Virus genome (UHGV): UHGV-1987395
Source of the DNA: a virus
Length of the DNA: 13,355 bases
Reading direction: 5' to 3' (one strand)
The position numbers and the translations under genes are program-made. The notes beneath the pieces were generated by a model. That model had not been told where the DNA came from and made no database searches. It saw nothing but the letters and a program-made list of their open reading frames with translations. Positions 1 through 13,355 of this stretch are shown here, piece by piece (position 1 is the first letter of the stretch; every line of letters starts with the position of its first letter).

Positions 1-1
1 A

Positions 2-346
2 GATGAGCACGGTTATCCGATTCTGACAAGTGATGAGATGAACGCCAAATACAAAGGGATTCAGGCAACATTTAAGGATCGGAAGAGCATTAAACTCTCT
101 GAATTGCGAGATGCATTTTACGGGCCGGAGGTGATGGATAAAATTAAAGGCACCGTTGAGGGTAGAATCTGGAAAGAAGATGATTATTGGCATTTAACAG
201 AACAGGCCCTTAAGGTGGCTCAACATGTAGCTAAAAGAGGTAAAACAATTATCATCGATTATATTAGTCATGGCTATGATGCCCCGAAAGAAAGATTGTG
301 GAACAACTGCAAGCTTGTAAAAGGCGAATTAACCATTACAAAATAA
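2..346 (+). CDS. hypothetical protein, 5'-truncated at window edge
   Basis: Frame is open from position 2 to the TAA at 344-346; the first in-window ATG is at 38. No family recognised. Confidence 0.4.
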   Translation, partial: DEHGYPILTSDEMNAKYKGIQATFKDRKSIKLSELRDAFYGPEVMDKIKGTVEGRIWKEDDYWHLTEQALKVAQHVAKRGKTIIIDYISHGYDAPKERLWNNCKLVKGELTITK

Positions 347-386
347 ACATTCTTATTTTTTTACAGTATTCTAAAGGAAATTTAAA

Positions 387-533
387 ATGTATGGCGATTT
401 TGATTATTACCTGGAAAAGGAAAAATATTTTGAAGATGAACTATCACAACATTTTTCATATTGGGAAGAATATTGTGGTTGGTTAGCTGAAGATCCAGCA
501 GATGAAGAAAATGATTCTGACATCCCTTATTAA
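387..533 (+). CDS. small acidic hypothetical protein (48 aa)
   Basis: ATG at 387 preceded by AGGAAA 6 nt upstream; translation MYGDFDYYLEKEKYFEDELSQHFSYWEEYCGWLAEDPADEENDSDIPY is very D/E-rich. Below the 60-aa cut-off of the ORF track; preferred over the overlapping 298..486 ORF, which has no RBS. Confidence 0.35.
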   Translation: MYGDFDYYLEKEKYFEDELSQHFSYWEEYCGWLAEDPADEENDSDIPY

Positions 534-631
534 TTAATATCCCCTGTTATCCCCAAACAAACTAAATAAATAAACTAAGCACTAGAACTAGATTGATTGC
601 CCTGATCTTTTAAACGTTCGGAGAATTAATC

Positions 632-1117
632 ATGTTCAAATCTGATCTTTCTGATTCCCAATTTGAAAAACTGGTAGCACTGCAGAAATATCTCCCCAGT
701 GATGATCAACCAACACGACAGGCTAAACACTTATTAGTCGAGGGCTTTACCCCTGAATTCGTGGCGGAATATACAGGCGTTAAACTTGAGAAAGTCCAAA
801 AACTATATAATGAGTCCTGGAATCCACGGTGTCGAGTTCCCCTCAGTGTCTACAACGAAATAGATAGAGATAGAAATGTCTTCGAAGATCGCCGCCGCAA
901 ATCTCTTTTAATGTGGAATTGTGGGATGAATATTGAAGAGATAGCAAAAGAATTAAAAGTAACCTGCTTTCATGTCTGGGGCTTGTTGAGTGAAATCCTG
1001 CCACGTAAGGAGCTTAATCAACGTTTGCCTAAGCCCGGTAGTCGTGCTTATCGCGAATTTATATTCATCTACCGCCGCCATAGCAATAAAGTCCGGAAAG
1101 CAATGCAGCGCAAATAG
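632..1117 (+). CDS. putative HTH transcriptional activator (Mor/C-like or sigma region-4-like)
   Basis: GGAG 8 nt upstream of ATG; segment RRKSLLMWNCGMNIEEIAKELKVTCFHVWGLLSEI resembles, from memory, the C-terminal HTH of Mu Mor/C-family activators; basic C-terminus. Confidence 0.4.
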   Translation: MFKSDLSDSQFEKLVALQKYLPSDDQPTRQAKHLLVEGFTPEFVAEYTGVKLEKVQKLYNESWNPRCRVPLSVYNEIDRDRNVFEDRRRKSLLMWNCGMNIEEIAKELKVTCFHVWGLLSEILPRKELNQRLPKPGSRAYREFIFIYRRHSNKVRKAMQRK

Positions 1118-1205
1118 CTTATAGCCTTCACATATGCCGCAAGTTATTGATTCTGCCGTCCGGTAAATATGCCGGATGGCTCATATAAATTTTAAGGAAT
1201 TCCAA

Positions 1206-1649
1206 ATGTCTCAAATCGCTAAATTATTATCCCAGGTTATCAAAGCTATCGACGCTGAAGATTCAAAAGTTCGCCAGGATCTTTTAGATGGCAAGTTTAC
1301 CAACACCCTGGCATTTACCCGTGACAAAGAGCACTTCTTAAAACACAGACACCACGCTTTTGCTGAATGCAAGTCCGCTAATGGTGATGTTTTCTATGTC
1401 GATTTGGTGGTTATGGCATGTAGGCTGTGGATGATTCAGGACCTTATGCGCCAACACGGTGATGATCCTCTTATCAGCATGTGGAACAGCGCCCAGGATG
1501 GCTTTGTGATTGCTGCCTTATCCAAATCAATGATTGAGGCAGAAGGGGCAAGCCTTCAGAACATGGCAGATCTCTTTGAAATAAGCGTAGGAATGATGCA
1601 GACCATGCTCCAAGCTGTCAAACCTCTCAAACTGGTTAATCTTGATTAA
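1206..1649 (+). CDS. hypothetical protein
   Basis: ORF 1176..1649 in the track; ATG at 1206 has AAGGA 8 nt upstream, whereas ATG at 1176 has no clear SD. No family recognised. Confidence 0.45.
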   Translation: MSQIAKLLSQVIKAIDAEDSKVRQDLLDGKFTNTLAFTRDKEHFLKHRHHAFAECKSANGDVFYVDLVVMACRLWMIQDLMRQHGDDPLISMWNSAQDGFVIAALSKSMIEAEGASLQNMADLFEISVGMMQTMLQAVKPLKLVNLD

Positions 1650-1703
1650 GATATTGATAAATAAGCACTCCCCATTTTTTTGGGGGTGCATCAATGAGAG
1701 GAT

Positions 1704-2093
1704 ATGCCTATGAATATTGAAGAAATGATAGTTGAATTCGAAGAGGGTGATTTCCTGGAAGAAGGGGAGTTTAAATACTCCCGTTTTAAACAGGCGTTAT
1801 TTAGCAGCGATGATAAACCCCACGTTAGTGATCTTAATGATGATGATTTATGTCGCCTGGTGTGCACCCGCTTATATGAAGATGGAAAGTATACAGGCCA
1901 AAACTTTCCAAATCTCTATTTCAAAGCACAAACATTTGAGGAAGGGCAAAGAGTGAAAAACCTGGTCGATCAAATGCTGTCAGCCGGATATTTGCATAAA
2001 GAATTATTAAATCCTAAAGCTGAAAGCAAGCGCCATTATATTTTTGTGTGGTCTGTGGGGGATAAGTGCCCACTGAAGCGTAAAGGTAAATGA
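1704..2093 (+). CDS. hypothetical acidic protein; possible tail assembly chaperone
   Basis: GAGAGGA SD upstream of ATG; acidic N-terminus; lies two genes upstream of the tape measure gene, the usual position of chaperones. Call is positional only. Confidence 0.4.
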   Translation: MPMNIEEMIVEFEEGDFLEEGEFKYSRFKQALFSSDDKPHVSDLNDDDLCRLVCTRLYEDGKYTGQNFPNLYFKAQTFEEGQRVKNLVDQMLSAGYLHKELLNPKAESKRHYIFVWSVGDKCPLKRKGK

Positions 2094-2094
2094 T

Positions 2095-2280
2095 ATGAAT
2101 ACCTACGAAAAGATTTATCAAAAATTAAAAAGTGATAACAATGCTCCCGTCATCAAGGGCGGGGCTTCTTCCTCTGGTGACCTCTCAATCGAAGAGCTTG
2201 CGGAGAAATATAATATTGATAAAGAGGCCCTGAAAAGGGCTATTTCATTATCAAAATCTTTAAGACAGGGCGAGGTGTAA
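2095..2280 (+). CDS. hypothetical small protein (61 aa)
   Basis: ATG 1 nt after the stop of the upstream ORF (TGAtATG), suggesting translational coupling; ends 3 nt before the tape measure start. Confidence 0.35.
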   Translation: MNTYEKIYQKLKSDNNAPVIKGGASSSGDLSIEELAEKYNIDKEALKRAISLSKSLRQGEV

Positions 2281-2283
2281 GAG

Positions 2284-4404
2284 ATGGCAATGAAGGAAGT
2301 AGCCAAGCTAACAAACGTTATTTACTGGGATTCTGATAAATCCTCCTGGCGAAAAGAAGTTAAACGGCTTGAGGATTATAAAAAATCCTGGAAGAAAGCT
2401 ACCGACGATATAGCTAAAGCGGATTTTAAATCGAATCAGGCTGTGCTCAGAACACAAAGAACACGCGCTAAGGTGGAAGAGCAGATTGCCAGAGCTCAGA
2501 GGAAACAACAGGAAGCACAGAAGAAACAACGTGCTCAGGCTGTCAGCCGTCTGACCGGGGGCAATAATCCGGAGCTCTCCTCTATGCGCAAGTTCTATCA
2601 GCAGCAAGCCAGAGAGGCCGCCAGACAACAAAAACTGTTAGATCGTAGTGTTGGAGATGTTCAGCACAGAAAAGCACGTGTAGGGGCCAACAGTGCACGA
2701 ATCAGCAGTATGTTTGATGGCTCCCTGGTTGCTCAGTTCCAAAGCAGAATCCAGAGAGTTAATGCTGATTATGCTAAAGGGGCTATCAACCTGCAGACCT
2801 ATAATCAGAGGATGGCCCGACTCAGATCTGAAATGAAGATGGCAACAGCTGAAGCCGGAAAATTCCAGAGCAGACTAGATAAACTGGCATCAGGTGCCAG
2901 CAAGGTGCATGACAACCTGGGCAAAATCAACTCCACGCTGGGCAAGATAGCCATTGGCCTTACTGCCGCTGGCTGGGGTGTTCAGCGTGCTGTTAGTGGT
3001 GCTATGGGTAGCCTTGCAGATCGCAACAGTGCCTACTTCGGTTTGATGGCACAGAACAAGGATGATAAAGCCAAGACTGATCAGCAGATGGCTTTTATCA
3101 AGAACACAGCCTACACCTATGGGATGGATGAGCGGGAGATGCAAGGGGGCTACATGCGCTTTGCTGCAGCTACCCCCACCATGAAGGAATCTGATAAGCA
3201 GGCTCTCTTTGAGGCTATGGCTATTAAAGGCCGCTCAGTGGGTGCTACTGGCGAGCAACAGAACAGGGCGCTTGTTGCGGTCCAACAAATGGCTTCAAAG
3301 GGAAAAGTTATGGCGGAAGAGCTGCGGGGCCAACTGTCAGAAGCCTTTGCAGGCTCACAACAGGACTTCCAACAGGCCGCTATTGATGCCGGAATCATCA
3401 AAAATACCCAGGAATTCGATAAAGCCCTTAAAGATGGCAAAATCACCCTGGACAAACTTCTTCCCTCTCTGGTGAAAATCTGGGGTGCAGCAAAAGAAAC
3501 TAAAGCTTTTGCTGAATCCATGAAACAGCCAGAAGTAGCAATGCAGCGCATGAAAAACAGCTTTAACGAGCTGGCGATTCAGTTTATGGGTGTTGTGGAT
3601 CCTGCAGATGGCGTTATTAGCTTATCTGAATCTCTAATCTCCATCTTCGAAGACCTCACCACTGATATGGACGGCAGCGGGAGCGCGGCAAAACAGTTTG
3701 GTGAGGCAGTCGGTGCTGCCATGCGGGAGATCATGTATTGGGTAGGCTTCGCTAAGGGATATATTGAGGTCAAGGCTAAAGAGTTCGGCATGACCGGATC
3801 AGAGGTTGGCGAGCTTATCGGGAAACTGGTAGTCGGCTTAGCTGGTCTGAAAGTTATTACCACACTGCTTTCCCCTCTGACCGGATTTGTTTCACTTGTC
3901 ACTCAGCTGATAGCCTTGTTAGGTAAAATCCCTGGTATGAGCAAGCTTCTGGCTTCTGCCTCAGGTGGAACGGCAACAGGAGCAGCGGTCATCAGTGCAG
4001 GATCTAACGCTGAAAGAAGCTTCATTGATGGCAAGACGCAGGAAATGAGTAAGGAGAACTCAAAACAGGGTGCTTTGTTTGAGCTGGGAAGATTTGTCAG
4101 CAATGCTGGCGCACTGTTCACACCTGGCGGCGATACTGGTCCTTTGTTCGATCAGGTCAGAGGCTGGTTTAATAAAGGGCCAACATTGACAGTAGACACT
4201 GGCATCAGACCAACACCGACGGGTGGCATGGCTATCCAGAATGGTGGATATCAACCAGTCCAAGTAAATGTAGCCCCACAAGGTGAGATTTCCGGCAAAT
4301 GGGAGATAACCATCGATGAGGGGGGAATTGCCAGGGTAATTCAGAAGGAAGTCAGCGATCAGTTGGATTGGAAAGCCACACAGGAATCTAACCAGCTTTT
4401 CTAA
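2284..4404 (+). CDS. phage tail tape measure protein
   Basis: 706 aa; N-terminal Q/R/K/A-rich predicted coiled coil; central region (NKDDKAKTDQQMAFIKNTAYTYGMDEREMQGGYMRFAAATPTMKESDKQALFEAMAIKGRSVGATGEQQNRALVAVQQMASKG...) resembles the conserved tape-measure core domain; Gly-rich hydrophobic segment near the C-terminus. Confidence 0.7.
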   Translation: MAMKEVAKLTNVIYWDSDKSSWRKEVKRLEDYKKSWKKATDDIAKADFKSNQAVLRTQRTRAKVEEQIARAQRKQQEAQKKQRAQAVSRLTGGNNPELSSMRKFYQQQAREAARQQKLLDRSVGDVQHRKARVGANSARISSMFDGSLVAQFQSRIQRVNADYAKGAINLQTYNQRMARLRSEMKMATAEAGKFQSRLDKLASGASKVHDNLGKINSTLGKIAIGLTAAGWGVQRAVSGAMGSLADRNSAYFGLMAQNKDDKAKTDQQMAFIKNTAYTYGMDEREMQGGYMRFAAATPTMKESDKQALFEAMAIKGRSVGATGEQQNRALVAVQQMASKGKVMAEELRGQLSEAFAGSQQDFQQAAIDAGIIKNTQEFDKALKDGKITLDKLLPSLVKIWGAAKETKAFAESMKQPEVAMQRMKNSFNELAIQFMGVVDPADGVISLSESLISIFEDLTTDMDGSGSAAKQFGEAVGAAMREIMYWVGFAKGYIEVKAKEFGMTGSEVGELIGKLVVGLAGLKVITTLLSPLTGFVSLVTQLIALLGKIPGMSKLLASASGGTATGAAVISAGSNAERSFIDGKTQEMSKENSKQGALFELGRFVSNAGALFTPGGDTGPLFDQVRGWFNKGPTLTVDTGIRPTPTGGMAIQNGGYQPVQVNVAPQGEISGKWEITIDEGGIARVIQKEVSDQLDWKATQESNQLF

Positions 4405-4504
4405 TGTCCACTCTGTGGATTTGAGTTCTACTCAAACCTGCATAGCAGGCACTGATATTGTGATCAAAATCAATAAGTTAGCCTGACCGGGTAAACTCCA
4501 GGCA

Positions 4505-4537
4505 AGAAAAAAGCCCCTAAGTGTTAACAAAGGGGCT
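4505..4537 (-). terminator. candidate intrinsic terminator, minus strand
   Basis: 7-bp stem AGCCCCT (4512-4518) / AGGGGCT (4531-4537) with a 12-nt loop, followed on the minus strand by TTTTTT (plus A-run 4505-4511). Confidence 0.45.
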
Positions 4538-4957
4538 CTTCTCCGGTATCCTTTTGATGCGGGGCGAACCTGCTAACAAAAATCAACCTCTCGCGAGACT
4601 AATGTTAGCAGGTTGCCGGAAGGTAAGTCAACTCCGGTCTATAAACCTTAAAGCGACTATAAAATCGCCCCGCCAATTGTGATGATCCGACCTTTGAGGC
4701 GGGTCCGGTGCCCAGGGGGGTGCAGTGATGCACAAACCAGGCAACGATAAACAGGCTAACAGTGATAGCGGCGCTCAATCAGCGCACTAAATCCTAACCA
4801 GTCCGGGAAAGAGGCTGGCTCTATCGACCGCTCATGCACGGGACAATGCATACCTGATAAAGGATTCTCACAAGGGACCAATCGCGAGAAAAGAAGAGGA
4901 AAGGGGCTGATTTGTGGTGTATCACTACGGCCTCAAAAGACCTTCTATTGTCTTTTT

Positions 4958-5416
4958 TCAACCTCTCCCCACATTTGACCAGTATTTGATTGCACCGATC
5001 AAATCATCATAGTGGCGCATTGCATCATTGAAGCCTTTATAGCTTGCCCATTGTGGGGAAACCTTGTTATTGCTGAATTGCCCACTAATCAGGATAGTCT
5101 CCAGAATGTCGGCGTATCGCTTGCCAATTCGCTTTCTGACGGCCTCAGAGCTTCCACCCTTTACGATTGCATTAATCAGGGCTTTTGTGTGTCTCAGGCT
5201 CTCATAGAGCATTGCAGCGTGGGCAGATTCCATAAAGGAGCGCTTAGGCAGATCACCCCACCCCTCAGAGTGGATAGCTGCCAGTGTGGCGTAATTCAGG
5301 CCGCTATAGTGCTTTCCGTCATCCCAGCCAACCGCTACACCTTCCATCTGTGAGAGCTCTTTATGCAGCTTATCCATCATGCGCTTGTCTATGGTGCAAC
5401 GGACTTTCGGACTCAT
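4958..5416 (-). CDS. putative virion morphogenesis / head-tail joining protein
   Basis: 152 aa; ATGA start-stop overlap with the upstream gene; segment LAAIHSEGWGDLPKRSFMESA resembles, from memory, the motif of HK97 gp10-like head-tail joining proteins. Weak. Confidence 0.35.
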   Translation of the reverse strand: MSPKVRCTIDKRMMDKLHKELSQMEGVAVGWDDGKHYSGLNYATLAAIHSEGWGDLPKRSFMESAHAAMLYESLRHTKALINAIVKGGSSEAVRKRIGKRYADILETILISGQFSNNKVSPQWASYKGFNDAMRHYDDLIGAIKYWSNVGRG

Positions 5417-6216
5417 TTGTTGATCTCCGTGATGTCATCGAGCAACATGTTGGCCTTATCAATCATCGTTTCGTGGAACTCATTCGACACAACAGACTTA
5501 TCACCTGCGGCAATCTTTCCCGCTGCCTCTCCCTGTGCATATTCCCCGCGATGCTTAGCCCTGGTAGATTTCGTAGCAGCGTTGCCAGCGTTGCTACCCT
5601 CTTTAGCACTGTTAACAGCACCCTTTTGCTGTGTTTTATTCACCTTCTTACTGTTAGTGAAAACTCCGGCATTTTCGACCATCTTCACCTTGAAGGTGCG
5701 GAATTCTTCAAAGGTGCAATCAATAGTGATGCAGTCACCAGAGGAAGAGCTACGCTTAACTTCACATTTCGTCATGATGAAGTTCTCAAGGAGTCCGGCA
5801 TCTTCACTCACCAGGCTGACCAGCTGGCGCTTGTCTCTCATTTCCATAAGTGCCTGAACAGCGGCAGCAGGGCGCATAGATTCACGGGGATTATCTGGAT
5901 CAGTGTTCCGGTCGATGTAGTTCTCTTTCCGGATGATATAAGGGGAAGAGGTAATAATACCCGTAAAGCTGACAGATTTATCTTTAATGACGGCATGGTC
6001 TGACATGGTGGTGCCATCCTCGACCGCATAGCTCGATTTCTCAACAGGGAACGAATAGCTGACATCAGAGATAGAGTCAAAGAAGATAGCCACATTATCG
6101 GTATAGTTGAAGCCATCCATTATATTTTTGTTTTGTGAATATCCCCCACACATAACAGTGAATGCAGGAGATCTCGACTCAGCTTGTTTTGCAGCTGTCA
6201 GAGCATCACTAGCCAT
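5413..6216 (-). CDS. hypothetical protein, probable virion protein by context
   Basis: ORF 5413..6225 in the track; ATG at 6216 has GGAGG 10 nt upstream, while the ATG at 6225 sits 1 nt from the SD. In the capsid operon; no family recognised. Confidence 0.45.
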   Translation of the reverse strand: MASDALTAAKQAESRSPAFTVMCGGYSQNKNIMDGFNYTDNVAIFFDSISDVSYSFPVEKSSYAVEDGTTMSDHAVIKDKSVSFTGIITSSPYIIRKENYIDRNTDPDNPRESMRPAAAVQALMEMRDKRQLVSLVSEDAGLLENFIMTKCEVKRSSSSGDCITIDCTFEEFRTFKVKMVENAGVFTNSKKVNKTQQKGAVNSAKEGSNAGNAATKSTRAKHRGEYAQGEAAGKIAAGDKSVVSNEFHETMIDKANMLLDDITEINK

Positions 6217-6321
6217 ATTAAACATGCCTCCAAAATGAATCTTTTCGTTGCCCTGCTTAAAATCTGCAGAAAATACAGGGCAGTTATTCGTTAGAATCGC
6301 TTATAGCTCTTCCCGAGAGCG

Positions 6322-6573
6322 TTATTTTGCAAAACGATTATGGGCATTCAGGGCTTTTTTGCGGTCCTGGGCTTGTTTGCGTGCAATAAAATGTTCGAAA
6401 GTCTCGGCCCAGGTGCATTTATTATATTCACGGTATTTATGCATAGCCTGGCGGCTAACGTCATAGCAGGCGGCAAATGTGGAGATACGCAGGAATTCCG
6501 GCAGATCCTCGTCATCGATATGGATAATATCAAAAGGCACGTCGTCACGGTCGCCGTATAAAACAATTTTCAT
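6322..6573 (-). CDS. hypothetical small protein (83 aa)
   Basis: ATG at 6573 with GAGGTG 6 nt upstream; the 6582 start in the track is GTG. Lies just downstream of the post-capsid terminator hairpin. Confidence 0.4.
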   Translation of the reverse strand: MKIVLYGDRDDVPFDIIHIDDEDLPEFLRISTFAACYDVSRQAMHKYREYNKCTWAETFEHFIARKQAQDRKKALNAHNRFAK

Positions 6574-6605
6574 AAAATACACCTCAAAAACTTAAGACGG
6601 GGATA

Positions 6606-6670
6606 ACAAAAAAGGGAAGAGGGAAAGACCTATCCCCGATCTCTCACCTCTTCCCTTTGCTTTTATTTGG
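6606..6670. terminator. bidirectional intrinsic terminator/attenuator between capsid gene and downstream gene
   Basis: 9-bp stem GGGAAGAGG (6614-6622) / CCTCTTCCC (6647-6655); flanked by an A-run 6608-6613 (a T-run on the minus strand) and a T-rich tract 6656-6668 on the plus strand. Confidence 0.55.
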
Positions 6671-6686
6671 CCTTCGAAGAAGGACC

Positions 6687-7730
6687 TTATTTAGCCTTGG
6701 CTTTTGCCAGAGCAGCGGCGGCGGAGTTTTTAACACTCACTTTAACCACAACTTCGGGCATCATGTTCATGAAAGCATAAGAGGATTCAACGAAGATTTC
6801 TCGTTTGCCTCTGGACTCTTCCATATACATGAAAGCTTCACGTGCAGCGCCGTTTGCAAGCTTCAGGTTGCGAGCGCAAGGGCCGAAAAATTGAGTATAA
6901 ACGCCCACCATATCGCCTAACGCATGCGGCTGGAACTGTGGGACCAGATAAGCAGTATTCTCTGGCAGACTATCCATTTGCACCACACGCAGAGCTAAGC
7001 CCGGAATGCGGAAGGTCGGGAAGCCCGGCAGAATATCCTCAGGGAACATCAGACCTTTGTCGGTAATATTCTGATTGCCGAACAACAGCACTTTACGGAG
7101 CAGTTCATCAGTCTGAATAGCGGCGAACACCTCAGCACGGCAGAACAGGGTGAAACCACGCAGAGCGCGAACGACACCACGCTGTTTAACCTTGCTCAGT
7201 GCAACCAGGTCCTGCAGTTGTTTGAGAATATCTTGAGCTAGATCCATTTCAGAGGTGGACTGTTCCACGCCCAGCAGTTCGCACACATTCAGCTCTTTAC
7301 CCTTGGTGAGGATAATTTTGTTCTCAAAGAGAGCAAGCTGGCGTGCTTCTTCGTGGGTCTGGCGTAAGCCTTCGCCCAGTTGAATAACACGACGAGCGGT
7401 TACAGACTCTAAATTCTCTTCGGAATCTTTGCCAGGAACACGAATACCCTGCCAGTCAGAAGGATAAATAGCACTTGATGCGGCAGTGAACGCCATATCA
7501 CCCGTGCCCGTTTCACGCTCATCTGCGGTAATGGTCGCCATCTGTTCACCGTAGCGCGGATACTGACCGAAAGCGGTTTGTTTCACCTGGCGAACTTTGT
7601 CATATTCAAATTTAAAGGTATTGCACAGAGCAGTAGTGTTGAAGATATCCATTGCTGAAATAATCTGGTTATCCAGCGGGATGTCTTTAATCAAGCCACA
7701 CAGATCGCGGACTTCGAATTCTTTTTTCAT
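6687..7730 (-). CDS. phage major capsid protein (E-family-like)
   Basis: 347 aa from ATG 7730 with AAGGAGG 6 nt upstream (the 7736 start in the track is TTG); size and position directly after a decoration-like gene match the usual decoration + E-family capsid pairing; Ala/Lys-rich C-terminal tail. Confidence 0.6.
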   Translation of the reverse strand: MKKEFEVRDLCGLIKDIPLDNQIISAMDIFNTTALCNTFKFEYDKVRQVKQTAFGQYPRYGEQMATITADERETGTGDMAFTAASSAIYPSDWQGIRVPGKDSEENLESVTARRVIQLGEGLRQTHEEARQLALFENKIILTKGKELNVCELLGVEQSTSEMDLAQDILKQLQDLVALSKVKQRGVVRALRGFTLFCRAEVFAAIQTDELLRKVLLFGNQNITDKGLMFPEDILPGFPTFRIPGLALRVVQMDSLPENTAYLVPQFQPHALGDMVGVYTQFFGPCARNLKLANGAAREAFMYMEESRGKREIFVESSYAFMNMMPEVVVKVSVKNSAAAALAKAKAK

Positions 7731-7741
7731 CTCCAACCTCC

Positions 7742-8077
7742 TTATTGTGCAATTCGCAAATCGCCATTGCTGGCAGCGATAACAGCGGCTAAGCCTTCTT
7801 TATCCACGTAGGCCGGATTGATGTAGCAACCTTTGTTGGCAACAACGATAAAAGCATCACCAACCTCAGCACGTTCTACAACCAGCAGCGGAGTTTTACC
7901 GGTGTGCGTTGCTTTAACGAAGGTCTCAACCTCGCCAGCCTCAGTCACCACAACAACAGTGCCAGCCGGAATCTCAGCCTTAACTTTGTTTTTAACTTCA
8001 ACGTCGCGAATACTAAATTGCTCATCTGCGGCGTATGAAATGATGTGTCCGCGTGTGCGGATAGTCATATCTCTCAT
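7742..8077 (-). CDS. putative head decoration protein (DUF2190-like)
   Basis: 111 aa; AGGTGA 4 nt upstream of ATG; Val/Gly/Ala-rich beta-type sequence; sits directly upstream of the capsid gene, with its stop overlapping the capsid SD. Confidence 0.5.
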   Translation of the reverse strand: MRDMTIRTRGHIISYAADEQFSIRDVEVKNKVKAEIPAGTVVVVTEAGEVETFVKATHTGKTPLLVVERAEVGDAFIVVANKGCYINPAYVDKEGLAAVIAASNGDLRIAQ

Positions 8078-8567
8078 TTGATCACCTGCGATTTAAATTA
8101 ACTCCCCTCAAAGAGTTCCGGTATAACCTCTCAAACCACGACAGGCTCGGGCCGAAAAGTTATGCCGGAAATCTAAAGGGAAATTGATACAAGGAGAGGG
8201 AGATAGCCCCGCACCGTAGCCAAGCGGGGGCTATTCCACATGGGGAAACCGACAACAGTCGGATGATAGTTCACAGTATGGTTACGGTTACTAGAGAGCA
8301 CTATCACGAAAGGCACTCCCCCGAATCAGTTCAGGCTGCGGTCACATCAGCGGGGAAATACCTTTCGGGATAGCTACCCACACAGAAAACCCGCAAAAGA
8401 AAACTGTGTGGATAACTAGCCCAATAGGAGAATTAATCGACCACTCAACGATGATCAGGGTAGTGTTATTTATAAGGCGGCACCGCTACCTGGTCGCCTT
8501 TACTTTGGAGGAAAATACGGCAAATCAAGATCTTCTCAAATGATATTGATTCCATACTATACTGTAT

Positions 8568-8596
8568 ATTATATCAGTATTTACTCACATTGTCAA
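8568..8596 (-). promoter_or_regulatory. consensus sigma70 promoter reading leftward toward the capsid operon
   Basis: On the minus strand: TTGACA (plus 8596-8591), 17-nt spacer, TATAAT (plus 8573-8568). Perfect match at both hexamers with optimal spacing. Confidence 0.6.
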
Positions 8597-8750
8597 CACC
8601 TTGATTATATAAATTCTAATAATTAGCGTAGTAACGGTATTTTCAGACCTCTATCAATCCCATCAATACGTCACCCCCACCCTTTAGATGCATACATCCG
8701 ACCTACTTTGTAGGCTTGGCGTACTGCCAAGGTCGCAGCTATGCGACTCC

Positions 8751-8783
8751 TATCTATCACCACTTTATAAAGCTTGATAGATA
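8751..8783. promoter_or_regulatory. dyad-symmetric operator-like site
   Basis: TATCTATCA (8751-8759) and TGATAGATA (8775-8783) are perfect inverted repeats, concentric with an inner perfect palindrome CTTTATAAAG (8763-8772); overlaps a candidate -35 TTGATA at 8774-8779. Confidence 0.4.
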
Positions 8784-8926
8784 TCTTTTGATCAATATCA
8801 ATGTTTTCCAGAGATTTACCCGGCTATAGTTCGAATCAAGGAAGGGGAGCATTGATAGAGACACCCAAAGGGGTGACTGAAAGTCACCTGGCATAGCCAG
8901 TGAAAGCACCCAACCGAACAAACAAA

Positions 8927-8944
8927 TCAACTTCTCGCAAAAGG
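8927..8944 (+). promoter_or_regulatory. conserved 5'-UTR motif, copy 1
   Basis: TCAACTTCTCGCAAAAGG ends 8 nt before ATG 8953; near-identical to the copy at 9446-9464. Confidence 0.4.
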
Positions 8945-8952
8945 TGATAGTT

Positions 8953-9075
8953 ATGGGTATCAAGAACAGTGCCAGCGCATGGCAAAAGGCCAGGTTTCAT
9001 CACCCACACATGGTCAAGGCAATTGAGGTGGTTGGAGTTTTAGCCCTGATGTTAGCTCTGTGTGTGGAGGTGTGA
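8953..9075 (+). CDS. possible small membrane peptide (40 aa)
   Basis: AAGGTGA SD; translation MGIKNSASAWQKARFHHPHMVKAIEVVGVLALMLALCVEV has a C-terminal hydrophobic helix; preceded by the conserved TCAACTTCTCGCAAA motif. Below the track cut-off. Confidence 0.25.
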   Translation: MGIKNSASAWQKARFHHPHMVKAIEVVGVLALMLALCVEV

Positions 9076-9076
9076 G

Positions 9077-9157
9077 ATGGGTAAAGGAGGCAAAGAATTT
9101 TTAATAGGTCTGGCAGTCTTAGATTTTGTATTAATCATCATTGAGCGGAGTTTATGA
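9077..9157 (+). CDS. possible small membrane peptide (26 aa)
   Basis: GGAGGTG SD 4 nt upstream; translation MGKGGKEFLIGLAVLDFVLIIIERSL; its stop overlaps the next start as ATGA. Confidence 0.2.
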   Translation: MGKGGKEFLIGLAVLDFVLIIIERSL

Positions 9158-9414
9158 CGGGAACTAAAGATATTAAGAGACTGAGGGAAGAGCTGATAGC
9201 TGAAATTAAAGCTAAGGCAAAGCAAATGGAGATAGCCGCACAAATGGATGTAGCGGAACAGATGTACAAGATGGTTGAGGAGGGAACGCCACGACAGGTT
9301 ATAGCAAAAACCTTCGGTGTGGGGATCGCCACCGTGCACAGAAGGCTGAAAGCCTATGCCGACTACCACAATATCGAGAGAAAGGAGGATGGGAGATTTA
9401 AGAAGAATAAATAG
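9154..9414 (+). CDS. small DNA-binding protein with resolvase/invertase-type HTH
   Basis: 86 aa; charged helical N-terminus; C-terminal GTPRQVIAKTFGVGIATVHRRLK resembles, from memory, the Hin/Gin C-terminal HTH (GHPRQQLAIIFGIGVSTLYRY); no recombinase catalytic domain. Confidence 0.5.
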   Translation: MTGTKDIKRLREELIAEIKAKAKQMEIAAQMDVAEQMYKMVEEGTPRQVIAKTFGVGIATVHRRLKAYADYHNIERKEDGRFKKNK

Positions 9415-9445
9415 TGTGAACAGTCCAATAGGTTATTAACTAAAT

Positions 9446-9464
9446 TCAACTTCTCGCAAAGGGG
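9446..9464 (+). promoter_or_regulatory. conserved 5'-UTR motif, copy 2
   Basis: TCAACTTCTCGCAAAGGGG ends 7 nt before ATG 9472; same motif as 8927-8944. Confidence 0.4.
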
Positions 9465-9471
9465 TACCACT

Positions 9472-10059
9472 ATGAACATTAAAACTATCATTGCAGCCAT
9501 CACCATTGCCTTTAGTGCCAACACTGCAGCTATTGATGTTAATTTATTTCAGAAGATGACTTGCGAAGATAAATTAGTTGCCATGGATAAGGGGCTAGAA
9601 GCCACGCATAATGGGGAACAGTTTCATTTCTCCTTGAAGAATCTTATCTTGCCCCTGGATTCTGCCGCACAGGTATATGCAACATTGGGTAAATTTGAGA
9701 AGCCGGAAATTGACCTGCAGGGCGTGAGAGCGAAGATCACCAAAAGAAATGAAAGCATTTGTGATATAGCGGTTACGGCCCTTATGACAGATGATGAAAA
9801 AACGATTATAGCTACATGCAAAGATAGCAACGACAACGAACGATTCTTTAAGATCACCCACAACAGGCCCGTTTCTTTCTACTCTAATGCCACAATGGGC
9901 GCGGGTATGCAGTGGCTGAAGAGAGCTAAAGTAACTGAGGTTAATGCTGATGACGATTTATCCTATGAATACGGTTTTATTTCCAATTATATGGCGTGGC
10001 ACCTGAAAAAATGCGGCATCAATGGTCAGGCATACGACAATGGATTTTGGTTTTTCTAA
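9472..10059 (+). CDS. secreted/periplasmic protein of unknown function
   Basis: N-terminal signal peptide MNIKTIIAAITIAFSANTAA with an AxA-like cleavage site; AGGGG SD; followed by an intrinsic terminator at 10081-10106; ends in aromatic FWFF. Confidence 0.55.
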   Translation: MNIKTIIAAITIAFSANTAAIDVNLFQKMTCEDKLVAMDKGLEATHNGEQFHFSLKNLILPLDSAAQVYATLGKFEKPEIDLQGVRAKITKRNESICDIAVTALMTDDEKTIIATCKDSNDNERFFKITHNRPVSFYSNATMGAGMQWLKRAKVTEVNADDDLSYEYGFISNYMAWHLKKCGINGQAYDNGFWFF

Positions 10060-10080
10060 CCTATTAAGTTAATCCCACCT

Positions 10081-10106
10081 GGGGGCCATCACGGCCCCTT
10101 TTTATT
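10081..10106 (+). terminator. intrinsic terminator after the secreted-protein gene
   Basis: GGGGCC (10082-10087), loop ATCAC, GGCCCC (10093-10098), then TTTTTATTT. Confidence 0.65.
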
Positions 10107-10108
10107 TA

Positions 10109-10164
10109 TCCCCTATTTAACCCCTATTTAATGGGTATTTAATGCCTATTTATTGATTTAATGG
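10109..10164. repeat. five tandem copies of an 11-bp unit (consensus about CCCTATTTAA)
   Basis: TCCCCTATTTAA / CCCCTATTTAA / TGGGTATTTAA / TGCCTATTTAT / TGATTTAATGG in direct succession immediately after the terminator; 11-bp period is about one helical turn. Confidence 0.55.
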
Positions 10165-11566
10165 TTTTGGGCATTGTTGACAGTGTAAGAGAGAGGATGT
10201 AACCCTTTTTTGTAATACTAATAAAATCAATAGCTTAGCTCAATTGGCCTTTTCTCTGTTTTTGTCAAATTTAACATACCCTAAAAAACTGCAAAATCTG
10301 GCTGCAAGATTATCTGCAGCTGGATTTCTTACACCTCATTTTGTGGTATCACCCTGACTAGTTTGTGCATAAAATGAACAGTTTTTAACATTTCCTCTTC
10401 ACCTGGTAACCACACAAAAAGCTAAAAACGAGGCACAGATAATCTTAGAGGCCTGTTTTCTTGTTATCACTCTAGAAACGTCGTAGAGATGATTTTAATG
10501 AAAGATGACCTACCCTATTACACCCCTATTTTTTGTTATCACAATTGCATCCTGTGCGGTGTATGGCTATGTGCTGAAAGCGGTCTTATGTGTGGGTGTC
10601 AGAAATATCCATTAGCGGTATTAATACCCGTCGGAGATTCGTCTGAGGTGCCAGGCAGGCGCTCCCCCACCTCCCTTTTTTCTTCTAACAATTCTCAAAT
10701 ATCACACCACTGCCGACCACGTTACTACTCTGTTAATTCTTAAGCTTTGCTGTATGTTGTGCACATTATTTATTCAGGTGGCTGTACGTAAATTCTGTGC
10801 CCACTGATCATGATTTTTAAATCAGATTTTGTAGTTCGCTTTATTAGTGTAGATAAGATCTATTATGTTAAATGCAATTTTCCCAACCCTTCAAATCAAT
10901 GACTTACATGTAAGTATGCACTAACACCCCACACAGCACATTAGACGTATAGATGGCTATATCCCACATTTTTGATTGTTTTGTAGTCATTCCCCTGATC
11001 ATTTAACCAGTATAGTTTGTTCTCTGTAGACCACAAAATCGGAATTTACATCTGATTAACATAATCTGTTAGCATGATCACTATTACCCACACAACAATA
11101 ACCCCATGCAAGCCTCTTTAGGCAATTTATCGGCGTGTTGGTGTGAACAGTCTTTCATGTTCTTTATGAATTCATGACTGCAAGGAATGTATTCATTGTC
11201 CTGTGTGGGGGAAGGATGGACTGCCCCAGGGGCCATAGTTATGACACCCGGTCAACATAACTGTCGATAAAATCAACGGGTGTTGGTATGCATATTTCCC
11301 ACACATGAGAGAAAATCAAAGCAAAGAGAGAGGAGAGAGGTTTGCTAGTCAAAATAGGTCAATTGACGGCTAATACAGAGTAAAAAATCAGATGCAATCA
11401 CTCCCCCACCTGTTGGGATTTCCTACAACCCCTTTCAGTCATACTCAGGCACCACACCCCGGTAAATATTACCGCACTAACCTGTAAAGAATTTTCACAC
11501 CTGTGTGTTTATACAGTCATACTCTCCTGTTTTGCAGTCATTGCACCCATGATACACAGCCCCTAA

Positions 11567-11676
11567 CCTGTCAAAATATTTTACTACTTAGCCACTATAG
11601 CTATGCATACCTGTAAAATATTTTTACTACTACCTGTCAAAATACTTTACTACTACCTGTAAAAATATTTGACACT
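11567..11676. repeat. iteron-like 22-bp direct repeats (four copies, plus a degenerate copy at 11481-11500)
   Basis: CCTGTCAAAATATTTTACTACT (11567-11588), CCTGTAAAATATTTTTACTACT (11610-11631), CCTGTCAAAATACTTTACTACT (11633-11654), CCTGTAAAAATATTTGACACT (11656-11676); the last three are spaced 23 bp start to start. Confidence 0.6.
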
Positions 11677-11789
11677 AATAGATAAAGTAATAGACCACAC
11701 AAGATCCCCCCTAACCCCCCAGGGGGAATGGGGAGGGATCAGAGAGTGGGGAAGGTTTTCTAAGGGAAAAGCTTAACCCACAAATGAAA

Positions 11790-11818
11790 GCCTAAAGAGC
11801 ATTAGCGACTCTTTAGGC
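11790..11818. repeat. perfect 10-bp inverted repeat (hairpin or operator)
   Basis: GCCTAAAGAG (11790-11799), 9-nt spacer, CTCTTTAGGC (11809-11818); the half-site CTCTTTAGGCAAT recurs at 11114-11126. Confidence 0.5.
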
Positions 11819-12258
11819 AATATGTGTGTGGGTCACTCTGTGACTTTAGCTATACAGCTAAACCGACTACGTCGGCCTGTGTGTGGGGGTGACAATGTAT
11901 TCCATACATGACACGTCACCCAATTGTGTGTGGTCCGGCGAATGCGTCAGCATGAGGCCCACATGTGGACCGCTGCCGAAAGCTTGCCAGCGCCGGAAGG
12001 AGGCAGCAAAGAGTCTCCCGCGCGGGTGCACGCACACACATACAAAGGATACACTCATAAATCGAAAATAAGCCACCTAAATGGCCTTCTGGCTGCATTA
12101 ACTAGTGTGAGTAGTGCAATTGCATTACCTGACCTCTAAATCGCGTTAGAATCGATTTTAGAGCGCTTAAGGCAAAAAGTGCCCTCCCTTGTGGGCTTGC
12201 TTGTGTCTGCTGTGCAGGCTATGGCACCTATAGCACACCTAAATGATAATAATTCTCA

Positions 12259-12277
12259 TTGACAATTGGTTGACAAT
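12259..12277. promoter_or_regulatory. tandem TTGACAAT boxes (candidate operator or overlapping -35 elements)
   Basis: TTGACAAT at 12259-12266 and 12270-12277, 11 bp apart; a third copy at 12449-12456 forms the -35 of the downstream promoter. Confidence 0.4.
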
Positions 12278-12448
12278 GTGATAAGATTATAAATAGGGGG
12301 AGAAACAGATCCGGAGGTCAATGTGGAAATTACTGATGCAATAGCGATCATCAACCTGGCTGTACTGTGGTGCGGTGTTGCCTACATAGCCGGAGTAACT
12401 GCAATCGACAATCTTGAAGAAAAAATGATAGATAAATACAAAAAGATT

Positions 12449-12477
12449 GTTGACAATTTGACGAATGTCTGATAAAA
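12449..12477 (+). promoter_or_regulatory. sigma70-like promoter upstream of the 71-aa gene
   Basis: TTGACA (12449-12454), 17-nt spacer, TAAAAT (12472-12477). Confidence 0.5.
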
Positions 12478-12605
12478 TATAAAGCATAGGGTAATTCTCA
12501 TCATAGTGAATTTCCTTTAGTAGACTGGCGGGGGCTTGTCTTAAGTTCCCGTTTCTTTTTAATCATATATCGCACAGGTTAGTGAGCTAACAGGAGGCTT
12601 ATACT

Positions 12606-12821
12606 ATGGCTAAAACCGGACCGATCAGCCAGTTGGTAAACTGGACTACTGACGAAATCGTCGAGAACGTACTTAAGGGGAACTTCCGCAAAACTTCCGT
12701 TTATGCATTCATTCGTAAACATAAAGGAGAATATCCACACATTGAAGAAGCAATTTTAAAACTAAATTGCATTCGCCTTGAGCGGGAACTGGCTAAATAC
12801 ACCAATAACATTAATAAATAA
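12606..12821 (+). CDS. hypothetical small protein (71 aa), possible DNA-binding regulator
   Basis: AGGAGG 8 nt upstream of ATG; lies about 130 nt downstream of a consensus-like promoter; no family recognised. Confidence 0.45.
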   Translation: MAKTGPISQLVNWTTDEIVENVLKGNFRKTSVYAFIRKHKGEYPHIEEAILKLNCIRLERELAKYTNNINK

Positions 12822-12835
12822 TTATGGGGGAATTA

Positions 12836-13355
12836 TGGCAAGTAATTACGGGGAAAATTTTACTCCCCTTTTTAAACGTTTCATCAAATACATTTTTAAA
12901 AATCCGATTGCAAAAACTACAACCAATAAAGAAAGATTTCACTTAAACTTGTTGGAAATGACAATTTACGGTGAGATGGCAAGTTTTAATGCTGCAGGTT
13001 GTGAAATATTTATCTCTGAACAGAGATTAGCAGACGATTATGATGTTTCAAGACCGACAGTTATTAACTCGATTAAATCTCTAGAAAATGCCGGGCTTAT
13101 TTCAATAGTTAAAAGTAAAGGCAAATCTAATCATTACAAACTGCTAATTACCCCTGATCAGCTTGGCAAGATGTGTGATGAGCAGGGTATTAAAACCTCC
13201 GACAGTGTGGGATCTAGTAAAGAGGCCCCCGATAATCAACAGGAAGCCCCAAAACAAGCCACACAGCAAGCTAAAAAGGCCGAGGTGGTGCAATTGCCTA
13301 CCCAACCTAAGAACGAGCGCAGAGAGCGCTTTAGAGACGCTGGCAAACGTGAGAA
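12836..13355 (+). CDS. winged-HTH DNA-binding protein, putative replication initiator or regulator (3'-truncated)
   Basis: Open from ATG 12836 to the window end; segment ISEQRLADDYDVSRPTVINSIKSLENAGLISIVKSKGKSNHYKLL is a classic winged-HTH; followed by a low-complexity Q/K/A/E-rich linker. Confidence 0.5.

What the first reader, a model, noticed from the sequence alone, without database searches (positions are those of the whole stretch)
10109..10164. Five tandem 11-bp repeats immediately after a terminator
Helical-turn-phased YCCCTATTTAA units place the same sequence on one face of the DNA. This is typical of arrays bound by terminase small subunit, partition proteins, or bending proteins. 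A -35-like TTGACA follows at 10177-10182.
Basis: seen in the sequence. Interest (0 to 1): 0.45.

Follow-up and report, generated by a model that had tools for sequence, protein, structure and literature searches.

The report
Phased 11-bp protein-binding array, plasmid
A short stretch where the same 7-letter AT-rich box recurs exactly every 11 bases is real and kept in every known copy of a small E. coli plasmid that carries phage head and tail genes. It is most likely a docking platform for a DNA-binding protein, an ordinary kind of element whose binder and role are still unproven.

Summary
TATTTA recurs five times at exactly 11-bp spacing (unit starts 10099-10143), followed by a degenerate sixth unit at 10154. 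No shuffle of the window comes close.

The window is a whole circular ~13.4-kb E. coli plasmid. It encodes a lambda-O-like Rep plus phage capsid and tail genes. The tail genes resemble those of rV5-like (Vequintavirinae) phages.

All 33 family loci examined (18 sequence variants) keep five in-phase YAWTTAW cores plus the degenerate unit. The 4-nt spacers vary freely. A conserved GTTGACA box stays on the same helical face across a 10-bp indel. A conserved IHF consensus site follows a spacer that varies in sequence but is always 40 nt long.

- **Not the Rep-binding site:** Rep and its iterons, 1.3 kb away, vary strongly between members while the array does not.
- **Not a copy of a helper-phage site:** no phage, other plasmid or E. 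coli chromosome carries the array.
- **Not the easiest-melting DNA** in the element.

Best reading (about 0.42): a cooperative binding platform for a conserved factor. The leading candidate is the adjacent, conserved 86-aa Hin-like HTH protein. The platform would act as a centromere-like site and operator, as in StbA-stbS or ParR-parC. Binder and function are inferred, not shown.

Interest is moderate. The plasmid family itself is the more unusual find.

The parts
10081..10104 (+). Intrinsic terminator of the HTH-plus-cargo operon (GGGGGCC-ATCAC-GGCCCC, then a T-run). The T-run doubles as the spacer of the first repeat unit.
   Evidence: -14.5 kcal/mol. It is conserved in relatives with three different upstream genes. 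In type B relatives it lies up to about 110 bp from the array, so direct adjacency is not essential.
10099..10153 (+). Five in-phase 11-bp units, NNNN-YAWTTAW, here TTTT/CCCC/CCCC/TGGG/TGCC followed by TATTTA(A/T).
   Evidence: All 33 family loci have five such cores. Unit positions 6, 8, 9 and 10 are invariant and positions 1-4 vary freely.
10154..10164 (+). Degenerate sixth unit, TGATTTAATGG (TGATTTAAT is invariant in the family).
10146..10158 (-). Near-consensus IHF site AATCAATAAATAG (12 of 13 positions of WATCAANNNNTTR), overlapping units 5 and 6.
   Evidence: The sequence is invariant in relatives. Matches at this stringency are not enriched in the window overall (24 found against 19.5 expected), so this is weak evidence on its own.
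10176..10182 (+). Conserved GTTGACA box. It resembles the -35/operator motif TGTTGACAATGTGA shared by the element's three strong promoters but has no matching -10.
   Evidence: It starts 23 nt (type A) or 33 nt (types B and C) after the start of the sixth unit, so helical phase is kept across a 10-bp indel.
10183..10221 (+). Spacer that varies in sequence but not in length. Four unrelated alleles occur in the family, and all put exactly 40 nt between TTGACA and AAAATCAATA.
10222..10237 (+). Conserved TAAAAT (10222-10227) overlapping a perfect IHF consensus, AATCAATAGCTTA (10225-10237).
   Evidence: In relatives the only changes fall at the N positions of the consensus (AATCAATAACTTA, AATCAATAAGTTA).
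9154..9414 (+). Gene for an 86-aa protein with a long N-terminal helix (residues 4-42) and a Hin/resolvase-type HTH (47-72). It is the candidate binder of the array.
   Evidence: Pfam HTH_7 at 3.6e-6. Hin DNA-binding domain 1hcr at E 3.5e-4. AlphaFold model with mean pLDDT 82.7. It is 93-100% identical across the family, whereas Rep is 37-73%. The link to the array is inferred, not shown.
9472..10059 (+). Exchangeable cargo gene (195 aa; its sequence reads as starting with a signal peptide, which I did not test), lying between the HTH gene and the terminator.
   Evidence: Relatives carry unrelated genes of 173, 179, 225, 233 or 236 aa in the same slot.

Best explanation
The array is a fixed-size, helically phased platform for cooperative binding of a conserved sequence-specific DNA-binding protein. 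It has five YAWTTAW boxes plus one degenerate box at an 11-bp period.

The best candidate binder is the element's own 86-aa Hin-like HTH protein. Its operon ends at the terminator that abuts the array. I propose that protomers line up head-to-tail on one face of about 66 bp. Together with IHF-induced bends at 10146-10158 and 10225-10237 and the phase-locked GTTGACA box, they would form a higher-order nucleoprotein complex. This complex sits at the left edge of the plasmid's 2.2-kb cis-acting, ORF-poor region.

By analogy with R388 StbA-stbS and R1 ParR-parC, the complex would serve as a centromere-like plasmid-maintenance site and, at the same time, as an operator for the adjacent promoter-like element.

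Shown: the array, its conservation, its spacing constraints and its independence from Rep. Inferred: the identity of the binder, cooperative filament formation and the segregation/operator role.
For: 1. The array is far beyond chance.
2. All 33 family loci (18 distinct sequences) keep five phased cores plus the degenerate unit. This holds even where the leftmost unit is built from different DNA (TTTTTATTTAT against TGAGCAATTAA or TGATCAATTAA). Core positions are invariant and the 4-nt spacers vary (CCCC, GGGG, TGGG, TGCC, TACC). That pattern indicates selection on the boxes and their phase, not recent slippage.
3. A 10-bp indel keeps GTTGACA on the same helical face. The next spacer is always 40 nt despite four unrelated sequences. 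A perfect IHF consensus follows and changes only at its N positions.
4. Rep (37-73% identity) and its palindromic iterons at 11449-11677 differ between members. The array core and the 86-aa HTH protein (93-100% identity) do not.
5. The array is unique to this plasmid family. It is absent from E. coli chromosomes, other plasmids and phages. This fits a family-encoded binder.
6. The region also holds a dif/cer-like Xer core that is invariant in 22 members, DnaA-box-like motifs and the iterons. This is the usual neighbourhood of plasmid-maintenance sites.
7. The architecture matches known centromere/operator arrays. R388 stbS has 9-bp repeats plus 2-bp spacers, giving an 11-bp period, in sets of five. 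Its binder is an HTH protein and no NTPase partner is needed (bioRxiv 10.1101/2022.04.29.490116). R1 parC has two sets of five 11-bp iterons (PMC2241845).
Against: - No binding data exist.
- The 86-aa protein resembles the E-helix plus DNA-binding domain of a serine recombinase. From general knowledge, that type usually binds inverted half-sites as a dimer, not direct repeats.
- Its fold search gave only generic HTH matches, all with E above 0.1.
- The element encodes no ParA, ParM or TubZ-type NTPase.
- The array lies downstream of the HTH operon. In stb and par loci it lies upstream and overlaps the promoter.
- The motif does not recur at the element's promoters. The single extra hit at 12289 is lost in two relatives. 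The half-array at 10513-10531 is degenerate in relatives. So no regulon-like use is seen.
- The family is narrow: every member found is from E. coli or from E. coli-like contigs. Conservation could therefore partly reflect recent common ancestry.
- The plasmid's copy number is unknown. A high-copy plasmid would not need a centromere.
Confidence: 0.42

Rival explanations
1. Upstream activating or architectural element bound by host proteins. Candidates are IHF, Fis, H-NS or an OmpR/PhoB-type response regulator that reads direct repeats at 11-bp spacing. The element would control a weak promoter (conserved TAAAAT at 10222-10227) that transcribes the highly conserved non-coding region to the right.
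For: - IHF-type sites lie at 10146-10158 and 10225-10237.
- The TAAAAT hexamer is conserved in all four spacer alleles, while the -35 position is poor, as expected for an activator-dependent promoter.
- GTTGACA keeps helical phase with the array.
- The array has strong AT/GC alternation at 10.5-11 bp, which suits wrapped DNA.
- A 13-bp RNA hairpin at 10294-10327 forms a continuous stem only on the + strand, through two G-U pairs. Its z-score is -5.0, against -3.7 for the other strand. DNA at 10230-10700 is 94-98% identical among relatives.
- From memory, not tested: PhoP (TGTTTA-N5-TGTTTA), PmrA (YTTAAK-N5-YTTAAK), ArcA and PhoB boxes are direct repeats at an 11-bp period.
Against: - The consensus scan finds no sigma-70 promoter here.
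- No transcript data exist.
- No host-factor matrix was available, so the response-regulator resemblance is untested.
- The box TATTTA lacks the G that, as I recall, is conserved in PhoP boxes.
- Rfam finds no known RNA in the region.
- IHF-like matches are not enriched in the window.
Confidence: 0.2
2. Packaging recognition (pac) site. A small-terminase-like protein, from the element or from a helper phage, oligomerises on the phased boxes, with IHF assisting as at lambda cosB or P1 pac. It then recruits the helper's large terminase so that plasmid concatemers are packaged.
For: - The element looks like a phage satellite. It has its own major capsid protein, a tape measure protein, a Dit-like tail tube initiator (50% identical to that of Vequintavirus MaxTheCat) and a neck/tail-completion protein (45% identical). 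It has no terminase or portal gene. It therefore needs some packaging signal.
- A 39.6-kb trimer record exists.
- Phased repeats next to IHF sites resemble known terminase-binding regions (general knowledge).
Against: - No terminase small subunit is recognisable among the element's proteins.
- The 86-aa HTH protein has the opposite domain order to typical small terminases, with the helix first and the HTH last.
- Vequintavirus MaxTheCat has no SSSTATTTAW box and no array of this kind. None of 50,697 phage records matches the array.
- The DNA segments that the element does share with rV5-like phages lie elsewhere: 8855-8906, 10680-10703 and 11963-12027. These are better candidates for helper-recognised sites.
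Confidence: 0.12
3. DNA-unwinding element or auxiliary origin element. The AT-rich 11-mers would melt, or load DnaA or Rep on single strands, as the 13-mers do in oriC and in iteron-plasmid origins.
For: - The array is among the less stable stretches, about the sixth local minimum for 66-bp windows at 74% A+T.
- DnaA-box-like CCCACACA motifs are frequent in the non-coding regions, and a perfect TTATCCACA lies at 8406 on the minus strand.
- An IHF site next to an AT-rich repeat block recalls oriC and pSC101 (general knowledge).
Against: - The Rep iterons are 1.3 kb away, at 11449-11677.
- The iteron block itself and two promoter regions are less stable than the array.
- Every unit carries a G/C-rich 4-mer, which does not help melting.
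- The array does not co-vary with Rep or the iterons.
- The nearest DnaA-like box, at 10410, is about 250 bp away.
Confidence: 0.08
4. Functionless minisatellite produced by replication slippage next to a terminator T-run.
For: Tandem 11-mers of the form NNSSTATTTAW turn up as simple repeats in many unrelated genomes and metagenomes. The family is young and narrow.
Against: - The units differ in their spacers but not in their cores.
- The number of units is the same in all 18 sequence variants.
- The leftmost unit has been rebuilt from different DNA while keeping register.
- Neighbouring elements keep helical phase with the array.
- Slippage arrays would normally vary in copy number and have identical units.
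Confidence: 0.05

Closest known systems
R388 StbA-stbS segregation/operator system
   Same: Direct repeats at an 11-bp period (9 bp plus a 2-bp spacer) arranged in sets of five. They are bound cooperatively on one DNA face by a small HTH protein. No plasmid NTPase is required for stability. The same repeats serve as centromere and operator.
   Different: The repeat sequence is unrelated (YTGCATCAT against YAWTTAW). stbS has two sets of five that overlap the stbA promoter upstream of the gene, whereas here one set lies downstream of the HTH operon. The 86-aa protein is a Hin/resolvase-type HTH, while StbA is described as related to the PadR family. R388 is a large conjugative plasmid.
R1 ParR-parC (type II partition centromere)
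   Same: Sets of five 11-bp direct iterons, each bound by one dimer, next to a promoter. The DNA is curved or folded in the complex.
   Different: ParR is a ribbon-helix-helix protein (general knowledge) and needs the actin-like ATPase ParM. Neither is encoded here. parC has two sets flanking the promoter.
Terminase-binding pac/cos regions (lambda cosB R sites with IHF; P1 pac hexamer repeats with IHF; SPP1 pacL/pacR)
   Same: Repeated short boxes with helical phasing next to IHF sites, in an element that must be packaged by a phage (general knowledge).
   Different: No small terminase gene is present. The array is not in or next to a terminase gene and is absent from candidate helper phages.
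P2 Cox / 186 Apl / lambda Xis arrays
   Same: Small winged-helix or HTH proteins that coat several direct repeats about one helical turn apart. In the case of P2 Cox this switches on a satellite (P4) promoter. This comparison rests on general knowledge and is a lead only.
   Different: The box sequences differ, the element encodes no integrase or attachment site, and the comparison was not tested.

Membership tests
Type II partition centromere (ParMRC, parC-like) | Tandem direct repeats of about 11 bp in sets of about five | tested here: met
   Five phased 11-bp units plus one degenerate unit in all 33 loci. parC architecture is taken from PMC2241845.
Type II partition centromere (ParMRC, parC-like) | Adjacent genes for an actin-like ATPase (ParM) and a ribbon-helix-helix ParR | tested here: not met
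   Pfam, PHROGs and NCBIfam scans of the element's proteins found no ATPase or RHH protein. In the 13.4-kb element every ORF above 200 aa (Rep, tape measure, Dit-like, capsid) is already assigned a replication or phage-structural role.
StbA-stbS type segregation system | 11-bp-period direct repeats in sets of five, bound by an HTH protein without an NTPase partner | tested here: inconclusive
   The repeat architecture and the absence of an NTPase fit. Binding by the 86-aa HTH protein is untested.
StbA-stbS type segregation system | stbDR consensus YTGCATCAT and a StbA-family protein, with the array overlapping its own promoter | tested here: not met
   The box here is YAWTTAW. The HTH protein hits Pfam HTH_7 and the Hin DNA-binding domain. 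The array lies downstream of the operon's terminator.
Terminase small-subunit pac site | A small terminase encoded by the element or helper that recognises the site | tested here: not met
   No terminase-family hit among the element's proteins. The 86-aa protein has no tblastn match in 50,697 phage records.
Terminase small-subunit pac site | The same site is present in the helper phage genome (for satellites that borrow the helper's recognition) | tested here: not met
   MaxTheCat (135 kb) has zero SSSTATTTAW boxes and no array of TATTTA boxes at 11-bp spacing. The array has no match in the phage collection.
Terminase small-subunit pac site | Packaged DNA ends or packaging series start at the site | not testable with these tools
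   This needs virion DNA sequencing after helper infection.
DNA-unwinding element of an iteron origin | Lies directly beside the initiator's iterons | tested here: not met
   The iterons are at 11449-11677, 1.3 kb from the array.
DNA-unwinding element of an iteron origin | Region of lowest helical stability | tested here: not met
   For 66-bp windows the array is about the sixth local minimum. 327-392, 8558-8623, 11614-11679 and 10808-10873 are less stable.
Sigma-70 promoter at TTGACA 10177 | A -10 hexamer 16-18 bp downstream of the -35 | tested here: not met
   The hexamers at that position are TAACCC, TCACCC, TGGAGC and TAACCA in the four alleles. The site is not listed by the promoter scan.
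IHF binding site | Match to WATCAANNNNTTR | tested here: met
   13 of 13 at 10225-10237, conserved with changes only at the N positions. 12 of 13 at 10146-10158 on the minus strand. Binding itself was not tested.

The most novel reading that the evidence does not exclude
The array is the element-specific recognition site through which a previously undescribed plasmid-borne satellite of virulent rV5-like (Vequintavirinae) phages is mobilised. It would be either the site where the satellite's own small HTH protein redirects the helper's packaging motor, or a helper-sensing switch that turns on the conserved non-coding region. The family carries its own capsid, tape measure and tail-initiator genes. 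It shares three short non-coding segments with rV5-like phages. It is present in more than 200 E. coli assemblies. I found no paper describing a Vequintavirinae satellite.
Probability: 0.12. Interest if true: 0.75.

Novelty: new member of a known kind. Interest (0 to 1): 0.35.

Why it matters
On its own, the array is one more helically phased repeat block of the kind that plasmids use as centromeres, operators or packaging sites.

It matters mainly as a handle on an uncharacterised element. This is a widespread 13-kb E. coli plasmid family with phage capsid and tail genes related to rV5-like lytic phages. At least one member has acquired resistance genes.

The array is family-specific, strictly conserved and only about 66 bp long. 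That makes it an easy first target for EMSA, deletion and ChIP experiments. These could show how the element is maintained, regulated or mobilised.

Tried and rejected
- **Helper pac mimicry: rejected for now.** I scanned the whole Vequintavirus MaxTheCat genome and the phage collection for the array. Neither contains it.
- **Wider search for the array: uninformative.** Pattern scans of viral, genome and metagenome collections returned mostly unrelated simple 11-bp tandem repeats. Five further family members also turned up, with the same array types.
- **More distant relatives, to look for co-variation of the box with a protein: failed.** Capsid-based locus searches found nothing. Protein searches with the capsid and the HTH protein returned only E. 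coli family members.
- **Extra copies of the box as an operator set: rejected.** The hit at 12289 (minus strand, at the start site of the 12259 promoter) is lost in two relatives. The half-array at 10513-10531 is degenerate in relatives.
- **Rep as the binder: rejected.** Rep and its iterons vary strongly while the array stays constant.
- **DNA-unwinding element: disfavoured**.
- **Strong intrinsic bend: not supported.** A wedge model, using parameters I recalled from memory, gives about 38 degrees against a mean of 16. Several sites in the element are more curved.
- **Sigma-54 promoter, DnaA low-affinity array, T4 MotA box, T4 late promoter and T7/T3-type promoter:** I considered each by eye and dropped it, because key positions or spacings do not fit.
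- **Known RNA families:** none found.
- **Fold search with the HTH protein model:** only generic HTH matches.
- **Literature:** searches for a Vequintavirinae satellite or this plasmid family found nothing relevant.

Full report
**Observation.**
The sequence from 10099 to 10164 reads TTTTTATTTAT CCCCTATTTAA CCCCTATTTAA TGGGTATTTAA TGCCTATTTAT TGATTTAATGG. The hexamer TATTTA recurs five times at exactly 11-bp spacing, and a sixth unit is degenerate. Tandem Repeats Finder reports period 11.

Across 300 dinucleotide-preserving shuffles of the window, the longest chain of any 6-mer at any period from 7 to 15 was 2 or 3. The observed chain is 5. SSSTATTTAW has 6 matches against 0.57 expected. The site has the strongest 10.5-11-bp AT/GC periodicity in the window.

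A 7-pair G+C-rich hairpin followed by a T-run (10081-10104; -14.5 kcal/mol) directly precedes the array. TTGACA lies at 10177-10182.
- The array starts at the terminator's T-run.
- The conserved part is the 7-mer core, not YCCCTATTTAA.

**What the window is.**
The window is a complete circular element.
- An ORF runs off the right end and continues to 346. It encodes a 288-aa HTH protein that matches phage replication initiators of the lambda-O and DnaD-like kind.
- Close relatives are E. coli plasmids of 13.2-13.7 kb. One 39.6-kb record is a head-to-tail trimer.
- The index lists the element's HTH protein in 228 blocks of the assembly collection, mostly on contigs of 10-20 kb.
- One relative carries an insertion with aminoglycoside phosphotransferase and tetR genes.

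The genes are:
- a tape measure protein (2284-4404);
- a neck/tail-completion protein (4958-5416, minus strand);
- a Dit-like tail tube initiator (5413-6225, minus strand);
- a major capsid protein (6687-7736, minus strand);
- an 86-aa HTH_7 protein (9154-9414);
- a 195-aa cargo gene (9472-10059).

No terminase, portal or NTPase gene is present.

The Dit-like protein is 50% identical to its counterpart in Vequintavirus MaxTheCat. The tail-completion protein is 45% identical and the tape measure 27%. The capsid protein has no tblastn match in the phage collection. Two stretches lack long ORFs: 8078-9153, which holds two small ORFs of 40 and 26 aa just upstream of the HTH gene, and 10060-12250.

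**Comparative anatomy of the array.**
I compared 33 family loci, which give 18 distinct sequences.
- Every locus has five in-phase cores of the form YAWTTAW followed by the degenerate unit TGATTTAAT. One variant, found at three loci, has an extra in-phase unit further left.
- Unit positions 6, 8, 9 and 10 never vary. The four spacer positions vary freely (CCCC, GGGG, TGGG, TGCC, TACC, TTTT).
- The leftmost unit is built from the terminator T-run in some members. In others it is built from unrelated DNA (TGAGCAATTAA, TGATCAATTAA), always in register.
- Some members have two further units 58 bp upstream.
- The terminator lies 0 to about 110 bp from the array, so direct adjacency is incidental.

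To the right of the array:
- A conserved GTTGACA box starts either 23 or 33 nt after the start of the degenerate unit. The two alleles differ by 10 bp, about one helical turn.
- Then comes a spacer with four unrelated sequence alleles, always 40 nt long.
- Then comes a conserved TAAAAT overlapping a perfect IHF consensus (10225-10237). Its only changes in relatives fall at the unspecified positions.
- A 12-of-13 IHF match overlaps units 5 and 6 on the minus strand.

These constraints on number, phase and spacing, set against free spacer sequence, argue for a protein-DNA complex. They argue against a slippage product.

**What the array is not.**
- **Not the Rep-binding site.** Palindromic iterons lie 1.3 kb away at 11449-11677. 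Between members these iterons belong to different sequence classes, and Rep is only 37-73% identical. The array core and the 86-aa HTH protein (93-100% identical) stay constant.
- **Not the easiest-melting DNA.** It is about the sixth local stability minimum. Every unit carries a G/C-rich 4-mer.
- **Not a copy of a helper-phage site.** MaxTheCat has no SSSTATTTAW box and no array of this kind. The array matches nothing in 50,697 phage records, nothing on E. coli chromosomes and no plasmid outside the family. The DNA the element does share with rV5-like phages lies elsewhere.
- **Not shown to precede a promoter.** TTGACA has no usable -10 at 16-18 bp in any allele. It does resemble the extended motif TGTTGACAATGTGA of the element's three near-consensus promoters. 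It may therefore be an operator-type box.
- **Not strongly bent.** Predicted intrinsic curvature is only moderate, from a wedge model using parameters I recalled from memory.

**Candidate binder.**
The 86-aa protein is predicted to have a long N-terminal helix (residues 4-42) followed by an HTH (47-72), with mean pLDDT 82.7. It matches Pfam HTH_7 and the Hin DNA-binding domain. It looks like the E-helix plus DNA-binding domain of a serine recombinase without the catalytic domain.

Three points favour it as the binder. It is encoded in the operon that ends beside the array. It is as conserved as the array. It is confined to this family.

The evidence is circumstantial. From general knowledge, such domains usually read inverted half-sites. 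The fold search gave only generic HTH matches.

**Most likely mechanism.**
I read the array as a cooperative binding platform. Protomers would sit head-to-tail on one face of about 66 bp. IHF bends on either side and the phase-locked GTTGACA box would complete a higher-order complex at the edge of the plasmid's cis-acting region.

That region also holds:
- a dif/cer-like Xer core (10846-10873), invariant in 22 members;
- many DnaA-box-like motifs;
- the iterons.

The closest known architectures are R388 stbS and R1 parC. stbS has 9-bp repeats plus 2-bp spacers in sets of five. It is bound by an HTH protein that needs no NTPase and also acts as a repressor. parC has two sets of five 11-bp iterons. 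I therefore favour a centromere-like/operator role, with confidence about 0.42.

The rivals are:
- a host-factor upstream element for a weak promoter feeding the conserved non-coding region (0.20). A + strand-specific 13-bp RNA hairpin at 10294-10327 gives this some support;
- an element-specific packaging site (0.12);
- an unwinding or auxiliary origin element (0.08);
- a neutral repeat (0.05).

**Membership.**
The array meets the repeat architecture of parC and stbS. It fails their other defining features: no ParM or ParR, a different box sequence, a different protein family and a different position relative to the promoter. It works like these systems at most and is not a member of either. 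It also fails the testable features of a terminase pac site, of an unwinding element and of a complete sigma-70 promoter.

**Novelty and interest.**
The array is a new example of a familiar kind of element, with no binding or function data, so interest is moderate (0.35). The setting is more striking. This is an apparently undescribed plasmid family with phage structural genes tied to virulent rV5-like phages, and I found no literature on it. If the array proves to be the site through which such a satellite is packaged or senses its helper, the interest would be much higher. I put that at about 0.12.

Noticed in passing
window 1-13355 (whole element): The window is a complete circular ~13.4-kb E. 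coli plasmid with a lambda-O-like Rep and phage capsid, tape measure, Dit-like and tail-completion genes, but no terminase or portal. The tail proteins are 27-50% identical to those of rV5-like (Vequintavirinae) phages. Hundreds of assemblies carry it. It looks like an undescribed plasmid-type phage satellite or an assembly-interference element.
   Followed up: partly
window 8855-8906, 11963-12027, 10680-10703: Three short non-coding segments match rV5-like phage DNA at 83-96% identity. Two of them hit the phage's own 2.5-kb gene-free region (MaxTheCat 90.05-92.58 kb). The 65-bp segment hits about 100 Vequintavirinae genomes near their tRNA cluster. In the 52-bp segment, which forms three hairpins, plasmid and phage differ only in the loops.
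   Followed up: partly
window 11449-11677: A block of palindromic iterons (ACCTGTMAAAATATTTTACTACT five times, plus CGGTAAATATTACCG). In other family members it is replaced by different iteron classes (ACCTGTTGGAATTTCCCACAGGT, ATATGCTGGAATTTCCCGCATAT). Rep is also hypervariable (37-73% identity). This is probably the origin and a diversifying incompatibility module.
   Followed up: partly
window 10846-10873: AGTGTAGATAA-GATCTA-TTATGTTAAAT has a right arm identical to the XerD arm of dif as I recall it, and a 7-of-11 left arm. It is invariant in 22 family members. A perfect IHF consensus lies 20 bp to its right (10894-10906). It is a candidate multimer-resolution site.
   Followed up: partly
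window 8378-11928 (non-coding parts); MaxTheCat 90.1-92.9 kb: The DnaA-box-like motif YCCACACA is concentrated in the element's non-coding DNA, with 14 of 26 CCACAC sites. A perfect TTATCCACA lies at 8406 on the minus strand. The same motif clusters in the phage's gene-free region.
   Followed up: no
window 8568-8596 (minus strand), 12259-12287 and 12450-12478 (plus strand): Three near-consensus sigma-70 promoters (10-12 of 12 positions, all with TG) share the extended motif TGTTGACAATGTGA, probably a common operator. They drive the divergent structural-gene and Rep operons.
   Followed up: no
window 9415-10080: The slot between the HTH gene and the conserved terminator holds unrelated genes in different members (173, 179, 195, 225, 233 and 236 aa). 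It behaves as an exchangeable cargo position.
   Followed up: no
window 10230-10700, hairpin 10294-10327: ORF-poor DNA that is 94-98% identical among relatives. A 13-bp hairpin (z-score -5.0) is continuous only on the + strand, through two G-U pairs. No Rfam family matches. It may be an unknown non-coding RNA.
   Followed up: partly
window 12323-12472; 8954-9076; 9078-9158: Small hydrophobic ORFs. One of 49 aa lies between the two rightward promoters. Its differences from relatives look mostly synonymous by eye, and it is annotated in RefSeq relatives. Two of 40 and 26 aa lie just upstream of the HTH gene.
   Followed up: no
locus L014 13900-21041 (NTNY01000053.1): One family member sits on a 30-kb contig with aminoglycoside phosphotransferase genes, a DDE transposase and tetR next to the element. 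The family can therefore pick up resistance cargo.
   Followed up: no

What the first reader, a model, noticed from the sequence alone, without database searches (positions are those of the whole stretch)
11481..11676. Iteron-like 22-bp direct repeats at two-helical-turn spacing
Four well-conserved copies of CCTGT(C/A)AAAATATTTTACTACT plus a degenerate fifth; the last three are spaced 23 bp start to start. This is the classic iteron arrangement of theta-replicon origins and some partition or packaging sites. A wHTH protein gene lies about 1.2 kb downstream. Copies abut without unique spacers, so this is not a CRISPR array.
Basis: partly seen in the sequence, partly recalled or inferred. Interest (0 to 1): 0.55.

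Follow-up and report, generated by a model that had tools for sequence, protein, structure and literature searches.

The report
Replication-initiator binding repeats of a satellite plasmid
The repeats are real and are almost certainly the binding sites (iterons) of the element's own replication-initiator protein, most likely forming a lambda-style origin of replication of a 13-kb phage-satellite-like E. coli plasmid; this is a known kind of feature, with an unusually clear natural record of protein and DNA site changing together.

Summary
Observation confirmed. Four 23-bp copies of ACCTGT(C/A)AAAATATTTTACTACT lie at 11566, 11609, 11632 and 11655 (spacing 43, 23, 23). The "fifth copy" at 11480 is a separate, conserved site of another sequence type.

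The window is a complete 13.36-kb circular Escherichia element. It carries capsid, tape-measure and Dit-like genes but no terminase or portal. It is cut inside a 288-aa winged-helix gene (12835..346) that resembles phage replication initiators.

I compared 21 related elements, 91-96% identical overall. All keep the geometry: four phased sites next to a conserved AT-rich tract and a G/C palindrome. The site sequence falls into 9 classes. Each class pairs with one class of recognition helix in the initiator's N-terminal domain (153/153 concordant pairs among the first 18; 0 of 100,000 permutations). The wing, the C-terminal domain, neighbouring genes and the DNA in between do not track the site type. 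Arg in the helix goes with CGG in the half-site.

Best reading: a lambda-ori-like iteron origin lying 1.16 kb upstream of its initiator gene. Protein binding is strongly inferred. Origin activity is inferred from homology, layout and the lack of any alternative, and is untested.

Verdict: a new member of a known kind, of moderate interest. The single heterologous "orphan" sites and stand-alone N-domain genes remain unexplained.

The parts
11408..11430 (+). Orphan single site of heterologous 'D' specificity (ACCTGTTGGGATTTCCTACAACC)
   Evidence: The PWM built from cognate D arrays scores it 27.0; the cognate D minimum is 30.6. The same site is seen in relatives.
11456..11478 (+). Orphan single site of heterologous 'C' specificity (ACCCCGGTAAATATTACCGCACT)
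   Evidence: PWM score 33.1, above the weakest genuine C-array copy at 29.2.
11480..11502 (+).
   Evidence: It is present in A-, B-, C- and E-type elements with the same sequence.
11566..11588 (+). Cognate iteron 1 (ACCTGTCAAAATATTTTACTACT)
11609..11631 (+). Cognate iteron 2
11632..11654 (+). Cognate iteron 3
11655..11677 (+). Cognate iteron 4; its right arm is replaced by the conserved flank
11675..11702 (+). Conserved A+T-rich, purine-skewed tract CTAATAGATAAAGTAATAGACCACACAA abutting the array; candidate unwinding element (short)
   Evidence: Conserved across all array types. AT fraction 0.7-0.83 in 30-bp windows.
11703..11740 (+). Conserved G/C-rich palindrome GATCCCCCCTAACCCCCCAGGGGGAATGGGGAGGGATC, bounded by two GATC sites
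   Evidence: It forms the stable hairpin in the ssDNA fold.
12835..13355 (+). 5' part of the initiator (rep) gene: wHTH N-domain (aa 39-103, nt 12949-13143), recognition helix aa 72-82 (nt 13048-13080), disordered linker
   Evidence: The joined ORF is 100% identical to database protein P0001.
1..346 (+). 3' part of the rep gene (C-terminal domain), continuing across the window junction

Best explanation
The four 23-bp repeats (11566-11677) are the cognate binding sites (iterons) of the element's own 288-aa replication initiator, encoded 1.16 kb downstream. The N-terminal winged-helix domain reads each partly dyad-symmetric site, probably as a dimer, through its recognition helix (aa 72-82). 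Four phased sites assemble a nucleoprotein complex that destabilises the adjacent conserved AT-rich tract (11675-11702). The C-terminal domain then recruits host replication proteins. On this view the region is the plasmid's origin and works like the lambda ori/O 'O-some'. The repeat-helix pair exists in at least 9 interchangeable specificities in otherwise near-identical elements. These probably let related elements avoid cross-recognition. Shown here: the repeats, the conserved geometry and the one-to-one co-variation with the helix. Inferred: physical binding, dimer stoichiometry, unwinding, origin activity and the reason for diversification.
For: (1) The repeats are far beyond chance. (2) The window is a complete autonomous circular element. 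All matches in 5,426 complete E. coli genomes lie on plasmids of 13.2-13.7 kb plus one trimer, none on a chromosome. More than 100 Rep clusters lie almost all on 13.3-14.4-kb contigs. So an origin must exist on the element. (3) The only replication-type gene is the wHTH protein. It hits phrog_270 'replication initiation protein' at E 4.7e-12 and about ten more initiator, O-like or DnaD-like PHROGs. The best named viral fold matches are 'Replication initiator protein', 'Replication protein' and 'DnaD' at E 1e-5 to 1e-3. (4) Relatives keep the geometry (+43, +23, +23, abutting CTAATAGATAAAG and the G/C palindrome) but swap the unit sequence. (5) Only two islands are about 100% identical within an array type and 33-70% identical between types: the repeat island and the Rep N-domain. 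DNA between them is conserved across types. In pair D (CP035869 vs CP074841) the island is 0.99 and the N-domain 0.97 identical, but the zone between is 0.64 and 0.91, the linker 0.56 and the C-domain 0.46. A D-type and a C-type element share a 0.98-identical C-domain but differ in N-domain (0.55) and island (0.24). (6) Predictions tested on newly fetched contigs held. E-helix with D-wing gave an E array, and D-helix with E-wing gave a D array. B, E and F replicates held, as did three more SRPT-helix elements with A arrays. Two G-type Reps each bring their own distinct 3-copy inserted array. Concordance is 153/153 pairs, with 0 of 100,000 permutations reaching it; the wing gives only 136/153. 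(7) Arg at helix position 6 (types C, E, F) goes with CGG in the half-site; Ile, Val or Ala (A, B, D, D') goes with TGT, CTG or TGC. (8) The layout matches annotated lambda ori: four 18-bp dyad iterons at spacing 20, 24 and 23, then an A-rich asymmetric AT region (PMC4488673, PMC5043065). (9) There are no repeats inside rep and no cognate sites at promoters.
Against: There is no experimental or read-depth evidence of initiation at this site. The AT-rich tract is only about 28 bp, against 40-49 bp in lambda. No DnaA box lies within 300 bp. Rep has no Pfam Phage_rep_O, Rep_3 or RepA_N hit and no NCBIfam family. PDB fold hits are generic wHTH repressors, so the initiator identity rests on PHROG and BFVD similarity to the N-domain. 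The AF2 model is mediocre (pLDDT 65). The window's own A-type unit has only weak outer dyad symmetry, so dimer binding is less certain for this allele. G-type elements keep an intact C or D array without a cognate Rep. Arrays can therefore persist without being the active origin. The related elements are not independent samples, so the permutation figure overstates significance.
Confidence: 0.72

Rival explanations
1. Rep binds the array, but the array is a copy-control or incompatibility locus rather than the origin. It would titrate or handcuff Rep like P1 incA or extra iteron clusters, and initiation would occur elsewhere, for example in the hairpin-rich zone 11780-12230 or the 11-bp repeats at 10110-10165.
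For: The co-variation only shows binding, not initiation. G-type elements retain arrays with no cognate Rep. Other repeat- and hairpin-rich non-coding DNA exists nearby. The AT-rich tract is short.
Against: No second cluster of cognate sites exists anywhere in the element that could be the true origin. The array has the canonical origin layout and abuts a conserved AT-rich tract. The G-type Reps' own arrays were inserted at this same locus.
Confidence: 0.12
2. The array is a partition centromere, and the wHTH protein is a centromere-binding adaptor (TubR/tubC- or ParR/parC-like) that segregates the plasmid.
For: Tandem phased repeats bound by a small DNA-binding protein are typical of type II and III centromeres. 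TubR appears among weak PDB sequence hits at E 0.23.
Against: No ParA, ParM or TubZ-type NTPase appears in any protein of the element by Pfam, PHROG or NCBIfam. The protein is 288 aa with a second folded domain and matches replication-initiator families.
Confidence: 0.05
3. The array is an operator array. The wHTH protein would be a transcriptional repressor, as some database names say, controlling a promoter in the non-coding region.
For: Pfam hits are HTH_11, HTH_36 and GntR. One relative is named 'winged helix-turn-helix transcription repressor'. PDB fold hits are repressors. A weak promoter-like match lies at 11494-11523.
Against: The good promoter matches (12259-12287, 12450-12478) carry no cognate site. 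The array itself overlaps no promoter-like site, and promoter-like matches in the region are no more frequent than in shuffles. Four phased sites next to an AT tract, far from any gene start, are not an operator layout.
Confidence: 0.06
4. The array is a packaging recognition site (pac or cosB-like) for a helper-phage small terminase, or a set of RNA hairpins.
For: The element looks like a phage satellite lacking a terminase. Terminase sites are often repeated. Several unit types are palindromic.
Against: A site read by a helper's terminase should be conserved among elements that share structural genes. Instead it is the most variable spot and tracks the element's own Rep helix. A- and B-type units lack outer dyad symmetry, so hairpins are not conserved. 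Rfam finds nothing.
Confidence: 0.03

Closest known systems
Bacteriophage lambda ori / O protein (O-some) and the ori-O specificity variants of lambdoid phages
   Same: Both have four initiator-binding repeats of about 18-23 bp with internal dyad symmetry. Start-to-start spacing is about 20-24 bp: lambda 20, 24, 23, here 43, 23, 23. In both, an A+T-rich strand-asymmetric tract and then an inverted repeat follow. The repeats are read by the amino-terminal half of a two-domain initiator (PMC4488673, PMC5043065). Related replicons carry different matched iteron/N-domain specificities; for lambdoid phages this is from my own knowledge, and Grosschedl & Hobom 1979 and Moore et al. 1979 are listed in the references of PMC5043065. 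Several PHROG 'replication initiation O-like' families hit the N-domain.
   Different: The array lies 1.16 kb upstream of the gene, not inside it. There is no Pfam Phage_rep_O hit and no P-like helicase-loader gene. The AT tract is shorter. The C-terminal domain is unrelated and comes in two alleles. Single heterologous orphan sites sit upstream.
Iteron plasmids with Rep_3/RepA-type initiators (P1 oriR/incA, F, R6K, pPS10, RK2)
   Same: Phased repeats are bound by a replicon-encoded wHTH initiator next to an AT-rich region, and extra sites are used for control (PMC5043065).
   Different: Those iterons are mostly asymmetric direct repeats bound by monomers, usually with DnaA boxes (PMC5043065). 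Here the sites are partly palindromic, no DnaA box is near, and there is no Rep_3 domain.
RepA_N / DnaD-like initiators of Firmicutes plasmids (e.g. pSK41 RepA)
   Same: A two-domain initiator whose DnaD-like wHTH N-domain binds iterons as a dimer, with a variable, host-specific C-domain (from my own knowledge). Here there is a weak Pfam DnaD_N hit (E 0.0065), hits to PHROG 'DnaD-like helicase loader' families, and the top PDB fold hit 4pql, 'N-terminal domain of DNA binding protein' (E 0.018).
   Different: None of the matches is significant at family level. There is no RepA_N Pfam hit, and the host is Escherichia.

Membership tests
Iteron-type replication origin (lambda ori class) | Three or more phased repeats of about 17-23 bp, beyond chance | tested here: met
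   Four copies at 43, 23 and 23 bp; 0.00 expected by chance.
Iteron-type replication origin (lambda ori class) | The repeats are the specific binding sites of an initiator encoded by the same replicon | tested here: met
   The evidence is indirect. Recognition-helix class and repeat class agree one-to-one in 21 elements (153/153 pairs among the first 18). Physical binding was not tested.
Iteron-type replication origin (lambda ori class) | Adjacent A+T-rich unwinding region | tested here: inconclusive
   A conserved tract of about 28 bp, about 75% AT and purine-skewed, lies at 11675-11702. It is shorter than lambda's 40-49 bp (PMC4488673).
Iteron-type replication origin (lambda ori class) | The initiator is a homologue of known replication initiators | tested here: inconclusive
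   PHROG initiator, O-like and DnaD-like families hit at E 5e-12 to 1e-3, and BFVD folds named 'Replication initiator protein' hit at E 7e-5. There is no Pfam Phage_rep_O, Rep_3 or RepA_N hit, no NCBIfam family, and only generic wHTH hits in the PDB.
Iteron-type replication origin (lambda ori class) | The origin lies inside the initiator gene (lambda-specific) | tested here: not met
   There are no direct repeats within rep. The array is 1157 bp upstream.
Iteron-type replication origin (lambda ori class) | The region is necessary and sufficient (with Rep) for autonomous replication | not testable with these tools
   This needs a mini-replicon or origin-mapping experiment.
Rep_3-type iteron plasmid origin | Rep_3 (PF01051) initiator and DnaA boxes next to the iterons | tested here: not met
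   No Rep_3 hit. The nearest DnaA-like 9-mers with up to 1 mismatch are at 11262 and 11084, more than 300 bp away.
Plasmid partition centromere (parC/parS/tubC) | A partner NTPase (ParA/ParM/TubZ) encoded with the centromere-binding protein | tested here: not met
   No such domain in any ORF product of the element.
CRISPR array | Repeats separated by unique spacers of similar length | tested here: not met
   The last three units abut directly and there is one 20-bp gap only.
Terminase recognition site (pac/cosB) | Conserved among elements packaged by the same machinery and bound by a terminase small subunit | tested here: not met
   The array is the most variable segment among elements with near-identical structural genes, and no terminase gene is present. 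Binding itself is not testable here.

The most novel reading that the evidence does not exclude
The origin region is more than an origin: it is a competition module between sibling satellite plasmids. Each element carries, upstream of its own four-site array, single high-quality binding sites for the initiators of other specificity classes. In the window these are a D-type site at 11408, a C-type site at 11456 and the X site at 11480. Some relatives also encode a stand-alone initiator N-domain of a foreign (G-type) specificity with no cognate site in cis. These could act as decoys and dominant-negative binders that titrate or block a rival element's initiator. That would drive the rapid diversification of helix-iteron pairs. 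The alternative is that the orphans are simply fossils of past array replacements.
Probability: 0.15. Interest if true: 0.7.

Novelty: new member of a known kind. Interest (0 to 1): 0.45.

Why it matters
It locates the probable origin and names the initiator of a widespread Escherichia/Shigella element of 13-14 kb. I found no description of this element in the searchable literature. It looks like a plasmid-borne phage satellite. The family also offers a ready-made natural series: at least 9 matched recognition-helix/DNA-site pairs on a near-isogenic background, with natural wing and C-domain swaps as internal controls. That series could serve as a compact model for how a winged-helix protein and its DNA site co-evolve, for example Ile77 to Arg going with TGT to CGG. 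It could also be a source of mutually orthogonal origin/initiator pairs for E. coli. The iteron origin itself is textbook biology.

Tried and rejected
- Rfam scan of the whole window at E <= 1: only a sub-threshold ctRNA hit at 4502-4542, which is a terminator-like hairpin.
- tRNA/tmRNA search: none.
- Megablast against phages: no match. tblastn of Rep against phages: no match.
- Rep relatives in one-genome-per-species contigs and in IMG/VR: none confirmed, so context had to come from complete E. coli plasmids and from contigs found by exact protein look-up.
- PDB sequence profile search: only chance-level wHTH hits. PDB Foldseek: generic wHTH repressors. NCBIfam: nothing above cut-off. The afdb50 fold library was unavailable.
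- DnaA boxes and IHF sites near the array: none.
- Lambda-style origin inside rep: no repeats.
- Autoregulatory cognate sites at promoters: none.
- RNA-hairpin reading of the units: rejected, because A- and B-type units lack outer symmetry.
- Other proteins as the binder: the 71-aa, 49-aa, HTH_7 86-aa and 195-aa proteins are shared between different array types (accessions; identities).
- The wing of the wHTH as specificity determinant: natural helix/wing chimeras follow the helix.
- GC skew as an origin marker: it is dominated by gene orientation in a 13-kb element, so I did not use it.
- Literature searches by concept and by accession found no description of the family; CP043822 is only listed in a strain table.

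Full report
**1. Observation**

The region 11480-11677 contains a five-member family of 23-nt direct repeats:

| Copy | Coordinates | Identity to reference | Sequence |
|---|---|---|---|
| 1 | 11480-11502 | 70% | ACCTGTAAAGAATTTTCACACCT |
| 2 | 11566-11588 | reference | ACCTGTCAAAATATTTTACTACT |
| 3 | 11609-11631 | 83% | |
| 4 | 11632-11654 | 96% | |
| 5 | 11655-11677 | 74% | |

- Start-to-start spacing is 86, 43, 23, 23.
- The 12-nt left half-site with up to 1 mismatch is found 4 times against 0.17 expected.
- The description is therefore accurate and the repeats are not chance.

**2. What the window is**

- The window matches ten circular E. coli "plasmids" of 13.2-13.7 kb at 91-96% identity, one of them assembled as a 39.6-kb trimer.
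- All matches in 5,426 complete E. coli genomes are on plasmids and none is on a chromosome.
- Joining the window's end to its start gives an intact 288-aa ORF (12835..13355 + 1..346).
- That ORF is 100% identical over its full length to a database protein found on 13.5-kb contigs (P0001). The window is therefore one complete circular element, cut inside this gene.
- The element encodes a major head protein (phrog_29), a tape measure protein (phrog_5255, Pfam TMP_3), a Dit-like tail protein and a tail-completion/Neck1 protein. It has no terminase or portal.
- These structural proteins are only about 23-27% identical to those of large myoviruses.
- It therefore looks like a plasmid-borne phage satellite. 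I found no description of it in the searchable literature.
- About 2.5 kb (10060-12600) has no annotated gene in any record, and the repeats lie in the middle of it.

**3. The downstream protein**

- Pfam sees only wHTH domains (HTH_11, HTH_36, weak DnaD_N).
- PHROGs places residues about 20-170 in "replication initiation protein" (phrog_270, E 4.7e-12) and in about ten further initiator, O-like or DnaD-like families.
- An AlphaFold2 model built on 36 homologues (mean pLDDT 65) shows a wHTH at 39-103, a disordered linker at 120-171 and a folded C-terminal domain at 172-288.
- Against solved structures the model matches only generic wHTH proteins (best: 4pql, E 0.018).
- Against predicted viral structures, the named top hits are "Replication initiator protein", "Replication protein" and "DnaD" at E 1e-5 to 1e-3.
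- NCBIfam and a PDB sequence-profile search add nothing.
- The initiator identity is thus reasonably but not strongly supported by homology alone.

**4. The key result: co-variation**

Relatives keep the architecture but replace the unit sequence. The architecture is one cognate copy, then +43, +23, +23, abutting the conserved CTAATAGATAAAGTAATAGA tract and a G/C palindrome.

| Type | Repeat unit | Recognition-helix segment |
|---|---|---|
| A (the window) | ACCTGTCAAAATATTTTAC | SRPTVINS or SRPTIIKA |
| B | ACTACTGAAGATTTCTCAC | SDRKIIES |
| C | ACCCCGGTAAATATTTCCG | TEKTVRSA |
| D | ACCTGTTGGAATTTCCCACAGGT | DRGKIVSA |
| D' | ATATGCGGGAATTTCCAACATAT | DRGKIASA |
| E | ACCCCGGAAGATTTCTCCGGT | SDRKIRDS |
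| F | CCAGGTAAAAATTACCGAGG | TPKTVRTA |

- Two unrelated G types are described under "Tests on newly fetched contigs" below.
- Most units are imperfect palindromes about a central A/T core, with 9-10 of 11 positions symmetric in D, D' and E. Symmetry is weaker in the window's own type A.
- The helix assignments in the table come from aligning the initiators.

**5. Why this is not simple linkage**

- A sliding comparison of nine aligned elements shows only two islands that are about 100% identical within a type and 33-70% identical between types. These are the repeat island (11409-11668) and the Rep N-domain (12898-13235).
- Segments conserved across types lie between them (11738-11821 and 12226-12513).
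- In the D pair (CP035869 vs CP074841) the identities are:

| Segment | Identity |
|---|---|
| Repeat island | 0.99 |
| Rep N-domain | 0.97 |
| Hairpin zone between them | 0.64 |
| 49-aa zone | 0.91 |
| Rep linker | 0.56 |
| Rep C-domain | 0.46 |

- Conversely, CP074841 (D) and AP045055 (C) share a 0.98-identical C-domain but differ in N-domain (0.55) and repeat island (0.24).
- The 71-aa, 49-aa, HTH_7 and 195-aa proteins are shared between array types.

**6. Tests on newly fetched contigs**

The big protein collection holds 104 Rep clusters, with 20 distinct helix-wing segments that look like modular combinations. I fetched contigs for new combinations:

| Rep | Helix / wing | Array found | Locus |
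|---|---|---|---|
| P0074 | E helix + D wing | E | L017 |
| P0059 | D helix + E wing | D | L019 |
| P0014 | SRPTIIKA helix + E-like wing | A | L015 |
| P0082 | DRGKIASA helix | new D' array | L020 |
| P0100 | F helix | F | L023 |
| P0053 | B helix | B | L025 |
| P0099 | E helix | E | L026 |
| P0042, P0065 | SRPTIIKA helix | A | L027, L028, L029 |

Two elements have an unrelated G-type Rep:
- Each keeps a standard array: C-type in CP020521 and D-type in L024.
- Each also carries, inserted just beyond that array, its own three-copy array at spacing 33/44.
- The inserted array differs with the helix: LQPNIARA goes with TATCAACATATCAAT.TGATATA, and LRPHAVRA goes with TAGATGTACGTAATTGGTACA.

Over the first 18 elements:
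- Helix class and array class agree in 153 of 153 pairwise comparisons, and 0 of 100,000 permutations reach this.
- Wing class agrees in only 136 of 153.
- The elements are related, so the permutation count overstates independence. The natural chimeras and the D pair are the stronger argument.

A simple rule emerges: helices with Arg at position 6 (C, E, F) have CGG in the half-site, and those with Ile, Val or Ala (A, B, D, D') have TGT, CTG or TGC. This is what an Arg-guanine contact would give, and it is an inference.

**7. Origin or something else?**

For an origin:
- The element replicates autonomously and has no other replication gene.
- No other cluster of cognate sites exists, and none lies inside rep.
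- The layout matches annotated lambda ori. Lambda has four 18-bp dyad iterons starting 20, 24 and 23 bp apart, followed by an A-rich strand-asymmetric AT region and an inverted repeat.
- The literature describes four 19-bp inverted-repeat iterons bound by O dimers through the amino-terminal half, next to a 40-49-bp AT-rich region (PMC4488673, PMC5043065).
- The G-type Reps' own arrays were inserted at this same locus.

Against, or untested:
- The AT tract is only about 28 bp.
- No DnaA box lies within 300 bp.
- G-type elements show that arrays can persist without a cognate Rep.

Rivals:
- Partition is unlikely because there is no NTPase gene.
- An operator role is unlikely because the good promoters at 12259-12287 and 12450-12478 lack cognate sites.
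- A terminase site is unlikely because the array is the most variable spot of the element.
- A role purely in copy control, with initiation elsewhere, remains the main rival.

**8. Unexplained extras**

- Upstream of the array every element carries single sites of other specificities.
- These orphan sites score as well as genuine cognate copies. In the window the C-type site at 11456 scores 33.1 against a cognate minimum of 29.2, the D-type site at 11408 scores 27.0, and the X site is at 11480.
- Some relatives encode a stand-alone G-type Rep N-domain of 165-172 aa without G-type sites in cis.
- These may be fossils of array replacement or tools of competition between sibling elements. I could not distinguish the two.

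**9. Verdict**

- The array consists of the cognate iterons of the element's initiator. It is most likely a lambda-ori-like origin placed 1.16 kb upstream of rep.
- My estimates: about 0.9 that Rep binds the array, and about 0.7 that the array is the origin.
- This is a new member of a known kind. Its interest lies in the clean natural series of matched protein-DNA specificities and in the apparently undescribed satellite-like plasmid family that carries it.

Noticed in passing
window 1-13355 (whole element): The window is a complete 13.36-kb circular Escherichia/Shigella element. It has its own major capsid, tape measure, Dit-like and tail-completion genes but no terminase or portal, so it looks like a plasmid-borne phage satellite. 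More than 100 Rep clusters lie on 13.3-14.4-kb contigs. Its structural proteins are only about 23-27% identical to those of large myoviruses. I found no description in the searchable literature.
   Followed up: partly
window 10589-11887, also 6145-6152, 8377-8384, 9003-9010: The 8-mer TGTGTGGG occurs 10 times, against about 0.4 expected, mostly in non-coding DNA. In 11780-12040 it alternates with short stable hairpins (for example GCCTAAAGAG...CTCTTTAGGC at 11790-11818 and GGGGTGAC...GTCACCC at 11886-11922). Relatives keep such 'motif + hairpin' modules but shuffle them; this zone is only 36-64% identical even within one array type. Function unknown.
   Followed up: partly
window 10110-10165: Five tandem 11-bp units (CCCCTATTTAA, CCCCTATTTAA, TGGGTATTTAA, TGCCTATTTAT, TGATTTAATGG) lie directly after the terminator of the 195-aa gene. 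The one-helical-turn phasing suggests bent DNA or a protein-binding array.
   Followed up: no
window 10160-11400: About 1.2 kb without any annotated gene is 94-98% identical among all relatives, which is more conserved than most of their genes. Only an unannotated 84-aa ORF (10489-10743) and a 50-aa ORF lie in it, and Rfam finds nothing.
   Followed up: no
L017 2985-3482; L019 2964-3482; L020 2132-2632; L025 2964-3482; CP035869 (L010) 6451-6816; L026 3104-3490: Some relatives carry an extra gene just upstream of rep that encodes only an initiator N-domain. It is G-type (165-172 aa) or standard-type (about 126-128 aa) and has no C-terminal domain. The G-type copies have no G-type repeats in cis. 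They may be trans-acting regulators or inhibitors.
   Followed up: partly
L013 (CP020521) 13006-13118 and 13235-13347; L024 1924-2030: Elements with a G-type Rep retain an intact standard array (C or D type) that has no cognate Rep. They also carry their own 3-copy array in an insertion of about 430 bp right after it, which is a snapshot of origin-module replacement.
   Followed up: yes
window 1-346 and relatives' rep 3' halves: The Rep C-terminal domain exists in two very different alleles (...ERFRDAGKREKDEHGYPILTSDEM... versus ...PRRGRPVKDVTDGGWIALGESEA...). These assort independently of the N-domain, which suggests that it contacts a different variable partner.
   Followed up: no
window 8078-9153: There is a second gene-free stretch of about 1.1 kb between the 111-aa gene and the HTH_7 gene. 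It contains a perfect DnaA-box 9-mer (8407, minus strand) and two TGTGTGGG motifs.
   Followed up: no
L002 (CP043822) 1-39610: This 39.6-kb 'plasmid' is a head-to-tail trimer of the 13.5-kb element in which one unit differs (a truncated capsid region). It is either a true multimer or an assembly artefact.
   Followed up: no

What the first reader, a model, noticed from the sequence alone, without database searches (positions are those of the whole stretch)
11107..11822. Perfect 10-bp inverted repeat with a distant copy of its half-site
GCCTAAAGAG-N9-CTCTTTAGGC (11790-11818) is a perfect hairpin or dyad operator. The 13-nt CTCTTTAGGCAAT reappears about 700 bp upstream (11114-11126), suggesting two binding sites for one factor or a duplicated RNA element.
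Basis: seen in the sequence. Interest (0 to 1): 0.35.

Follow-up and report, generated by a model that had tools for sequence, protein, structure and literature searches.

The report
Conserved stem-loop beside plasmid replication origin
The perfect hairpin is real and conserved, but it looks like one unit in a row of small stem-loops next to the replication origin of a phage-related E. coli plasmid, most likely a transcription stop signal rather than a protein operator with a second distant site.

Summary
In detail: GCCTAAAGAG-N9-CTCTTTAGGC lies at 11790-11818, and CTCTTTAGGCAAT recurs at 11114-11126.

The window is a complete ~13.3 kb circular E. coli plasmid. It has iterons, a Rep-like gene, and capsid and tail genes distantly related to rV5-like (Vequintavirinae) phages.

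In 20 of 22 relatives the two arms are invariant. The 9-nt loop mutates, and in six relatives it is inverted. The other two relatives carry a different module in the same slot, and that module is homologous to a non-coding region of rV5.

The hairpin sits ~110 bp from the iterons. It lies where an over-represented octamer switches from CCCACA.. to TGTGTGGG. It is the first unit of an array of interchangeable small stem-loop cassettes separated by that octamer.

On the minus strand the hairpin looks like an intrinsic terminator: -16 kcal/mol, followed by UUUCAUUU. A U-rich tail is kept in all three flank versions.

The distant 13-mer is exact in only 4 of 17 relatives, and nothing supports a two-site operator.

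My best guess (about 0.3) is a minus-strand terminator that shields the origin. Close rivals are a plus-strand RNA module and a single-stranded-DNA origin hairpin. The hairpin itself is ordinary; its context is not.

The parts
11790..11799 (.). Left arm of the hairpin, GCCTAAAGAG
   Evidence: Read directly. Invariant in 20 of 22 relatives.
11800..11808 (.). Loop/spacer, cattagcga
   Evidence: Four versions among relatives: cattagcga (11), catgagcga (3), inverted ttgctaatc (5), inverted ttgctaatg (1).
11809..11818 (.). Right arm of the hairpin, CTCTTTAGGC
   Evidence: Read directly. Invariant in 20 of 22 relatives. The stem alone folds at -15 to -17 kcal/mol as RNA on either strand.
11780..11789 (-). 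U-rich tail (TTTCATTTGT on the minus strand) directly 3' of the stem. Stem plus tail has the shape of an intrinsic terminator.
   Evidence: Terminator scan: 11 pairs, 5 G-C, loop 7, tail TTTCATTTGT. The tail stays U-rich in all three flank versions: UUUCAUUU, UUCUCUUU, UUUAUUGG.
11777..11784 (-). CCCACAAA, an octamer-like motif (TTTGTGGG on the minus strand) that brackets the hairpin on the left
   Evidence: It pairs with 11826-11832 as an outer stem in the predicted folds. Missing in L048.
11825..11832 (+). TGTGTGGG octamer that brackets the hairpin on the right and opens the cassette array
   Evidence: 10 copies in the window against 0.37 expected. Present after the hairpin in almost all hairpin-bearing relatives; L005 reads TGTAGGGG there.
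11114..11126 (+). Distant copy of the 13-mer. Bases 11112-11123 (GCCTCTTTAGGC) form a 4-bp mini-hairpin.
   Evidence: Polymorphic in relatives: exact in 4 of 17.
11087..11209 (.). CCCACACA (11087-11094) ... TGTGTGGG (11202-11209) bracket around copy 1
   Evidence: The predicted closing stem is not significant, z = -1.9.
11833..11877 (+). Cassette A: three small hairpins (gtcac/gtgac, tttagct/agctaaa, ccgac/gtcgg)
   Evidence: Present, absent or replaced among relatives, with junctions at the octamer. Six covarying stem positions across cassette types, no mismatch.
11888..11924 (+). Cassette B: long hairpin ggtgac...gtcacc
11934..12024 (+). Cassette C. Bases 11963-12027 are 83-87% identical to a non-annotated locus of about 119 rV5-like phage records.
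11477..11677 (.). Iterons: 23-bp units such as ACCTGTCAAAATATTTTACTACT. This is the replication origin.
   Evidence: Whole-unit replacement by other 23-bp units in relatives.
11675..11760 (.). A short A+T-rich stretch (AATAGAT x3) followed by a G+C-rich stretch, lying between the iterons and the hairpin
   Evidence: Read directly. Conserved in the relatives that have the hairpin.
12249..12287 (.). Promoter-like sites: + strand 12259-12287 (10/12, towards rep) and the only minus-strand candidate upstream of the hairpin, 12276->12249 (9/12)
   Evidence: The block is conserved in most relatives.

Best explanation
The hairpin is a conserved cis-acting stem-loop. It is the origin-proximal unit of an array of small stem-loop modules separated by the octamer TGTGTGGG, and it acts through its structure rather than as a protein operator.

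The mechanism I commit to is a factor-independent (intrinsic) terminator for leftward, minus-strand transcription. RNA polymerase arriving from the cassette array or the rep-promoter region would transcribe GCCUAAAGAG-ucgcuaaug-CUCUUUAGGC followed by UUUCAUUU and release. That would keep transcription out of the G+C-rich/A+T-rich unwinding region and the iterons about 110 bp further on.

Shown: the element exists, it is conserved, it has the shape of a terminator on one strand only, and it lies at the edge of the origin.

Inferred: that minus-strand transcription reaches it, and that it terminates that transcription.

The upstream 13-mer is most simply an eroded paralogue of the same module, not a second working site.
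For: 1. Terminator scan, minus strand: 11 pairs, 5 G-C, loop 7, tail TTTCATTTGT. Nothing comparable on the plus strand, where the tail is AAUAUGUG.
2. The stem alone folds at -14.6 to -18.8 kcal/mol in all four natural variants.
3. The left flank has three different sequences among relatives (aaatgaaa, aaagagaa, caataaa). All give a U-rich tail on the minus strand. This includes L048, where the alternative outer-stem partner CCCACAAA is lost.
4. The arms are invariant in 20 of 22 relatives. The loop carries at least 3 substitutions and is inverted in 6 relatives. This fits a function that needs the stem but not the loop orientation.
5. It is the last terminator-like site on the minus strand before the iterons. 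A 9/12 minus-strand promoter-like site lies at 12276->12249.
6. The plasmid's strong promoters all point away from the origin: 8596->8568 (12/12), 12259-12287 and 12450-12478. This fits an origin kept free of transcription.
Against: 1. No good minus-strand promoter feeds the hairpin. There is only a 9/12 match about 430 nt upstream, it is degraded in L005-type relatives, and another terminator-like site (12087-12070) lies in between.
2. The neighbouring cassettes look like plus-strand RNA:
   - cUUCGg and GAUA (GNRA) loops appear only on that strand.
   - In cassette E, the positions that are G-C in L048 (GCGAAGC) form G.U on the plus strand in L047, L002 and L004, which would be A.C on the minus strand.
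   - The L043 stem (GCCGAC/GTCGGT) has a G.U on the plus strand.
   - The TGTGTGGG...CCCGCGCG closure of cassette C needs G.U pairs.
   - The rV5 homologue lies in the sense direction of all its flanking genes.
3. The octamer polarity diverges from the hairpin, which is not the arrangement expected around a terminator.
4. The two relatives without the hairpin (L004, L047) show no replacement terminator.
5. Terminator-like sites are not rare in this region: 5 found against 2.6 expected.
6. The stems show no covariation, so RNA pairing is not proven.
Confidence: 0.3

Rival explanations
1. Plus-strand RNA module. The hairpin, closed by an outer CCCACA/UGUGGG stem, is the first structured unit of a non-coding plus-strand RNA that continues through cassettes A, B and C towards the rep operon. 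That RNA is related to a 5' leader of rV5-like phages. It could act as a 5' stabiliser or processing unit, or respond to the helper phage.
For: - A two-tier fold of -26.2 kcal/mol, z = -5.8.
- The same slot between CCCACAAA and TGTGTGGG is filled in L004 and L047 by module X. X is homologous to rV5 and differs from it by two compensatory double changes.
- The strand hints for the neighbouring cassettes all favour the plus strand: UUCG and GNRA loops, G.U pairs, and phage gene direction.
- The octamer is in the sense orientation in the plasmid's own operons: 6152(-), 8384(-), 2045(+).
Against: - No sigma-70-type promoter lies upstream on the plus strand, apart from a 9/12 match inside the iterons.
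- The hairpin itself carries no strand-specific signal on the plus strand.
- The outer stem is lost in L048.
- The hairpin is absent from the phages.
Confidence: 0.25
2. Single-stranded-DNA hairpin of the origin. After Rep opens the A+T-rich region, the palindrome folds on one or both strands. It then serves as a priming or primosome-assembly signal, in the manner of ssiA/ssiB in the RSF1010 oriV palindrome or the G4/phiX-type ssi signals of plasmids.
For: - The layout is iterons, then A+T-rich and G+C-rich stretches, then the palindrome.
- A perfect palindrome gives the same hairpin on both strands: DNA folds of -14.6 and -14.3 kcal/mol, z = -5.8 and -5.2.
- The octamer polarity diverges from it.
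- The three-hairpin cassettes have only Watson-Crick pairs, with 6 covarying positions and no wobble.
- The hairpin is lost together with an exchange of the origin-side segment and the Rep type in L004 and L047.
Against: - No ORF tested has a primase or helicase domain.
- UUCG and GNRA loops and G.U pairs in the neighbouring cassettes point to RNA.
- No sequence comparison with known ssi signals was possible here.
Confidence: 0.17
3. Dyad-symmetric protein-binding site. A plasmid, host or helper-phage dimer would bind the two 10-bp half-sites, possibly also the distant copy.
For: - The arms are invariant while the spacer is free to mutate and invert. This is what a sequence-specific dimer site would show.
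- The hairpin sits at the symmetry point of diverging octamers.
- The plasmid encodes several HTH proteins.
Against: - No promoter is nearby.
- The half-site centres are 19 bp apart.
- There are no further sites in the plasmid, and none were found in the 103 kb of Murica sequence or the 6-kb rV5 locus that were searched.
- The distant copy is mutated inside the half-site in 13 of 17 relatives.
- The same 86-aa HTH allele occurs with and without the hairpin.
- Better operator candidates exist elsewhere: TGCAATTGCA, TTGACAATGTGA at both strong promoters, and CCCCTATTTAA x4.
Confidence: 0.1
4. rrn/nut-type antitermination signal on the plus strand. The hairpin would correspond to boxB, CUCUUUAGGCAAU to boxA (NusB/S10 binding), and UGUGUGGG to boxC. 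It would protect a long untranslated RNA from Rho.
For: - The E. coli rrnB leader reads GCUCUUUAACAAUUUAUCAGACAAUCUGUGUGGGCAC.
- Copy 1 reads CUCUUUAGGCAAUUUAUC, and copy 2 is followed by AUGUGUGUGGGUCAC.
- The octamer is identical to the rrn boxC core.
Against: - Smith-Waterman score of 24 against 23.0 +/- 2.1 in shuffles, so not above chance.
- Only 8 of 13 positions match boxA, and the conserved G is missing.
- In copy 2 the boxA-like bases are locked in the 10-bp stem.
- Copy 1 has CUCUUCA in 12 of 17 relatives and CCCUUCA in one more.
- The octamer occurs on both strands.
- No upstream promoter.
Confidence: 0.04
5. No present function. The palindrome would be a by-product of template-switch ('quasipalindrome correction') events in a recombination-prone, repeat-rich region, and the second copy would be chance or a relic.
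For: - The palindrome alone has p about 0.1.
- Template switching can keep the arms perfectly complementary and can invert the loop.
- The region is mosaic, with modules coming and going.
- Two relatives do without the hairpin.
Against: There are no substitutions in 20 arm bases across 20 relatives that differ in loop, flanks, iterons and cassettes. The U-rich tail is also kept in three flank versions.
Confidence: 0.12

Closest known systems
Rho-independent (intrinsic) transcription terminators of E. coli
   Same: A 10-11 bp stem of about -16 kcal/mol with a 7-9 nt loop, followed directly by a U-rich tract on the minus strand.
   Different: No demonstrated transcription unit ends there. The arms are sequence-invariant rather than covarying. 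The element is bracketed by an inverted octamer and is interchangeable with a non-terminator module (X) in two relatives.
ssi signals at plasmid origins (ssiA/ssiB palindrome of RSF1010 oriV; G4- and phiX174-type priming signals of F, R1, R6K, ColE1). Cited from general knowledge.
   Same: A hairpin-forming palindrome placed next to iterons plus A+T-rich and G+C-rich stretches. The same hairpin is available on both strands.
   Different: No plasmid primase or helicase gene was found. No sequence comparison with ssi signals was made. The neighbouring modules carry RNA-type loops.
rrn leader / lambda nut antiterminators (boxB-boxA-boxC)
   Same: A hairpin, then a CUCUUUA-containing stretch, then UGUGUGGG, which is identical to the boxC core of the rrnB leader.
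   Different: The boxA match is 8/13 and lies inside the stem. The similarity is not above chance and is not conserved in copy 1. The octamer occurs on both strands.
Modular hairpin arrays bounded by short core sites (integron attC arrays; REP/BIME clusters). Cited from general knowledge.
   Same: Variable cassettes gained and lost exactly at a short conserved core. An inverse core and a core flank a hairpin (CCCACAAA ... TGTGTGGG).
   Different: No integrase or RAYT-type transposase. The cassettes are 35-96 nt and non-coding. The core is 8 nt with no resemblance to GTTRRRY or GTAG.

Membership tests
Intrinsic terminator | Stable G+C-containing stem-loop (about 5-14 bp, loop 3-9 nt) | tested here: met
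   10-11 bp, 5 G-C pairs, -14.6 to -18.8 kcal/mol in all natural variants.
Intrinsic terminator | U-rich tract directly 3' of the stem on the transcribed strand | tested here: met
   Minus strand: UUUCAUUU, UUCUCUUU or UUUAUUGG in the three flank versions. Plus strand: AAUAUGUG, not met.
Intrinsic terminator | Lies downstream of a promoter or transcription unit on the same strand | tested here: inconclusive
   Only a 9/12 promoter-like site at 12276->12249, with another terminator-like site at 12087-12070 in between. No expression data.
Intrinsic terminator | Causes transcript release in vitro or in vivo | not testable with these tools
   Needs Term-seq or an in vitro termination assay.
Dyad operator of an HTH dimer | Two conserved inverted half-sites | tested here: met
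   Arms invariant in 20 of 22 relatives.
Dyad operator of an HTH dimer | Overlaps or adjoins the promoter it controls | tested here: not met
   No promoter-like site within about 300 bp on either strand.
Dyad operator of an HTH dimer | Presence co-varies with a cognate DNA-binding protein | tested here: not met
   HTH protein WP_069673451.1 is encoded both by L004 (no hairpin) and L008 (hairpin). Loss of the hairpin does coincide with another Rep type.
Dyad operator of an HTH dimer | The additional (distant) site keeps the recognition sequence | tested here: not met
   Copy 1 differs from the arm in 13 of 17 relatives.
rrn/nut antiterminator (boxA) | Match to the boxA consensus (U)GCUCUUUAACAA | tested here: not met
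   8 of 13 positions and the G before CUCUUUA is absent. Alignment score 24 against 23.0 +/- 2.1 in shuffles.
rrn/nut antiterminator (boxA) | boxA is single-stranded and downstream of a promoter | tested here: not met
   In the hairpin copy the bases form the 3' arm of a 10-bp stem. No upstream plus-strand promoter.
Origin-associated ssi hairpin (RSF1010 / G4 / phiX types) | Hairpin-forming sequence adjacent to the iteron, A+T-rich and G+C-rich core of the origin | tested here: met
   About 110 bp from the last iteron. DNA folds of -14.6 and -14.3 kcal/mol.
Origin-associated ssi hairpin (RSF1010 / G4 / phiX types) | Cognate primase or primosome protein, and priming activity | not testable with these tools
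   No ORF tested has a primase or helicase domain. Host DnaG/PriA or helper-phage enzymes cannot be assessed in silico.

The most novel reading that the evidence does not exclude
The hairpin is the hinge of a previously undescribed cis-element architecture: arrays of interchangeable small stem-loop cassettes separated by the octamer TGTGTGGG. The architecture is shared by rV5-like lytic phages (a 5' leader and the large non-coding region) and by a family of 13-kb E. coli plasmids that carry rV5-related capsid, tape-measure and baseplate genes. On this reading the plasmid is a plasmid-borne satellite of Vequintavirinae, and it uses the array, as RNA or as single-stranded DNA, to sense or exploit the helper's transcription or replication machinery.
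Probability: 0.2. Interest if true: 0.75.

Novelty: new variant of a known kind. Interest (0 to 1): 0.4.

Why it matters
Taken alone, the hairpin is an ordinary conserved stem-loop at the edge of a plasmid origin, and knowing whether it terminates transcription matters only for this replicon.

The context is more valuable. The window is a complete member of an apparently undescribed family of ~13-14 kb E. coli plasmids with the following features:
- Iteron replication.
- No terminase or portal gene recognised.
- Capsid, tape-measure and baseplate genes homologous to those of rV5-like virulent phages.
- Non-coding modules shared with those phages.

If the family proves to be a plasmid-resident satellite of a virulent myovirus, the octamer-and-hairpin array is the obvious place to look for the helper-satellite interface. 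The hairpin described here is its most conserved plasmid-specific unit.

Tried and rejected
1. Rfam. Nothing relevant in the whole window at E <= 1, nor in the hairpin region and the rV5 locus at E <= 10. The only outputs were sub-threshold chance hits. No tRNA or tmRNA.

2. Hairpin pattern in public collections. One viral contig and 21 unrelated genomes matched, at about the number expected by chance. The viral-contig hit, the only one inspected, shows no other resemblance to the window's hairpin region. The hairpin is private to this plasmid family.

3. rrn boxA/boxC resemblance. Looked striking by eye but is not above chance.

4. TGTGTGGG as a DnaA box, a sigma-70 start site or a T7-type primase site. 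Checked by eye on the listed contexts; none fits consistently.

5. Literature searches for the octamer, for satellites of Vequintavirus and for rV5 transcription gave nothing usable. The rV5 genome paper notes only a 'non-coding' box.

6. RNAalifold on a mixed alignment of the two cassette-C types. It gave a poor consensus. Only the TGTGT...CGCGC closure and a few covarying pairs were usable.

7. MAFFT alignment of the three-hairpin cassettes. It put the first hairpin out of register, so pair counts were made by hand.

8. More distant relatives. The capsid protein has only E. coli homologues at 81% identity or more, and the most divergent contig (L033) does not reach the region. Deep covariation tests of the hairpin were therefore impossible.

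9. The last 30 kb of phage Murica (apart from 102.4-105.5 kb) was not searched for the half-site.
Full report
**1. The observation**

The sequence is as described. GCCTAAAGAG lies at 11790-11799, a 9-nt spacer (cattagcga) follows, and CTCTTTAGGC lies at 11809-11818. The 13-mer CTCTTTAGGCAAT occurs at 11809-11821 and at 11114-11126.

It is the only perfect 10-bp inverted repeat with a 3-12 nt loop in the window. Shuffles give 0.14 per window, and 23 of 200 shuffles contain at least one. The palindrome alone is therefore not compelling.

With its flanks it folds at -26.2 kcal/mol on the plus strand and -27.6 kcal/mol on the minus strand as RNA, z = -5.8 and -6.3. As DNA it folds at -14.6 and -14.3 kcal/mol. 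The stem alone is worth -15 to -17 kcal/mol.

**2. What the window is**

The window is a whole circular element. Nearly identical or related 13.2-13.9 kb E. coli 'plasmids' exist in RefSeq, PLSDB, Logan and metagenome assemblies, at 87-98% identity over the non-coding part. One record is a 39.6 kb trimer.

The element encodes:
- a major capsid protein (6687-7736, minus strand);
- a tape-measure protein (2284-4404, plus strand);
- a Dit-like baseplate protein (5413-6225, minus strand);
- a tail-completion protein;
- several small HTH proteins;
- a 288-aa winged-helix Rep-like protein whose gene spans the window ends.

No terminase, portal, primase or helicase was recognised.

The capsid protein has homologues only in E. 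coli, at 81% identity or more. At the protein level, the baseplate, tape-measure and capsid proteins are 49%, 27% and 24% identical to those of the rV5-like phage Murica, with E = 8e-67, 5e-24 and 2e-12.

**3. Where the hairpin sits**

Bases 10060-12322 are non-coding. They contain 23-bp iterons at 11477-11677. In relatives these are replaced wholesale by other 23-bp units. After the iterons come a short A+T-rich stretch, a G+C-rich stretch, and then the hairpin about 110 bp from the last iteron.

The promoters for the rep operon (12259-12287 and 12450-12478, plus strand) lie about 440 bp to the right and point away from the origin.

**4. The octamer and the cassette array**

TGTGTGGG occurs 10 times in the window against 0.37 expected, mostly in non-coding DNA and on both strands. 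Immediately left of the hairpin is CCCACAAA. Immediately right is AAT-ATG-TGTGTGGG. The hairpin therefore lies exactly where the motif switches strand, and the two motif copies can form an outer stem around it.

To the right follows an array of short cassettes, each bounded by the octamer:
- Cassette A (11833-11877) has three small hairpins.
- Cassette B (11888-11924) has one long hairpin.
- Cassette C (11934-12024).

Among 22 relatives these cassettes are present, absent, duplicated, exchanged for other types, or (L005, L044, L051) present in inverted orientation left of the hairpin. The junctions lie at the octamer.

The three-hairpin cassette types differ at six stem positions. All differences are compensated, with no wobble pair and no mismatch. 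These are structure-selected elements.

**5. Link to rV5-like phages**

Bases 11963-12027 (cassette C) are 83-87% identical to a non-annotated spot in about 119 Vequintavirinae records. The spot lies between a GntR-like gene and the tRNA cluster, and all flanking genes run in the direction of the window's plus strand.

The phage locus reads: module X ... TGTGTGGG - module C ... TGTGTGG ... CCCCTAAAT.

A second segment, 8855-8906, is 88-90% identical to the large (~1.7 kb) non-coding region of these phages. That region holds iteron-like repeats and four perfect copies of the octamer. In the first 100 kb of Murica the octamer occurs 12 times against 2.2 expected.

The hairpin's half-site was not found in the 103 kb of Murica sequence or the 6-kb rV5 locus that were searched.

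**6. Conservation of the hairpin**

The arms are identical in 20 of 22 relatives. The loop is cattagcga in 11, catgagcga in 3, and inverted in 6 (ttgctaatc in 5, ttgctaatg in 1). Function is therefore indifferent to loop orientation. Template switching at the palindrome can explain the inversion.

The left flank has three versions (aaatgaaa, aaagagaa, caataaa). All are A-rich, which gives a U-rich tract on the minus strand. The right flank is constant.

L004 and L047 lack the hairpin. There, about 560 nt replace it: three TATCAACATATCAATNTGATATA repeats followed by module X. X sits between the same CCCACAAA and TGTGTGGG. It differs from the rV5 copy by two compensatory double changes, GTCACTCTCC/GGAGAGATGAC against GGCACTCGCC/GGCGAGATGCC.

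Those two plasmids also carry a different Rep type, and the small ORF that follows rep in most other relatives is not called in them.

**7. The distant copy**

Copy 1 is exact in only 4 of 17 relatives. It is CTCTTCAGGCAAT in 12 and CCCTTCAGGCAAT in 1.

It can be read as the hairpin module with 17 central nt removed between two CT dinucleotides. That leaves the mini-hairpin GCCT-CTTT-AGGC, worth -4.7 kcal/mol and not significant.

In L009 and L046 it matches the 3' arm context over 15 nt, which hints at occasional gene conversion.

A local alignment of the module against the rest of the window picks copy 1 as the best hit, but at only 27.5 against 23.5 +/- 2.3 in shuffles. The window as a whole is rich in 13-mer repeats.

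I regard copy 1 as a probable eroded paralogue, not a second working site.

**8. Which strand, and which mechanism**

*For a minus-strand intrinsic terminator.* The scan finds it on that strand only, with 11 pairs and the tail TTTCATTTGT. The U-rich tail survives three flank versions, including L048 where the outer-stem partner is lost. It is the last such site before the origin.

*Against it.*
- The only candidate promoter on that strand is a 9/12 match at 12276->12249, with another terminator-like site in between.
- The neighbouring cassettes look like plus-strand RNA. The loops cUUCGg and GAUA occur only on that strand. In cassette E, the positions that are G-C in L048 (GCGAAGC) form G.U on the plus strand in L047, L002 and L004. 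One stem in the divergent phage L043 has a G.U pair. The TGTGTGGG...CCCGCGCG closure of cassette C also needs G.U pairs. The phage homologue lies in the sense direction of its flanking genes.
- One contrary case is cassette B in L008 and L034, which has A.C on the plus strand and G.U on the minus strand.

*A third reading.* The all-Watson-Crick three-hairpin cassettes, the divergent motif polarity and the position beside the origin fit single-stranded-DNA hairpins. The layout resembles the RSF1010 oriV palindrome that carries ssiA and ssiB (cited from general knowledge).

I therefore commit to the terminator reading only narrowly, at about 0.3. The other estimates are: plus-strand RNA module 0.25, origin ssDNA hairpin 0.17, operator 0.1, relic 0.12, and boxA-type antiterminator 0.04.

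**9. The rrn resemblance**

The rrnB leader contains GCTCTTTAACAATTTATCAGACAATCTGTGTGGGCAC. Copy 1 reads CTCTTTAGGCAATTTATC, and the hairpin copy is followed by ATGTGTGTGGGTCAC.

This is suggestive to the eye. However, the alignment score equals that of shuffled sequence, the boxA match is 8/13, the bases are locked in the stem, and the U-run is broken in most relatives. It remains a low-probability lead.

**10. Verdict**

The hairpin is real and under constraint. It is best described as the origin-proximal module of an octamer-separated stem-loop array. The operator-plus-distant-half-site idea is not supported.

Its own function is probably mundane. The surrounding architecture and the apparent satellite relationship to rV5-like phages appear to be undescribed: the literature searches found nothing.

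Noticed in passing
window 1-13355 (whole): The window is a complete ~13.3 kb circular E. coli plasmid of a narrow family (13.2-13.9 kb monomers; E. coli only). It has iterons and a Rep-like gene plus capsid, tape-measure, Dit-like and tail-completion genes, and no terminase or portal was recognised. The Dit-like, tape-measure and capsid proteins are 49%, 27% and 24% identical to those of the rV5-like phage Murica. It is possibly an undescribed plasmid-borne satellite of Vequintavirinae.
   Followed up: partly
window 6145-6152, 8377-8384, 9003-9010, 10589-11887 (10 sites): The octamer TGTGTGGG occurs 10 times against 0.37 expected, on both strands and mostly in non-coding DNA. It is also enriched in Murica: 12 against 2.2 expected in 100 kb, and 4 copies in the phage's 1.7 kb non-coding region. 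It marks the borders of variable stem-loop cassettes. Its function is unknown.
   Followed up: partly
window 11963-12027 and 8855-8906; L035 2860-3130; L037 1501-1552: Two non-coding segments are 83-90% identical to two different non-annotated loci of about 60-120 rV5-like phage records. The differences include compensatory changes in stems. No Rfam family matches.
   Followed up: partly
window 11477-11677: The 23-bp iterons, each an internal palindrome, are replaced in relatives by at least four other 23-bp unit types while the flanks stay the same. This suggests exchange of Rep/iteron specificity within the family.
   Followed up: partly
window 10846-10873: A dif/cer-like site, AGTGTAGATAA-GATCTA-TTATGTTAAAT. 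The XerD arm matches 11/11 and the XerC arm 7/11 against E. coli dif. It is the single best match in the window and is probably the multimer-resolution site.
   Followed up: partly
window 8568-8596 (-), 12259-12287 (+), 8467-8474 (-): A perfect sigma-70 consensus promoter (TTGACA-17-TATAAT with TG) lies about 490 nt upstream of the capsid operon. It shares the 13-mer GTTGACAATGTGA with the rep-operon promoter. A T4-late-type TATAAATA lies in the long leader (read).
   Followed up: no
window 10100-10151: Four to five tandem 11-bp repeats (CCCCTATTTAA) lie directly after the strong terminator of the HTH operon at 10081-10099. They may be a protein-binding array (partition or regulation).
   Followed up: no
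L004 (between the G+C-rich stretch and module X) and L047, homologous slot: The two relatives without the hairpin carry a ~560 nt replacement with three TATCAACATATCAATNTGATATA repeats. They also have a different Rep type, and the small ORF that follows rep in most other relatives is not called in them.
   Followed up: partly
window 12114-12123, 13288-13297, about 10543-10551: The palindrome TGCAATTGCA, or part of it (GTGCAATTGC), recurs upstream of the rep promoters, inside rep and near 10545. It is a better operator candidate than the hairpin.
   Followed up: no
window 2033-2047 and 6117-6131: The 15-mer CCATTATATTTTTGT occurs twice. The copy at 2033 (+) reads straight into TGTGTGG/TGTGGGGGATA upstream of the ORF that starts at 2095. 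The copy at 6117 (+) lies upstream of the minus-strand Dit-like gene, close to the minus-strand octamer TGTGTGGGGGATA (6152). A shared intercistronic element is possible.
   Followed up: no
window 12323-12472: A conserved 49-aa ORF with a hydrophobic core (MEITDAIAIINLAVLWCGVAYIAGVTAI...) is the first gene after the rep-operon promoter. No family match.
   Followed up: no

What the first reader, a model, noticed from the sequence alone, without database searches (positions are those of the whole stretch)
12255..12480. Three TTGACAAT boxes and a small hydrophobic ORF ahead of the replication/regulatory module
Two TTGACAAT boxes 11 bp apart (12259-12277) and a third forming the -35 of the 12449-12477 promoter look like repressor operators overlapping promoters. 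Between them a GTG-initiated 34-aa hydrophobic ORF (12323-12427, GGAGG 5 nt upstream) could be a small membrane peptide.
Basis: seen in the sequence. Interest (0 to 1): 0.4.

Follow-up and report, generated by a model that had tools for sequence, protein, structure and literature searches.

The report
Twin strong promoters flanking small membrane-protein gene
The three TTGACAAT boxes are mainly the RNA-polymerase recognition sites of two duplicated, near-perfect promoters that bracket a real 49-residue (not 34) membrane-protein gene and feed, through a terminator, the replication genes of a small E. coli plasmid that looks like a parasite of rV5-type phages.

Summary
The boxes are real and not chance. 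Exact TTGACAAT occurs four times in the window against 0.8 expected, and three same-strand copies within 200 bp appeared in 0 of 2000 shuffles.

Boxes 1 and 3 are the -35 hexamers of two paralogous, near-consensus sigma-70 promoters, each with a 17-bp spacer and a TGn extended -10:
- P1: 12259-12287
- P2: 12450-12478

The fourth copy (8596-8589, minus strand) is the -35 of a perfect consensus promoter, P3, facing the capsid genes. Annotated early promoters of phage rV5 have the same build.

The small ORF was misread. It is 49 aa (12323-12472), so box 3 and all of P2 lie in its last eight codons. It is a real gene: third-position variation dominates, GTG becomes ATG in one clade, and it has an N-terminal transmembrane helix. 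It has no known family.

P2 is followed by a 5' hairpin and a structurally conserved intrinsic terminator before the 71-aa gene and the O/DnaD-like Rep gene. The P1-ORF-P2 cassette stays about 90% identical where iterons, leader, the small protein and Rep have diverged. That argues against the 71-aa or Rep proteins binding the boxes.

An operator role is unproven. Only the second TTGACA hexamer in P1's spacer shows possible extra constraint (p = 0.055).

The parts
12224..12258 (+). Left edge of the conserved cassette: A/T-rich DNA upstream of P1 (ACCTATAGCACACCTAAATGATAATAATTCTCA)
   Evidence: The alignment of 33 distinct relatives is conserved from about 12225 and mosaic further left. The blastn match to clade B starts at 12224.
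12259..12266 (+). Box 1: the -35 hexamer TTGACA of promoter P1, plus AT
   Evidence: TTGACA, 17 bp, TAAGAT, 10/12 with TG. The hexamer is invariant in all lineages; the AT is not.
12270..12277 (+). Box 2: a second TTGACA hexamer inside P1's spacer, 11 bp after box 1. It has no usable -10 of its own
   Evidence: Kept at the same offset in 4 lineages (TTGACA, or TTGTCA in L007) while flanking spacer bases change. The nearest -10-like hexamer is only 12 bp away (read).
12279..12287 (+). TGa plus TAAGAT: the extended -10 of P1. The start site is inferred near 12294
   Evidence: invariant in all relatives.
12314..12318 (+). Shine-Dalgarno sequence GGAGG of the small ORF
   Evidence: conserved in most relatives. 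Clade B reads TGGAGG at this site, and L018 has TTGAGG.
12323..12472 (+). Gene for a 49-aa single-pass membrane protein (GTG start, TGA stop)
   Evidence: ORF list. Annotated in all relatives. Variable sites by codon position are 7:7:23, with 24 synonymous and 15 mostly conservative non-synonymous codon changes. The start is ATG in clade B. Kyte-Doolittle maximum is 2.18 over residues 7-25. No Pfam, PHROG, NCBIfam or PADLOC family.
12416..12449 (+). A-rich stretch upstream of P2 (…ATGATAGATAAATACAAAAAGATTG), inside codons 32-42. Probably an UP-like element
   Evidence: Almost no variation in any lineage, even at third codon positions. The UP-element reading is inference.
12450..12457 (+). Box 3: the -35 hexamer TTGACA of promoter P2, plus AT (codons V-D-N)
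   Evidence: TTGACA, 17 bp, TAAAAT, 11/12 with TG. Invariant in all relatives.
12458..12466 (+). Degenerate second box TTGACGAAT in P2's spacer
   Evidence: P1 and P2 are a 29-nt direct repeat, 72% identical. This pseudo-box is lost in L007.
12470..12478 (+). TGA (ORF stop codon and TGn) plus TAAAAT: the extended -10 of P2. The start site is inferred near 12485
   Evidence: It reads TATAAT in L012.
12488..12517 (+). 5' hairpin of the P2 transcript (AGGGUAAUUC…GAAUUUCCUU)
   Evidence: The fold of the 81-nt RNA has z = -2.98, with 1 of 200 shuffles folding as well. It appears in the consensus structure of 12 leaders. L042 carries a matching variant, AGGAAAAUUC/GAAUUUUCCU.
12527..12560 (+). Intrinsic terminator: a 12-bp hairpin followed by TTTCTTTTT, lying between P2 and the 71-aa gene
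   Evidence: Scan. The stem is kept through a paired deletion in L008 and L042 and a G-U to A-U change. Clade B has an unrelated hairpin plus T-run at the same place.
12606..12821 (+). Gene for a 71-aa helical protein of unknown function, first gene after the terminator
   Evidence: The AlphaFold model has pLDDT 88 and four helices. No informative fold match.
12835..13355 (+). 5' part of the 288-aa replication initiator (winged HTH, O/DnaD-like). It continues across the circle junction to window 1-346
   Evidence: Pfam HTH_11 and HTH_36. PHROG replication initiation, phrog_270 at 3.9e-12. Read-through across the junction.
11480..11677 (+). Five 23-nt iterons (ACCTGTCAAAATATTTTACTACT): the probable replication origin
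   Evidence: Iteron sequence differs between lineages.
8568..8596 (-). P3: the fourth TTGACAAT is the -35 of a 12/12 consensus promoter (TTGACAatgtgagtaaatacTGaTATAAT) facing the capsid operon
   Evidence: conserved in L001 and L002.

Best explanation
The region is a compact, conserved expression cassette (12224-12481) at the head of the replication module of a 13.3-kb circular E. coli plasmid.

It holds two paralogous, near-consensus sigma-70 promoters of the phage-early type: TTGACA, a 17-bp spacer, then TGa-TAAnAT.
- P1 (box 1 is its -35) transcribes a well-translated gene for a 49-aa single-pass membrane protein.
- P2 (box 3 is its -35) is written into the last eight codons of that gene, and the stop codon doubles as the TGn motif.

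Both transcripts run into a 5' hairpin and an intrinsic terminator at 12527-12560. Most P2 transcripts should therefore end as an RNA of about 75-80 nt. The 71-aa gene and the Rep gene, which have no strong promoter of their own, would be expressed by terminator read-through. In this reading the TTGACAAT boxes are chiefly RNA-polymerase recognition elements inherited by duplication.

Shown: the sequence anatomy, the conservation pattern, the coding signature and the terminator structure.
Inferred: the start sites, promoter activity, read-through dependence of the replication genes, membrane insertion of the peptide, and any regulation. The extra hexamer in P1's spacer (box 2) may be a site for a conserved regulator, but that is not established.
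For: Promoter matches of 10/12 and 11/12, each with TG.

P1 and P2 form a 29-nt repeat with 72% identity. Both continue into ATAGGG after the -10.

Across four lineages the -35, the TGA, the -10 and the 17-bp spacing are invariant. P2's spacer takes up to 6 changes, which alter the peptide's last residues.

A third promoter of the same build, 12/12, sits at 8596-8568 on the minus strand.

Of 15 annotated sigma-70 promoters in the first 100 kb of rV5, 9 begin TTGACAA. Examples are TTGACAATcagtatttgctaTGATAAAAT and TTGACAAAaataatgttaccTGATAAGAT.

The ORF is coding: variable sites by codon position 7:7:23, 24 synonymous against 15 non-synonymous changes, and GTG to ATG in clade B. It is annotated in every relative. 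The exact protein is listed in 1657 blocks of the assembly collection, almost all on contigs of 10-20 kb.

The terminator is found by scan, kept by paired changes, and replaced by an unrelated hairpin plus T-run in clade B.

The only + strand promoter-like match between the terminator and the 71-aa gene scores 8/12 with a 19-bp spacer.

The cassette is 89.6% identical to clade B while its flanks are unalignable.
Against: There are no transcription data. Start sites, promoter strength and terminator efficiency are all predictions.

Box 2 is more conserved than a neutral spacer position would suggest (1 of 18 against 8 of 24 changes, p = 0.055). A pure promoter reading does not explain this.

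Three consensus-strength promoters on a plasmid that carries capsid and tail genes would be costly if never repressed, so some regulator probably exists.

The near-absence of synonymous change in codons 32-45 could reflect something other than an UP-like element. One candidate is the 9/12 antisense promoter match at 12453-12425.
Confidence: 0.72

Rival explanations
1. The boxes are operators: a DNA-binding protein encoded by the element, the host or the helper phage binds the TTGACA(AT) repeats and represses P1, P2 and P3. The promoters would then be silent in the resting plasmid and fire on helper infection or a fall in copy number.
For: Box 2 is a TTGACA direct repeat exactly one helical turn (11 bp) from box 1. 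It has no promoter role of its own and is kept in four lineages.

All three strong promoters of the element share (A/G)TTGACAAT.

Consensus-strength promoters in front of structural genes call for repression (inference).

rV5 promoter P11 also has a second TTGAGA hexamer 10 bp after its -35.
Against: The 8-mer is not conserved as such in P1 of clade B or L012.

The second box lies 11 bp from the first in P1 but 8 bp in P2. It is lost from P2 in L007, and P3 has none.

No conserved dyad symmetry is present (read).

The named candidates diverge (38% and 42% identity, different iterons) while the boxes stay the same.

The 71-aa model gives no recognisable DNA-binding fold match.

The constraint on box 2 is only p = 0.055.
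Confidence: 0.22
2. The small ORF is the toxin of a type I toxin-antitoxin or post-segregational-killing module that stabilises a plasmid lacking partition genes. An antisense RNA from within the ORF, or fold-back pairing with the leader, keeps it silent.
For: It is a 49-aa hydrophobic peptide with one transmembrane helix and a charged tail, the same size class as Hok (the Hok comparison is from general knowledge).

None of the element's ORFs scanned against Pfam, PHROGs, NCBIfam or PADLOC matched a partition or toxin-antitoxin family.

A 9/12 antisense promoter match lies at 12453-12425, inside the stretch that is invariant even at synonymous sites.

The minimum-free-energy fold of the P1 transcript pairs the ORF's Shine-Dalgarno sequence with the UUUCCUU of the leader.
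Against: No similarity to any known toxin family.

No minus-strand terminator occurs within 330 nt of the antisense match.

The long-range fold is not better than shuffles (z = -1.39).

A short 5' UTR with an exposed strong Shine-Dalgarno sequence and a near-consensus promoter is atypical for type I toxins (general knowledge).
Confidence: 0.12
3. The boxes are partial iterons or Rep-binding sites, through which the initiator autoregulates its own operon as in pSC101, F or P1.
For: The window's iteron ACCTGTCAAAATATTTTACTACT contains TTGACA on its other strand. Autoregulation of rep through iteron-like repeats at the promoter is common (general knowledge).
Against: Iterons differ completely between lineages: ACCAGGGAAGAATTTACCGGGGTA, ACCCCGGAAGATTTTTCCGG…, ACCCCTGAAAATTTCTCACT. 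The boxes stay the same throughout. Rep is only 42% identical between clades.
Confidence: 0.03

Closest known systems
Strong sigma-70 'extended -10' early promoters of virulent coliphages, here the annotated promoters of rV5 (DQ832317)
   Same: TTGACA(A), a 17-bp spacer, TGn and TAnnAT. P74 and P75 of rV5 match P2 and P1 in every defined element.
   Different: The plasmid's P1 and P2 carry a second TTGAC(A/G) hexamer in the spacer. Only rV5 P11 has anything similar. There is no DNA homology beyond the promoter elements.
Tandem-promoter replication control of IncFII plasmid R1: PcopB, copB, PrepA, leader, then tap-repA (from general knowledge, not tested here)
   Same: An upstream promoter reads through a small gene into the rep operon. 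A second promoter lies at the end of that small gene. A leader separates it from rep.
   Different: In R1 the small gene encodes a DNA-binding repressor of the second promoter, and control is by antisense CopA RNA. Here the small gene encodes a membrane peptide, no convincing antisense promoter is seen, and an intrinsic terminator sits in the leader.
Satellite phage P4 immunity and replication leader: PLL and PLE, CI RNA, premature termination before the alpha gene (from general knowledge)
   Same: A satellite able to live as a plasmid. It has tandem promoters, a strong constitutive promoter whose transcripts mostly end early in a structured leader, and replication genes expressed by read-through.
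   Different: No sequence relation. P4 uses processed CI RNA pairing with seqA and seqC. A comparable pairing between leader and ribosome-binding site here is not consistent across lineages.
Small hydrophobic type I toxins and other phage or plasmid single-pass membrane peptides such as Hok, holin-like or exclusion peptides
   Same: About 50 aa, with one transmembrane helix and a short charged tail.
   Different: No sequence match to any family. There is no demonstrated antitoxin RNA.

Membership tests
Sigma-70 promoter with extended -10 | A -35 hexamer close to TTGACA and a -10 hexamer close to TATAAT, 16-18 bp apart | tested here: met
   P1 scores 10/12, P2 11/12 and P3 12/12, all with 17-bp spacers.
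Sigma-70 promoter with extended -10 | TG one base upstream of the -10 hexamer | tested here: met
   TGA precedes the -10 in P1, P2 and P3 and is invariant in relatives.
Sigma-70 promoter with extended -10 | Conservation pattern: hexamers and spacing fixed, spacer sequence free | tested here: met
   P2's spacer has 5-6 changes in L007 and L012. The only change outside the spacer makes the L012 -10 consensus (TATAAT). Spacing is 17 bp everywhere. P1's spacer is free except for the inner hexamer.
Sigma-70 promoter with extended -10 | A transcription start 6-8 nt after the -10, with activity in vivo or in vitro | not testable with these tools
   No transcriptome data are available. This needs 5'-end mapping or reporter fusions.
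Repressor operator overlapping a promoter | A repeated or symmetric recognition sequence conserved as such and shared by the regulated promoters | tested here: inconclusive
   TTGACA, 5 bp, TTGACA is kept in P1 (p = 0.055). The 8-mer is not conserved, the spacing differs in P2, P3 has no second box, and there is no dyad.
Repressor operator overlapping a promoter | Co-variation of operator and cognate regulator (the 71-aa protein or Rep) | tested here: not met
   The boxes are identical where the small protein is 38% identical and Rep 42% identical.
Repressor operator overlapping a promoter | Protein binding and repression | not testable with these tools
   Needs footprinting and reporter assays.
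Iteron or Rep autoregulatory site | Sequence matches the plasmid's own iterons and changes with them | tested here: not met
   Iterons differ between lineages while the boxes do not.
Protein-coding small ORF | A purifying-selection signature in the reading frame, with conserved start and stop | tested here: met
   Variable sites by codon position 7:7:23; 24 synonymous against 15 non-synonymous changes; start GTG or ATG; length 49 aa in 41 of 41 copies.
Protein-coding small ORF | Membrane insertion | tested here: inconclusive
   Hydropathy of 2.18 over residues 7-25, with four Lys only on the C-terminal side. This is a prediction only.
Type I toxin-antitoxin (hok/sok-like) | Homology to a known toxin family | tested here: not met
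   No hits in Pfam, NCBIfam, PADLOC or PHROGs. All homologues lie within this plasmid family.
Type I toxin-antitoxin (hok/sok-like) | A cis-encoded antisense RNA gene with its own promoter and terminator | tested here: inconclusive
   There is a 9/12 antisense promoter match at 12453-12425 but no nearby minus-strand terminator.
Intrinsic (Rho-independent) terminator / attenuator | A G+C-rich hairpin followed by a T-run, with the structure conserved | tested here: met
   Hairpin at 12527-12553 plus TTTCTTTTT. A paired deletion keeps the stem. Clade B has an unrelated hairpin plus T-run.
Intrinsic (Rho-independent) terminator / attenuator | A regulated alternative (anti-terminator) structure or antisense RNA | tested here: not met
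   No leader segment complements the 5' arm of the terminator (read). There is no strong antisense promoter in 12480-12620.

The most novel reading that the evidence does not exclude
The cassette could be the control point of an undescribed, widespread plasmid-borne satellite of virulent rV5-type (Vequintavirinae) phages. In this reading:
- its three promoters copy the helper's early-promoter design, so they respond to the helper's take-over of host RNA polymerase;
- the conserved extra hexamer in P1 is an operator for a conserved factor;
- the very strong P2 makes an abundant ~80-nt leader RNA that sets Rep expression or acts in trans;
- the invariant 49-aa membrane peptide is an effector of plasmid retention, exclusion or lysis timing.
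Probability: 0.15. Interest if true: 0.7.

Novelty: new variant of a known kind. Interest (0 to 1): 0.35.

Why it matters
Taken alone, the finding is mostly ordinary: good promoters, a terminator and a small gene. It matters for three reasons.

First, it corrects the map. The ORF is 49 aa, and a promoter is written into its 3' end.

Second, it defines a sharply bounded cassette (promoter, small gene, promoter) that stays constant while the replication specificity downstream is exchanged.

Third, it gives testable entry points into how a 13-kb plasmid controls its replication. This plasmid carries its own capsid gene and rV5-like tail genes, and it is seen in well over a thousand E. coli assemblies. 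I found no paper on this plasmid family, so its regulation is open ground.

Tried and rejected
- **Rfam.** No family matched at gathering scores over the whole window. Only sub-threshold chance matches appeared at relaxed E-values in 11400-12650. There are no tRNAs.
- **Small ORF homology.** Searches reached only this plasmid family, plus one fusion ORF in a recombinant phage contig.
- **Wider collections.**
  - Searching viral contigs with the 71-aa protein found nothing.
  - Pattern scans for TTGACA-N5-TTGACA-N3-TGATAAGAT found only unrelated chance or convergent sites. Two were in genomes and one in a viral contig with a similar tandem -35 promoter but no homology.
- **Leader pairing with the 71-aa gene's ribosome-binding site.** It is predicted in the window and in L006 and L007, but not in L002, L040, L042 or clade B, so I did not adopt it.
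- **Box 2 as a second -35.** Rejected, because the nearest -10-like hexamers are only 12-14 bp away.
- **Pho-box reading of the bottom strand** (TTGTCAAccaaTTGTCAA). This was recalled from memory. Any tandem -35 would resemble it, and nothing coding lies leftward, so I did not pursue it.
- **Sigma-54 reading of TGGCAC at 12222.** Rejected: the GC element is misplaced by 2 nt, and TGGCAC is absent from relatives.
- **Literature.** Six searches found no description of this plasmid family.

Full report
**Observation**

The three exact TTGACAAT copies lie at 12259, 12270 and 12450 on the + strand. A GGAGG sits 4 nt before a GTG at 12323.

The motif is over-represented and clustered. There are four exact copies on both strands against 0.79 expected. 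At least four arose in 13 of 2000 dinucleotide-preserving shuffles, and three same-strand copies within 200 bp arose in none.

The ORF was misread. In frame from 12323 the first stop is TGA at 12470-12472, giving 49 aa. The third box and its promoter therefore lie inside the ORF's last eight codons rather than after it.

**Setting**

The window is a complete circular replicon.
- The winged-helix ORF that starts at 12835 runs across the end of the window into 1-346, giving a 288-aa protein.
- That protein matches phage replication-initiator families of the O/DnaD-like type.
- Five 23-nt iterons lie at 11480-11677.

Close relatives are non-mobilizable E. coli plasmids of 13.2-13.7 kb, plus one 39.6-kb multimer.

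The element carries a major capsid gene and homologues of rV5 tail proteins: the tape measure at 26% identity, the neck protein at 45% and a baseplate-like protein at 49%.

A 65-nt stretch (11963-12027) is 83-87% identical to rV5-type phages. An rV5-like phage contig carries a 1.4-kb insert from such a plasmid, with its junction at window 12396 inside the small ORF. The element therefore looks like a plasmid-borne satellite of rV5-type phages. I found no paper describing it.

**What the boxes are**

Box 1 is followed after 17 bp by TAAGAT, and box 3 after 17 bp by TAAAAT. Each -10 is preceded by TGA. The matches to the sigma-70 consensus are 10/12 and 11/12.

The two promoters are a 29-nt direct repeat with 72% identity. 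With gaps they align as first box, second box, AATGT, TGA, -10, and both continue into ATAGGG. Compensating indels keep each spacer at 17 bp.

The fourth exact TTGACAAT, on the minus strand at 8596, heads a perfect promoter: TTGACAatgtgagtaaatacTGaTATAAT. It faces the capsid operon and is conserved in relatives.

The annotated sigma-70 promoters of rV5 have the same design. Nine of 15 begin TTGACAA. P74 (TTGACAAT…TGATAAAAT) and P75 (TTGACAAA…TGATAAGAT) match P2 and P1 element for element.

**Conservation of the boxes**

I compared 41 copies, 33 of them distinct, falling into about four lineages. The -35 hexamers, the TGA, the -10 hexamers and the 17-bp spacing never change. P2's spacer takes 5-6 substitutions in L007 and L012, and these alter the peptide's last residues.

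So boxes 1 and 3 are -35 elements.

Box 2 is different. It cannot act as a -35, because the nearest -10-like hexamer is 12 bp away. Yet its hexamer stays at the same 11-bp offset in all four lineages, changing at 1 of 18 site-lineages against 8 of 24 for the other free spacer positions (Fisher p = 0.055). That is a hint of an extra function, not proof. The equivalent pseudo-box in P2 (TTGACGAAT, 8-bp offset) is destroyed in L007, and P3 has none.

**Who could bind the boxes**

The winged-helix protein is the initiator. Its iterons differ completely between lineages while the boxes do not, so the boxes are not iteron-like sites.

Between clade A and clade B the small protein is 38% identical and Rep 42% identical. 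Leader and iterons are unalignable. Yet 12224-12481 is 89.6% identical. A regulator that diverged this much would not be expected to keep an identical operator.

The 71-aa protein models confidently as four helices but matches no DNA-binding fold. If the boxes are operators, the factor is something conserved: another element protein, a host protein or a helper protein.

**The small ORF**

It is annotated as a 49-aa hypothetical protein in every relative. The evidence that it is translated:
- Variable sites fall 7:7:23 by codon position.
- There are 24 distinct synonymous and 15 mostly conservative non-synonymous codon changes.
- The start codon is GTG in clade A and ATG in clade B.
- The length is always 49 aa.

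Residues 3-28 form a hydrophobic segment (19-residue Kyte-Doolittle maximum 2.18). The C-terminal 21 residues are charged, and all four lysines lie on that side, which suggests an N-out, C-in single-pass peptide.

It has no family in Pfam, PHROGs, NCBIfam or PADLOC. It has no relatives outside this plasmid family among 1.8-5.8 billion proteins. The exact sequence is listed in 1657 blocks of the assembly collection. Its function is unknown.

Codons 32-45 are almost invariant even at third positions. They encode the A-rich DNA just upstream of P2's -35 and the -35 itself. I read this as promoter (UP-like) constraint laid over the coding sequence.

**Downstream of P2**

The predicted P2 transcript begins near 12485. 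It forms a 5' hairpin (12488-12517) and then a 12-bp hairpin followed by TTTCTTTTT (12527-12560). The 81-nt RNA folds better than 199 of 200 shuffles.

Evidence that the terminator is real:
- The stem is kept through a paired deletion in L008 and L042.
- It is kept through a G-U to A-U change in L012 and L015.
- Clade B has an unrelated hairpin plus T-run at the same place.

Between the terminator and the 71-aa gene there are 45 nt and only an 8/12 promoter-like match with a 19-bp spacer. The 71-aa and Rep genes are therefore most simply expressed by read-through from P2 and P1.

I found no anti-terminator and no convincing antisense promoter. A predicted pairing of the leader with the 71-aa gene's ribosome-binding site is not consistent across lineages.

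**Mechanism proposed**

P1 makes the mRNA for the membrane peptide. P2, embedded in the end of that gene and probably the stronger of the two, makes mainly a short structured RNA. A fraction of both transcripts passes the terminator to express the 71-aa protein and Rep.

The cassette behaves as a portable unit. Its right edge (12481) coincides with P2's start site, so it supplies transcription to whichever replication module lies downstream.

The anatomy and its conservation are shown. Promoter activity, the need for read-through and any regulation are inferred.

**Comparison with known systems**

The promoters belong to the ordinary extended -10 sigma-70 class and resemble rV5 early promoters.

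The layout recalls two systems, both from general knowledge and neither showing sequence relation:
- Plasmid R1: promoter, small gene, second promoter, leader, rep.
- Satellite P4: a strong promoter, an early-terminating leader, then replication genes.

The differences here are that the small gene encodes a membrane peptide rather than a repressor, and that the leader holds a plain intrinsic terminator.

A type I toxin reading of the peptide is possible but unsupported.

**Verdict**

The feature is a new variant of familiar parts. Interest in the finding itself is modest, and higher for the element that carries it.

Noticed in passing
whole window (1-13355): The window is a complete circular plasmid. 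It has an iteron origin, an O/DnaD-like Rep, its own major capsid gene (6687-7736, minus strand) and homologues of three rV5 tail proteins. These are the tape measure (2284-4404, 26% identity), the neck protein (4958-5416, 45%) and a baseplate-like protein (5413-6225, 49%). None of the ORFs scanned matched an integrase, terminase or portal. It looks like an undescribed plasmid-borne satellite of Vequintavirinae. The exact 49-aa protein is listed in 1657 assembly blocks.
   Followed up: partly
window 11963-12027: A 65-nt stretch is 83-87% identical to DNA inside the small ORF 78 of rV5 (record positions 64822-64886), in the promoter-rich region a few kb from the terminase gene. It is found in 119 rV5-like phage records. 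It could be a shared packaging or regulatory site. The fold is not better than shuffles.
   Followed up: partly
L010 10173-11583 (and L011): An rV5-like phage contig is 98% identical to phage nom. It carries a 1.4-kb insert 96% identical to plasmid pE275a_13, covering P2, the leader, the small genes and the 5' part of rep. This replaces phage early-region DNA and creates an 82-aa fusion ORF. The junction corresponds to window 12396, and the same junction appears in a second sample.
   Followed up: partly
window, chiefly 10400-12040 and 8377-9010: The motif TGTGTGGG is strongly over-represented. There are 37 hits at up to one mismatch against 9 expected, and 0 of 200 shuffles reached 37. It is concentrated in non-coding stretches and also occurs in relatives, for example TTACATGTGTGGGGT in L013.
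   Followed up: no
window 8080-8596 (minus strand): The perfect consensus promoter P3 is followed by about 480 nt with no ORF before the 111-aa gene and the capsid gene. This leader contains TTATCCACA, a DnaA-box-like 9-mer, near 8414-8406.
   Followed up: no
window 11480-11677; L012, L013, L015, L042: Iterons keep a 23-bp period and an internal palindrome, but their sequence is swapped between lineages along with Rep. This indicates several replication specificities behind one conserved P1-ORF-P2 cassette.
   Followed up: partly
L004, L006-L009 and others, about 150 bp upstream of P1: Many relatives carry a further promoter-like site with the same box, ATTGACAATcttattgcataaatgcTATAAG. It is absent from this window.
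   Followed up: no
L047 8669-8697 (minus strand): An unrelated 34.5-kb viral contig has a promoter with the same tandem layout, TTGACAaaatgTTGACAccgTGATAAGAT. There is no homology downstream.
   Followed up: no

What the first reader, a model, noticed from the sequence alone, without database searches (positions are those of the whole stretch)
12606..13355. Candidate replication or immunity module at the right edge
A strong RBS drives a 71-aa protein followed closely by a wHTH protein with a low-complexity Q/K/A/E linker, the usual organisation of initiator or regulator pairs. Together with the upstream iterons this suggests the element may replicate autonomously (phage-plasmid-like) rather than only integrate.
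Basis: inference. Interest (0 to 1): 0.4.

Follow-up and report, generated by a model that had tools for sequence, protein, structure and literature searches.

The report
Plasmid replication module: initiator plus iterons
The two genes are the replication module of a 13.4-kb circular E. coli plasmid that carries only part of a phage's head and tail genes; the second protein is very probably the initiator, because its DNA-reading half and four repeated sites 1.2 kb upstream change together across relatives.

Summary
A 71-aa ORF (12606-12821, AGGAGG 8 nt upstream) is followed 13 nt later by a winged-helix protein with a disordered Q/K/A/E linker. The "right edge" is an artefact. The window is a whole circular molecule, and ORF2 runs across the junction into bases 1-346 (288 aa, identical to a database protein). 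Relatives occur in 7 of 5,426 complete E. coli genomes, always as 13.2-13.7 kb plasmids (one 39.6 kb trimer) and never on a chromosome. Draft contigs of 13.3-14.4 kb close on themselves. ORF2 is best read as the iteron-binding replication initiator. Its N-terminal winged helix matches phage initiator families. Across 15 elements the type of its recognition helix predicts the sequence of a fixed four-site iteron array (three blind predictions passed; Mantel r 0.81, p 0.0007), while its C-terminal domain shuffles independently. No helicase or primase is encoded, and nothing supports an immunity switch. ORF1 is a conserved, purifying-selected small helical protein with no detectable relatives outside this family. 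The plasmid carries capsid, neck, tape-measure and tail-tube-initiator genes whose only phage homologues are in rV5-like virulent phages. It lacks terminase and portal, so it looks like a plasmid-resident phage satellite. I found no paper describing it.

The parts
11411..11499 (+). Three single iteron-like sites of other specificity classes, upstream of the cognate array: A-like 11411-11427, D-type CGGTAAATATTACCG 11460-11474, G-type 11483-11499
   Evidence: Sites at the same relative positions (about -190 to -330 from the anchor) occur in all relatives.
11566..11677 (+). Cognate iteron array: four 23-nt semi-palindromic units (ACCTGTCAAAATATTTTACTACT type) at 11566, 11609, 11632 and 11655
   Evidence: 4 found against 0.21 expected. 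The geometry is the same in the 15 elements examined; the sequence class follows the Rep recognition helix.
11675..11737 (+). Conserved origin-adjacent block: the A+T-rich tract CTAATAGATAAAGTAATAGA, then the G/C palindrome CCCCCCTAACCCCCCAGGGGGAATGGGGAGGG (11706-11737). Candidate unwinding or loading region.
   Evidence: Conserved next to the array in all elements, including the divergent L013. The function is inferred.
12259..12287 (+). Promoter-like site P1 (TTGACA, 17 nt, TAAGAT, extended -10) with a tandem TTGACAAT box
   Evidence: conserved in 11 elements.
12323..12472 (+). Conserved 49-aa hydrophobic peptide gene, first gene of the rightward block
   Evidence: Annotated in relatives. 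Function unknown.
12450..12478 (+). Promoter-like site P2 (TTGACA, 17 nt, TAAAAT, 11 of 12 matches, extended -10)
   Evidence: invariant -35 and -10 hexamers in relatives.
12527..12563 (+). Intrinsic-terminator-like hairpin plus T-tract between P2 and ORF1. It would make either a leader or a roughly 75-nt RNA that limits read-through into ORF1 and rep.
   Evidence: The hairpin is kept in 7 of 7 aligned relatives, with no compensatory double changes.
12592..12597 (+). Shine-Dalgarno AGGAGG of ORF1
12606..12821 (+). ORF1: 71-aa conserved helical protein (short helices at 9-12, 15-23 and 29-38, then a long helix at 44-69), function unassigned
   Evidence: 14 clusters, found only in this element family; pLDDT 87; no fold match; purifying selection.
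12835..13355 (+). rep (ORF2), residues 1-173 and two bases of codon 174: N-terminal winged helix (39-116) and disordered linker (120-171)
1..346 (+). rep (ORF2), continued across the circle junction: last base of codon 174, residues 175-288 (compact C-terminal domain of unknown family) and the stop codon at 344-346
   Evidence: P0001, 288 aa, 100% identical; pLDDT 80-92.

Best explanation
The finding is the replication module of a complete, circular plasmid of about 13.4 kb. ORF2 (288 aa, spanning the window junction) is the initiator. Its N-terminal winged helix probably acts as a dimer, because each site is a short inverted repeat around an A/T tract. It binds the four 23-nt iterons at 11566-11677, about 1.16 kb upstream of its own gene. 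Binding next to the conserved A+T-rich tract and G/C palindrome (11675-11737) would open the DNA. The C-terminal domain, tethered by a 50-residue disordered linker, would recruit a replisome that the plasmid does not encode. That means host DnaB/DnaC/DnaG/Pol III for maintenance, and possibly helper-phage enzymes during infection. ORF1 sits just upstream of rep; the 13-nt gap suggests they are co-transcribed and probably translationally coupled. The pair lies behind a strong promoter (P2) and an intrinsic terminator that should keep expression low. ORF1's own role is unknown; a small helical regulator or accessory factor is my guess. What is shown: the coordinates, the circularity, the plasmid-only distribution, the fold class, and the co-variation of recognition helix with iteron class. 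What is inferred: DNA binding, origin firing, the partner of the C-terminal domain, and attenuation.
For: Circular, plasmid-only element:
- Four PLSDB records of 13.2-13.7 kb plus one trimer.
- 7 of 5,426 complete genomes carry it; 9 places, all on plasmids.
- k-mer terminal overlaps on independent draft contigs.
- ORF2 reads through the junction to a protein 100% identical to P0001.

Initiator-like protein:
- 12 of the 14 PHROG families matched at E<=1e-3 are replication-initiation, O-like or DnaD-like; the best is phrog_270 at 4.7e-12.
- Pfam HTH_36 passes its cut-off.

Specificity link:
- The array sits at fixed offsets (-106, -62, -40, -17 from a conserved anchor) in all elements, but in four sequence classes.
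- The class follows the N-terminal type and recognition helix of Rep in 14 of 15 elements; the exception (L005) has a different initiator.
- Three predictions made from the helix before the DNA was read all passed. Three later loci also agreed.
- Mantel test: iteron identity against the N-terminus r=0.81, p=0.0007; against the C-terminus r=-0.27, not significant.
- Window and L011 share 82% N-terminal identity yet have different iterons, and they differ in the recognition helix (SRPTVINS against TEKTVRSA). Window and L012 share the helix and 98%-identical iterons despite only 71% N-terminal identity and a different C-terminal type.

Natural swap:
- L005 carries a non-homologous O-like initiator in the same slot, and a new set of three 26-nt repeats appears beside the old array.

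No other candidate:
- Only the tape measure (706 aa) and the capsid protein (349 aa) exceed 300 aa.
- No other ORF matches any replication family, and Rfam finds no ColE1-type RNA.
Against: There is no experimental binding or origin mapping. The fold is a generic winged helix shared with MarR, CodY and TubR regulators, and NCBI annotates the protein only as an HTH protein. It matches no curated plasmid Rep family (Rep_3 and RepA_N are absent). No DnaA box lies near the array. The iterons are 1.16 kb from the gene, with other modules in between. Co-variation between linked loci can partly reflect co-inheritance. L005 keeps an A-type array without an A-type Rep. The C-terminal domain has no recognisable relative, so helicase recruitment is a guess. 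MOB-suite, as quoted by PLSDB, lists no replicon type for these plasmids.
Confidence: 0.75

Rival explanations
1. ORF2 is a transcription factor (repressor or immunity protein), the repeats are its operators, and replication is started by something else.
For: The fold and best structural matches are MarR, CodY and GntR-type regulators. One database name reads 'winged helix-turn-helix transcription repressor' (P0089). Co-variation shows specific binding, not initiation.
Against: The sites are not at the P1 or P2 promoters, and no further copy exists in the window. The layout is four or five tandem sites next to an A+T tract, not one or two operators. The PHROG matches are nearly all initiators. 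The plasmid has no other initiator candidate and no RNA-primed origin detectable with Rfam. There is no divergent cI/cro-like gene pair.
Confidence: 0.1
2. ORF2 is a centromere-binding adaptor of a partition system and the array is the centromere.
For: TubR-type winged-helix centromere binders appear among the weak hits (4aso and 3m8e). Centromeres are also arrays of repeats that co-evolve with their binder.
Against: No ParA, ParM or TubZ-type NTPase, nor any NTPase domain, is encoded. No PHROG or Pfam partition family is matched. It would leave the plasmid without an initiator.
Confidence: 0.05
3. ORF2 and the iterons are an origin used only during helper-phage infection, as with PLE RepA, and day-to-day plasmid maintenance uses a different, unrecognised origin in the large non-coding regions.
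For: About 3.3 kb of the plasmid is non-coding (8078-9153 and 10060-12320). It holds other repeats: 11-nt units at 10100-10151, and a TGTGTGGG motif found 10 times against 0.37 expected. The terminator between P2 and ORF1 suggests low basal expression. The element is related to rV5-like phages.
Against: No second initiator gene exists. A host-only origin would need DnaA boxes or an RNA primer, and neither was found near the repeats. The diversification of Rep and iterons into classes is what incompatibility between co-resident plasmids would select.
Confidence: 0.08
4. The 'plasmid' is an assembly artefact or a fragment of a larger phage genome, so no autonomous replicon is needed.
For: One record is a 39.6 kb trimer with frameshifted copies. 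The gene content is partly phage structural.
Against: There are closed circular records from seven independent complete genomes. More than ten independent draft contigs of 13.3-14.4 kb have k-mer overlaps at their ends. The ORF1 protein clusters list about 258 contigs in total. Megablast against 50,697 phage records finds no match.
Confidence: 0.02

Closest known systems
RepA_N-type initiators (staphylococcal pSK41/pTZ2162 RepA; PLE RepA of the Vibrio cholerae satellite of phage ICP1; PMC7145576)
   Same: Two-part protein: an N-terminal DnaD-like winged helix that binds iterons, and a variable C-terminal domain of unknown partner, with no helicase or primase activity. [quoted passage not shown] Carried by a satellite-like element linked to a virulent myovirus.
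   Different: No Pfam RepA_N (PF06970) match at E<=1 on residues 1-173 or at E<=0.01 on the full protein. The DnaD_N match is below threshold (17-18 bits against 27). The array lies 1.16 kb upstream of the gene. The element is a resident plasmid, not an integrated island.
Phage HTH_36 / lambda O-like / DnaD-like replication initiators (PHROG 270, 186, 678, 391, 345)
   Same: N-terminal HTH_36 winged helix followed by a low-complexity linker. The best profile matches are to these families.
   Different: Only the N-terminal roughly 125 residues align. The C-terminal domain is unrelated. No P-like helicase loader or DnaB/DnaC-type gene follows. The origin is not inside the gene. tblastn finds no match in 50,697 phage records.
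Classical iteron plasmids with Rep_3-family initiators (pSC101, R6K, F, P1, pPS10)
   Same: Directly repeated sites of about 22 bp next to an A+T-rich stretch, and an initiator encoded in cis. Specificity classes are expected to behave as incompatibility groups.
   Different: No Rep_3 domain. No DnaA boxes at the origin. No inverted half-iterons at the rep promoter. One winged helix plus an unrelated C-terminal domain, rather than the WH1-WH2 pair.
Phage satellites (P4, PICI, capsid-forming PICI, PLE)
   Same: Size of 13-14 kb. A partial set of virion genes with homologues in one phage group: rV5 ORF48 49%, ORF56 45%, ORF49 27%, ORF60 24%. No terminase or portal. Its own replicon.
   Different: No integrase and no chromosomal copies; it lives as a plasmid. 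It carries tail genes (tape measure, tube initiator) as well as a capsid gene. Helper dependence is untested.
Phage-plasmids (P1, N15, SSU5 groups)
   Same: Extrachromosomal element with phage structural genes and a plasmid-type replicon.
   Different: Far too small and incomplete to make a virion on its own. There are no lysis, packaging, portal or baseplate/fibre genes.

Membership tests
Iteron-type theta replicon (functional class) | Three or more directly repeated sites of 17-23 bp, in phase, at one locus | tested here: met
   Four 23-nt units at 11566-11677, with the same geometry in 15 elements.
Iteron-type theta replicon (functional class) | A cis-encoded initiator whose specificity matches the iterons | tested here: met
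   By comparison only: the recognition-helix type predicts the iteron class. Binding itself was not tested.
Iteron-type theta replicon (functional class) | A+T-rich unwinding element beside the iterons | tested here: inconclusive
   A conserved 20-nt A+T tract at 11675-11694 is followed by a G/C palindrome. It is short, and unwinding was not tested.
Iteron-type theta replicon (functional class) | DnaA boxes at the origin | tested here: not met
   TTWTNCACA occurs only at 8407 and 10364, which is the chance level.
Rep_3 (PF01051) plasmid initiators | Rep_3 domain (WH1-WH2) | tested here: not met
   No Pfam match at E<=0.01 on the full protein, or at E<=1 on residues 1-173.
RepA_N (PF06970) | Sequence match to the RepA_N N-terminal domain | tested here: not met
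   Absent from the Pfam results.
RepA_N (PF06970) | DnaD-like N-terminal fold | tested here: inconclusive
RepA_N (PF06970) | Semi-palindromic iterons whose arms converge on an A/T tract (PMC7145576) | tested here: met
   GTCAAAATATTTTAC, CGGTAAATATTACCG, TGGAATTTCCCA and CTGAAGATTTCTCAC.
HTH_36 (PF13730) phage/plasmid initiator N-terminal domain | Pfam gathering score reached | tested here: met
   26.2-27.3 bits against a cut-off of 25. Precomputed HTH_36 hits are also on record for most relatives. The margin is small.
Lambda O-type replication module | Origin repeats inside the initiator gene, and an adjacent helicase-loader gene | tested here: not met
   The W core is absent from ORF2. The downstream genes are a 48-aa ORF and then tail genes.
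Phage-plasmid | A complete virion, packaging and lysis gene set on a plasmid replicon | tested here: not met
   Only capsid, a 111-aa ORF, neck/tail-completion, Dit-like and tape-measure genes are recognisable, and no ORF is large enough for terminase or portal.
Phage satellite | Depends on a helper phage for particle formation and transfer | not testable with these tools
   Indirect only: homologues in rV5-like phages and a shared 65-nt non-coding element.
Phage satellite (P4/PICI/PLE types) | Integrase and chromosomal residence | tested here: not met
   No integrase domain in the window. 0 chromosomal places in 5,426 genomes.
Type Ib/III partition centromere binder | Partner NTPase gene in the same operon | tested here: not met
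   No NTPase family is matched by any ORF.

The most novel reading that the evidence does not exclude
The window is one member of an undescribed family of plasmid-resident satellites of virulent rV5-like (Vequintavirus) phages. A modular initiator (recognition domain crossed with effector domain) and its iterons have split into specificity classes, and members compete at the level of replication. Many relatives carry DNA-binding-domain-only copies of another class's initiator while holding none of that class's sites. Each origin, including this window's, keeps single 'orphan' sites of foreign classes.
Probability: 0.3. Interest if true: 0.8.

Novelty: new variant of a known kind. Interest (0 to 1): 0.6.

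Why it matters
The replicon's logic is familiar: an iteron-binding initiator with no enzymes of its own. The protein family, however, is isolated. An exhaustive search of 1.84 billion representative proteins found 21 relatives at E<=1e-3. The family is untyped by plasmid schemes and confined to one family of Escherichia/Shigella elements, for which I found no description in the searchable literature.

The family offers a natural matrix of recognition-helix and iteron pairs: at least four classes, with shuffled effector domains and one complete initiator swap. That makes initiator specificity, incompatibility and helicase recruitment directly testable.

If the link to rV5-like phages is functional, this would be the first satellite-like element of these widely used E. 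coli therapeutic and biocontrol phages, to my knowledge and within the searched library. It would also be unusual among satellites in living as a plasmid and in carrying its own capsid and tail-length genes.

Tried and rejected
- Helicase or primase beyond the right edge: rejected, because the sequence wraps to base 1.
- Rfam over the whole window at E<=1: only a sub-threshold ctRNA_p42d hit (23.6 bits against 50) on the terminator after the tape-measure gene, and no ColE1 or ctRNA control RNA near rep.
- tRNA or att-type integration signals: none.
- DnaA boxes and GATC clustering at the origin: chance level.
- C-terminal domain profile against PDB sequences, and three C-terminal sequences plus P0128 against PHROGs: nothing below E=0.02.
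- ORF1 against Pfam, PHROGs, NCBIfam and PDB folds: nothing. The best are DpnI_C at E=0.12 and Foldseek at E>2.
- Rep by tblastn against phages: no match. Against 72,556 plasmids: only this family.
- Conserved anti-terminator structure in the P2 leader: only the terminator hairpin is conserved, with no compensatory changes. One of my locus ranges (L001) was mis-set and contributed nothing.
- GC skew as an origin marker: it follows gene orientation and is uninformative at this size.
- Literature: eight searches (satellite, Vequintavirinae, rV5, plasmid, accession numbers) found no description. The one paper citing CP043822 only lists the plasmid.

Full report
**What is at the coordinates.** ORF1 runs from 12606 to 12821 (71 aa), with AGGAGG 8 nt upstream of its ATG. 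Thirteen bases after its stop, behind a G-run, ORF2 starts at ATG 12835 and is still open at base 13355. When the window is joined end to start, the frame continues through bases 1-346 to a stop, giving 288 aa. A database protein of exactly 288 aa is 100% identical (P0001). The two ends of the window are therefore neighbours on a circle, and the 'right edge' is only where the record was linearised.

**The window is a whole plasmid.** Megablast finds four PLSDB records of 13.2-13.7 kb that cover nearly all of the window at 91-96% identity, plus one 39.6 kb record that is three tandem units. Among 5,426 complete E. coli genomes, seven carry the element. All nine places are on plasmids and none is on a chromosome. 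Independent draft contigs that encode relatives of ORF2 are 13.3-14.4 kb long. Most end in exact k-mer overlaps of 26-141 nt, which is the signature of a circular assembly path. The ORF2 family comprises 104 clusters at 90% identity, from E. coli, Shigella and E. albertii, almost all on contigs of that one size. The ORF1 clusters list about 258 contigs in total. No phage record matches at the DNA level.

**The test that matters: do the protein and the repeats change together?** I fetched 14 related elements.
- In every one, a four-unit array sits at the same offsets (-106, -62/-63, -40/-39, -17/-16) from a conserved anchor, CTAATAGATAA. The anchor is followed by a G/C palindrome.
- The units fall into four sequence classes: W (this window, ACCTGTCAAAATATTTTACTACT), A (CCTGTTGGAATTTCCCACAGGT), C (CTGAAGATTTCTCAC) and D (CGGTAAATATTACCG). 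Each is a short inverted repeat around an A/T tract, as expected for a dimeric winged-helix binder.
- The alignment of the proteins shows a mosaic. Several N-terminal types are combined freely with three C-terminal types.
- The iteron class follows the N-terminal type, and specifically the start of the recognition helix: SRPT for W, DRGK for A, SDRK for C and TEKT for D.
- From the helices alone I predicted W iterons for the element with P0065, D-like iterons for P0100 (a much more divergent element), and C iterons for P0053 (C-type N-terminus on a different C-terminus). All three held. Three more loci fetched later for another reason were again concordant.
- A Mantel test on nine elements with distinct Rep sequences gives r=0.81 (p=0.0007) between iteron identity and N-terminal identity. 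For the C-terminal domain it gives r=-0.27, not significant.
- Two comparisons argue against simple linkage. Window and L011 share 82% N-terminal identity yet have different iterons, and they differ in the recognition helix. Window and L012 have 98%-identical iterons with only 71% N-terminal identity, the same helix, and a different C-terminal type.
- One element (L005) has an unrelated, O-like initiator in the same slot, and a new trio of 26-nt repeats has appeared beside the old array.

**Why initiator rather than regulator or partition protein.** The W core occurs only at the four array positions in the window (4 found against 0.21 expected) and not at the promoters. No NTPase that could partner a centromere binder is encoded. 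No other ORF resembles a replication protein, and Rfam finds no RNA-primed origin. A plasmid kept in cultured isolates needs an initiator, and this is the only candidate. No helicase, loader or primase is present, so the replisome must come from the host, or from a helper phage during infection. The C-terminal domain is the obvious recruiting surface, but that is inference. The weak points are these: no biochemistry, a generic fold, no DnaA boxes, an array 1.16 kb from the gene, and L005 keeping an A-type array without an A-type Rep.

**ORF1 and expression.** ORF1 is conserved (70-92% identical to the window protein across the 11 aligned relatives). It is under purifying selection (dN/dS 0.05-0.45 at dS 0.5-1.5) and always lies upstream of rep. 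In some relatives an extra gene sits between the two. Its model is confident (pLDDT 87): short helices at 9-12, 15-23 and 29-38, then a long helix at 44-69. It has no fold or family match. Its function is unassigned; a small dimeric DNA-binding or accessory protein is a guess. Upstream, two strong promoter-like sites with extended -10 elements (12259-12287 and 12450-12478) are conserved. So is a terminator hairpin with a T-tract at 12527-12563, which lies between P2 and ORF1. That layout would give a short leader RNA and low read-through into ORF1 and rep. No immunity-type divergent promoter pair exists.

**What the plasmid is.** The only recognisable genes besides the module are:
- a tape measure (TMP_3; phrog_5255 at 7e-164);
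- a Dit-like tail-tube initiator;
- a neck/tail-completion protein;
- a major capsid protein, with a 111-aa ORF in front of it;
- an HTH_7 protein.

No ORF is large enough to be a terminase or portal. Against phage rV5, four of these have homologues: ORF48 at 49% (3e-60), ORF56 at 45% (1e-34), the tape measure ORF49 at 27% (3e-22) and the capsid ORF60 at 24% (5e-10). A 65-nt non-coding stretch is 83-87% identical to intergenic DNA in 119 phage records, mostly rV5-like. The element therefore looks like a satellite of Vequintavirus-type phages that lives as a plasmid. This is inference; helper dependence is untested.

**Comparison with known systems.** In logic the module is closest to RepA_N initiators, including RepA of the PLE satellite. 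These have a DnaD-like N-terminal iteron binder, a variable C-terminal domain, no enzymatic activity, and semi-palindromic iterons converging on an A/T tract (PMC7145576). It is not a member by sequence, since neither RepA_N nor Rep_3 is matched. It passes HTH_36 narrowly and aligns with phage O-like and DnaD-like initiators only over the N-terminal domain. I file it as a new variant of the iteron-initiator kind, on an element family for which eight literature searches found no description.

**A lead on 'immunity'.** Many relatives carry an extra gene between ORF1 and rep that is a DNA-binding-domain-only copy of another class's initiator.
- P0141 (128 aa) is 79% identical to residues 1-120 of the D-type Rep, with an identical recognition helix. 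It sits in A-type elements that contain no D site at all.
- The 166/172-aa proteins are 60% identical to the N-terminal 165 residues of the L005 initiator. They sit in elements that lack its repeats.
- Conversely, each origin keeps single sites of foreign classes. This window has A-like, D and G sites at 11411-11499.

This pattern would fit replication-level exclusion between sibling plasmids. The window itself has no such mini-gene, and the idea is untested.

Noticed in passing
window 11925-12030 (+); also L001, L005, L007, L013 and phages L003, L015-L018: A non-coding element shared with rV5-like phages (83-87% identity over 65 nt in 119 phage records, mostly rV5-like). A 4-nt indel rules out the ORF annotated there in rV5 ('ORF78'). 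One 6-bp helix shows three compensatory double changes between the plasmid and phage copies (CTGCC/GGCAG against CCGAC/GTCGG), which suggests a structured RNA. There is no Rfam match.
   Followed up: partly
window 6145, 8377, 9003, 10589, 10928, 11087, 11202, 11298, 11825, 11880: The octamer TGTGTGGG occurs 10 times against 0.37 expected (0 of 200 shuffles reach 10). It occurs on both strands and nine of the ten copies lie in the two large non-coding regions. It precedes each small structured module upstream of P1. It is only mildly enriched in rV5. Function unknown.
   Followed up: partly
window 2284-4404, 4958-5416 (-), 5413-6225 (-), 6687-7736 (-): The tape measure, neck/tail-completion protein, Dit-like tube initiator and major capsid protein all have homologues in phage rV5: ORF49 27%, ORF56 45%, ORF48 49% and ORF60 24%. 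The parts that would touch helper components are the better conserved. This suggests a satellite that supplies its own capsid and tail-length proteins.
   Followed up: partly
L022 7284-7670, L023 7821-8207, L024 3603-3989; L006 2858-3358 and equivalents in L007-L009 and L014; L001 3560-3925 of the rotated copy: Optional genes between ORF1 and rep are DNA-binding-domain-only paralogues of another class's initiator. They are carried by elements that hold none of that class's binding sites. They may be replication-level exclusion factors. The window has none.
   Followed up: partly
window 11411-11427, 11460-11474, 11483-11499: Single 'orphan' iteron-like sites of foreign classes (A-like, a perfect D palindrome, and G) lie upstream of the cognate array. 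Every relative has a similar set at about -190 to -330 from the anchor.
   Followed up: partly
L005 7582-7685 and gene 9157-10026: One relative has swapped rep for a non-homologous O-like initiator (P0104). It has gained three 26-nt direct repeats plus an A+T-rich stretch right beside the old array, which it still keeps.
   Followed up: partly
window 10100-10151: Four to five tandem 11-nt units (CCCTATTTAA type) lie directly after the terminator of the 195-aa signal-peptide-like gene (9472-10059). They could be a protein-binding array such as a packaging or partition site.
   Followed up: no
whole element; table: Length is tightly held at 13.3-14.4 kb even though Rep diverges to 43% identity. 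Ten units equal about 134-144 kb, close to the 132-144 kb genomes of rV5-like phages. One complete-genome record (L002, 39,610 bp) is a head-to-tail trimer with frameshifted copies. A packaging constraint or concatemer packaging is conceivable.
   Followed up: no
L021 (about 20 kb E. coli contig): A sister family of roughly 20 kb contigs encodes a Rep homologue (P0139, HTH_36), a Dit-like protein, a 732-aa protein and a tyrosine recombinase.
   Followed up: no
window 12323-12472 and 387-533: Two conserved micro-genes flank the module. One is a 49-aa hydrophobic peptide whose 3' end contains promoter P2. The other is a 48-aa very acidic peptide just after rep, replaced by a 53-aa acidic peptide in relatives whose Rep has the second C-terminal type.
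   Followed up: no
window 4502-4542 (-): Weak Rfam hit to ctRNA_p42d (23.6 bits against a gathering score of 50, E=0.24). It is a hairpin with a T-tract just downstream of the tape-measure gene (match reported on the minus strand), most likely only a terminator.
   Followed up: no
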